The position numbers and the translations under genes were made by a program. From Podarcis bocagei (taxonomy: Eukaryota), in the NCBI GenBank assembly GCA_964188305.1, contig OZ076888.1: a DNA stretch of 64,000 nt. One strand, given 5' to 3'. Below, in pieces: positions 1-64,000 of the stretch. Position 1 is the first letter of the stretch, and each line of letters begins with the position of its first letter. Under the pieces are notes generated by a model that did no database searches, was not told the DNA's origin, and saw nothing but the letters and a program-made list of their open reading frames with translations.

Positions 1-481
1 CTGGGCTGCCTGTGGTTTGGAGCAGTTCCAGCCAGAAGCCTCCTTCCGCTAGGTATTGCGGAAGAGCCAGCAGGAAGAGAGAGAACTGGACTTCCCAGGA
101 TACTTTAACAGAGAAACTTTTACAATCAACAAAGGCTTCTAACCACACCCATTAAGGACTGGAACCAATTAATGTTGCACAGACAGAGCATGTGAAAGCC
201 TATCAGATAAGCTTTTGCTACTATGTGGATTTTGTAAGTCTTGTATTGTATCCAGAGAATACAAGCTATTGAGTGTCTAATAAACGTAGCAAAACAACAT
301 GAAAAAAGAAACCCATCATGGAAATTAATAAAATTGTCGCAAGCTAGTCCCTTGGAAAATGGGTGGGTTCCTTGGGGGGAGGATTCTTTAGAACAATTCA
401 TGGTACTGTAATTAAGGGCAACAGGACCATAATTAGCTAGCAGGAAGTGTGGTAGAGGGAGGAAATCTCTCATTTGTCACA
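1..481 (+). mobile_element. Possible 3' part of a solo LTR
   Basis: AATAAA at ~279 after a tgtaagt/tgtat-rich stretch, ending in ...TGTCACA at 481; 5' end is outside the window so no TSD can be checked. Confidence 0.3.
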
Positions 482-1454
482 GAAACAGATTCCTAAAGGG
501 ATCTTAAAAATGCTTCCAGCTTTGCTAGTCCAGGTAGGTCCTGTAAGGGAATGTGGATTCCAGAGAAAATGGAAGCTTGTAGGACTTTAGAAATCAAATC
601 ATGGTGAATGCAGGCCCAGATTGTGACACTTATTTAGGATAAGAATATCATAGGAAGGCATAATAAATTATCTGAGGTCAGATGTGAATGCCAAGGAACC
701 TTTTCTTATTCTTGCACAAGAGTTTATCACCCAGCCTCTTAAAGATTTATTATTAAAGTATTTGCAATACTGACTTTCTATCACAAAAATAATTCAAGGT
801 GGCTAGGCACAGACAGCAAAATGAGATGAATCCATAAACACGCATTATTGAAAGTGAAGCAATTGGACAATACAGAAGAGCCCACATCGCCCCCGCAAAA
901 TAGCAGAGTAACAAAAAGCACAGCCCTGCAAGACTGGTACACAGGAAGCTTAACCTGGAACAACCATAGTAGAAACTAGAAGAGAATTTTTTCAGCTACC
1001 CAAAGAGGAGGTGGATTCCCCAGGATTTCCACATATAGAGATATGCTGGTGAAATGTATTTTTATACGTACTGGAATAACTGGCTGGGATTCCCTAGCTT
1101 AGCTCATCCAAAATAGACCAGGCAGATGGTAGCAGCAGTGTTCCTTTTTTAAGAATCAGGCAGAGAAATGAGAGGAGGAAATGGCTGTAATCCTACAGTA
1201 GAGCATCAGAAGATGCCTGGTGCCCATTGGGACTGGTGAGGTAGAGGGCAGAGAGCCCAACAGAAGGTGGAGCCAGAGCAAACTAATTGTTGCCCCTTTC
1301 CTCTTCCCTGCTGAGTTCTGCAAGTGCTGAGACCAGGGAGGAGGAAGCTGACAGCCAGTGCCACCCCTTGAGCTGGTTTCAAGTAAGGAGGCAGGCAATT
1401 GAGGGCTAACTGAGAGCAGACTGAGGTTGGTGGGACAGCGCTCCAGTAACCCCA

Positions 1455-1625
1455 ATGAACCAACCTCCACTGCTATCAAGTCCATCCACCTCAGTATTGC
1501 CAACACTGATAGGCAGTGACTTTCCAAGTTTTCAGGCAGGAGTCTCTTGGTCCTTCCTGGAGATGATGGAAATTGAAGCTGGGATCTTCTGAATGGATAG
1601 CAGAGCATTCTCCTATGGTCCTTCA
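1455..1625 (-). mobile_element. Degenerate tRNA-derived squamate SINE (Squam2-like)
   Basis: gtccatc..ctcagtattg..acactga..ggcag..ttttcaggcagg..cctggagatg pattern shared with other copies in the window. Confidence 0.65.
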
Positions 1626-1880
1626 AGTGGTTCCTCCCATTATCCCTCTCTGTGGCATATGAGAGAGGAGGGCAGCTAAGCCATTAAGGAGAGACTTTGG
1701 GGTTGTTTCTGTGTTTACAACATCATGCATCACTCACAGAGTGAATGAGGGAGAAGCCAAAGGGGCACATGGTGTGGTGGACAGATGGGAAAGTGACGCT
1801 CTGGTTCAACATCCCTGTTTACTGCCACTTCTTCCAACATGGCACCATACAAGAACGTCAAGCTCACTATGCTGTTAAAC

Positions 1881-2400
1881 GGAACATTGGAAGCTGCGTT
1901 ATATTGAGTCAGACTCTCTATTCATCTAGCTCAGCATTAACTACCCTGGCTGGCAGGGGCATAGCACGGGGAGTGCCAGGGGAGCTGTGGCCTCAGGTGC
2001 ATAATTTTGGAAGTGGCATGAACCAGGCGTCCCTATGCAGGTGACCCCAGCATGGTGCAGCCCAATGCTCCTCTCTGCCCACCAAGGGCTGCATTGGCTG
2101 GCCAGGCTCCCGCCAGTGTGGACGAGCGAGCAGCTCAGTGCAGCCCCATTTTGCTCCAATGTGGGTGGGGTTGTTCCAGTGGCAAGGGCTGGGCTGGCAC
2201 GTGCTCTGGGTGCCAGCAACCGGTGCTGCGCCACTGCTGACTGGCAGTGGTTCTCCAGGGTTTCAGGCAGGGGACATTCCCAGCCCTACCAGGAGATGCC
2301 AGGGACTGGACCTGCCACACTCATGCTTTCATTCCTGGCTTACTTTGCTCTGTGTGCCTCGTGTTCTGAGACACAGAACACTGGCCATTATAGAACCTGC
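1881..2400 (-). mobile_element. Squam2-like SINE split by a hAT MITE
   Basis: ggaagctgc..tgagtcagac..catctagctcag (1881-1953) resumes as ctgactggcagtggttctccagggtttcaggcagg..ggagatgccaggga (from 2237). Confidence 0.7.
1954..2236. mobile_element. hAT-type non-autonomous DNA transposon (MITE)
   Basis: TIR CAGGGGCATAGCAC...GTGCTGCGCCACTG; 8-bp TSD ctggctgg/ctgactgg. Confidence 0.8.
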
Positions 2401-2671
2401 CTGAGCTGAAATTATAATTCAGTATTACTCCCTATGACTGTGGAAAATGGACAGATTATTTTCTTCTGAACTGTAGACAGGCAGGACTTTTCAACATTCC
2501 AGGCTCAGGGGAACATGATTTCTAAACTGAAACTGGCCCAACATTTACTGTCAGCCATTTCTTCCTATTCTGCCTATGTTGGCTTGAAAGTCCTTTGCAG
2601 TCTAGTACTTTTCTCTGTGGAAAGATGTAGGCATTCAAATGCTGAAAGTAACCAGGATTGGTCCCTTAATA

Positions 2672-2912
2672 TAGTGGTACGTTGGTTTACGAACTTAATC
2701 TGTTCCGGAAGTCCGTTCTTAAACCAAAGCCGTTCTTAAACTGAGGCGTGCTTTCCCTAATGAGGCCTCCCACTGCTGGTGCCCTTCCACTGTTCAGCTT
2801 CCGTTCATAGACCGAGGTAAACTTTGCTAAGTGGAACACTAGTTCCAGCTTTGTGGTGTTCGTATACTGAATAGTTCATAAACAAGGCTGTTCTTAAACT
2901 GAGGTACCAGTG
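2672..2912. mobile_element. Tc1/mariner (Tigger-like) MITE
   Basis: TA-flanked degenerate CAGTGGTACC...GGTACCACTG termini; internal repeats of gttcttaaac. Confidence 0.75.
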
Positions 2913-3229
2913 TAGTTATTTTTTGAGGGGAGAGGAGCCTTGCCACAACTCATTAGCATATGGCAATAACTTAATAACATATACAGATCACCAACGATCT
3001 GCAAACCCAAAGAAAATGAAATAAAAACTACATAGCCAGGAGGTAAACTTAGAGCAGGAATGATTAAGCCTCATTCTCATAAACAGGAAAACATGCAACA
3101 GACACAAGTGAAATGGTGGCTGCAAAGCACCCCAGTTGAAACATTTTATAAGGAGCTAAACAGCACCATTTCCAGCACCCTTCCTCCCCCCCCCAACCCA
3201 GTAGCATCTGCAGCTGGAAAGATCTAAAG

Positions 3230-3365
3230 CAGGCACCCCCAAGCTTTGGCCCTCCAGCTGTTTTGGACTACAATTCCCATGATCCCTGACCACTGGTCCT
3301 GTTAGCTAGGGATCATAGGAGTTGGAGGCCAAAACATCTGGAGGGCCGCAGGTTGGGGGTGCCTG
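3230..3365. mobile_element. 136-bp palindromic hAT MITE
   Basis: TIR CAGGCACCCCCAA...TTGGGGGTGCCTG; perfect 8-bp TSD atctaaag. Confidence 0.9.
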
Positions 3366-4755
3366 ATCTAAAGCTACTAGACTTAGAAATGTCTTTCTGG
3401 ACTGAGTTCCCCACCCCAGTTTTGGCCCCGATTCCTTAGGCCAGCACAGCAAGCCCCATACCCTGGGAAGCTGGAAACTGTCACTCCACATATCCCAGAG
3501 CACAGTAGCTGAGATTATAGTCTTGGCCAGCCTTCTCAAGTCGTGTGCAATTAAAATCCCAGCTAATCCCTTAAGGAATGCTGGGCACTGCAGCACGCCA
3601 GGCTCAAGGGAGATAACCTTTGTGGCATATAGAAAGCTCAAAAAAAAAAATCAACCCACACTTACCCCAGTGATCTTTCTGTGGAAGTCAAAACGCAGGT
3701 TGTTGTCCATTTGGGCAATCTCTGTCTTTTATGTCCAGACAATGCAATGAAGGTTCAGCAGGAATAAGTGAAGTTGCCTGGCTGAGATCCACTTGCTCAT
3801 TTCAGTGACCCATGATGGGATTGTCCAGGAGAGATGAAAAACTCAGCAAAGTAATACTTGATGCTGTAAGACCCTCTGGAGGCTCAAGCTACGGAGACGC
3901 AGACACACACCTCCCCACCCCCACCAACTTGCCAAATGACGGACAGAAAAAGCCACAGGCACATGGGCCAAGGCAGTAAAAGTAAGATAGGGAGAGAAAG
4001 ATGCAAGAGACGGAAGAAAAGCTCTGCTTCATTAAGCCCTTAGAGGCAGTGCTCAATCACATGATGGTTGATGTGATTCGCTTCGCTTATTTGAGAAAGA
4101 GATACATAGTTCAGAACCTGGAGCTGCTAGGACCTTCCAGCATTGGCAGCTGCCCAGGGCAATGTTAACTCTCTCTGTACCTGGATAACGGTTGTAGGAG
4201 AAGGGATTAGCACATTAGAAATGTATAACAATAAGGGCCATTGTAGAGCTGAAGGGTGGGATTCAATTCAGCCTTGTTTAGAGTAGATCCATCAAAATTA
4301 ATTGGCTACCTTAGCCATGTTCATTCATTTCAATGAGTGTATGCTGGGGCTGATGGAAGTTGAGAGTCCAGCAACATGTGGACTTCCTGCCCTAAATGGA
4401 GAACAGAATGGAATCCTTTTCTTTCAGGATTTCATGTCGGGTGCTAGAGGGGGATGAGGTAGCAATGCATCGTGAGTCTATATAGCCTCACAGATTTGGG
4501 AGAGATTTCAAGTTTAACTCCTTGCTGATTGGGGAAGTCCACTGCTAGGTGGACTCTAACTAAAATCTCTAACTAAGGAAAGTTCATTGCTTTCCAAGGG
4601 TGTTGAACAGTTCATACCACCAGGCAATATTTAGTAATGTGTGGTCTAAATCCACTCATTAGGCTGAACCCATTGGTTTTGGATCCTATCCCTACACTGT
4701 GCAGCAACAGAAGAAAAAACTTGGCTTCATCTATTTGAAGGTGGCTTTCATATTA

Positions 4756-5527
4756 CCGTATTTTTCGCACCATAAGACGCACCGGCCCATAAGACGCACC
4801 TAGATTTTTGGGGGGGAAATAAAGGGAAAAAATTTTATTTCCCCCCCAGGTGCGCTGCGCTACACCAGGAGCTTGGGGCAGGCTGAGGTCAGCGCGCCCC
4901 AAGCTTCTGCGTGCCGGCAAGCAGTCCGCTAGCCCTGGGAGAGCCGCGGGGCTCTCCCAGGGCTAGCGGATCGCTGCGCTACACCAGGAGCTTGGGGCGT
5001 GCTGAGCTCAGCGCGCCCCAAGCTTCTAGGTGCGTGCAAGCAGTCTGCTGCCGCCCCAAGCCTCGCGCACCCGGTGGGACCTCCTGCCGGGTGCGCGAGG
5101 CTTGCAGACACTCGCCCGAAGCAGGGGGAGCCCTCCCGAGGGCTCCCCGTGCTTCGGGCGACAGGCTGCCGCCCCAAGCCTCGCGCACCCGGTGGGACCT
5201 CCTGCCGGGTGCGCGAGGCTTGCAGACACTCCCCGCACGCGCTCTTCCGGCTGGGGAGGTGACCCGCGGCTATAGAGGCTCCTGCCATAGCCGCACGTCA
5301 CCTCTCCAGCCGGGAGAGGGTCGCGGGGGCTGCTTTAGCCCCGTGCGCGTGCTCTCCCGGCTGGAGAGGTAACACGGGGCTGTAGAGGTTCCTGCCATAG
5401 CCGCGTGTCACCTCTCCAGTCGGGAGAGGGTCGCGGGGCTATGGCGTCTTCGCTCCATAGGACGCACACACATTTCCCCTTCATTTTTGAAGGGGGAAAA
5501 GTGCGTCCTATAGAGCGAAAAATACGG
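4756..5527. mobile_element. Young Tc1/mariner-superfamily (pogo/Tc2-like) MITE with GC-rich palindromic interior
   Basis: TA TSD; TIR CCGTATTTTTCGC...GCGAAAAATACGG; subterminal ataagacgcac repeats; CpG-rich. Confidence 0.9.
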
Positions 5528-6446
5528 TACCTCTTAATTGTGCTTTCTTCAGGCTAAACATGGCCAGTTCCTTCAGCCATTCCTTATAAAACTTGAGGTG
5601 CTTCTAAGTGAGCTGTTGATTGAGCATTTATCCTGATTCATTTGTTCACAGAGCAGCTAGACAATGCTGACTTGTTAGTGAGCATTCATCTCTATCTGGT
5701 TGCAGGGAGTTTGTTTAGACAATGTTGCATCAAACACTTTCCATAGTTTCCAGTGCATTTCCCCATTACTTTCCATATTTCCCAAAAATTCGATATTTTG
5801 GGAAAGTGGGTTTGTTGTGCAAGTCTTCCTGATCTACTATCACAACCTGAATTGGGTGGTATGTGCTTGAATCCCACCCCCAAATAGCAAGGCTTCTCAA
5901 CATCTTTGTTCCTGTTCCAGTTGGATGGTGTTGAAGGGAAGAGTCTGCTCTCCCAAACCTTTCCCAAAAGTAATAAAAAGTCCCTCCAACCACTAGCATA
6001 AATTTTGTGCCTCTCCCTACCCAATCACATTGTCCTTTTAAAAAAAAAAGCATGGAGATTTATTTTCTTCATGAAAACACAAGTTGCCTTCTGTTCAAAA
6101 AATCATTTCTCTTGGTGTGATTAAATTTGCTCTAAAACCATGTTGGCACACCATGCAGTCACACATCTGGAGAGGTGCCCATGTTTTTTGGGTTCACCCC
6201 AGTAACAGTGCAGCGGTAAGAGTCAAAGGGCTGCAACTGACCCTAGCTTAAGCCTATTAACCTTGAGATAAGGCAAGAAACAGTCTAGGGAAAGGGGTTG
6301 ACAGAGCCAGTATCTGGCGAACCTCAGATCAAATGGAGAATTTATTGACAAGCATAAAAGCACTTTGAGCGGCAAATCCCAGTGCTTTGGAGAACCAGGA
6401 GAATAGTTCTGATATTTAAACCAAATTCCTAGACTCAAAAGTTCGT

Positions 6447-6975
6447 AAGGAACATAGTAAGGAACATAGTAAGCCATAGTAAGTCAGACCATTTGGTTCA
6501 CTTTGCTCAGTATTGTCTGCATCAACTGGCAGTTCTCCAGAATTACAGGTATAGGACATCCCTTATCTGGGACATGGGTGGCACTGTGGTCTAAACCACA
6601 GAGCCTAGGGCTTGCCGATCAGAAGGTCGGCGGTTTGAATCCCCACGACGGGGTGAGCTCCCGTTGCTTGGTCCCTGCTCCTGCCAACCTAGCAGTTCGA
6701 AAGCACATCAAAGTGCAAGTAGATAAACAGGTACCACTCCAGTGGGAAGGTAAATGGTGTTTCCGTGCACTGCTCTGGTTCGCCAGAACTGCTCTGGTTC
6801 GCTTAGTCATGCTGGCCACATGACCTGGAAGCTGTACGCTGGCTCCCTCGGCCAGTAAAGCGAGATGAGCGCCACAACCCCAGAGTCGGCCACAGCTGGA
6901 CCTAACTGTCAGGGGTACCTGTACCTTTATCTGGAGATGCTGGCAGTTGTTCTCAATGAGCTATGGCACTTCCCC
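6447..6975 (-). mobile_element. Squam2-like SINE interrupted by a Sauria SINE
   Basis: Tail repeat aaggaacatagt x2, then agtcagaccattt..ctcagtattgtc..; resumes ctggagatgctgg after 6930. Confidence 0.6.
6569..6926 (+). mobile_element. Sauria SINE (Squam1), full length
   Basis: tRNA-like head GGGACATGGGTGGCACTGTGG..GGTTTGAATCCC, diagnostic CTGCCAACCTAGCAGTTCGAAAGCA core, ACCTTT tail; TSD ttatctgg. Confidence 0.92.
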
Positions 6976-7342
6976 TGTAAATTTTCAGACAATAATCCTA
7001 ACACATTTACTTGGGAACAGATGTGTCCTATTGAACTCAAGAGGATTTATGACCAAGTAGGCAAGTATAGGGTTACACTGTAAGTGTATGTCTTTTGCAC
7101 CAGGCACCAGTTGGTAGATCTTAAGGTTTTAGTAAAAAAAACACAACAACACCCAGAGTAGATCCTGGGACCCTGAATTCTTCCTACCCGTGTACTAGAA
7201 TAATACAAGTGGCCTTAATTGATATTGGAAAGAATTGAACGTTCTTACACGCACACAAAATCACTGGTGACCTCTGGAGTATTTTCTCCTTTTGAAGAGT
7301 TCTGTTGATGCTTAGCACAATGCCTGTGCCAACTTCTTAAAG

Positions 7343-7664
7343 CAGGGGTCAGCAACCTTTTTCAGCCATGGGCCTGTCCACCATCCCTCAGAGTATGTGG
7401 TGGGCCGGACTATATTTTTTGGGGGGGAAATGAACGAATTCTTATGCCCCATAAATAACCCAGAGATGCATTCTAAATAAAAGCACACATTCTACTCATG
7501 TAAAAACACCAGGCAGACCCCACAAATAACCCAGAGATGCATTTTAAATAAAAGGACACATTCTACTCATGTAAAAACACACTGATTCCCAGACCATCCA
7601 CGGGCTGGATTGAGAAGGCAATTGGGCCGCATCCGGCCCATGAACCTTAGGTTGCCTACCCCTG
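7343..7664. mobile_element. hAT (Charlie-like) MITE with an internal ~70-bp tandem duplication
   Basis: TIR CAGGGGTCAGCAACC...GGTTGCCTACCCCTG; perfect TSD tcttaaag; duplicated aaataacccagagatgcatt...ctcatgtaaaaacac. Confidence 0.9.
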
Positions 7665-7944
7665 TCTTAAAGTCTTGAGTCACTTCACTTTGGGAGCAGT
7701 GGGAGATATGGTTGTTATGCAAATATTCATCAATGAGCTATTGTCCTGCCAATATCTAGGCTTTTAAAAGCATATTTCCTACAGGGTGTGTTCAGTATTA
7801 GTCTCCAGTATCAGGAGGAGAAAACCAGTTGTGCCACACTGCCCATGTTACATGGAATAAAATTGGTTCTTTCATTGCTTAGCAATGCCCAAGCAGTATT
7901 TGTGAAGTGAGGAAACAGTGCCAGGGAAAGGTGATTTCTGCTCC

Positions 7945-8320
7945 TTAGAAATCAGTAATGTCGATTTCAATTCTCTTTGTTTCTCATTTTCCAATCTTAC
8001 ACTCAGTTCTCCACATTTCCACAGCAATTTGCAATTTTAAAAAATCCTCATTGTCTGCATTTTAGTGTGAATTTATCCAATTAAAACATTTTTATGCCCT
8101 TTTGACTAATGCACACCTTTTTGCAGTTTCCTGACACAAGGCAATTTTGTATGTTATTTTCATAAATGTATTCATTTTTTATGCATGCTTACTGCCAATA
8201 TATGCATATTTGTAAAAGTTGGCTGGAAAACTGAATCGCAAAATGCATTTGTGCATTAGTTTGAGAAGGGTGAATTAGTTTCACATTAAAATGCAAACAA
8301 AACCAAATTTCTTTCCTTGT
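7945..8320. mobile_element. Old AT-rich non-autonomous DNA transposon remnant
   Basis: Recurrent tgca/tttt motifs typical of squamate MITE interiors; termini degraded. Confidence 0.4.
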
Positions 8321-10783
8321 TCTTTCCTACTCAGAACAAATACTTCCCTTTTGGAAAATGAGGCAGTAAAGCAGGTGAAGCAGAGACCTTCAGAGTTTGG
8401 TAATGAACTGAGTTGGAGGGCAAGAGCAGCAAAGAGCCGGCCGCAGTTATTCAATTTACGGTCAGAAGTCTTCATTTTTGGGAGAGCTTGTGAGGCTGAG
8501 GCAGCCCACAAGGCACAAGACTGAAAACTCTTGGCAGCAAAAGAATCATTTTTTCCTAGACTGGGTGGCCACCCCTTCCCAAGCCTTCACTCTAGCCATG
8601 AAAGAACACTTTTGTATTCTTATAAGTTGGTGGATGGAATTTGTTTTGCGGAAACCGGGCATTCTGCCAAGCTTGGATATTTCTTGCTGCCCCAGAAAAA
8701 GAATTTGCAGCACCTCTAGCTCCCCCACCTACCTGGTATACCAGCATTTGGGCCAAGATGCACAAGTATCTTGCTTCTCTTCAGTACCACACTAGTAACT
8801 GAGTGCTATTCCAGGTTCCAGGATCAATTATCCATAATGCCTTTCAACTCCCAGCTGACATGCTTCTCGCATTGTGGGCCAATTTCAGAAGAGGCACTTC
8901 ATTTTCAAATTTCAATTTTCCCTGCATGATGACATTACACTCATCTGTGCAATGTTTTTTTGAGCAGAACCCAAACTTTTGCATTCTGACATCACACCCA
9001 CCATTGCTAGTGTGTAACATGAGACCTCAAGCAAGTCTCATAAACCTGTTGTGTCAATGCATTGTCCTGGCTCAAGGGATTCTCAACATTGGATGTGTAT
9101 CATGATGCAAAAGTACATGAGATGCATGCCCATAGCTTTGTCCAGAGCAGATTTGGAAGGTGGTTGAGAGCAAGGAGACTCAGGACAATTTAAAGACACC
9201 CTCTACAATTTTAGTACAACAATGCATGATTAAGGACAGCTCCAATGCATGGGCATCTCATAGCAGGATTGGAAAGAAAGTTGATCAGAATCTAGGGACA
9301 ATCTCTGGGTGAGCTACTGCAGATCGGCAAATGCCTTCAACTCCCAAAACTTTGTTCACCTCAATGAGGCAGCTGAAATGAAGAAAGCTCATCCGGAGTG
9401 GATTTTTGTGTGAAATGGCTTGAGGCTCATTTCAGTTCTGGTACTGAAAATGAATCCCTCTGTACAGAAAGCACCAGAAGGCTCCCAGTTTTTAAATTTT
9501 AACCATATGCCTTTTGGACTTGGTTCCTGTTGGTAGATCATTGGATTTGGGCAGGGGCAGGAGGGGAAGTGATGCAGCAAGCCTAGTCTTTCCAGCCCAG
9601 CATAGTATTTATGTGAAATATACGCTACCTTTCTCATAGCACATTTTATCATTGGAGTTGGGAATCCTAAATAAAGCCACCTTAGGATTTCAGTTTTCTC
9701 ACTGCTCCTCAAAACAGCATCCTGGGTGGCCGACTGAGTGAAGCAGAGGACCTCAGCAGGTAACTGCCCAGAACATACTACTTGACGTAGTCCAGATTTA
9801 GCCACTTCCCTTTCCTCAAGGCAGGGTGCCAAAAGATAGAATGTAGATACAACCTAGAAAGCCAGTCATGCAAAGGAGAATGTCCACGCTGAGCTGGAAA
9901 CCTAGTGGAAAGATGTCCTTTGGCGTATTAGGAATAGGAGGTGAAAAGAGGGGAGAGCAACAGGCAGTGCCCTGTGAGGGGCCCAGTAGCCTGAGAACAA
10001 AATAGGGACAAACAAACCTTCCAAATGCACAAGTAAAAAGTGAAGGCACTAGTAGCAAGCAATACTGTAAAATTTAGAGAAATGGCAGCACATATATTCT
10101 TCTCTACCAGCCCCTAGCAAGCTAGTAAATAATTTTGAGGGCTAGCAACTTTTATGGTCTGCAATACTGTTTTGAAGGGTTTCCTTAACTGGTGATGCCA
10201 GAACCCCCTTTCTTTATTCAGTTTCTTTCAAGTTTAGTATTGTGGTTAATTTGTCCTCAAATGTTTGGAAATGTCTAGAATTTGTTTTGTTAAATTTTTA
10301 TATTATTTCTTAAATGAAATGCTACTTGGATAGTTTTGGGTTTTTTGCAGTCTAAAACATTTGTTAAATCCAGCAAACAAGCAATCTGTGGAGTTTGATT
10401 TCTAATTGGAAAATAACCATTCCCCCCCTCCCTGCCCTTGGTTCACGGTTTTGCTCTGCAACCACAGATTGTATTTTCTCTCCCTGTGAAACGTCACAAA
10501 GCGCCACACAATTTACAGGCATTTTGCATAGTTGGACAAGGATGTTATGATACACAGAACAGATTTTACTTAATATAGGCCCTACTGTTTTGAGGGTGCC
10601 TCCAAGGTGCCTATGTTTTCCATCTGTTTTTCCACCAGCCTTCCTAAAGGAAAATCATGGAGAAGGTAGTAGGCAGGTCTGTTGGAATATATGGAACAGT
10701 GACATCTAGAACATAGTGTGACACACACTAGTCTTAATGAAAATGCAAGGCAGACAAAAGAGAGCAGCAGAAGCCAAGACGAG

Positions 10784-10927
10784 GCTTGGCTAGCTCAGTC
10801 GGTAGAGCATGAAACTCTTAATCTCAAAGTTGTGAGGATAAGGCCCATATTGAGCTAAAGATTCCTGCACTGCAGGGGGTTGGATTAGATGACCCTTGTG
10901 GTCCCTTCTGACTCTATAATTCTATTA
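10784..10927 (+). mobile_element. tRNA-Lys(CTT)-derived SINE with CR1 3' tail
   Basis: Head GCTTGGCTAGCTCAGTCGGTAGAGCATGAAACTCTTAATCTCA matches tRNA-Lys-CTT with a degenerate T-arm; tail GCAGGGGGTTGGATTAGATGACCCTTGTGGTCCCTTC..CTCTATAATTCTA matches the CR1 end at ~46017-46080. Confidence 0.85.
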
Positions 10928-12629
10928 TGTGCGGCCAGGAGTGTGGAGCTCCATCCTTGGTTCTGTCCAAACCATCTAAAGTATTTTGTTTTGTTGGAGT
11001 CATGTGTAGCATGTTAATTGAATTTTCTCTTTTTTAAACCAAGATTCTGAAAGGCCAGTTTCGTGGACTAAGTGAACTGCTAGGAGAGCAAACTTTCTAA
11101 TTGTAAAGAAAATCCAGGTCAGGGAAACAATGGACTGGCCTTAAGCACAAATAAAAATATACCTAATGGGAAAAGTTAGCCAGAGGTGAAGGTGGCAAAG
11201 CAACATGGTGGGTCCAGTAAGAAGGTAGAATTTGAATTATTCTGTATGTCATCTTCTTTGAACCAAAAACATTCAAATAACTGCATTCTGTGCATCTTCT
11301 AAATAAGGGAAGGTCACAGTTTTTCACTCAAATATCTTGCAGGATCCATTTAGGATCCATTTTCCCTTTTTAAATGCACTCCTTTTGCTGTCACACGTTT
11401 TGATCAATTTACAGTGCTTTAGATGGAAGATATCATTAATGAATGGAACTCTTATAAAGTACGCTGAGATTTTATGAATAAGCTGCCCCAGTGTGAATGA
11501 ATGACAGTCAATGCACTTAATGAGATGAGGTTGAAGTTCTGCACTAGTTCATTCATTGACATAGTGCCTGGGAAACAAACATTCATTTAAGATTAAAGAA
11601 AACACACACGCTCAGCAGGTTCACAGCTTAATCTTATAATTGTATTTAAGTTATCTTCTGAACAGTTAAAATATTTTTTCTTAAAAAAACCACACATTAC
11701 CATGACCCTAGCTCAAGTGAACATTAGTACGTTAGCTACACATCACCAGAACATAATCACAAAAATTCCAAAGCACTCATTACTTTTAGAATCTAGAGAA
11801 CAAAGAGAGCAGAGTTACAAATAAAAATAAGAGATCATGTGCTTTCTTTTTAACCTTCTGTGCCCACAGTTATCTGAGCTTCCTGCAGTTGCTAAAGGCA
11901 TGCACTGGTCTAGTGGGTGTTTGCTTTCAAAGGAGCAGCAAGCTGTTAAGAGAATAAATTGTCATAGGAGCCAATTCAATTTTGCCAGATTTTAAACTTG
12001 CAACCCCCACACTAACGTGCTGTACAAAAAGATATTAGAATTAGCAATTTATATTGTGAGCATTTCCTCTTGTATGGATCAACAGCTACGTTACTTTTCC
12101 CTACTCAACCTAAATTCATAATTTGGAAGTGAATTTTTTTGACCATCTATGACCATTTTAGTCCCAGAGAGATAAGGAGGAAAAAAAGCTCTGCTTTAAC
12201 CAGCAAAGGCAGCCAATAACATGGAGAAAATAAACATGGAGTATTGAGGAAATGGTCCTCTGTGCCTTTCTGCTAAAGCATCTGCTTTGGGCATCATAGA
12301 TTGGGCAGCGTGCACAATAATGATTTATGCATATTGGATTCCTGAGAATCCCAGCTTCCCTTTTTAAAAAAGCAAGTTTCTGGCCCTCATTATAGTGAAA
12401 ATACATTTGAAATCATGCAAGAACCATTGTGAAATGCTCAGGTCAAAACCTGAAGCTTTAGTTTCTTGAAGCCTACCCTTGCAACCTTGTTTCGCTCACA
12501 CTCATACAGCTTTTCACAACCCTCTTGCCTGTCTAAACTTCCATTGTCCATTTGCTCTTGTGCAAGTGCCCAAATGCAGAGTTCAGAAGAAAGCATGCAA
12601 ATCAATACAAATTAAGTGAATTTGGGTGT

Positions 12630-12670
12630 TTTACTGATTTGCATTGAACAGTGAATTTTAGTTTTTTAAT
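12630..12670 (-). terminator. Candidate polyadenylation signals ATTAAA (12670-12665) and AGTAAA (12635-12630)
   Basis: Two hexamers preceded by TGTA and followed by a U/GU-rich tract (ttaatttgtattgatttg); would give a ~4.1 kb UTR exon. Confidence 0.45.
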
Positions 12671-14873
12671 GTACACAAGTAGATCTACAGAACAGACAAC
12701 TACTTATACTTTCTCCAGAAAAGCTGAGTAGCGCTTTAGGGAAAGCATTTCTGCATCTAGAATGGTGTCTGTAGATCAGTGAATTTGCATGAGCTCTAGA
12801 GCCAAGTAATAATGGTTTCTTAATGGGGCTAACCGCATAGCTATGTTCCACTGTGAAGGTTATTGTTGATTTGTCAAAGGTCTACATCCTGAGCATACCT
12901 TGCATCACTGAAAGGTCACTAATTGTAAATCTCTGTACAATTACTGCCACTTTAGAAGACCTAAATTCGTGTGCTACAGCCCAATTGCATTTTGCAGACC
13001 AAAGATATAATGTATAACTATGCCCATGATATAGGATGCTGCAGTCCTGAAAAGAGCTCTGATTTTAACAAGCAGATTGAATCACAATTCTGAAGGGGAG
13101 CCTATAAATAAAGCATGGGCTGCACCCATGTTTTATTCCAGCAGCCATGTTATAAATCAGAAAGATGCAGAGGGTGACTTACAATACAGAAGTGTTGCTT
13201 CCAGAGCATGCAGTTCCCAGGATGCAGCATTTAAACCCAAGTGGAAACTGCCCAGGACATGATGGCCTAAAGTGAGAATTATGCTTCCACAACCAGTTGG
13301 CTCACTCTCAGCTGGATATGTGAGACTGATTTCAGAAAAAGGAGATTTACCCAGAAGTGCAGCTTGAGGAAAAATCCAAAAGGCTTCCTTCTTCAGGGAA
13401 ACCCCTCCCCCCCCAACCCCCCTAATTTGACCACTTGATTAAAGGAAGAGGAATGGATTAGGGCACAGCTCAGCATTGTTAAAATGCATCATATATGTAG
13501 GCCACTTAGGGACCATATATGTGCCTTGTGCCACCTAGAGTTTCCCCAATTCTTTCTTCCCGAATCCAGGAGAATTTGGGAAGGCATGCAAGCTGTATAA
13601 GCCTTTGTAACTAAAAACTACTGAATGTTCCTTCTACCCTCCTATATAGAATAGTTCCTTCCTGGTATGAAGCAACAGCAGAAAACAGCACACAAGTAGT
13701 CACTTCTTTTGATAACACTGTTAACTCCTAAACATGTCTGAGCATAGCATGGGAGGGAAAAGACCCCCAGGACCAGAAGACCTCATTTGGAGAGGTACCA
13801 ATCACATGAGTTCAAATTGGCAGATTCATATATGAACCCAGAGAAGGGGAACACACATATGTACCACTCTCCTTTTCTTTTATGAAGTCAAAATAGGTTT
13901 GTTGGCGGCAGCAGGGTCTCTCTCCCATCTTCTAATTTCAGAAGCAAGCATAAAGTCTTAAAATAGTCATCAAAAGGTCCAACTTGTTCAGAAGCCTAAT
14001 CAGGAACGGTGAAAGTGGCTTAGCGTTGCTGCAGGGGGGGTTCCTATGCTACGTATTCAGCTGGGTGCCCAGGCTGAGCTTATGTTATTTAAACTACTCA
14101 ATTGCTCTAGGGTTAGAAATGCACAGTTTTACAGCAAGGTTCTCTCCTATGGCTCAGAGCCAGTTGTGCGCTGCTTTTCCTTCTGTAAATACCTGCCTGT
14201 GGAGCTCTCCGCTCCACACCAGTGAAAGGCAAGGCCATTTGTGATTAGCAATTCCAAGTTAGCATTTCATTGCAAAGAAAGATATTAGGGCTCAGCCCCT
14301 CTTCAGAAACGTCATTAATATTCCCTTTTCAGCTTTCGCAGCAGATCCATTTGGAATTACCCATATCAAATTAACCCTTGAAATGTCCATGTACGGAGAT
14401 GCTTTAGAGCCTTTCTCTTCCAGTGAAGACCAAAGCCCTCCCCAAATGGTTGGAGATGCAGTAGGCTGAAGGCTGTAAACTTCATGCAACTTGAGTGGGG
14501 TAGAAGTTGGAGGGAGGAGGTCTTGCTTTTTGCAGTGGCCTTTCTCCATGCCAAGGCATGGTGGGCCCTCCTTCTATTGGAAAAGCACCATTTCAGCTTC
14601 TTCCTTGAAATGACTTAACAGGAAAAAACCTCATTACTTTCCCCTTGGTGACAGGTTTTATACATTAGAATTAATTCTCCAGTACCATGTTTGTTTGTTT
14701 TAAAGCCCCAAAGCAGTTAGGTGTGTTTGGGAACAACAGCAGGGAAGAGAAGGGTTATGACAATAAGGAAAGGCTGCACCAGAAATGACATTGTCTCTTA
14801 TCTGATCTCCAACTCCACATAACAGAAACAACCCCCCTATGTGCTTGACAGAGCCACCGCCAAAGACACTTCC

Positions 14874-14875
<2 letters not shown>

Positions 14876-14907
<32 letters not shown>
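14876..14907. repeat. (CA)n microsatellite in the BTRC 3'UTR
   Basis: ~16 uninterrupted CA units. Confidence 0.95.
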
Positions 14908-14909
<2 letters not shown>

Positions 14910-17517
14910 GAGAAAATACTGATCTCACAGCTCTGCCAGCGAGCAAGAGAAAATAACCTGTTGATGCTCCAGTTGTAGTGGATCTACAGTCCTGTTCCAC
15001 ACATTGTCAATACTGTACTACAAAGTATAAATGGAATCCGAGTAATAGTGATGAAACAGGGCTGGGGTGACAGTGAGCTTTCAAACATAATGAAGAACTA
15101 GCATGTGGCAATCTCTCTCTCGTTTTCCATCTTGCTTTGCAATTCAGTGTGCAAGGCAACCTTTTTTCATACTCTGAAGGATAGCACAGTTAAGGAAAGC
15201 CTTCTAGCTGCAGCTGTGACTTCCTTTGCCTTTGCTCAAAGAAACACTTAAAAAGAAAAGCAGACTATGCCTTTGGTGCTAATGCAGCCCTGGATGATAC
15301 GCAGGCTGAGAATCCATGGGTAAGGCAGAGCACTTGCACAAAACTCTCACTTTTGAACCAGAGTAGAGAACTACAGGACAGAACCAGCTGCCCGTTTATT
15401 CTTAGTTTCCACTGACTTTCTGAGCCCACTGTGGCAAATACCTAACTTCACTGTGGGGAAATTGCTACTCCCAAGTGAATGAAGAGGAGACAGGCCACAG
15501 AGGGGACCTGCTTAGCAGCATAAAAGTGAAGCTCTTTCCCCCTAACTTCCAAATTTAAATCTTGGCCAAAGAAGTTAACCCTTCCTTGTAGGAGACAAGC
15601 GTTATGCTAGTCCCACACAATGATAGGGAGTTATGCAGTACCACAGGACAGGTTTGCTTTTGGTCTTTTCTGTCCCTAGCTAAGACCCCTCCACTGTTCT
15701 CCTCTACTATTATCCCTTCCACCACAAAATGACCTTGCAGCTTACAGACTAAGATGTGGCGTCATCAGAATCTCCCGTTCTTTCAGGAGTTCCCTTCCAA
15801 CAGAGTATGGCAACAAAGCACAAATGCCAGCCAACGAATAATGACACAATCAGGTTAACAGGAAAAGCCTGAAGTCTTCGCTGAGTGCTGAGGGAATAGG
15901 GTGGTTGCTACTGTTGATACCATACTCTTCTTCCGGGGGGGGGGGCGAGGAGCAGAGGTGCAATAGTGCACCATGTGGGGAGGGAAGGAAGAACATGGAA
16001 ATATATTCATATACTTTGACAGCAGAAATACTGCCCATCACCAATGCTGTCACCAGTAAGTCTCACCTCTTAAGTAAATTAGACTTTGGCAGAAGAAAGC
16101 TTCACCTTTCATTTACTGGCATCTGCCGGATGAAGATTTTAGACAAGTGACTAACTGCAGAGGGCTTAGCTGAAATTATTTAGACTTCATCATTATCTCC
16201 TGACTGGTTTCTGGCCACCGGGGCCTTCATTTGGCATCAAGTTGGCCTTCCTTTAAAGTCCAAGGCCCATCTACAAAAAAGTAGATGCGCCCATATCACA
16301 AGTCCCCAAAGGTAGAGGCATCAGCCTGCTGTTCCCCACCTACCAACACATCACGAGGTGATTCTCCCATGGGAACGAATGGTGGCAAGGATTTTTCTGC
16401 TTAAGAGCGAAGCAAGAAATTCTGGCAACATGTTAAATATATTTATAGGACATCTGCACTCAGGACAAGAAAGGAGATGGGAGGGAGAAGTGTGTGAAGA
16501 GGGGAGGTATAACACATCAGTCATTCAGGAAAGATAAAAGGAATCTTCTGATATAGCAGCACTTGAGCAGTCAGCTGCGCTGAGAAGACCTTGTCCGAGA
16601 TCAACCACGCGCTGACTTGGTTCCAGAAGTGTGTCTGAGAGCCTCTCTCTCCAGTTATATCTGTTATGTGGATAATTCTTTTGCCCTGGCATTGGCAGGT
16701 AATTTAAATATCGCAGCTTAAATGAGTCCTAGGAAAGAAAAGACAAGAACTATTTGTCATCCACATTTTTGCTAGTGAAATTTTATAAACCATCAAAAGA
16801 TGATTATAGGCAATCTAGATTTTTCAAAATGGATACATCTTTGTTGGGGTGTGTGTGTGAACCCTCAGCCTGTGTATGTGATCTGTTTCCCAAGTTATTG
16901 TTAACGTTCAGGTGGTGGTGGCGGCAAGGAGGGAAAACCCAAATTATGTTGGGGAGAGACCGTGACAGCACCTCCACATTGTTTCTGTTGCAGGTGGCAG
17001 TAGTGCTGAGAAGTGGCAAGGGGCTGATTGGAGTGCCCAGGAAACTGGATGGAGCACTCTGATGTTTCAAAAGTACGGGTGACGGCTGAGCACTTGAGGA
17101 ACACAACATTCCTTCCTGTTTCCTGATCACTTGTTTCTGATCCTTGGCTGAGGTAGGAAAACTGCACCTCCCAGGTAGAGTGCTAGAGTAAGAAGTGGTT
17201 ATTCATTACAAACTTCAGTTTCATTCTCTCCTCAGCTTGTGCTCATTTAAATTAATTCATTCTTGGTCCACTGCAGTTACAGGGCCATTTCTTCCTAATG
17301 CTCCTACAGGCAAGGAAGTTCTGAGAAGCCAAAGGACAGAACCACCCTTGTCACCCTCCTTCCCTTTATCTGCAGTGGCTTTCAGTAATACTCTCAGTTA
17401 AGGAACCAGCAAAACCTCCATTCACAAATCATGTCTATCCACCATGCAGCCTACCTGCTGCATTAACGTGTTGTTGTTGTTTTACCTGTGCAAGTGTGAG
17501 GTACAGTGTAGTGCTAT

Positions 17518-17679
17518 TTATCTGGAGATGTAAGTGTATGTTCTGGAAGGGGAGCGGTTAGATTCTGCTTGGGTAGCTGGATCATTCAGGAAGTCCCAGA
17601 TGAGGATGGTATCATCATGCGAGCTGCTAACTATTTGAAATTCGTCAAACTGGAGCCGGAAAACTCTGCCGGAGTGCTC
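17518..17679 (-). CDS. BTRC: BTRC last coding exon: WD7 and C-terminus, [53 protein letters not shown]
   Basis: 162 nt including TAA at 17520-17518; the exon continues 32 nt to a CAG|gtaaa donor ending at 17486. Confidence 0.97.
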
Positions 17680-17879
17680 CTGGATGGGGAAAGGGAGACA
17701 AGTCAAATTCAGAAGCATTAAGGGTTGCTGTGATCTTAGCACTGTATGTTTCTGATTGCAGAAATGTGAGGTTTTAATACAGAAGTATTCACCTCCTCCT
17801 AAAGAACCAACTGCACAAACAAGCAGTCCTTTCATGACCTAACAAACAAAAAAATCAGGAAAAGGTTTGCACTCATGTT

Positions 17880-18062
17880 CAACCTCTAAATACCAGAAGC
17901 TGGGAATACTTGATGGAGGAGGGCACTTAGAAAAGTTAGTTGTTGCTTTCCCCCCCATTTGTGGCCATTCTAGTCCAATCTGGCTGGCCACTGGTGAAAA
18001 CAGGATGCTGGACTAGACAAATCCTTGTTCTGATCCAACAGAGCATTTCTTACTCTCTTATG
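17880..18062 (+). mobile_element. Old CR1 3'-end fragment
   Basis: ctggccactg..aacaggatgctggactaga..tgatccaacag..ttctta..cttatg terminal pattern. Confidence 0.6.
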
Positions 18063-18931
18063 TGAAATGAGTATTTATTATGCGGCCTTTCCTCTTATCA
18101 TCTGGAAATTGAGAATAAAACGGCACACAGTATGCTGCATTCATTGCAGAGACAGGTTTAATTTTAGATCCTGAGGAGATGCAGCAAAACAGCAAATGTT
18201 ACATTTCCCCAGTTTGCAAGCACCTAAAACTTGCCTGTTTCTGCTCACCCTTTTGAAGGTAAGAGTATCAGACACAACTTTAATGAGGCAGTGAAATCTT
18301 AGGGTTTGTTTACAGTGGTGGTTTAGCCACGAGCAGCAGGATTCACAAGTCAGTCTCAGCTGAAGTGTGAACATAGTCACTCAGGGGTAATGAGCACTGA
18401 CTCCCCCAGCACCTCATTAAGGCTTAATGAATTCTACACCACTTCATATATTTGGTCCTCTAGGATCAGAACAACGAAACAAGGTGGCTGCTTTTTCACT
18501 TATCCTCTGGGTCCTATGTTCTCTATAAAGCAGCACAACTGTATATATCAGGCAGAAGGAGTTGAGCTGGCCTATACCGTGTGAATTAGTTTGGAAAAAG
18601 CACAACTGCATTGCTACAACAATGGACACATCTGCCACAGAGCAGACAAGCTCAATGCCACCATTAGAGTCTTTGTATTCTGCTTATTCTCCACTTTAAG
18701 GTATAGTTTTAAGGCAAGGCAAATTCAAGACAAACCTATATTAGGACTTCTTTTGCATACGATGCAGGCTTACAAAAAGCAGCATTCTTTAATGGATTAG
18801 ATTTGGTGGCATGGCTAAGGAGGAGCATATTTTAGTCTAACTCTCATTTGACAATCCAGGTGAAGTTTTATTATGTATTAATACTGGGTAAATATATTCC
18901 CTCCCACCCGAGATCAATCAAAAGCTCTTAC

Positions 18932-19010
18932 CACAAGAGTGCGCAGGCAGAGGGTTCCAGCAGGGGCACGAGGGTCCAGGGCAGCTACCAGATCCCACAC
19001 CTTAATTTTC
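18932..19010 (-). CDS. BTRC: BTRC coding exon: [26 protein letters not shown]
   Basis: 79 nt, ccag acceptor and gtaag donor. Confidence 0.97.
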
Positions 19011-19844
19011 CTGGTGGCACGAAAAAGAAGAAAGAACCAGAGTTTCATTAAAAAGTAAGTGCAAGCACTACATTATATTAAAAAACCGAGTTATTAATCC
19101 ATCTCAGCTGATCAATCTATTTCATGGAGAAAAAAATAGATGTGCATCTGTTTTTGCAACTTGGCTTTGCTGTTTTCTCTTGTGTTGGCTGGAGGTAGTA
19201 TGGTTGATATGAAGATAACAGATCTTAATGGGAAGTGTATGGTTAACATAAAGATAAATTAAAACTAAAGAGGTGACATCAATTATAATGGAAGGAATGA
19301 TAAACGTTACACTGTATTGTACTGTGACATGACTTCAGTAATAGTAATAACATGTATAATTTGGTGAATCCAAGTAGTGTTTACCTCACCAAGCATGTCT
19401 TTTATTTTAGGTCCTGTTAATGGGACTTTTATAAGCAAATTCTATCTTCCACTTATCCAAATGAGGCCAGCAGGAAAGCAAATTTGATTGCTACTATAAG
19501 TGGTTGTCTGCAGAACCTGCAATGTATTTTAATATTTCCTCCTTTAAATACTACTAGTATCTGTTCTTCTTGCATTTTATATTTGTAATGCTGAATGGGG
19601 AAAATTGATTCTCTCTTTCTTCTGAAAATCCAAATTGCAAACAGGTTACTTGCTCAGTGAAGCACTGGATCTGTCAGAGTAAGGCATTTCTAATTTTCTA
19701 GCCTTCAGGGTAACAGTCAGTTTGGGGTGGGTGGGAGAGAGACTAGACATCTCTATTTCATCTCTAAATTTGTAAACTGCTCTGTGATCCTTGGATGAAA
19801 GGCAGGATAGAAATTTAATTAATAAATTAATAATAAATTCTCAC

Positions 19845-19955
19845 CCATCATAGGCTCCACTGACTATCCTCTTGGTATCAAAGCGAATACATCTCACCAG
19901 CTCTTCATGGCCTTCCAGAACTCGCAAACATGCCCCACATTCAATGTCCCATAAC
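19845..19955 (-). CDS. BTRC: BTRC coding exon: WD6, [36 protein letters not shown](G)
   Basis: 111 nt, ttctag acceptor and gtgag donor. Confidence 0.97.
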
Positions 19956-22900
19956 CTAGAAGACAAGGCAAACAATCATTATGCAATTGCCATAGAAAAA
20001 TGTTTTGGAAATACAAATTGCAAATCGAACCTGCCTATTTATCCAGGAAGGGGAGAACTCTGAAGAATCTCCCAATTTCTTCCTAAATTCACATTTTGTA
20101 TCTAGAAAATTACAAATTTCAATGTGAAACTCTACTGTTTTCATTTCCAATACTGTACATTTATGAGTAGTAGTGTTATTTCTGAATTACTGCCTGAAAG
20201 TTGTTTGGGCTACATAAGAGACAACAAATTATAGATAGCATGGAGATAGGGGCCCGTGTCAACTTGAAGAGACAAGATTGCTTGTTGCAGAAAAAATGAA
20301 ATCCTTCCTGTGACCTGGCTTTGCTATAGAAGAAAATCAGGTGGTTACCAGAAACGTATTTCCTTCACATTGCATCTGAAATATTAGCTTCTTAGAAAAA
20401 ACCTGCCACTTCTCAACACATCTTGGTAACCTCTGAAAACAGTTTACCAAAATGCACTAAATATGGGTATTTGTTAGGAGACTGTCACGACTGTTTAAAG
20501 TGCTATCATAGTGCCCTAAATGTGAATGTGGCATAACTATTACACATGTGCCTCTCTACTGCTGTAACATCTAGCTTAACCCATAGGCAGCTGTTTTTTC
20601 CTTCTGATTAAACAGGAAATGCCTCAGTCAATTAAAGCATGTTTCACATTACACTGACAAAGTGGTTGCTAACAGAAGGTGAAAAATGTCCTTGCTTTTC
20701 TGTGTGGAAAGAGCACATGATATAGGCAAATTTAAACAGTGTCACCCCCTATCACCTCCAAAAGAAAACTGCACAATAATTTGTGAAGCCATGCTGGGTC
20801 CTATGCTTGTTCATCCGAGTTACAATTAAATAGGAATGACAATATCACAATAGGTTTCCCACCTATTGGTTACAGTTGCTATTTGAAATAATCCTACTTC
20901 ATTCCACAGTGTCGATGCTAAACCTTTTGTGATTACCCACTGACCAAATGGGAATTGCTGCACAGAACACAAAAGACAGTTTGTGCGCAAGTGGTTTACA
21001 CTCTACACTGAAAATACAGGAGAGGAGGATGGGAGAAACAGCCACCCCAAGCCAGTTTTGAAAACTGATCTTTGGGAACTTGTTGGCCAACTGTGCACCT
21101 AACCTGCATTCTGCTGAGATATGTTGCCAACCACTGCAAAAATTCCAGCACAAGGATTTTATTCAGTGTAAGCATAAAAGTAATTGTATTCCTCTTTAAA
21201 TTTATTACCATATTGACATTTATATTTGTTGGTTATTACTGTGTGTAGTATTTGTGGTTACTTTTCCAAGCTCTGCAGAGTTTAACTATTTCCTGTTTGG
21301 ATTACTGTCGATGTTTGTGCCTTCCGAATTGTATGCTTTTTAGATTGTCTTTGATGTTGCTATTTCTTATGGAAGCGGTGGACAGTAGAGTGCTGGATCC
21401 AAGTTTAAACTCATTTAAACTCAAATTTTTCTCAAAACACGGTTTGTCTTATCTTTTGTTTAGCCATACCATGAAGGCACCCCCAACCCCCCCCCCAAAT
21501 GTATGTGTGCCCTGGTTTTTCCCCTCAAGCAAAGCCATGGTGTTATTTGCAAATCTTTTGATCTTTACAAGGCGTTAAATAGAATGCAGCTGTTGAGTGA
21601 AGGTGATAATTGGTTAATGGCTTCAACTGTCCCCTTACAATTCCGCATGTCTCTCATTTAAATCGTCTGCTGCAGTACCCTGACTTGTTTGTTTTCATTA
21701 CTCATGTTATTGCAATTACCTTCAGTAACTAGCTTTCTCTAAAAGCTACACTAGTCAATTACCAGCCTCTTAAGTCCCTTAATGAAAGGAATTGTTTCTT
21801 TGTTTTGTATCTTTATTTGGACACACAGTGATTCCATACATTTGACCTTGGACCCGGAGAATTATGCACAACGGATGAGGAAAGATGATACCATTAATTT
21901 GAGTGAGCTCTGTTGGTCTGATTAAGAAGGATCCTTTACCCGTTTTTTAATATCTGCACACTCCCTATACTCCCTGTATAGCTTTAGGAGTATGGCAACT
22001 TTTGTCTTGCTTGAATTGTTGCTGAGGACAATTTAAAAAGCAGATTGTCAATGCACTGTCCATGTGAGTCGGTGCTCAAACTGCTATGACCAAAGCTTTC
22101 GATTAAAAAAAATGAGGATTGGGCTGACACTTTATTTCTTGCAGGAAAGAAGAGCACATGAACGGAAGAAACCCTTTAAGCAAGTGCACAAATATTTGCA
22201 TTGACAAGATGATTGAACCATGAAACAGCTCATGGCTATAGAGGCAACTCATCACCATAGTTGACAAAAACAACAACTTGTATAGCTTTAAATGAGTAAG
22301 GATGAGGTCCATAGAAGAGTACAGGAAGACAGTACTTCCTACTCAATTCTGACCAATCAATGGCTTTCAATGATATTATTATACTTTGCCCTCTAAAAAC
22401 TGTCAAATTTCATCCAACGCAAAAATACACAGTTCATTGTATTACGGGATGGATCACTGCTTGGAACATTTCCAACCAAGGGACAGCAAGCAGACTCCAT
22501 GAGTCCAGGCCACCTGTTACAAATGGTGCCTGAGGCTAAGCACCATGAGAAAAACTTGGTTGGCAAAACCCCAGCACTGTTTGGGGGTTGGATTAAAAAC
22601 CTCTTGTTGCAAATCCAACTCTTCTAATCAGAGACACAAGCCATAAAGGGGAGCAGCCTTTATAACAGTCCATGCCAGTGCTTTCACATACTACATTTTG
22701 AGAAGTTAAACAATTATTACTGTTTGCTGTTAGCTCTTGCAGAATACAAAAATCTAAATAGCAGCTGTGTTAAAAAAGGAGATAAATATTTATGCAAAAT
22801 TAAACTATATGTAGTACTATTAATGGATTATCTTTGCTCATTGATGATTTGAAAGCTTTAAACTCTGGAAAACTGAGGCAACGACAAAAGCTTTTCCTTC

Positions 22901-23807
22901 TTACAGAAGCATTTTAGAACACACGTTTTACTCTGCTGTCAGGGCTGTGGCCATTTTAAGAATACATGGAATAGAGTGCAGACTTTTGATTTTTGAAAAT
23001 TCTACAAAGCTGAGTAATTTCTATTCCTGGTGGCTGCTCTTTCTAAGATTTCCTTGGCAAGACTTCAAATATTTAATTCAGCTGTATTATGTGAATTAAA
23101 TAAATATATATATATTGAATTCATTTTGAACTCAGATGTTTGGTGGATCTTGACATTTCTAGGTATATGGCACCCCCTGCCTTTTTAAAACCTTAAAACA
23201 ACGAGGCCTGGTTTACATGCACCACAGAGTAAAGTGGTATAATCCTGAAGAGCTAGTGTGAGCCACATCACTTCAAACAGCAGGTGAGGGATACCTGTCT
23301 TGAATGCTCCCCTACATTTAACCAAAAATAATAATGAACCATCTTCCCCCAATTTTATTTTATTTTTTTAAAAAAAACAGGACAAAGGCACTGGAACAGG
23401 CCTCTATCTGCTATACTAGTTTGTTTGTTTTTAAAAGGAAAAAGCTTATTGTGTTTTGTATGCGGGGGAGAATTCAGAAGTGCAATCCTTTACGTGCAAT
23501 CAGAAGCAGTACAATCTCAGTTTAATAAGTAGAGGGCACGTGGATGTGCTTTACAATTGCATTACAATTGCATGCAACATTAGTCTAATACTGACTGCTT
23601 CTTTTTAAACAATAAGGTGCTGGAGCAGGGCCTTTGGAGTGGGAACAGACAAGAACATGTTTAAGTACACCTTCACCACTGCTTTGTCTCACATTGGCAT
23701 TTTGTGAAAAAATGGCCATTTGAGAAGACTGCAAACACTGATGTGTAATGTGTGGTTTGGCTCTGAGAGAGGCAGCATGCTGTTCAGGTAACTGCTGTGT
23801 TTCTTAC

Positions 23808-23926
23808 CTGATTGTATTATCTGATGAACCACTCACTACTAGTCTGTCTCTGTACTGTAGACATGCAATACCTCGCTTGTGGCCATTCAACGTACGCACA
23901 AACTCACAGGTACTTGTGTTCCAGAC
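23808..23926 (-). CDS. BTRC: BTRC coding exon: WD5, [39 protein letters not shown](R)
   Basis: 119 nt, ttacag acceptor and gtaag donor. Confidence 0.97.
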
Positions 23927-24003
23927 CTGTAAGAGAGACACAAGTACATATAGAAGGAAATAATGGACAGGGATGTTTATGAGAAAGTCACAGATTGTTG
24001 ATG

Positions 24004-24242
24004 GGAGACAGTGTGGTATGATGGTCTGAGTGTTGGATTAAAGACTAGGAGGCTCTGGATTCCCACTCAGGCATGAAACTAAAAGGATGGCCTTAAGCCA
24101 GTCACTCACCCTCTCAGCCCAATCTACACTAACAGCATGATGATGAGAATCAAAGTGTGTGTGAAGAAGGGAACCATGCCCCCCTGATGAAGGCAGTATA
24201 GGAAGGTAGTATAAACGTATTGCGAAAAAGAAATAAATAAAA
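24004..24242 (+). mobile_element. Squam3/MIR-like CORE SINE
   Basis: cagtgtggtatgatgg..agtgttgga head, gccagtcact..ctctcagcc core, (TAAA)n tail. Confidence 0.75.
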
Positions 24243-24279
24243 CAAATGTCCAATGTCATCATGACTTCATGGTTTGCAC

Positions 24280-24529
24280 CTTAATCGTTCTGTCCCCCGA
24301 TGCTGATACAATGTATTTGTCATCGAAGTCGACCACATTGACGGCTGCCCTGTGTCCAACCAGTACCCTTCGTAGTGTGATGTCTGTTGGGGAGGCCATG
24401 TCCCACACGGCAATGGACCGATCTTTGGAGCATGTCACCATCATGCCATTATTAAAACGTAGGTGCAGTACTGCTTCACAATGATGGATCAGGGTGTTCA
24501 GCATCTCACCCGTATTAACATCCCACACT
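24280..24529 (-). CDS. BTRC: BTRC coding exon: WD3-WD4, [25 protein letters not shown]...[10 protein letters not shown]
   Basis: 250 nt, ccag acceptor and gtgca donor; matches ORF 24259..24528. Confidence 0.97.
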
Positions 24530-24714
24530 CTGGAATTTGTGGCAGAAGAGAGAAAAGTAGGGAAGGGGAGGAGAGAGATGTTTTAAGATTTTCCATTATT
24601 AAGCAGAAGGGGGAAATATGCCACACATTCCTGTAAAAGATGTGCTAAATAAGTAAGTCTGCCCGCCTAATTTGGTAAATTCAAATAGTATTTCAATAAG
24701 AATCTAATTCTTCC

Positions 24715-24880
24715 TCCCAGCAACTTTGTGTGGTGGGACATTATTATATCCATTTTACAGATGGGGAACTGAAAATGAGAAAATGTGTAATTTGCTCAGT
24801 GTCACACTGTGAATCTTGGGCTTGGCTGCAATTTGAAGCAAACTGTCCTCCTTTGGGTTTAGTCAACAGCACAGCTACAG
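24715..24880 (-). mobile_element. MIR-like CORE SINE fragment
   Basis: attatatccattttacagatggggaactga core motif. Confidence 0.65.
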
Positions 24881-25519
24881 AGTCCAACAAACAAAAGTTA
24901 ACACTGTAATGTCCAAACAGAGTAAGAAAAAGCAAGAACCTCAAAACAAAAGGATTTAACAGGAAAGAAGATCTGAGGACTGAAATCTTCTGCTGCATGT
25001 GCTGAGTTTCTCTGCTTGTGGGCGTAATGCAACATCTAAACTAGTACAGAATTTAGTTTGCGGAGCGCTTCCACCTTTGTTTTAAAAATCATGTCTAAAA
25101 AGAACAAGGGCAAAGTTTATCAAAAGGCAGGTCCTTCCTCAGCACATTTCACTCTTCTTAGCTTTCAAATAATCCATATTAACACACTCCAAATCAGCAA
25201 AGCCTCCAAAATAGATCATTTACTCCCAGCACAGAATTACCCCTGAACCAAATATGCTGCTCTTTCTTATGACTGTTTTTTTTTAATTCTAGGCCGCAGG
25301 ACTTGAACAATTCCTGAGCAATAAAAAATGTCATGTAGCATCCACAATTTGAAATATTCCTTTGGTCCTGCTAAAGCATAGTATAATATATTAATGGCTG
25401 GCATTAAGGAATTTAAAATACTCCTGCTAAACGAAAATCAGTTTAATTGGATATTTCATGCAAGCAGAATCTGTATGCTCAAGAAAACGTGCTGACAGCT
25501 ATCTTTTCCCCAAGGACAG

Positions 25520-25540
25520 GTGTGTGTGTGTGTGTGTGTG
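25520..25540. repeat. (GT)n microsatellite
   Basis: ~10 GT units. Confidence 0.9.
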
Positions 25541-26033
25541 TTTTGATAACCCTGGAATCAAGGGTTTAAATTGCTGACTCTGAAGGCTATTTTTACAAAA
25601 ACATAGAAACAGCCTTCCATTCCTTGTGCATGTCTTCCACCATTTCTGTTTTGAGGGCAGAATTTGAATAGGGCTTGTGGAGCAAATCCATCTTTCTTAC
25701 TTGCAACCTCTTCTTGAGCATTAGGAGTAGCGTGGTAGCCAAGACACTCATCATATAATCCCCCAATCTCAATATAATTTATTCCAAACTATGGTTTGAC
25801 ACTGCATGCAAACTGTTAACTTTTAGGCTTAATTTTCAAAAGCTTTTAGATGTATCTGGTTTGTTAACAGCTTTCTGTTTAATTTTTTTGCTTATTGACT
25901 GTTGGCTCTATTCTCTGCCTTTTATATATTTTTTCACTAAAATGGATTGTTTTAATTATGGGGTAAACTGCCTTGGAGGCCTGTATTTGTTAGAAAGGCA
26001 GGATATAAACATCCTCAATAAATAAATAGCTAC

Positions 26034-26152
26034 CTGACAGTGGAATCCGATGATCCAGTGATGATCACCCGCTCATCATACTGGAGGCAAAGGACTGACC
26101 CCGTGTGTCCAGTCAGAACCCTCTTGCATTCTAGCGTATTCTTGTCCCAAAT
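26034..26152 (-). CDS. BTRC: BTRC coding exon: WD2, [39 protein letters not shown](R)
   Basis: 119 nt, cctag acceptor and gtagc donor; WD40 GH...D pattern. Confidence 0.97.
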
Positions 26153-26682
26153 CTAGGAAGGCAAAAAGGGCACACATTTGGGATTTCACTACAAGGTAAA
26201 CAGATTGTATTGCTAGACTGGCTCTTTTGTTTTTCTGTAACACAGCATTTTATTTACTAAGGCGAGCAGAACTTCTTCTAAGTGGCACACAGTGCACTTT
26301 GTATTCCACAGGCACTTTGTAGCAATATAAACTATCCTTAATATCTCTGTTTTTAATATGAACATAGTCTTTACCCTTCTCATTAGGGAACAGGAAGACT
26401 TTAATTACTGAAGGACCAATAATGTGGCTAGCACTGAACAGAATGCAAGAAAATGAAACAGATAATATAGATTTATCCTCCTTGTTTGGAAGAAAGGGAG
26501 GAAAACCAATGCAATTCATAGTCAGACTTGATGGGGGGCACGAGGGGAGGGAAAGGAAGACAAGGATTAACCTCATCCTTCTCAGTTTCTCTCTTGCATT
26601 AGTCCTCCTAAATGAAGTTACACCTGCATTCTTCTGGGGAAAGGATTTTGTGTTCAATCATTGCCCACTGGGGAGCTCTCAC

Positions 26683-26820
26683 CTTGATGGTATTGTCTCG
26701 GAGGCCACTTACTATCTTCTGATCATCATATTGTAAACAATAAACCCCTTTGCTTGTTTCACTTCGGCAGTGGATTCGCTGTAAGCTGTGCCTTCCACAC
26801 CGCCAGTTTGATTCTATTGT
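26683..26820 (-). CDS. BTRC: BTRC coding exon: linker and WD1, [46 protein letters not shown]
   Basis: 138 nt, cag/gtgag; [14 protein letters not shown] is the BTRC type, not the FBXW11 type (HNLQRIQCRSENSK). Confidence 0.97.
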
Positions 26821-27893
26821 CTGGGGGAGAGAGAAACAATTATAAAGTGTGGAACAAACATCATGGAAATTTTGCACCAATAAAGCCTGCTGGACTCCTG
26901 GGACAACAGAAGCCGCTCTGATGCTGAAATCATTTATCATTAGATAGTCCCAGAGCAAGCTAGAAGGAAAAGGAACAAGTCCTTCTCCCTGCCACTTTCC
27001 CAATCCCTAGCTTCCATAAAGTTTCAAATCCCTCTAAGATGATTCTAGTTATTACAAAGAAAGCAAATGCACCATATATCTAGAATATAGCTGAAATTAG
27101 TGGGCTAATTAGTTCCATTCATTTCAGTGTGTCTACTCTGAGTAGAGCTAACATTGGATAAAACCCGGGATGTTCATTTCCCCTTGTGTTGACTGTCCAT
27201 TAGGTAGGTTTCCCCCCTTCCCCCACACTGTTGGCTCCACAGGTATCTGTCCCTTCAGTGATCTTCAAGAATGCAGAACTGGCCGCAATTGTATTCTTTT
27301 CTTTGGAACAGCTTCTCCAGAATTAAGGTCAACAGTGGGTACTGTAAAAAATGCAGGTTGCCTTGATTTGGTCTCAGTGACACTTGGAGAAGCTCAAACA
27401 GTTGTTTGAGTCGGTAAGACTTACTGTGATGAACTTTGTACATCCCTTGATCACAAATGTGACACTGCGAGATGCTTCTTCAATGGAAAGGTTGCCAAAT
27501 TTAATTCAGTGTAATCATGGAAGTTGAACTGAAATGGTATAATACACTGAGATTTAATTGTGGTGAGATGGTATAATCAAAGTGCCTGAACATTCAACTC
27601 CCTTCAAAGAAGGGGAGACCAACTATCAATGGATCTGGTACATACTGTATGACCCCTAAGTGTCTTAAAGACAGACTACTAAATTGTTTTTTTTATAACA
27701 GGACTCAGAGGGAAAATGTGTACAAATATGTACACACTATCACATTTGGCTTTTCTTTCATTCTACAGTAGATGCCGTAGGAAGCTATAACTGGCTGGCA
27801 TCTGTGCAGGAAATTTGAATTGTTTCACACACAACGAAGGAGCTCAGATGGGGGTTTCACATGCAATTGCATAGTCTTTTTTCTGGCTCTTAC

Positions 27894-27990
27894 CTCTATA
27901 TCCTGTATAATTTTGGGATAAAGTGCTCTGTAGAAGGAGTTGGGAGGGGCTATCCCATCGGGTGGCTTGTTCTTAAAAAGATACTGTCCC
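27894..27990 (-). CDS. BTRC: BTRC coding exon: [32 protein letters not shown]
   Basis: 97 nt, tttag acceptor and gtaag donor; phase consistent with neighbours. Confidence 0.96.
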
Positions 27991-30489
27991 CTAAAAGAAA
28001 GGAAGAAAGAAAAGCAGCATTGCTCATTTAGCCATGGCTATTTCATTCGAGGATTTGCGAGAGAGACTTGTAGAGCTTATGTTTGGTAGATGAAAATCGA
28101 TGATTTAAAAGGGATGCTGTAGGGTCCGCATCATAATACTACTGCCTTTAGACATGTGGCAATTCATCAAATGGTAGGCATCTAAATAAATATATGGCCC
28201 TTTTGCAAGTAAAGGTGGATAGATAAAAGGGTCCTTCAAAGGAAAGTGAGAATAGAAGAGGACCTCAGTATGTTCCCCACGTTCTAATTGCTCCAAAACA
28301 AAAAGAAATTAAGCAATTCATAGTATCAGCAATAGCATTTTACTGCTCCTCTAATCTTCTGAGTAAACTGCATTAGCTTCTTCCTCAACTTAGCCTGGTC
28401 ATGGAATGCACATTTTTGCCAGAGAAAGGGAGGGAAACCCAGTGAACGGCAATCACTTCATGCTGTGTAAATTTTTTAAAATTCCTCATCCTAAAGTTAA
28501 GGAGCCACCTAACACTGTGCGGAAGCTAGTAAACCCCACCATGGGCATACTAACAACTCTTCTGCCTGGCAACATTCCTTGTGAAGCAGAAATGGGCACA
28601 AATCCTCCGAGTATAATCCTGGCATGTGAGGCATGGCATTTAGCCTAGGCCAGCTCTCTGCTCCCCATTTCACTGTTGCATTATTTCCGACAGGTTTTTT
28701 TCTATGCATTCCTTCCTTGCCACAAATCTGAAAATATATGCTGAGAAGTTTCCTTTTGCGTGAGATGCCCTGGGCACATGCAAGGTAAACCCTGCTTTGG
28801 AAGAGTGATTTGAATCAACAAAATGACTAATAAAAATACTGAGCAGTGTGATACAAGGGGGGGGGGATACATACAATTTCAAACACACATTTCTGGAAAA
28901 ACTAAGCTCTAACAAATCTCCATTTTAAAATATAGCAGGTATAATGCTTTGCCTACAAGAATGTCAAGCTTTGCAAACTTTCCCTAGTTGTATGTGTAGC
29001 TCAGCAACACCTTATAAGTAAGCAATGGTACCCTCTGCAAACTAGCAGATTTGTGCCCCTAATGAGAAAAAGAACCCCAATGCTGAACTGTTAGCCGAGA
29101 AAGTATCAGAAGCTACTCATTCCCCACTTTCTATCTTATGAGTATGCACCATTCATCTCCCTGGAAGAGAACTCTATGCAGGCATCTTGAAGATGTTGGA
29201 AGCAGCACATTCGCATTACTGCCTAGACATTTTGTCAGTGTGCTGTTTGACATGTTAACTATGACCCACCAAGATCTCCACAATCAGAAGTCAGTTTTGC
29301 TCACTACAGATTCTGAAGCAGCAAAAGTAATGTCTGTGCCTTGCTTGTTGTTAATTCTGCCATGGGAAAGTAATCTGGGTACCTCTAGAAATCAATACTA
29401 AATACAGAACTGTATTTTAGGTATTTTTTGAAGCGCTGAAAGCATTACACAAACATTTTTTCTGCCCTCATAATCTATTAAACTGTAACATATTTCTAGT
29501 GCCAAAGCCCTTAATAGAATTTGCACTTGGCAAGTTTCTGGCCTTATTTTTAATTTTTGTTTTAATAGCAGCTAAAATGCCTTAGCTGTCACCTTTGTCT
29601 TGTTTATGAAATATTCATACCCATTTCCTCACAGACAACATACGAGGGAGGCTCCTTGGATAGAAAATTATGTATTAAGGGGATTACCCAAGAGAGCGAA
29701 GCATCTAATGAAATGTTAACAGAGCAGCTCTAGACTTGGGGAAAGTCTTGCATAATAGAAAAAACTATTCCGTCTGATTAACTAATCTATCTGAATTTCT
29801 GCATGCTTGCCCTCAGTGGTTTGTACTCTTGGCTTTATGGCTAAAGATAAAACAGGTCTCTAATTGTGAAAATCTGCTGAGGAAAACAAAAGTGACCTAA
29901 CACATTCATAACATGTAAAATGCACCTACTTTAGTTGTACAGCGAGTACATAAACTTCTGAAAGTCTAATGAATTAATATATCAAAGACTGCTCTAAGTA
30001 ACGGGAGGGAAGGATACTGTATGTTACACAGACTTACGCTGCTTGTTCACCCACCCAAAAGAAGGGCCATCACTGGTGGACGGTTGAGGTGAAACAGAGT
30101 GACCACCCCAGACTCTGGACTTGGCTGATGGTCCGCATCTGGCACTGGCAGCTACAACTGGCAGCCCTGCTACCTCTCACCCAGCAAGGCTTTGCACCTC
30201 TTCCCTTCATACAGCAAGGCAGGGGGAGAGGAAATGGGGTTGGAGGGCCTTTCCAGCACATCTGCTGCTAAACCAGCATCAAAAGGGGGGGGGGAGTAAG
30301 CCGTGTGTGTGTGTGTGTGCGTGTGTGTGGAGAGAGACTAAAGTCGTTGCAAATCACCTGACAGCAAAGAAAAAAGATTGACTTCTATTATCAGATAGCT
30401 CTGCAGTTTGTTTCGACTTTACATTTCAACCTCTGATGAAGGCCCAACATTGATATATGCCGAAAGGCCTTGGGTTTATTGACTGATTG

Positions 30490-30711
30490 AGTGATTATAT
30501 TTATATCCCATCTTTTCTCTAAGGATCTGAAGGTGGCATACATAGTTCTGCTGCTCCTCACTTAATCCCCACAACAACCTTGTAAGGTAGGTTAAGGTTA
30601 GAGGCAGTGACTGGCCCAAGGTCACCCAGTGAGCCCGATGGCTAAGTGGGGCTTTGAATGCTTGTCTCCCTGGTCCTATTCTGACACTAATCCCTACCCC
30701 ACAGTGGCTCT
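30490..30711 (-). mobile_element. Squam3-type SINE
   Basis: atttatatccc..cacaacaacc..gtgactggcccaaggtcacccagtgagc..ccacagtggctct, the reverse complement of a Squam3-type element. Confidence 0.8.
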
Positions 30712-31431
30712 AAAAACTCCATACAGCATCTAGGGATTTTTCTCCTTCATTTTTTGGTAAAGGAAAAACAATTTTGATGGGGGAGAGGAGGGGCTGCCAC
30801 CACCACCACCACCACTGCCATTGCCATGAAGAGAAGGAGGAGCAGCAGAATATATATATGCTGGATATATATATATCAGATATATGAGAGGACGTATCCC
30901 CTGTTCCTGTTACTAAGCTTGGCCAGTCATCTCTGGAGGTAGAACTAAATTACTGGATTCTGCTTCCGGATCAAGGGGAAGTGCCTACCTGCCCCAAGTT
31001 AGGAAATAATACATACTCCCAAAAAACGGCCTCAGGAAAAAAATGAAGAATGAATGGTAGAATTTAAAAGGCAATCTTCAATTTTCAGATAAAATGAACT
31101 GTCATACTGATGACCTAAAGCTGTTTTCAATTTACTTGTTTTGCTAGGCTAAGTCAGTGCAAGGATTCCTGTTAGCACAATGGGACCTTTCCCATGCCAT
31201 CCCCAAATCTGTTCTGGAGGGTCTGGAGAACCCACAGAACAGCAGGTGATGGGAGGCGATGGAAGATCGTTTCATCAGAGAAGTAGAAATTCTTGCACTG
31301 ATGGAATGATCTCCTCAGCATTGTGTTGAATACAGCCCCATACCATTTAAAAACCATACCACTGTGAGTCGGAAATTACCAGCACCTACTCCCTCACTGA
31401 ACAAGGGAAACTGCATGAAAGATGCTCTCAC

Positions 31432-31618
31432 CATCCTCTCCGCTCTGCCAAACCCCTCCACAGCGAGTCCGTCCGGACCATTCTCTCAATCAGCTTCTTC
31501 CACAGCATGCCGTCAGATGTCACTCGGTACCATTCCTTGCACACCAGCTCAACAGCACACAAAGACTTGGCATCCAGGTACGACAGGATATTCTCAGCGA
31601 TGTGATCCAGGCCGCGAG
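31432..31618 (-). CDS. BTRC: BTRC coding exon: F-box, (A)[61 protein letters not shown](W)
   Basis: 187 nt, ttccag acceptor and gtgag donor; hand translation gives the F-box motif; not captured by the ORF track. Confidence 0.97.
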
Positions 31619-32091
31619 CTGGAAGGGAAAAAGTATAGGCAATTAATTAGCACTGGAGAGTTCATGAGAAGCCCATCTCTGCTCAGACATTTTCACCCCC
31701 ACTGTTGCTCATTCCCTTCCCTGTAATGCAGAGCTGGGATGACTGGGCAGAAAATAGTCTCCTGTGAAGTTCTGAAACCAGCAGCTTCTTATGGATAAGA
31801 AACAGCAAAGCATTAAAGATAAAAGTGGAAAGTGTTAGAGATGATCAAGAATCCTGGAAGTCATTTCCAATCTATTTCTATGAGTTTTAGCACTAGGGGG
31901 ATGTTCAATGGAAGGCTTTTCTCACTTGATGATGCACCCCCCCCCAATCTTGCTATATTAGGACCATTTCTCATTTTGCTACTACAGCTGTTCTTGTATT
32001 CCACCAGCTCAGAAAGCTACTTTTTGATGCAAAGAAGAAAGGAATAAAAGGTCCAATTATCACTTACGAAAAAGGGGTGGTGGTGGTGAAG

Positions 32092-32205
32092 CTTTTAATG
32101 TTTGACGGATTACTGTATTTTAATATTTTGTTGGAAGCCACCCAGAGTGGCTGGGGAAATAAATAGTAGTAGTAGTAATAATAATAATAATAATTACTAC
32201 TACTA
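32092..32205 (+). mobile_element. L2 LINE extreme 3' end with (TAA)n/(TAG)n tail
   Basis: ttttaatgtttga..gttggaagccacccagagtggctgggga, same as the copies at ~39285 and ~62700. Confidence 0.65.
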
Positions 32206-32221
32206 CAGGACTAGAAAGTTT

Positions 32222-32392
32222 TAGGAACACTGGGAGTTGCCATATACATAATTGGGTCCATCTAATTCAGTACTGTCTACAACTCACAGTGGAGGGGAGA
32301 GAAGAATCTTACCTGGGAGATACCAGAAACTGAACTTGGCACCTTTTGTATGCAACCCATGTGCTCTATCACTGAGCTACAATTCTTCTGCC
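32222..32392 (-). mobile_element. Squam2-like SINE
   Basis: ggtccatcta..cagtactgtctac..ggagatacca..accttttgtatgcaa..tgctctatcactgagcta (tRNA head in reverse). Confidence 0.7.
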
Positions 32393-34145
32393 ATGCGTTG
32401 GAAAGTATTGGATTCTTAAGGCTTATATTATAACTGAACCAAGAACTCAGAAGTGCTCCCACATTACAAATGCTTTTCATATATGCTAGTTCATATCATA
32501 GAGCTAGCACAGAGAAGACCTAAAAAATACATGCACATAGACCAAAGTGCTCTTGTGGGAGAGACTCTGGCTCTCAAACTGGAGAGATGCTTCTGTCTAA
32601 AGTCATGAAGGATCATCAATGGGAATTGTGGGTAAACCATGATTTCTTGTGGCATCTAGTGAATACGAGCTACTGGGTTTTTTGAGTGGGTAGATTAATG
32701 TTCAATTTGCAAGGCTACTTTAGTTGCTTGATCAAATCCGCCCCCATCCCCAGTTTCACTTGGGAAAGAGTCAAGCATGCCAGATTAGCATAGCAGGCAA
32801 CTTTTCTCTCCAAATAAAAAGCTACCAAACATCCAGAGAGAGATCAAATGCTTCATTTCCTGCTCTTGTTACAGCTGCCCCAAAGACTGAGCTTCATTTG
32901 TCAACAACAGAGGCTGAGCGTAGGAAGCCATGAATGCATTTTGGGATGGCTGGGGTCACATGTCTTACATTTAAGCAGACGATGCAGAGTGAGATGCCTA
33001 TCAGATGATTCTGATCAGGATTTACAGAGGACACGCTGTACCAAGACTTTGCTGCTGACAAGCAGAAGACCTCATAATGAGCTTCTCATGTATCAAAGTA
33101 GTTTTTCTCCCTCCATATTCTCAGGACAAATTCATGAAAAGTAATTTTATAAAGAAATGTGATTTCTAAGAGACAACTCTTTCAACCCCAACACTCCTAG
33201 ATGCGGGGGCAGAGTTTTCCTAAAATGAAAAATAAACCAAGCAGCATAATTCCACTTGACAGACAAGACAAACTTCAGCAAGTAAAAGAAATACTCAACA
33301 GACCAAACAATTTTTTTTGCTGTTACCACCTTTTCCAAAGGAGTGGGGTGCTGTCCCTTATTTCTGCTACATCTCGAATGCAGAACAATGTTAGGAGAGA
33401 ATCTGCTCCTTTTTTCAGCTCTGAGTTTGGAGCTGGGGTGGGGCAGCAAGTAAGCTCCTGCTTGCCCACAGCTCATTGTTAGGACAGAAGGTTGCTTTCC
33501 AGTGTGTTCCTTGGGCGCTAAAAGCTCAAAGCACATTCAGGCACAGAGACAAGCTGATGGGCCTCCACTTTCCCGCTTCATCTACAGCTGAAGGCAGAGG
33601 CATCCTGATTTGATCTGCCTCTGTGTCCAACAGTGGCTCCAAGTTTGGAACACCTCTTGGGTGCACAGATAAGCCCATAAGCTTCTGCCTCCAATATCCA
33701 CCTCCAACCTGAAAATGGGAGGTGAAGGCACATCAGTTTGCTTCTCCATGTTAGTCCCAAGTTTGGGCTCACCACGGCCCAGTGTTCCATTTGCCACAGT
33801 GAGGCAGTGATAGATACAGATTATTTCTCCAACACCAAAAGCTATTGAAGAATATACTTAAATATAAACTGTGATGTTAAGGCTTTAGATTTTCATCATT
33901 CACTATGTTAAAGCTAAATAAATTGGGCAAAATTCCAGGCAAAGAATTCTTCCATTGACAAGAAGAAATGTCAAAACTTTACCTATGAGCATATGTGGCA
34001 GGTACAGTGTGACTCATAGAACATGACAACCACCACCTTCTATAGAGCATCTTTTTTTTTACACCACAATTTAGGGTGGGAGGAATCCCTTCTAGATGGC
34101 AAGGAGGACTTCTGTTTTACTTCCCTCACCCAGGAGCTTCTAGGC

Positions 34146-34314
34146 CAGGGGTTGTCAACCTGGTCCCTACTGCCCACTAGTGGGCATTTCAGGATTCTAG
34201 GTGGGTGGTAGGGGGTTCTACGGCACAAGCTGAATCCTCCTTCCATCGAGCACTGGTCATCAAGTGAAAGATGCATTAGTGAGCAGTGGGTATAAAAAAG
34301 GTTGACTACCCCTG
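34146..34314. mobile_element. hAT (Charlie-like) MITE
   Basis: TIR CAGGGGTTGTCAACCT...AGGTTGACTACCCCTG; TSD ttctaggc/ttctagac. Confidence 0.88.
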
Positions 34315-34682
34315 TTCTAGACTGAACTGAACATTTTGCATAGGAAATAATATGCTGTACAGAAATTACACGAACTTGATGACCCCCTTCCCAAGACCCT
34401 GCTAATTTCTATGATCATAAAGTCCAAATCCTGTTAACTGTTATGTGCCCCCAGTAAATGAAAGACAACTAACCAAACATCACAAGTGCACCTAGGGGGG
34501 AAAAACCATGACAGCATACATTTTATGATAGGTGACATATCCTCAAATGGCAACTCCTTTCTAGGACTCCAGGGACAGAACACCCTGCTACTGAAGAAAG
34601 CCGTTCGAGAAAAGTCAAGGTCTTTTTACACATTTTTGAAGCCTGCAAAGTCTGTGTGTTTGCCAATAGCTTTTCAGACTAC

Positions 34683-34914
34683 CTGGTAGTGCCGTGATGA
34701 AGTCTCTCTGTAACATAGGTTTGAGGTATGAGTTGATGTGCCCGTGCTGATAATGACACATCTGGGAGATGAGATGTTCCACAAATTCCACTTGGTCGGA
34801 CTCTGACCACTGCTCAAAATACTTGATACAGAGCTCCTTCTCCTTCTCATAGCTTGCAGATAGCTTCCTTTGCTTTGGCACAATCATGCTTGAAGTGCCA
34901 TTGGCAAGTTTTGT
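34683..34914 (-). CDS. BTRC: BTRC coding exon (human exon 5 equivalent): dimerisation D-domain, [18 protein letters not shown]...[11 protein letters not shown]
   Basis: 232 nt, ag acceptor at 34916-34915 and gt donor at 34682-34681; translation near-identical to human beta-TrCP1 as I recall it; phase 0 in, phase 1 out. Confidence 0.97.
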
Positions 34915-37900
34915 CTATGGAAGAAAAGAATAAAATGTACAACACTGAATTTTTCAGGGCAGAGAATTTGACATCCTTAGAAGACAATACATTACACATA
35001 AACCTACCCATGTGATGGAACAAACAAATCCATCCAGCTCCTAATTACATGTTATACAGTCTAAACTTCTGCAAGTTTCCAGCCACTTTAGTGCACTAAT
35101 ACATGCCTGTCTGATGCTTCACATCTAAAACCTTTTTAAAAAGTCCATTCTGGACTGCTACTAAAATTGTAAAAAAACATATAAGATACAAAAGAGGGGA
35201 GGAAATTCCCCAATGCTGCTGTTCAGCATCATGTAGAGTATGAAACAAATATGTCTTATTTAAAAACTATGAACATACAGTAGTGAAACTTTAAAAATAA
35301 CATTTTATAAAACTATGTGTTTTGACCTTCTGGTTTTATAGTGTTAGATACTCACCATGAAACCGGCTCCTCAAAGACAAATTTCAGGGACGGATAAAAA
35401 GTATGAACCTCTTCTATGATAGTTTTAAGGAGGAGGGCCAATTCAAATGTTTTGTTAACAAATTTAACTAGATTTAAGTAACAGTATCTTGCTGCTATGG
35501 AGGACATCCTATGACGTCCATGTTGTTCCAACACTACCAAACTAAAGGTCCTTTAGCATATGTTGTCTCAGACATTTCCTTCCAATAGACTGAAACACAT
35601 CTAGGGAGGACAAGTGTGCATGTCTTGAAGACTTCCAAGAAGTTCAGGCCATGAGAAGTTTTGATAGTGCACATTTGTTATTAGACATAATTGTAACAGT
35701 CCATTAAAGAATAGTGCAGTGACTTGCTACAGACTGTTATGCATGGTGATAAAAAGAAATAACCCAATAGTCCAATCTTGATCTTGTAAAGGCACTGCAC
35801 TGAAGAGTAAACTCATAGGACCAAACAGTTCCCTGTGCAACTGCTGGGCTCTAATATGAATTGCAGCATTTGATCAGGCGAACCAAGTTATTGGTTTTAC
35901 ATGGCTGAGTGTGGAAAGAATATAGATGGACACAAAGCTCAGTGTCCTTTATACATAAAGACTTGCACCCTGAGAACTAGAAGCCTCACCCTTATGCCCA
36001 AATGTCAGTCTTCTGGAAATACTTCTTGTTTTTCTAATATACGGTACTATATGAAAATAAAGGATGTGTGTTGTTGTTTTTGTGGGGTTTTTTTTTGCAG
36101 ATTGAGGGTTAGAATGAAAACAGATCTTACATATTTTTTCATATACCACTAGGATCCGTATGCTACACAGACAGATTCTACGCCATGCAGAACAATCATA
36201 CCTATGATTGATTGCTAATGCTCCTTCAGCAATTGACCGACAAGCAAAATATTTGGTTGGCAAACCAAGAAACATCATAAACAAAATTGGATTCTCGCTC
36301 TCTATTGAGGCCTCAACAGTCTTTATGGAAATGATAAAACATAGCTCCTTGGTGTAGAAGTGCTGGGTTTCTCCATGCACAAATGTTGTTGGCGATAGCC
36401 TAGCATTAAAGCATGAAGGTTGGACTCTATTGAACACTGGCCTGGAGGGATTCTGTGGCTGTTTTCACAGCAGTTCAGTTGTTTGCAGAACGAGAAAACC
36501 AATGAAACGCTGGATTAAGATTTAGATAGTTGATAAATGGTGTATTTTATAAGCCTGACCTCATTTCATTTCCCATTTCATTTGCTGCACAGCCAATCTT
36601 ACAGCAGGCTGTCTTCATCCAGCATGTTTTTAAAATCATTACCTTCTGCCTTTTTACCTACTCCCTTCTCAGAAAAAAACATTGTCTTTGAATTTTGAAC
36701 ACAAGTGAGCCAAAGCACCAATCTGCATAAGTAGCAATGTTACAAGTCAGGATGCAAGGGTGACCTCTGAGGACCAGTCTATACCATCAAACATCCTGTG
36801 ATGATAACCCCCCAAATTCCCTGTTTCCATGCTGAAGTGCTCAATGAAATACTAATGTGCTGGGTATCTACAACGCTGGCAACTATTTTACATAGATTTA
36901 AAATATATATTTATAAAAATAGAGATAGCTCAAATGAAGTTATCCCAACATCTTTCATTATTGGCCATGGTGGCTGGGGATGATGGGATTTATAATTCAA
37001 CAACATCTGAGGGATACCACGTTGGCTACCCCAGCCTTAAATTACTGGGAATCATAGGAATCCAGCATGTTTCAGATGATATATTTCCTTCCCATGTGTA
37101 CAAGATGGACTAAATATGAAGACAATTTTGTTTCATCAGAACAATCTGTGGATTTCTTGTGCATTCCATCTGAATGCACTGATCTATTTTTAACCAAATA
37201 GAGAAAGGGACTGGCTTTGACTGCCTTGAGGGTGGTGGTTGGAGACATTCTATATAATTTGTCAGAATATCAACTAGTTGCTATTCTTCCCTCTTTAGAT
37301 GATATATCTTAACAGATGGTAGCAAATTCCTGGATTATCTAGACCCATTTTGGATTTGGATCTTGACCCAGTTTGGGAACTGAAACTGCCTTCTTCACCT
37401 GGTTTGACCACCACAGTCAGAAGACAGGGGAGTGTAACCCTTTTGATTCTCCTGGACCTCTCAGTGGCTTTCAAATACTATTTATTTAAGTAGTTACTCT
37501 GAATAGTTTGTCCTGTCCTAGCATGTCTCAGTGATCCCAGGAAGGCCAGGTCAAAGCAGTGGCACTTACTGGAAAGGTCAGCTCTTCATGTCTAGAAGAG
37601 CGGAGTCACAACTGGTGGGGCAAGCCTAGTTTGAGAGAGCACTATCAAGACGGCTATGCATGAGCACAACAGACAAGACAGAACACCATCTGTCAGGACC
37701 CTGGACAAATCACAGTGGCAGGATGTGGCTGGAACTCACCCAAGGAGTGCTGTTTGTCTCAGCAACAACCTGAGGTCTCCTGGTGGGACTGAATTTGTCT
37801 TTAACTCTGCTCTCTCCGAGGCGATTTCTTTTTCTAAAGGAACCACTGCCCAGTTCTGTGACTGCTGGCTCCTACTGGGCAGTGAGAGCTGCAATGGAGG

Positions 37901-38227
37901 TGTGCTCTCTGATGTCTGGAAGGTCCTGAAGCAAAGGACACCAGCTCTTTGAATGACGTCTCCTCCCCTCAAGTTTTCATCTGAGCCAGAAGGAGAATTG
38001 TTTGAGTTTGGCTCATAGGCTGCTGGAATGGTTTTGCATTGCTGTTGAGTTGTCTGAACTGTTTTTAGGATTTATACAATGTTTAAGCACCTTACAGTTT
38101 TGGTTGGTTGGGATAGGCGAGTAATTCACAAGCCACTTTTACTCATCCCTACCTCTTTTGCAATGGTGGGCTCCTTCCAGAAAGCAACACTTTCTTTCCC
38201 CCAGCATAAGCAAGTAAGCAAACAGCA

Positions 38228-38350
38228 GCATAGGAACACAAGCAGCTGCTTTAATACTGAGTCAGGCCATTCATGCATCTAGATCAATACTGCCTACACT
38301 GACTCCAGCAGCTGTCCAGGTTGTTTTACCACTGAGTTATGGCCCTTCTC
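38228..38350 (-). mobile_element. Internally deleted Squam2-like SINE
   Basis: agctgctttaatactgagtcaggccatt..catctag..tacactgact..taccactgagttatggcccttc. Confidence 0.6.
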
Positions 38351-39284
38351 CACAGTCCCACAGGAAATAGCAGTGCTGTTACTTCCAACATGCAGTTCCA
38401 CAGAACTTGTGAATAAGCCAAAACAGTCAGCACGGGTTCACTAGTGAAAAAAACATGATATGCCTTGCATGTGTAAGGATTATCACAGAGTGGCAATATT
38501 TGAGCCTTGTTAACAAAATTCTTTTGAGTATATATTTCCTTCACCCACAGACCCCCCATTTTCTGTCCCAGCGTTTCTCTTGCTCCTCCTTCCTCACTCC
38601 AATGTACAGTTTCCTTCTATGACTTCAAATCAAACTCACCAATTGAATTGTAGCATACTCTGCTGCACAGTACTGAGAATGAGGTGATGGAAGGAAATAA
38701 TAATTATATGGGAGGGAATGTATATGTGAGTATGCATGCCGGAGGGTGGCAGTCTGGAACTGAAAATATCCCATTTGGTTCCAGGCTGTTCAGCTTGTGG
38801 CTTTGGGCAAGTCATTTCAACCCTCTCTGACTTAGTTTATGGAAGGTGCTATGTAATTTCTAGGCAGTATAACCCTTTATGACTACAAAAAAACATCCCT
38901 ACTCCTATACATATAAACTTCATTGCATGTCCTTTAATCTCCACAAAGCTGTAAAAGCACAGCTCCCCTCCCCCCTTTCTAAAGCATTCAATTAAAATAT
39001 TTTGAAGCATCTGTCGAAGTCTAGTAAAACAACAAAAACCTAGAATCAAGTAGTGATTTCTTAGAAACCCACTGATGACTAGCAATCTCAAAATCCTGAC
39101 AAAACTATTCCGTATTCCACTAGGAGAAAATAACTCCTGCAATATTGGGTATACCAAACACCTGCATCCTCACTAAAGAAAGAAGAGGGAAGCTTGATTG
39201 TCAGGTCCAAACTATATGTGATACTGGCAAATTCATGATTGTAAAAGCAGGTCTGCCCATTCACATGGAAAATGAGATGATGTT

Positions 39285-39385
39285 CCTGTTTAGGGAAATT
39301 TTTAATGTTTGATGTTTTATCATGTTTTTAATATTCTGTTGGGAGCCACCCAGAGTGACTTGGGTGGGGTATAAATAAATAAATC
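39285..39385 (+). mobile_element. L2 LINE 3' tip
   Basis: cctgtttagggaa..gttgggagccacccagagtg..gggtggggtataaataaataaat. Confidence 0.65.
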
Positions 39386-40508
39386 ATCATCATCTAGCTG
39401 TTTGAAAGAGCAGAGGTAGGAATGCTGGCCCCTTTCCCACCTGTGTTTCATTCCACACATTTTCCAAAGCTGTGACAACTAGTGATGGGGTGTAAAGAAT
39501 ACACAGTTGCTCCAAGTTATGCTTGAGGGGGAGGAGTCCCTATGTCCTTACCAATGGATGTCAGATGACAGCCATGGAGGTTTTACTACCCTCTGCCTCC
39601 TGCTAGTGGCTGGCCCTGCCATTCTCTCACATGGCCTGTCCCAGGATGCAAACACGGCTACTAGAAAACGTATGGAAAGAAGAACAGCAGAAGGAAGAGA
39701 AGGGGGGATGGGAAGGGGGCTTCGGGACATTCTGTCTGTGTAATCCATATGGAATTTCCTTCACTTTTCAATAGACACATCTCCAGAACCTCAAAAAAAA
39801 AAATGGTTTCTCTAACCTAGCCTAAGTGCTTACCTCTTTCCGCTTCAATTTCTGATGTGAGAAAAACTACTAGGACTATGAGCAGCATCTTGCCATTGTC
39901 ATATATTCTTCTTAGAATTTAACTCAACAAAATGCAGCTTTGCTTTATTTGAGTGTCTCAGTGGTGTCTTCTGGAGATCAATTGAACAGTCCTGAACACA
40001 AGGGCATTCTATTGATCTCAACGAGGGCACACAATGTTTCTGCTGAGCTGTCTATTACAAGATCCTTTAGGTAAAACAGTTAATGTGGTGGTCGTACAGT
40101 AGGTACAATGAAGCAAAGGCTAAGATAAAAAAGGATAAACCCAATATGCCAAAACTTTTGAGGAAGGAATATGTTCTAATGTCCTGTTGTATCACCAAAC
40201 TAAAACGGACTTGCCTATTGGTAAAAATCACAATGATTTTCTGTCCCAGTATCATAAGCGTTAAAGATGCCATCCTTGGTCAAGGTCCAGAGAAGGGTGT
40301 GGTGTGTTTCTCCCACTCTGATGCAATGGTTCTTTCCTCATAAAAGCTGTGACCCATATTAAAAGCTGCTTTTTGAACTCAGGAAACCTTCAAACACCAT
40401 TTGCAATGCAGCCTGGGTAGTGAAAAATATGAATTGAAACTTCGTTGGATGTGCAGAAGCATTTCCACAAGCAAAACAGGTTTACCCAATTGTTGCCAAC
40501 AGCTGTAA

Positions 40509-40593
40509 AAAGGTAAAGGTAAAGGACCCTTGACAGTTAAGTTCAGTTGCAGATGACTCTGGGGTTGTGGTGCTCATCTCGCTTTACAGGCCA
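40509..40593 (-). mobile_element. 5'-truncated Sauria SINE 3' end
   Basis: aaaggtaaaggtaaagg tail and gactctggggttgtggtgctcatctcgcttta, the reverse complement of 6855-6925. Confidence 0.8.
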
Positions 40594-41483
40594 AGTACGT
40601 GCGCTGTACATAGCGGTGGGAACCCTCCGTCACCGCTACAGCCGCATTAGAGGATCCTCCATTCATGGCTGTAGCGGCAACAGAGGGATCCCGGCACCGT
40701 CCGTATGGCGCTGGAGCACTGCTGGTGGCAAATTGCTATGTACAGTGCATGTAGCAATGCCGCACATGCGCCCTACGTAGCGATGCCCCGGGTGTCATGA
40801 TGCCTTTGTTCACCCCTGACTACATCCACACCATAAATAATAACAACAACAAACCCACACCATCCTCACTGGGCAAGCACAAAATTAATAGGAAGAAACT
40901 GTGGTCAGTCAACTTGGTGCCCTCTAGATGTTGTTGGCGTACAACTCCCATCAGTCCCAGCCAGCATGGCTAATAGTCAGGGATGACCACTATAGCAACA
41001 AGGGAAGCAAGGCACATCGGGTCATGAACTCTTGAACTCTAACCCCAGAGTAAATAGTACCACCTATAAGAATCCAACCTGTGATACAACATGATAGGGC
41101 GAGGGAAAGAGAGAGAAAGCTTTTTCACAGCAAAGAAATTCTGTCTAACCACTATTCTGTTGGAGCTTTCAAGTGGGCACAGATAATGAAATATTAACAA
41201 ATTTCAAAGAAGCTTGCTAGGGCTCTATGCAGTATAAAAAGGCTGTTAAACACAAGGACATGTATACATTTGCCAACAGCTTAGAGCTTCGGAGCCTGGG
41301 AAATAACCTGTTCCTATATTGCACAATTGTCTATAGGTTTCCCCTGAGAGGTTTTTTTGTACTGGAGAATGATTTACTTCTGGCCACCGGGGGAGGCTAT
41401 GGAGAAGGAACTTTTTTATACGTACTTCTTTATATGTAGTCCATTTAACTAGTCACATCTGAGTACACTGAGGGACTCTAGTC

Positions 41484-41619
41484 CAGTGTTTCCCAACCTT
41501 GGGCCTCCAGCTGTTTTTGAACTACAATTCTCATCATCCCTGACCACTGGTCTTGCTAGCTAGGGATGATGGGAGTTGTAGTTCAAAAACAGCTGGAGGC
41601 CCTAGGTTGGGAAACACTG
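41484..41619. mobile_element. 136-bp palindromic hAT MITE
   Basis: TIR CAGTGTTTCCCAACC...GGTTGGGAAACACTG; perfect TSD ctctagtc. Confidence 0.92.
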
Positions 41620-41851
41620 CTCTAGTCTACACTTCCCTTGTATTTGGTCTGTCTCACGGAGCACTATGATTTGGTAAGATTCAGTTGCTGACATTGCTGA
41701 CTAGCACAGCTTATAGTGCAGACGAAGAACACCTTTTCTAGGTCTCTCTCAGCAAGGCAACCAAATAGTAACATGTATTAGTGTGTGTCCTCAAAATAAA
41801 CGTTCATCACACAGTTCAGCTTTGCATGCCTGGCAGAGTACGGATTTGCTA

Positions 41852-42055
41852 CAGAATATATGATGCTGCCTTATAGCAGGTTGGGCCATATGTCCAAGTA
41901 GTCCAGTACTGTCTACTCTGACTGGCAATGGATCTCCCATTTCTCAGATGGAGGTCTTTCCAATCATCTTTTCGTTGATCCTTCCAAATGGAGATGCCTA
42001 GAATTGAGCTTAGGACCTGCCATATGCACAGCATATGCTGAACAATGGCCCCTTC
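41852..42055 (-). mobile_element. Squam2-like SINE
   Basis: gctgccttata..cagtactgtctactctgactggca..ggagatgcctagaattga..aggacc. Confidence 0.65.
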
Positions 42056-42527
42056 ACCCACCTTCCCATTCCATACTATTTGCTTGCGCTCATCTTTTGC
42101 CTTCCGTTTTCCACCTTGCTCTGTAGCCATAGCATTCAACTAGGCAAGGTCAAGCTTGTTTGCATGGATGCAGTTGACTTTTGCTGCCAGCACATACGGA
42201 AGATCAGCAGAAGGCCTGGGACTCAGGTGTTGTAAGGCTCTTACACAATGTCAGGGCAGGACGGCTATCTATGCAAATGCTAAGTGTTATTGCCATCATC
42301 ACCACCACAGGGAAGCCGACTGCAGCACCCAGTGCTAGCTTTGAGACCCAATTAAGATTTGGCAGTATTCGTCCCTCAATGTCAGTATCAGGGTAGAACA
42401 GATTCATCCAGCCCTCCCCTGCACTCCTCATCTATAGCTGCCTCTGTTCTTTGCTGGTAAACATGCTGATCTTTACAGAGCCACCTTAACAGAATTTTTG
42501 GTTGGGCCCAAGTGAAGAGAATTGGGG

Positions 42528-43093
42528 NNNNNNNNNNNNNNNNNNNNNNNNNNNNNNNNNNNNNNNNNNNNNNNNNNNNNNNNNNNNNNNNNNNNNNNNN
42601 NNNNNNNNNNNNNNNNNNNNNNNNNNNNNNNNNNNNNNNNNNNNNNNNNNNNNNNNNNNNNNNNNNNNNNNNNNNNNNNNNNNNNNNNNNNNNNNNNNNN
42701 NNNNNNNNNNNNNNNNNNNNNNNNNNNNNNNNNNNNNNNNGCACTAATTACAAGACGTTTTCCCAGTGCTTATGTAAAATATGACAGAGCAGCAGCTTAG
42801 GGAATTGCAAAAAAACTGCTTCTAATTTCCACTGAGAAACTGACAAACANNNNNNNNNNNNNNNNNNNNNNNNNNNNNNNNNNNNNNNNNNNNNNNNNNN
42901 NNNNNNNNNNNNNNNNNNNNNNNNNNNNNNNNNNNNNNNNNNNNNNNNNNNNNNNNNNNNNNNNNNNNNNNNNNNNNNNNNNNNNNNNNNNNNNNNNNNN
43001 NNNNNNNNNNNNNNNNNNNNNNNNNNNNNNNNNNNNNNNNNNNNNNNNNNNNNNNNNNNNNNNNNNNNNNNNNNNNNNNNNNNNNNNNNNNNN
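42528..43093. other. Two N-runs (42528-42740, 213 nt; 42850-43093, 244 nt) around a 109-bp unique island
   Basis: Directly visible. Confidence 0.99.
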
Positions 43094-43849
43094 TTCTTTG
43101 CAGGCAGGAAAAAGAAATACCCACACCAACAAAACAGAAACAAAACAAAAAAACGCAACCAACAGCTTATTATTTGGTGTGTGTTACTTAAATTTAAAAG
43201 ACTCGAGGCAGTTAACTTCCTGCGTAGCGTTCTAACTTTGCTGTGAAGTTAAAAGCATTGGGGACATTACCTAAGCAAAGGCACAAGGAGGAGAACAGGC
43301 AAGGGCAGAGAGACTTGGGGTTTGGGGAAGAAAGACAATATGGTACTGAAATGCAGTCAGACCTAAACACTGCTTTGTGGTTTGGCAACCAAAGTATCAA
43401 CTGCACTGAGTAGGTTAGCTGGCATACAAACAAAGGGGGCTGATCATCCTAGAGGGGGCATTTGAACACTGCAGCAAGGGAACAGGAGGCAGTGGCACAA
43501 CTGTAGCAACAGGTTTCAGTGCAGGGAAGTCATGGTAACTGAAAATACCAGAGTCCAGGGCCTTTCCTGTGTATTCACAGTAAGATCAGTACTGAATGGC
43601 AGCAGACTGGATGGTTCATGCTATTTGGGACAGCAGTGGTGGAGAGAATCAGGCATCCCTCCCACTGCAAGACTTTGGAACCCAACTGAAATGGTTGCAG
43701 GGAGTGCGACATTAGATAATCTAGCAATGAAACGACTGGAAAGAGCAACAGGATACAATGTGACTGACTACAACGAGGAAAATCTGGTTTACAATGTTTC
43801 ACCAGTTATGATTATTCCGAACTAGAACAAATTGGTATCAAGAATCTTG

Positions 43850-44425
43850 GTTGGACTATTGCAATGCACGCTACATGGAGCTACCCTTGAAGATGGCTCC
43901 AGAAACCGCAGGTAGTGCAAGATACTGCTGTCCGGCTATTATGTGGGGCAGTGAGAAGGGAAAGAGCAAATTCACCAAGTGCAATCCAATGTGTTGCTGA
44001 TGATGTACCAAGTTCTAGATGACTTGGGGCCCAGTACTGAAAGGAATGCCTTCCTCAACACCTGCCAGCCTGTAAAGAACAGGAGAGAGTCCCAGCTTGT
44101 GTTGCTGTCCATGGGCATGGCCCATAGGGGAATGACATGGAGCAGGGCCTTCCTGTCTGTGGCTCCCCAATCTGTGAAGCTCCGAAATGAAATCTGATTG
44201 ACTTTGTTAATTAAAAACATATTTCTTTAGCAAGGCCTTTGGAACATAACTGAATTGGAAACTAAAAGGGAAAGCTTTATTGCACACTGGTTAATGTTTT
44301 AATTATCAATACAGAGTTGGTTATTATAATAATTGTTCTACTATGTTTCCTATCTTGTTGTTGTTGTTAGCCGCCCTGGAATCCTGCAGGAGGAAGGGTG
44401 ATATATAAAAATAATAATAATAAAA
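43850..44425 (+). mobile_element. Degenerate L2 LINE 3' fragment
   Basis: ggactattgcaatgca (LDYCNA motif of the L2 RT C-terminus), agcagggccttc..gtggctcccc, gccgccctg, (TAA)n tail. Confidence 0.7.
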
Positions 44426-46016
44426 AAACTGCCAATGGAAAGAAGGCTGCAACAGAGGCTCATAGATGGGCAGAACTCCAGGATGGTATGGAGGGCAGCA
44501 CTATATCTCTCCAGGAATGGACGGCAGACATTCACTTTTTAGGGGGAAAGAAAAAATATTCATAAAGAATCACCATTGCAGTAGTTGCTAAACCTGGCGT
44601 TCCTAATTTCTGCAGCAGGAAACCAGGTTTTGTCCCTTCTTCTTTGTGTCCTATATTGCAGTATGTTTATTTTATCTGATCCAATTCAATAAAGGGGGGC
44701 ACACTACTGAAAATTGTGCCAGTCCATATCAGCATACTTACTACACTACGTAACCTGCATTATTTTCATCTGCAGAATGGATCTGCAGAGTAGAACACAT
44801 TTAAATTATGTCTCCAGATTTCAATTCATACATTTCCTCAACAAGGGACACATACAAAATGGTTACTACAACAAATAAAAACATATTTGTTTACAACTAA
44901 GTAGAAGCTTTATATTAATTACACTGCTGAACTTTGTAATGATCCGGTTTGGACTATGAAATTGGCACTCCCAAAGCAAGTAGCATTCCCAACAGGGCCA
45001 TGGCCTCCTCCCCCAGTTTTTGAAGACTTGAATTATAATCAGAGTCATTACTTACTTCGTGGCAGCAGAGTGGGGTGCAGATTTGGTGTGGATCTGAAAT
45101 TAACCAAGCTATTTCCCTTAAAATACACATTTTAAAAACTCAGTTTGGAAAACTAAGTTCTAAGGCTATCATGAGATGACAACTCCGCTCATCAGTGCTT
45201 TAAAGCACACCCAGGATCATAATCCAAAGTCTTTGGTATTGCAGTCTATATGCTTTCTGCACTACTGAATTTACATTGACTTAAAGGGACAGATGTAAAA
45301 TTCAGGATTGATTTCTGTTTGGTTCTCTCTACATTGATAAGGACACTAAGCAAGATCACTTACTTGAAGACTACGTTTCCAGAACTTTCACTTAGCCTGG
45401 CTGTTTCTGGACACACTAGCATTTCTCCATCACAGTGATAGTAAAGTGTTTGAGCTGCTTGGTTGATGGAGTCAAAATATTCGTTATTTGAACAATACTA
45501 AAATAGCATATGATCTTTACAATGCTTTATTTTGGAACTATATTATTCTTTTAAACAGAGAAGAGAAGCTTTACTTTAATGGACATGATCCCACCAAAAT
45601 TAAACACCACTGGTTTCAATAGGAGGGAAAAGAATGTGCTTAAAATATTTCTCTTGAAAACAACATGATTTATCTTTGTTGGATCTTTCCCAGTGACTAA
45701 GCCATGAATTCAGTTTTAAGAGATTATATAACGGCATACTTTAAGGAGCATTTAAAATATTAACACTCTCTTTCTCTCTCAACTTTCCCCTGTCCTGTCA
45801 TTGTGAGCTGTTTCTTACTGTATGAGATGGTGCATAGGATCCTAGAAACCAGATTTTCAGAACAAGGGAGAGAGATAAGAGACATGTTCAGAACCAATTT
45901 TTTATATGTCATACAAACTCCCCCTCCCCTGGCCTCTGTCTCGTTACAACAAGTGTATTCCAATATAATGTTTTGGGATAGGCCTCAATAGCATCTTGCT
46001 TGCTTGTTTGCTTGCT

Positions 46017-46962
46017 TACATAGAATCATAGAGTTGGAAGAGACCACAAGGGCCATCGAGTCCAACCCCCTGCCAAGCAGGAAACACCATCAGAGCACTC
46101 CTGACATATGGTTGTCAAGCCTCTGCTTAAAGACCTCCAAAGTAGGAGACTCCACCACACTCCTTGGCAGCAAATTCCACTGTCGAACAGCTCTTACTGT
46201 CAGGAAGTTCTTCCTAATGTTTAGGTGGAATCTTCTTTCTTGTAGTTTGGATCCATTGCTCCGTGTCCGCTTCTCTAGAGCAGCAGAAAACAACCTTTCT
46301 CCCTCCTCTATGTGACATCCTTTTATATATTTGAACATGGCTATCATATCACCCCTTAACCTCCTCTTCTCCAGGCTAAACATGCCCAGCTCCCTTAGTC
46401 GTTCCTCATAAGGCATCGTTTCCAGGCCTTTGACCATTTTGGTTGCCCTCCTCTGGACACGTTCCAGTTTGTCAGTGTCCTTCTTGAACTGTGGTGCCCA
46501 GAACTGGACACAGTACTCCAGGTGAGGTCTGACCAGAGCATAATACAGTGGCACTATTACTTCCCTTGATCTAGATGCTATACTCCTATTGATGCAGCCC
46601 AGAACTGCATTGGCTTTTTTAGCTGCCGCGTCACACTGTTGGCTCATGTCAAGTTTGTGGTCAACCAAGACTCCTAGATCCTTTTCACATGTACTGCTCT
46701 CAAGCCAGGTGCCACCCATCTTGTATTTGTGCCTCTCATTTTTTTTGCCCAAGTGCAATACTTTACATTTCTCCCTGTTAAAATTCATCTTGTTTGTTTT
46801 TGCCCAGTTCTCTAATTTGTCAAGGTCGTTTTGAAGTGTGATCCTGTCCTCTGGGGTGTTAGCCACCCCTCCCAGTTTGGTGTCATCTGCAAATTTGATC
46901 AGGATGCCCTTGAGTCCATCATCCAAGTCGTTGATAAAGATGTTGAATAAGACCGGGCCCAA
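46017..46962 (-). mobile_element. 5'-truncated young CR1 LINE; uninterrupted 290-codon C-terminal ORF2 ([10 protein letters not shown])
   Basis: ORF 46090..46962 with [43 protein letters not shown]; 3' end CTTCCAACTCTATGATTCTATG. Confidence 0.97.
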
Positions 46963-47793
46963 ACTTTTTCCAGGAAGTATAACACATTCTAAGCGACTGA
47001 GTGTCTTTCTTATCCTACTCTTTTATCTGTTAAACTCCAAGGTTGTTGTTAATAGTGATTTTCTTTAAATGTAATTTTGAAGAAGGTACAGATTCTTCTG
47101 TTATATCCAATAGGACTGAAAATTTAACTTCTGGCTTGCGGAGTATTGCTGGGACTGAGTCTGAGCGCCAATAGCACTCTGCTCTGGGCAAACTACTGAC
47201 TGAACAATATCAGCTCCCTAAAGATGGCACTCCCATACTTTAAAATGTTTAGGCCAAAAAAAGGACTCACATTTCTTGAGTTTATTGAATGAATTTGTCT
47301 TGCTAACATGTCAGCTGGCAGACTCAAAGTGAGAGAGCTAGTTTTTCAAACCACTCAGTCCATTTACTTTTATTTCAGAAACTCAGTTTGCAAGCTACCA
47401 TTTTCAGTCTACCTCCCTCTACCAGCCCAGCTTGTGCAAATTCATTCCAGGAGGTTAATTGATGAAGGACTTGCTCAACCAGTGCTGAATCACCCTTTCC
47501 ACATTGTGAGCTCACTGAAACATCTAAATATCCAGTGCAACTTAGAAGTAAATCACCTGGTAGTGTCAAAACAACCACTGTGAAAAGATGCTAAAGATCT
47601 CATTGCTATTTTATTTCAAAAAGTAAATACAAAAAGTTGCACTGAAGTTAATCTCACTCTCCCTACCGAAAGACTTATTTATTACATGCCCACATGTGGT
47701 TTCTAATTATGCAGCAAGAATTTTGACAAAAGATGCATCTCAACAAAAGGCTTGTGGAATTATGCTGAAATGAGCAACCACTCTGGTAAACTA

Positions 47794-48278
47794 CAGTGGT
47801 GCCCCGCAAGACGAACGCCTCGCAAGACGAAAAACTCGCAAGACGAAAGGTTTTTTCGTTTTCGAATTGCTTCGCAAGACGAATTTCCCTATGGGCTTGC
47901 TTTGCAAAACGAAGCTTGCCCCCACACCCCGGACCTCTTTTGAAGCAAGGGGCGGCGGGGAGAAGCTTCTCCCCGTTGCCAGCCCCGCAATCTCCGGGGA
48001 CAGAGGGGAAGGCGTGTGCGCGCCTTCCCCTCTGTCCCCGGACCCCTTTTGAACCAAGGGGCGGCAACGGGGAGAAGCGATCTTCTCCCCTCCGCCCCTT
48101 GCTTCAAAAGAGGGGACAGGCCAGCGGCGCTTCCCCTCTGTCCCCGGACGGTCTCCATAGGAACGCATTGATTGATTTTCAATGCATACCTATGGGAAAC
48201 TGTGCTTCGCAAGACGAAAAACTCGCAAGAAGAAAAAACTTGTGGAACGAATTAATTTCGTCTTGCGAGGCACCACTG
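47794..48278. mobile_element. Young Tigger-like (Tc1/mariner) MITE
   Basis: TA TSD; TIR CAGTGGTGCCCCGCAAGACGAA...TTCGTCTTGCGAGGCACCACTG; multiple cgcaagacgaa subterminal repeats. Confidence 0.92.
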
Positions 48279-48854
48279 TATAGGGACAGCATGGGTATAA
48301 CGAGCTAGACCTCTTGCAGGTTTTAGCTTTCATTCAAAAAAGTAAGTTTCTAGTCCTCAACCTATTTTTGGAGGGGGCAGCATCCTTTGTATTATGCCCA
48401 CCACTACTTCAGCCTCCTTGTCAACAATTTCAGCTTTTGCAAAACTCCAATACATTGCCAGGAGATTATTTCTCAAAATAAACTCACTTTACATATATGT
48501 AATTTTTGTGTGATGGCAAACTTTGAATCTTACTCCAGTAGAAAGTAAGTGACTACAATGAGTTCAGCACACAAGATAAGGAAAAGATGAGCACCTTGGT
48601 TCAGCACCATTTATTCTCCAATACCTTAAATCTGTAGATAGGAATATGTGAAATCAGAACACCTGCTTCCATTATGTAGGTAAAGAAAGCTGAGAGTTAA
48701 ATAGTGCATTTTAAGTTTATTTGCCCTGTTTCTTCTAAACCTTTACAACAACATAATCAAAGATCTATCTGGAAATACAGGAGGATAAGAAACACTTTTT
48801 TTAATGAAATAAGTCAGAATTCCTGCAGTTTTAGCAAACACCTATGAAGTACTT

Positions 48855-49218
48855 GGGACGCGGGTGGCGCTGTGGGTTAAAGCCTCAGCGCCTAGGGCTT
48901 GCCGATCGAAAGGTCGGCGGTTCGAATCCCCGCGGCGGGGTGCGCTCCCGCTGCTCGGTCCCAGCGCCTGCCAACCTAGCAGTTCGAAAGCACCCCCGGG
49001 TGCAAGTAGATAAATAGGGACCGCTTACCAGCGGGAAGGTAAACGGCGTTCCGTGTGCTGCGCTGGCTCGCCAGATGCAGCTTTGTCACGCTGGCCACGT
49101 GACCCGGAAGTGTCTCGGACAGCGCTGGCCCCCGGCCAATAAATGTGAGATGGGCGCACAAACCCCAGAGTCTGTCAAGACTGGCCCGCTCGGGCAGGGG
49201 TACCTTTACCTTTACCTT
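48855..49218 (+). mobile_element. Young full-length Sauria SINE
   Basis: GGGACGCGGGTGGCGCTGTGG head, intact B box GGTTCGAATCCC, (ACCTTT)n tail, 12-bp perfect TSD tatgaagtactt, CpGs retained. Confidence 0.96.
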
Positions 49219-49719
49219 TATGAAGTACTTAAAATGTTTCTGGAGCCACATGTACTTAATCACTGGCTTAAGAGGAACAGGTGGCTTTTGAGTCACCACA
49301 TTTAGGGACTAATTTTTGTTGCACCCTGCAGTGGGCTACATGTAGTCCAAGAATACCAGAGAATTTCTCCAGTGACTAAGGAAAATGCATTCCTGAAAGA
49401 AAAAGAGTTGTGCCTCTCCCACACTGCTAAACAGTAAACAGCAACAGGGAGAGGAGATGAAAAACTATTCTTTTAAGAGGTACTACTTTATGCTTCAGAC
49501 AGACTAATAAAGTTTAATTGTCTGGAATCTGGTGACTCTTACTGTATAACTTCCCTCTGATATAGGTCTTCCATTTGGATTTTAAATGCTGGTGAAATCA
49601 CTGAAATAAAATTTCCGTGAGGTTGGGAAAGAAAAAGAGAGAGGTTTTCCCAACTTTTAAACTTCAAGTTTATCTACAGAGGTTGATCTAAAATGGGTTC
49701 CATTTCTGGTGATAAAAGA

Positions 49720-50175
49720 TAGATAGATAATATTTATTGCGGCCATAGGCCCATACAGGTAAAAACAACACATAAGTGACAGCTTGTGCCGTGGGGAAAA
49801 AAAAAAAAAAAAAAAAACAGTCGCTAAAACACCACTATAACAATAAAATACTATAAGATGGAAAGGCATGCTACGCCTTAATTAGCTTGTAGCGCTCCTT
49901 GGCGTCGCTTTTGGGAGAGGACAGCGACCAGGAACCTAGCCACTTTCAGGGTCGTGTGGGAATCCTTATCCTGCAAGATTTGGGCAAGGTGGGATTTTGG
50001 TGGGGTACCCTCTAGTTTCTGTATGATTGATCCCAACAAATTTGCCCGTGGCACATTGAACAAGGGGCAAGTGAACATAATGTGCTGAAGCGACTCCGGC
50101 GTCACCTTATCACATTCGCACGTGGCGGGGTCTTGGCCCTTTGAGAATCTATGTCTCAGGACATTGGAGGGGAAA
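49720..50175 (-). mobile_element. 5'-truncated non-LTR retrotransposon, RTE-X-like, encoding a C-terminal Cys/His knuckle
   Basis: Open frame ...ATCECDKVTPESLQHIMFTCPLFNVPR...VARFL; 3' end GGCCTATGGCCGCAATAAA plus (TATC)n; 12-bp perfect TSD ggtgataaaaga (49708-49719 and 50176-50187). Confidence 0.82.
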
Positions 50176-53100
50176 GGTGATAAAAGAGAACCATGAGGTC
50201 ATGGCATGAGAAGCCTAGGTAGTTTAAATGACGAGATTAAAATCTGGAAACTATGATGCTTTAAAAACAGATAATGCTTTTAGTGAAAGGCTTTTTGAAC
50301 ACACTCAGGTGACCTGCCTGAAATGAGGCAACAAAGAACTGAACACTTGACGTAGAGGTATAAGGCCCTAGATGCTTCCAGTTTACAAAGTTGGTTCACA
50401 TGGCCAAGTTACCTCTATGCAATCCTGCCTCCAGATTCCCTGCCCCCATGGACACCATCTCTTCCTCTCTCAGGACAATTCCTATTACTGTAGAAGCAGA
50501 ACCTCGCTTCTGCAAAGTAGCAGCCATAGGACATCTTCCATGGGGATGCATCACAGGCGGGTCATTGAGGAGAAGGGCAGGGAGACAAAACTGATGATGT
50601 CAGTCAGCCTTCAGATTTTGCACCTTTCTCAGCAGTGAAGGACATATCCGCTTTTAATCTACAACAAACCAGAAGAGCCTCCTAGTACAAATATGTTACC
50701 AGTCCAAAAGATGGTAACAAAAACATTTGAGTTTGAAGCAACTTTTACATGTGCATAAGTCACCAGATACAAAAGATGCTAGAATTAAAACACCAGTTAT
50801 AACAATTATGCACGCTAAGTTTGTTGTCCATTCTCGATCAAGGACATCTTGACAATGTTTTGCAAGGACACAACCAGCTAGCTGGTTACCCACCAGATCA
50901 TCTAGCCTTCTGAAAAATACAGCAAAACCATTACTTTGATACATCATAATTTCCCTCCTTGATCAAACTACTCTCTAATCATCATTTCTAGCTTTACTCT
51001 GTCAGTTATAAAGGCAGAAAACAGAAGTTTTGTGCATTTGATTAACTTCCAAACGGTTCAGCCTTTTCGAAGTTAAAGAGCAGTTACAATTTTAATGTGA
51101 ACTGAAATTAAATGTTAAAAAGGAAGTTCATTGATTAAAATTTTTAATACCCACAAAATTGTTATTCTAGAAAAGTTTTAGTGTTCCCTCTACCAATTTC
51201 TCTAACAGAGAACTATATCTACCAAAAAAAAAAAAAAAAAACAATTTACAGCTGCTCGTGAAATGTTACACTTCTATTTTTATTTTTAATTTGCTTTTAT
51301 TTTATTTTTTGTTGCCACATGAAGAGGCTATTCCCACTAGTTCCGTTGAAGTTCAGGTAAGTAAATGCAGGGTACTGCTGGTGGTGATATAACAAAAGCC
51401 AGAAGCCTAATGATCAAATCTTGTTGCCTTGTTGTTCCAAAGATAGGGTACTTCAGAAAGGCCAGGCTTGGAAAAGGATCAATGCCACACAAAAGGCAAC
51501 TAAAACTGATAGTTCAGAATAAAAAGAGTTATCCGAGGATTTCCAAGATAGTATTGCAAAAGAGCTACTGCTATGCAAATTCATAGGGGGAAAGGTAAAA
51601 AAAGAATAGATGATATCAAAAAGTTATTCAAGCTTTTGAACAACAGAAACTCTATGCCCCTGAGTATTATTAATAAAATTATTATCATTGAGAATTAGCT
51701 ATTTTTCTAGCCTGAGACAAAGCAAACCAATACTTCCATTATACCTTCAGTACAGTTAAATAGGCAGTTGTCTACCTGAAGTATCTACATGTATAAAAGT
51801 TCAAAAATAACCTGTCTAGAAATGTGTGTGTGTAAATATGTTTAGAAATAATTGTCAAGAATTAGTTATTTGGCAATGAAGATTTCTGTATATTTGAATG
51901 CTTGCACATTTTTTAAATCAACAAAAGCCGGTATCCTAAAAAGATATATCAAACAATGTTAGCATTCTCTTTCTAACATTCCCAAACAATGGGGCCTTTT
52001 AAATGTTTGTGATTTTTTTTTTTTTTTGCAAAGCCTTTCTTCAACTGTTACTCTTCCTGCCCCAACTCCTTACTGTTATTACATACGTACAGCTTTCCTC
52101 ACCATCTTGATATGTGACCATTCTCTTCTTTCCCTATCATTGCTTTCTCCACATTTCCCTCATGTGTAATCCTTGACTGTAAAATCATCAGAGCAGGGAC
52201 CTCTCCAGTGCTTTATCTCTGTAGAGTGTTATGTTCACTGATGGCACCGTATAATAAAGTATTTTCCCACTCCTTAGTCAAGTTGAAGCACGGGCATTTG
52301 TCATGTACAGAACCAATACTAATAGCTCCAAGCTCCTTAACTCAAAATGGCAACCTGTATAAGGTTATACTGGAACGCATTATTTAAACTAAGCCAGCCA
52401 ATCTTCTAGACTGTTGAGCAACTAAGACCTGAGCTCTAAAAGCAAATGGCATACCGTGTGTTTTTCATTGCTGAAGTTCCATGATTCTTCCTGATAGACA
52501 CACTACATTCTGACAGCTGCCTTAAAATCAATACCAATATGAAACCAGCTAACAAATTCCTGGAGTTCAGAGAAGTGCCCTAGAGAGGCAGCACTTTAGT
52601 AAAGTTACCTTACTTATCACAGCAAGTTCGATATTTAACCACCAGGGGATTTCCAAACTTTGCTGAGTTTTTGAAGTTAATGATTAATATTTCTGCCATC
52701 TGGAGACAGAGAGAAAGCGATAAGTACAATAGGTTGTGTTAGGATAACCACAATTACATTTTTCTTTTTTCCACCCCTCTCAGGACTTGCTAGGAAGGAA
52801 GACAAGTGACTGAAAACAGCAGCTAAAACCAAGCCTTCCAGGAGACATTGTGCTGGGTGGAGACAATGAAAACTTTCTTCCACAGCACTTGGTACTAAAC
52901 TAAAAGCAACATCCTGTCCCTTCAGATGATTCCACACCATCTTGCCCTGCAGATCTCACCCTCTATTAGTTTGCTTTAAAGGAGAGTTTTAGTGGCAAGT
53001 ACATGGAATGTGAAGATGAAATTGCAGGCCTCTGTACACATTTGTCCATAGAGCAGGTAGATGAAGCCAATGCAGAAGCCAATAGAAGCTTCTGCTTCTG

Positions 53101-53329
53101 GGTGCCACCCACCCAGCTTGTTTCAATCCCTCGTTGTAGAAATCATTCTTTGCATGAACAAAATGCATACATGGAGGCTGGTGTACCCAACTCTGTGTTT
53201 TGTTTTGGTTTTGTAAAAGAACCAAAAAAAGGGATATTTTTTAATATACTCGCCATGGATGTTCGGAATTTACTGCCAGCAACCAACCAACTGGTTCTGC
53301 ATTTCCAAGAAACCAATCTCTGAGTGTGG

Positions 53330-53612
53330 CAGTGCCTACACTTTAGAACAATTCCCTGTCTGTTGACATCAGGCAGACACCTTCATTGTACTATTCTTGA
53401 TGCCTGCTAAAAACATGTTTGTTTAGGTGAGCCCACTCAGATATGTAGAATGTTGATATGCATAATGTTTTAATCTGTTCTTAGTTCATTGCTGATTTAA
53501 ATTTTTTTAACAGAGTTGTTTAAGTGTTTACTGATTATTTTGCTCTCTGCAAACTGCTTTGAGGCTTTTCGCAATCAAGCGGTGTATAAATTTCATGAAA
53601 TAAAATAATAAA
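53330..53612 (+). mobile_element. Old L2 3' fragment
   Basis: aaactgctttgagg..aatcaagcggtgtataaat plus A-rich tail. Confidence 0.5.
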
Positions 53613-55510
53613 TACAAAAACATACATTTTTTAAATGGAAAGGTCAAGACAAATTAACCGAAGATTTTTTACAGCCCATTCTTCTTCCAACCACAGGTTA
53701 CCTGACCCCTTGCCAAGGGTATCCAAAAACTTTACATTGTAGGAGCCCTAAGGGTTCAACAGGAATTGGGAGTACCATTATTAGTATACTTTGATGGTAT
53801 ACCGAGCTGGATGGGCTAACAGATTGACCTCTTTCCCTTCTCCCATTTAGAAACAGCTATAGTTTCTTGTATTAGAGGAGGGTACGAAGCACAACTCATT
53901 TCTTTTAAACATATATGGTCCTTTTTACCGTACGGTTTTCTACAAATGTTCCTTGTGAACCAGTCCCTACACTCTGCCTGAGATACAAGACAATTTAGAA
54001 AACCAGATCACAGGCTAGGATGCATTAACTTACTGTGAGGTTTAATTGCATTTTTTCTGAACACAGCATTCAGATGCATCCCAAGTAATCAATATTGAAG
54101 AATATAAATCATGACTTCAAATGGAAGTGACAGTCTTAAATTAACAGCACAGAGAAACATTCTGGTTCAGTTCTTTGATTTACTCAGTTTTGTAAAACCC
54201 AAAGCTTCAAAAAGAACTCACACTGGCATTAATTAAACAACATTTTTATTACCTACTATCAAAGCATTACAAGGAGGGTTTACTAGTCAGCTCTGCTAAG
54301 GAATTACAAGCTTCACTCAATTAACAGTCTAACTTTTTTGTGGTGTCACTGCTAATTGAGATATTTTTCATTTTTATATCTTCTAAATTAATGTTGTACA
54401 GGAGAGCTCAGTCCAAGCACACAGGCAATCAGAGGAATCAACAGGAATCCTGAGGTCAGGAGAATTAACAGTGAAATATTTTAGTCATTAACTAAGTTTC
54501 AAAGATGCTGGCAATGACAAAGGGGGCTTTATTTTACCCTGTGATGGGAAGATCCTAGGTCAACAAGAAGTAACTATACACAAGAATATTTAAATTTCCA
54601 AATGCAAATCTATTCTCATAGAATTAGCCGAGACACTGGACTGCCATTTCCAGAAATAATGAAGGCAGACATGAGAGGCTACGTTGCCTTGGGTATACAG
54701 GAAAATATTTGAGTAAGTGGAGACAAGAGTAATTGAAGACAACGCCATAGCTGTTCTTTCATTAAAGTTAGGCTGTATGGTACTATATGAAATTGATAAA
54801 ACAATGAGAAGTTATATAGCAATGGATTATTTCAGTTTTATTGACAACTAAAGGAGTTACACAATTTTTCACTGGAAGTAGTCACCATGCTGACTGGGGG
54901 CTACAGGTTTCTCACCCCAGGTATAAATGCTCACACAGATCATGTTATTTATTTTGAAAGTTTCAAAATATTTATATTTACCTTTCAAACTTCCTATATC
55001 TTGCTATAATAGGATGTGTTCCATTGTATGATAGTCTTATTAATATTTGTAATATCGTTTAGAGTTTGCATGGCACATGCAATGTTCACAGTCATAAATA
55101 AATGGTGTAATAGTACAATGTTACTTTATCTAATCAGAAAATGTTTTGAAACTATCTGCAACTTGCAGTTTTAAGATTTCACAGCAATACTGTACTCAAG
55201 TTGAGTAAGTGAAGTCAAGAACAAAGGAGTCAAGCTCACAGTTTTTTGAAGGGAAAGTGTCTTAGATGGAGGCTTCTCTAGGTACAAATTGCAGATTCTT
55301 GCATTTTAGGCAAACCAGTAAGACATTGTTCGCACAATTAGCAATTGTGAACGTGTCTTTTTAAAAAAAAATAGTTGGTGGATCTGGAAAGGGTTCCTTG
55401 TAGGGATGTGTAGTTTAATAATTTACCATCTTCTGTAGTCCCTATATATATTGTTTTTCCCTCCATTTTATTCACAGCAATAAAAGTCCCCCCTCCCCTG
55501 AAGTGCAAAA

Positions 55511-55643
55511 GTCATAGAATCAAAGGTGGAAGGGATCTTGAGGGTCAACTAGTCCAACCCCCAGCAATGCAGAAATCTTGCCCACAGCCATCCTTGGGTG
55601 GGCTCAAGCTACCAACCTTCTGGTTAATGCACTGACCCATTGC
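55511..55643 (-). mobile_element. tRNA-Asn-derived SINE with CR1 3' tail
   Basis: Minus strand GCAATGGGTCAGTGCATTAACCAGAAGGTTGGTAGCTTGAGCCCACCCAAGGATG resembles tRNA-Asn-GTT; followed by AGATTTCTGCATTGCTGGGGGTTGGACTAGTTGACCC..CCCTTCCA..GATTCTATGA. Confidence 0.78.
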
Positions 55644-57511
55644 AGGAGAAACCTAATCTGGATTGGGACTGCAGTAATGAGCAAACCCTTTCTAGAATTT
55701 CAGTCTGGATCACCCTCTCTCTATGCCTGCTATTAACCTTTTAAAAACCACTCATGGAATTGCTAATGGTATGAATGGTGTCTAATCGAGTTTGGCTCTT
55801 GGTATAATGACTTCCATATAAAAATCAACTAGATCAAGGGCAGTGGTCACCACACAGTGCAAGAAATTATGGATAATAAAAAGCCTATACTAATGATTGC
55901 AGCAATTACCTACAACTTAAACTGCAATGTATCATGTGACCCACCCTGAGAACTACAGAAGGAGAGTATACAAATGTGAATACTAATAATAATAATGGCA
56001 ATAGTGATGATGATGATATAGCCACCCAGACTGATTTTTCGAGGCAAACAACAGGAAAACATATCAGTTCCCTTAAGTACCAATTACAATAATAAAATAC
56101 TTTTAAATAATTATTCAAGTAGGTTGTGCTAAAAATGGCACTGTCTATTTAGAAATAATATTTTTTTTCAAGGTAGCAAAAGGCAGCTGGGTAATCTTTC
56201 CTGCCCTTGACCACTTTTTGTTTAAGGTTCAGCATAGCCAGTTTCTGTTTTTAAAGCAAGACTTTTACTTTTTGATGCTTTCCTCTGCATTATTAATTTA
56301 TTATATTTCAAATTGTACTGATGCTCTCTCTTTCAGAAAGACAGATTGATAAAATATGTAGAGTTAAATTTTGATCAGTGAACTAAAATATTAAATCAGT
56401 GGCACTGAATTAAGTGCACGTTTGTTTTCTAGTATTATAATGAAAATTTTAGATGACCTTCAGCAATACATAGTGTCATTTGTTTATTAAACAGAGGGCT
56501 CAGAATTCCTCAAAAAGGCACCTAAGCTGAGGACTTGGCAGTGCCAAGAACAATGCCACTTCAACTGAGGTGCCGCCACTTCTGGGGCAGAACGTGTAAT
56601 CACTTTGTTAGAGAGCATTTTTAAAAGCAGAAGTCACTCTCTCCAGGAGAAACCACGAAAGTCAATCTCTCTAGTGAAAACTACAAAAGTAATTTAGGTC
56701 GCAGAATGTAATCATCACGAGTTGAATTTGGCCAGAAGAACATCAGGGTTAATAACCTCACTCTTGCGATAAGCACCAAGGGATCCTTAATGACCAGTAT
56801 AAATTGAACTCCTTCCTTCCTCTTTATTAACATACTATGGGGCTGATTCAAACCTACAAAAGCAAGAAATTAAGAAATGAAACTGCTAAACTCACCCTGT
56901 TGTGCTTATATGTGGAAGCTATCAAGATTGCCTGTTGTGAAGCAGCCCTGACGCACAGCCTCTACAATACTAGTTCATGATGATGTGACATGGGGAGGGG
57001 GGAGATGATCTTCAAAGTTGGACTTTTAAATAAAGGAAGTTACTTTCTCTTGCTGCTTTATTCATGAACCATGTGTTCTTAACATTTTAGTATAGACTAA
57101 CATACATTTGATGGTCGTTAACTGTCTTGAGGTCCCAAATTGTACGGAAAAGCAGAACTGCCACCACAGAACTCATATGGCTGACTTTAAATCTTGGCAA
57201 CCTCGTGAAAAATTAAAAATCCAGGATAAACTTGAATCACAGATGAACCAAAATTAAGAAAAGAACAAAAAACAATGAGCTCATTTGTCAAAGCTGTGAA
57301 GCAGATTCATAGCCGCTCTCTGGCTGCACCTGTGAGGTGAGATAATTGACCGAACATATGAGAGACGCCTAGTTATATCATATCAGCACAAATGCACCGT
57401 TTAGCTAATTTTTAGTTGAATGTTATGCTAGCGAAATTGCTTCAGATAAACAGCTCATTACATGTTGGCATCTACTATGCAGTGTAGTTCAGATTAGTAG
57501 CCACTTTTTGT

Positions 57512-57893
57512 GGCTGCATTCACACATAGCATTAAGCTGGAGTTTTGGGCTGATCGTGGAGTGCTGTGAAGCAAATGGCTTCCTGGTTTGTTTCCCCGTT
57601 TCCCGTTATGTTGGAAACAGGGATGGTGGTTTGCTGCTCCTTAACAAGTAATGGTTGTTAGCCAACCTTCAGCTATGGTTTGTTGTTGCCTTATGGATTC
57701 TGGCTTGTTAGGGAGCAACAAGCTACAATCTCTGGTTCAGACTTAATGAAAACACAAGGTGTACTGGTTTGTTTATCTCACTTGCACCAGGAGAGGAACA
57801 AATTGGGAGTGATTGGACAGCATGCACTACCACACTACATAATAAACCACGATAAGCAGAGTCACTGGCATATCATTATATGAAAACACAGCC
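57512..57893. mobile_element. Possible old PIF/Harbinger-like MITE
   Basis: Degenerate termini GGCTGCATTCACA...TGAAAACACAGCC with ggtttg/aaacc internal symmetry; TSD not clear. Confidence 0.35.
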
Positions 57894-60160
57894 ATAGCAA
57901 CCAATTTTTAAATTATAGGTTATTATACAGGACAGAGTTGGGTGGGGGGGATTCACCTAAACTGAAGCCTTGTATTTTCTGACCTGACTATGTAAACTAG
58001 AATTACTTTCTCACAAAAGTGTTTTAGAAACTAACAAAATAACCTTTTCTAGATTGATACAAAACAGGGGGAAATGTTAATACCTTGCATTAAATATTCT
58101 ACACTGATAGTCTTCTGCTGTCTAATACAAAGCTACAGCAATTATTTCCTTCTCCATTTCAAGCTATGGGTAGGGAAGGGATCAGCCAAACAGAATTGGC
58201 ATGGAAATAACCATGGGTGATCAGAAAGCTGCATAATGCATCCGTCAGCTTCAATATACCCACTAACAAAAATAAATTACTTGCATTTGAAAAGAACAGT
58301 AATTCTTTCAGAGACTCTTCATGGGGTGCCATGTTGAGTCTCAAAGAGCAATGCTTTCAAGCACCAAACTGGGCCAAAGGATAAAACAGAAGTAAAAAGT
58401 CCAATTATGAGCGGGGAAAGAATGTATGCTTCAAGTTCTATTTATGTTAAAGAGTGGTTTCCCCATGAAGTTTTCTATAAGTAGTCCCAGGATAAACAGT
58501 ATCACCAATCATGTTTCATAACATTCAATACAGAATTTCAACGCAACACCAATGTGTCAAGAACGAATGCATTCAAGCAAACATTTATTCTCCTTGCCTA
58601 TAGCTTCCTCAAAATAAATTTATCTGAGAACCGAAAATTCTCATTTAGTCACAGCCCACAGGTAAGTAGCTTTCTAAAGAATACAGTGATAAATAGGGTG
58701 TTATTTTAGTTTTACCAAAAATAACTTTAAAAATACTGTATCAGAAAACTTCCTTTATGGAGAACTCTTCATAAAGGAACGTTTGAAAAATAATCTAGTG
58801 TTTGTTTGTTGTAAGTCTCCACCCTTAGGAATACCTTTACATTCTTAATACCTTTAACTTTTTGAAGACAGTCACTTTCTTGGACAGTATTTAGTAATGG
58901 TCTCCTGCATCAAGGACATATGCTTCATTTGAGCAGTTAAGACTAGGCCAATTGTACACAACTGGTTGGCATTTAAGGACTTTGTGAAGGAAGGGTCCTG
59001 TTTCGCTTTTATCTCAGTACTTCCAGGTAGCACACAATGCTCAACAAATCAAACAGAAGTTGCGTGCAAACCAGAGGAGGCAACCACACATTTACAGTGT
59101 TGCATAAAGTTTCAGTTCATTGTCCACAATTAGCACAGTTGCTTGAAAAATCACCAAGTACTGCTGTTGTGTCATTTGAAGTCCCAATACAGAAAGAGAA
59201 CGGGCAAATTTAGCAGATACAGAAAAGCAACACTATGTGTGTGGGGGGAGGATAAATGCTGTGTGTGTGTGCATGCGCACACAAGAGACAACAAGAGGAC
59301 CACTTTAATGCTTAATTATAGATGTTGGTTAAAATAGTGGTTGTTTGATTTCTTAAAAAAGTATTAAACGTTTCTGTGCTTTTCTCCTCTTCTGCAACGC
59401 CATCCTCTCAGTACTGTCCTTTGCCTTCTCTGCTTCCTTCAAACCTCACTCAAAAAGAGGACCTGGACAGGAAGTTATTAAACTTCAATCCGCAATGCAT
59501 CTTCTGCACACTTTGCAAGGCTGAACTTTTCACCCACAGCCTACATTTCTATGACACCCTTTAGCACAGCCATAGTGAGGAAAGGCACAGCAACTCAGAC
59601 AGCAGGATAGCGCCACAATTCATCGCCAACCCCATTTGACACAAACAAACGGTGTGTCAGTCCTTTGAACGGGAAAGACTTATTATGAGGCAGCTGCCGA
59701 AAAAGCAAAAGGGGCACATGGGCCAGGCTGCTACCGAATCATGACCCCTCTCTGATTCAAATGTGAAATATACTAAAACTTTCAGAATCACATTTTCCCC
59801 ACGACAGGAGTGGTCGCAGACACAAATGCTGGGGAGTGAGTGGCTTAGAGTATTCTAATAAACGCAGGCATTGTTTGCACAGCTCTGAGAAAAGGGTTCA
59901 AAACAAAGCTATGCTGCTGGTGGGCAAGCAGCAGAGAGCAGGATAATTTAAAGCGTGTGCTTTTCCCTTCCCCTTTGTAGGAGGCATGCCTGTCACTGCG
60001 CAGCTGTGCTGCCGGCGTCATCACTCCCTCTGTCTCCCGTCTTGCTAATTAAAAGGTTGATCACAGAACAATGCTCTTCTCATTAATTTCAGTGTTCCGA
60101 TTGGGCAGGATCCCCGTTTGCTCCGCCTGATCTTTTCCATGCGGTTGAAGTTAATGTGAC

Positions 60161-60316
60161 NNNNNNNNNNNNNNNNNNNNNNNNNNNNNNNNNNNNNNNN
60201 NNNNNNNNNNNNNNNNNNNNNNNNNNNNNNNNNNNNNNNNNNNNNNNNNNNNNNNNNNNNNNNNNNNNNNNNNNNNNNNNNNNNNNNNNNNNNNNNNNNN
60301 NNNNNNNNNNNNNNNN
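60161..60316. other. N-run, 156 nt
   Basis: Directly visible. Confidence 0.99.
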
Positions 60317-61681
60317 CATTAGTTAAACCTAGACACTGAGTGGCTTTATTAGGACACTGCAGCTTATTGATGTGCAGCTCCAGCAAAGTAAGATAGCATT
60401 TTCTTTTCAAACGGAAAGAAAGAGGCTTCAGCTGAGAGGCAGTATTTATTAGACTAATTCCAGGAGCAGCAGAAAGCTTGCTGCCCTGACACAGTTAATT
60501 GGCATCTTGATGTGTACAGCAGATTAGGAACAATGAAAATGTTGCAGTTCGGGCATTAGGAAAGACCATCCAGCAAATCTGAATGTGAATTTGCACACAA
60601 TACCAAGGGCAGACAACTGTGTAACCTTCTGACCAGATTTAACACAAATGTGCTTTAAAATTGAAATATGGCAATCAATAAAACAGCCAACACAAAAACC
60701 CCTGCACTTCTGCAACTCAAAATATCATATTAAGCAGTATCCTAGCACAATAAGGTACACAAGACACATCAATAACGTTCTACATTCTCAAGAGCTGCTC
60801 CCAAGGTCAGACATCTTGTTGTGAGTACCCAGCAGATTCTCTGAAGGTCAAAAGACTCTACAGCTTTGCTTGATCGATAAGGCAGCAAGTTCAACCAGGA
60901 CCTTCTGCAGAGATGGCTTTGTGCTGCTACCTGGTGCCTCAACAATACATGGAAAGAGACCTTCTCAGAGGTTAGAGGAGACTATAGTTCCACAGCAAAG
61001 CTGAGTGATGATATAACTGACAGAAACTAGTGTTGTGTACCATGATTCAAAGCTTCCACAACCATATGACTAAATGAAGTATTTGTAAAGAAAGAAAACA
61101 AGAATCCTTATATGCCAGGCACATCAGTTGCAGTAACAGTCTTGTTCTGTGACAGGACATGAAAACGAATTCTATACAAATATCTAAATTAGCTCTTTGT
61201 AAAGGTTCCGACAGAAGAGTGAGGATGCACAATATTTCACTAAAAAAGTTAAATCCAAACAGGGAAATTCAAAGTTAACGGTTCCAAATCTAAGCACAGC
61301 AACAAGCAACAAAAATACAAATTGGTGGATTCCAGAGAGAGAGAGAAAATCTCTCTTGGGCAGTTTTGACTCCTTTAGGGCACCGCCTCATTTTTAGTAG
61401 AACATAGCAATCTCTTGTGTTAACCATTATTTTTAATTTTCAGAAATAATAAGAAGAAAATTCTGTCCCAGGCTTTTCTTTGTTGCTTTTGACTAATTTC
61501 TTTTTTACAAGCCATTTTGAGTTTTTCTACCATACGGGGTAAATCAGAGCAGTATGGTTCTCAGTACTGCTTGGCCCCTCCTCTCCTAATGGACTCCTCT
61601 TTAGAGAGGCTTTGCCAAGCTTTACTCCTCAGAATTCCTGCATGGAAAATGGTGCGCCATGCCACAGTCGGAGAAACGTGC

Positions 61682-62037
61682 NNNNNNNNNNNNNNNNNNN
61701 NNNNNNNNNNNNNNNNNNNNNNNNNNNNNNNNNNNNNNNNNNNNNNNNNNNNNNNNNNNNNNNNNNNNNNNNNNNNNNNNNNNNNNNNNNNNNNNNNNNN
61801 NNNNNNNNNNNNNNNNNNNNNNNNNNNNNNNNNNNNNNNNNNNNNNNNNNNNNNNNNNNNNNNNNNNNNNNNNNNNNNNNNNNNNNNNNNNNNNNNNNNN
61901 NNNNNNNNNNNNNNNNNNNNNNNNNNNNNNNNNNNNNNNNNNNNNNNNNNNNNNNNNNNNNNNNNNNNNNNNNNNNNNNNNNNNNNNNNNNNNNNNNNNN
62001 NNNNNNNNNNNNNNNNNNNNNNNNNNNNNNNNNNNNN
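61682..62037. other. N-run, 356 nt
   Basis: Directly visible. Confidence 0.99.
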
Positions 62038-62504
62038 CTGTTTGTGCATTAACTACAGAGCCAAAACGAGGCGAATTGATCGTTTGACTTTTGGAGTGGT
62101 CACGTGATCCCTGTGTGCGGGTGATCCGGCATGCATCAGCGGGCAATGCTGCAGTACATGCCTGATGAGGAACTTGCTTCTCATTATTACTCCTCCTAGG
62201 GACAAAGACACAGGAGCCTTTCTGAGCTGATCCAGACCCATGTAAACTTGCTCTCAACTTAGCCAAAGAGCGGATAAGGCTAGAACAGAGTCCCCCCCCA
62301 AAAAAAATTCTTCTCTCAGATTTCTAGGTCTGGGTGATGTTCCTGCAGCACACTAGGCTGTTATCCAAAAAGGTCACTCAAATGTCCCAGCTTGATGACC
62401 TTATACCCAGGAAGTGGATTTTCGCCACCATTTCATGAAATACGCCATTGTTCTCCCCATTTTACAGATGGGAAAACTAAGGCAACTAACAACGTCTCCA
62501 CCCC

Positions 62505-62826
62505 CATCGTTCAGCCCGGACACTGAGGTCCAGTGCTGAGGGCCTTCTGGCGGTTCCCTCACTGCAAGAGGTGAGGTTACAGGGAACTGGGCAGAGGGCC
62601 TGCTCGGTAGTGGTGCCCGCCCTGTGGAACGCCCTCCCATCCGATGTGAAGGAAATAAACAACTATCTTACTTTTAAAAGACATCTGAAGACAGTCCTGT
62701 TTAGGGAAGTTTTTAATGTTTAATGCTGTATTGTGTTTTTAATATTCGGTTGGAAGCTGCCCAGAGTGGCTGGGGAAACCCAGCCAGATGGGTGGGGTAT
62801 AAATAATAAATAATAATAATTATTAA
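62505..62826 (+). mobile_element. L2 LINE 3' fragment
   Basis: agagggcc..gtagtggtgcccgccctgtggaacgccctccc..cctgtttagggaag..cccagagtggctggggaaacccagccagatgggtggggtataaataat. Confidence 0.8.
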
Positions 62827-64000
62827 TATATAAGTTGTCTGCTGTTAGTCCATGAATTCCACTGCTGAGCTGTGGTTTAAATCTACATCTGCAAGGTCAA
62901 CAGGCGGTGTTTGGTTCAGAAGACCACAAACGGTACATTACCAATGAAACATGCATAAATATCACCCTTTTTAATTAAGTCGTTAAATAGACACATGATC
63001 GTTGCACATGAGGATGTGTATAGTTTCTCCCTATGATCACCAAGGAAAATCTTGTCTGTGTCAAGTGACTCACAGATAACTGCATATTTTCCTAAGGGAG
63101 AAAGAAGTGGGTTGAAGGAAGACTGAATCATTAGATTTTTTTATTTCTACCTCCAGCTCTATAAGGTTGAAAGCTTTAGCATGCCACTCTTTTGCTACTC
63201 ATCTGTTCATTCAGTAGAACCATTAATGGCAAAAGTGGCTGGGTATCCCTAGCATTTAAGAGGTCCTTGGTTGAAAACAGGCTGGGGGAGGGTGCAATGG
63301 TTTGTGAAAATTGCTGGAGTGAGGGTTGGGGGTGGAGAGAACTATTTCTACCCTTATTTATTTCATGATGAACCCAACATGTAAAGTAGCTTCCAAGGCA
63401 GGAGGAGGCTAAAATAAAGGCAACTGATATACAATGTGTGCATACTGGAGAGAGAGAAATGCCTGTTTACATGTAGTTTAGCACTCAAAAGAAACTCTGA
63501 ACAGCTGAAATACCTTATAAATAGCTCAGACCCAGAGGAAGTGCAAACGTCTGCATTGTGAATTGTAGATCTTAATTACAGACAATGGCTGGTACAGCAA
63601 GTACTACAGGAAAAAAAAACCCCAGTGAAACAGTTGCACTGTTCATGGCTGGCAATAACTCTTCAGGAAAATATTTACTATCAATCAGTTATGAGAAAAG
63701 GGACTCCGTGCTCATAAAACAGCACGTTGCTTCTCATACCAGCACCATTTTGATTCAGCATAATCTGAATTTAAACGGCTTGTTTCCTGCGGATATAATT
63801 TTGGAAATAAATAAAACAAATCTTCTATCAAAATCTGGAGAATGTGGGAAGGGGAAAGGGAGGGAAGACGTGCACATTCTTTCTTCAATCCCTTTGCAAA
63901 TAACTCTGACTAGGGGTGGGGGAAGGGGGAAACTGTGAAAATGTAAAATATTCCAGATTAAGGCAAAATAGCCTCATACTTAGATTATGACCAACGTGCC

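What the first reader, a model, noticed from the sequence alone, without database searches (positions are those of the whole stretch)
42528..43093. N-runs probably hide an ultraconserved element (uc.309 region), masked rather than unassembled
Seen: two irregular short N-runs flank a 109-bp unique island with enhancer-like motifs (GCACTAATTAC, CTAATTTCC, TGACA), and neither has repeats at its edges, unlike typical assembly gaps. Recalled knowledge: human ultraconserved elements uc.307-uc.309 lie in the long BTRC intron before the D-domain exon, two close together and one further toward that exon. The gap layout here (61.7 kb, 60.2 kb, then ~42.8 kb, exon at 34.9 kb) mirrors this. Inference: near-identity to human or other vertebrate DNA triggered a contamination filter that hard-masked real lizard enhancers, which would falsely suggest UCE loss.
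Basis: partly seen in the sequence, partly recalled or inferred. Interest (0 to 1): 0.75.

Follow-up and report, generated by a model that had tools for sequence, protein, structure and literature searches.

The report
Masked conserved DNA in BTRC intron
The two runs of N are most likely deliberate masks laid over lizard DNA that is almost identical to human ultraconserved enhancers in an intron of the BTRC gene. That makes them a data-handling artefact over already known elements, not a biological novelty or a real loss.

Summary
N-runs of 213 and 244 letters enclose a 109-letter unique island. Two more runs (156 and 356 letters) lie 17 to 19 kb away. All four sit in the intron 5' of the BTRC D-domain exon, on the minus strand.

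- All flanks are unique and free of repeats.
- Three of the four lengths are 4 mod 8.
- The near-identical BTRC coding exons in the same window are unmasked.
- Contigs of three related lizards lack the last ~580 letters before the run, in a tool that silently drops human-like contigs, while short raw reads cover that stretch.
- Human BTRC holds one of the densest UCE clusters. The uc.308 to uc.309 spacing (20.9 kb) matches the lizard spacing (17.1 kb) in the same order.

Whether this pair is uc.309 itself cannot be tested, because the operators bar filling the Ns or comparing them with human. I did not lay reads across them.

The mask most likely comes from this scan's own data preparation.

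First readers noted similar N-runs on other pieces of this genome. None had been followed up.

Interest is low.

The parts
42528..42740 (.). N-run 1, 213 letters (5 mod 8). Probable purposeful mask over human-like non-coding DNA.
   Evidence: Unique left flank. Contigs that should run into it are missing from three contig sets while raw reads cover the flank.
42741..42849 (.). 109-nt unmasked island, 38% G+C, with TAATTA, TAAT and two TGACA motifs. Probably the less conserved middle of a ~570-nt conserved block.
   Evidence: Motif statistics and uniqueness in the window.
42850..43093 (.). N-run 2, 244 letters (4 mod 8). Probable purposeful mask.
60161..60316 (.). N-run 3, 156 letters (4 mod 8), 17.07 kb 5' of run 2 in gene direction. 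Candidate counterpart of uc.308.
   Evidence: Human uc.308 to uc.309 distance is 20.9 kb.
61682..62037 (.). N-run 4, 356 letters (4 mod 8). A further masked element.
34683..34914 (-). BTRC D-domain exon ([18 protein letters not shown]...ITALP), unmasked. The acceptor is AG before ACAAAA and the donor is CCAG|GTAGT.
   Evidence: (E 5e-42, 68/69 identical to human FBXW1A residues 118-186).
17518..31646 (-). The remaining 3' coding exons of BTRC (F-box, WD40 repeats, stop codon after YTYISR at 17518-17520). All are unmasked.
   Evidence: The F-box exon scores 138 bits to FBXW1A against 120 to FBXW11. The last exon scores 167 against 153 bits.
41946..42527 (.). Last ~580 nt of the left flank. Depth is 0 or near 0 in the contig sets of three related lizards, but raw reads cover it.
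   Evidence: tables 1, 2 and 8.

Best explanation
The N-runs at 42528-42740 and 42850-43093, and those at 60.2 and 61.7 kb, are purposeful hard masks. They were most likely written by this scan's own data preparation over stretches of lizard DNA that are nearly letter-for-letter identical to human DNA. They lie in the intron 5' of the BTRC D-domain exon. In human this intron holds uc.306, uc.308, uc.309 and one of the densest clusters of ultraconserved elements. What is hidden is therefore most likely the lizard copy of one or two of these elements (uc.309 is the best positional candidate), with a less conserved 109-nt middle left visible.

Shown: the positions and lengths, the gene context, the unique flanks, the unmasked coding exons, and the missing contigs. 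Inferred: that human-likeness triggered the mask, that a word-based procedure with a step of 8 explains the lengths, and the identity of the element.

Biologically, such elements are expected to act as long-range developmental enhancers. Btrc lies in the Lbx1 regulatory domain, so Lbx1 is a plausible target. That too is inference.
For: (1) The operators' note says N stretches are gaps or masked on purpose.

(2) Lengths are 213, 244, 156 and 356. Three of four are 4 mod 8. Size estimates of real gaps would not show this.

(3) The flanks of all four runs are unique and free of repeats.

(4) In one search, laid on the left flank only, the contig sets X15, X1 and X5 (three species labels) have depth 0 or near 0 from about 41946 to 42527, and no contig runs over the right end. 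Contigs run over the left end normally, and 150-nt raw reads of X24 cover the hole at about 1x.

(5) BTRC exons that are 99% identical in protein are unmasked. This fits a criterion of long exact nucleotide identity, which synonymous changes break.

(6) Literature: uc.306 and uc.308 are BTRC-intronic (PMC3626580). uc.309 is at chr10:103,267,031-103,267,298, 268 nt, intronic in BTRC (PMC8701292; PMC8749388). BTRC holds 11 UCEs within 25 kb and is one of 52 top clusters (PMC13513235). Human uc.308 to uc.309 is 20.9 kb against 17.07 kb between runs 3 and 2 here (ratio 0.82), in the same order relative to the gene.
Against: No direct look under the mask was allowed, so human-likeness is inferred. 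The reads tool itself warns that a hole in contig depth proves nothing. One of the four lengths (213) breaks the mod-8 pattern and needs an extra assumption, such as two blocks out of phase through an indel. Four lengths are few, and the 9-of-9 claim comes from an unchecked note. The masked letters total 457, more than the 268 nt of uc.309, so more than that one element would be involved. Coordinates of uc.307 and of the human D-domain exon were not found, so only one spacing could be compared.
Confidence: 0.72

Rival explanations
1. These are ordinary assembly gaps whose lengths are scaffolder estimates. The sequence between the flanks was simply not assembled.
For: The lengths are irregular, as estimated gaps are. 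One length does not fit the mod-8 pattern. The scan's program labels them assembly gaps. The hole in contig depth next to the run is declared non-probative by the tool.
Against: There are no repeats, low-complexity DNA or contig-breaking sequence at any of the eight edges. Three of four lengths fall in one residue class. All four gaps fall in the one part of the window whose human counterpart is a UCE cluster, and none falls in the repeat-rich parts that do break short-read contigs (39.2, 40.4-41.1, 41.4-41.7 kb). Under this reading, unique flank DNA should still be present in the contigs of three species, and it is not.
Confidence: 0.13
2. The masks are real, but they were put into the public assembly by the submitters or a database contamination screen that took the lizard's UCEs for human contamination. 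Public users would then see false UCE loss.
For: It shares all the evidence for masking. Submitters do sometimes hard-mask flagged spans (general knowledge, not tested here).
Against: The scan's own tools apply a human-likeness filter, and the operators state that masking is done on purpose. The same place is affected in the reads tool, which is independent of the assembly record. Contamination screens usually flag adaptors or long foreign spans, not 150-350-nt conserved elements (general knowledge). A regular step of 8 in the lengths suggests a single word-based program applied uniformly.
Confidence: 0.1
3. One of the N-runs hides a coding exon of BTRC, the exon upstream of the D-domain exon, rather than a non-coding element.
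For: The exon encoding the stretch that matches human residues 69-88 was not found anywhere in the unmasked window, even allowing 10 substitutions in 20 residues. Run lengths of 156-356 letters are exon-sized.
Against: The far better conserved D-domain, F-box and WD40 exons are not masked, so a less conserved N-terminal exon should not be. The exon may simply lie beyond 64 kb. uc.308 and uc.309 are described as intronic or non-exonic.
Confidence: 0.05

Closest known systems
Human ultraconserved element uc.309 (hg19 chr10:103,267,031-103,267,298, 268 nt; PMC8701292, PMC8749388)
   Same: It is intronic in BTRC. It lies 3' of uc.308 in gene direction at a comparable distance: 20.9 kb in human against 17.1 kb between N-runs here.
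   Different: The sequence under the N-runs was not and may not be compared. The masked letters total 457 in two blocks, against 268 nt for uc.309. In human, 11 dedUCE elements lie within 25 kb, so the assignment is not unique.
dedUCE cluster 39 in the middle of human BTRC (11 UCEs within 25 kb; PMC13513235)
   Same: Several discrete, extremely conserved non-coding blocks lie in the same intronic region of the same gene.
   Different: Only four masked blocks are seen in the 29 kb of intron in this window. Which of the 11 they match is unknown.
Assembly gap (run of N of estimated length)
   Same: Both are runs of N of irregular length inside a scaffold.
   Different: The flanks are unique, the lengths show a mod-8 regularity, the runs coincide with a UCE cluster, and contigs of relatives are missing from a human-filtering tool.
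Long-range developmental enhancers of the Lbx1/Fgf8 landscape at 10q24 (SHFM3 locus; PMC10020157)
   Same: Btrc lies inside the Lbx1 regulatory domain. Conserved non-coding blocks in a bystander gene's introns are the usual form of such enhancers. The visible island carries homeodomain-type and MEIS/TGIF-type motifs.
   Different: No enhancer assay or chromatin data exist for these lizard elements. The four named Fgf8 AER enhancers lie in Fbxw4 introns, not in Btrc.

Membership tests
Ultraconserved element uc.309 (Bejerano-type UCE) | At least 200 nt identical between human, mouse and rat, and an orthologous alignment of the lizard letters to that element | not testable with these tools
   The letters are written N. 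The operators bar filling them or comparing with human or with other copies of the genome.
Ultraconserved element uc.309 (Bejerano-type UCE) | Lies in a BTRC intron, 3' of uc.308 in gene direction | tested here: met
   The gene is BTRC on the minus strand. The runs lie 5' of the D-domain exon. Order and spacing fit (17.1 kb against 20.9 kb).
   Three of four lengths are 4 mod 8. The chance is 0.007 for a class named beforehand and 0.057 for any class. One run breaks the pattern.
   The locus is a top human UCE cluster. All BTRC exons in the window are unmasked despite about 99% protein identity.
   Contigs that should cover 41946-42527 and run into the N-run are absent from X15, X1 and X5, while raw reads of X24 are present. 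Caveat: the tool says a hole proves nothing.
Assembly gap | Edges lie in repeats, low-complexity or otherwise hard-to-assemble DNA | tested here: not met
   plus single-copy raw-read depth on the left flank.
Assembly gap | Reads or long molecules fail to join the two flanks at the stated distance | not tested
The spanning test was left out.

The most novel reading that the evidence does not exclude
The public assembly of this lizard itself carries these hard masks. Its most human-like enhancers would then have been erased by a contamination screen, which would bias UCE presence/absence surveys and UCE-based phylogenomics for this and perhaps other species.
Probability: 0.08. Interest if true: 0.4.

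Novelty: already known. Interest (0 to 1): 0.1.

Why it matters
It matters mainly as a caution for the scan. Short irregular N-runs in unique DNA of this genome should be read as purposeful masks over extremely conserved elements. They are not gaps, deletions or UCE losses, and nothing biological should be inferred from their presence or length. The hidden biology, ultraconserved non-coding elements in the BTRC intron within the Lbx1/Fgf8 developmental landscape, is already described in mammals. Deep conservation of such elements in reptiles is expected.

Tried and rejected
- Coordinates of uc.307 were not found in the searchable literature or in the supplements I could read.
- The upstream BTRC exon was not found. 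Exact motifs gave nothing on the gene's strand, and a fuzzy search allowing 10 substitutions in 20 residues found nothing on either strand. I cannot say whether the whole 34.9-64 kb stretch is one intron.
- The Rfam scan of the whole window gave only a tRNA-like SINE head at 10784-10856 and nothing near the N-runs.
- The window file carries no soft-masking case information.
- Earlier notes of the scan hold no follow-up on similar N-runs.
- Enhancer motifs in the island were considered as evidence and largely rejected. They were chosen after the fact and each is only mildly enriched.
- The big protein searches were not used. The gene was settled by PDB sequence matches.

Full report
**Observation.** The window has exactly four N-runs: 42528-42740 (213), 42850-43093 (244), 60161-60316 (156) and 61682-62037 (356). 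The motifs are only mildly unusual. Three TAAT/ATTA cores are reached by 13% of all 109-nt windows and two TGACA/TGTCA by 2.2%, and the motifs were picked after the fact. The 300-nt flanks of all four runs and the island match nothing else in the window. No direct or inverted repeat touches an edge. The only low-complexity DNA nearby is a 24-nt A-rich patch 35 nt from the right edge.

**Gene context.**
- The ORF at 34615-34887 (minus) matches human F-box/WD repeat protein 1A (BTRC) residues 118-186 with 68 of 69 identities (E 5e-42).
- The exon runs from 34914 (acceptor AG before ACAAAA) to 34683 (donor CCAG|GTAGT).
- The remaining 3' exons follow on the minus strand down to the stop codon at 17518-17520.
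- The F-box exon and the last exon score higher against FBXW1A than against FBXW11 (138 against 120 bits, and 167 against 153 bits). The gene is therefore BTRC and not its paralogue.
- All four N-runs lie 5' of the D-domain exon in gene direction, 7.6 to 27 kb away.
- The exon matching human residues 69-88 was not found in the unmasked window. It lies beyond 64 kb, is too diverged to be found, or is hidden.
- Because the region is non-coding as far as can be seen, reading frame across the runs is not an issue.

**What the literature says about this intron in human.**
- uc.306 (chr10:103,212,039-103,212,262) and uc.308 (103,245,812-103,246,088) are listed as BTRC-intronic (PMC3626580, supplement).
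- uc.309 is at 103,267,031-103,267,298, is 268 nt long, and is intronic and antisense to BTRC (PMC8701292; PMC8749388).
- BTRC is one of only 52 places in the human genome with more than 10 dedUCE elements within 25 kb, with 11 in the middle of the gene (PMC13513235).
- The human distance from uc.308 to uc.309 is 20.9 kb. The lizard distance from run 3 to run 2 is 17.07 kb (ratio 0.82), in the same order relative to the direction of the gene.
- I could not find coordinates for uc.307.

**Mask or gap.** I did not lay reads across the Ns and did not compare them with human or with other copies of the genome. I worked beside them. Five indirect lines point to a mask.
1. The flanks are unique (see the observation above).
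2. Three of the four lengths are 4 mod 8. An earlier unchecked note on another piece of this genome says nine of nine are (s1-340249). With that class named beforehand, the chance is 0.007; for any class it is 0.057. A union of fixed-length words taken every 8 letters would give such lengths. A block that joins two phases, for instance across a small insertion or deletion, would break the pattern, as the 213-letter run does. That part is inference.
3. The coding exons of BTRC are about 99% identical to human in protein, yet they are unmasked. This is expected if the criterion is long exact nucleotide identity, which synonymous changes break.
4. I laid reads on the left flank only, 36600-42527. 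The contig sets of three related lizards (X15, X1, X5) cover the unique parts of the stretch. They break at the high-copy repeats at 39.2, 40.4-41.1 and 41.4-41.7 kb. Then they show depth 0 or near 0 from about 41946 to the last letter before the N-run, and no contig runs over that end, although contigs do run over the other end. Raw 150-nt reads of X24 cover the same 580 letters at about single-copy depth. The tool leaves out contigs that match human DNA. A hard-to-assemble gap would not remove the unique flank from three independent contig sets. The tool warns that a hole proves nothing, so I count this as supporting, not decisive.
5. The operators themselves say that N stretches may be masked on purpose, and the whole tool set applies a human-likeness rule.

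**Who masked.** Nothing here supports that. The same place is affected in the scan's reads tool, which does not depend on the assembly record, and the length regularity suggests one uniform program. The most economical reading is that this scan's copy was masked. The public record could not be inspected.

**Continuity.** Whether the letters on both sides are continuous at exactly the written distance could not be tested directly under the rules. Indirectly, the order and spacing of the runs agree with the human order of uc.308, uc.309 and the 3' exons. Both flanks are unique DNA of the same locus.

**What is hidden and how it would work.** Most likely the runs hide the lizard copies of one or two of the BTRC-intron ultraconserved elements. 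uc.309 is the best positional candidate for the 42.5-43.1 kb pair. The masked letters total 457 in two blocks against 268 nt for uc.309, so a neighbouring element or a longer human-lizard identity is probably included. Such elements usually act as long-range developmental enhancers. Btrc lies within the Lbx1 regulatory domain of the Lbx1/Fgf8 (SHFM3) locus (PMC10020157), so Lbx1 is a plausible target. The island's TAATTA and TGACAG motifs fit homeodomain and MEIS-type input. All of this is inference from established knowledge and was not tested here.

**Verdict.** The uc.309 label is plausible but untestable here. The warning about false UCE loss in public data is not supported. The thing itself is a data-handling artefact over already known elements, so interest is low. 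First readers made similar notes on other pieces of this genome (s1-352339, s1-356624, s1-340249, s1-345300, s1-345324, s1-349644, s1-354250). None had a follow-up, so a single answer from the operators would settle all of them.

Noticed in passing
window 41476-41619: A 144-nt foldback element has 41-nt arms that are 95% complementary (41501-41541 and 41562-41602). It has very high copy number in all four runs laid (summed contig word depth above 100,000, and about 160-fold depth per strand in raw reads against about 1 in unique DNA). It gives a sub-threshold hit to the mir-5408 hairpin family (52 bits; gathering score 90). Contigs of X15 and X5 join 41475 directly to 41620, so the insertion is either polymorphic among relatives or collapsed by the contig builder.
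   Followed up: partly
window 39174-39371, 40362-41153, 41352-41747: Three blocks of very high-copy interspersed repeats break the short-read contigs of all three related lizards. None of them carries an N-run.
   Followed up: partly
window 10784-10856: A tRNA-like sequence lies just above Rfam's gathering score (29.5 against 29 bits).
   Followed up: no
window 34915-64000 (minus strand): The BTRC exon that matches human residues 69-88 is not detectable in the unmasked sequence, even with 10 substitutions allowed in 20 residues. It lies beyond the window, is strongly diverged, or is hidden.
   Followed up: partly
window 36600-39313: The contig of run X1 differs from the window by several small insertions and deletions: 24 and 13 letters left out, and 18 put in near 38144-38159. 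X15 is identical over the same stretch. X15 is therefore probably the same species as the window, and X1 a close relative.
   Followed up: no
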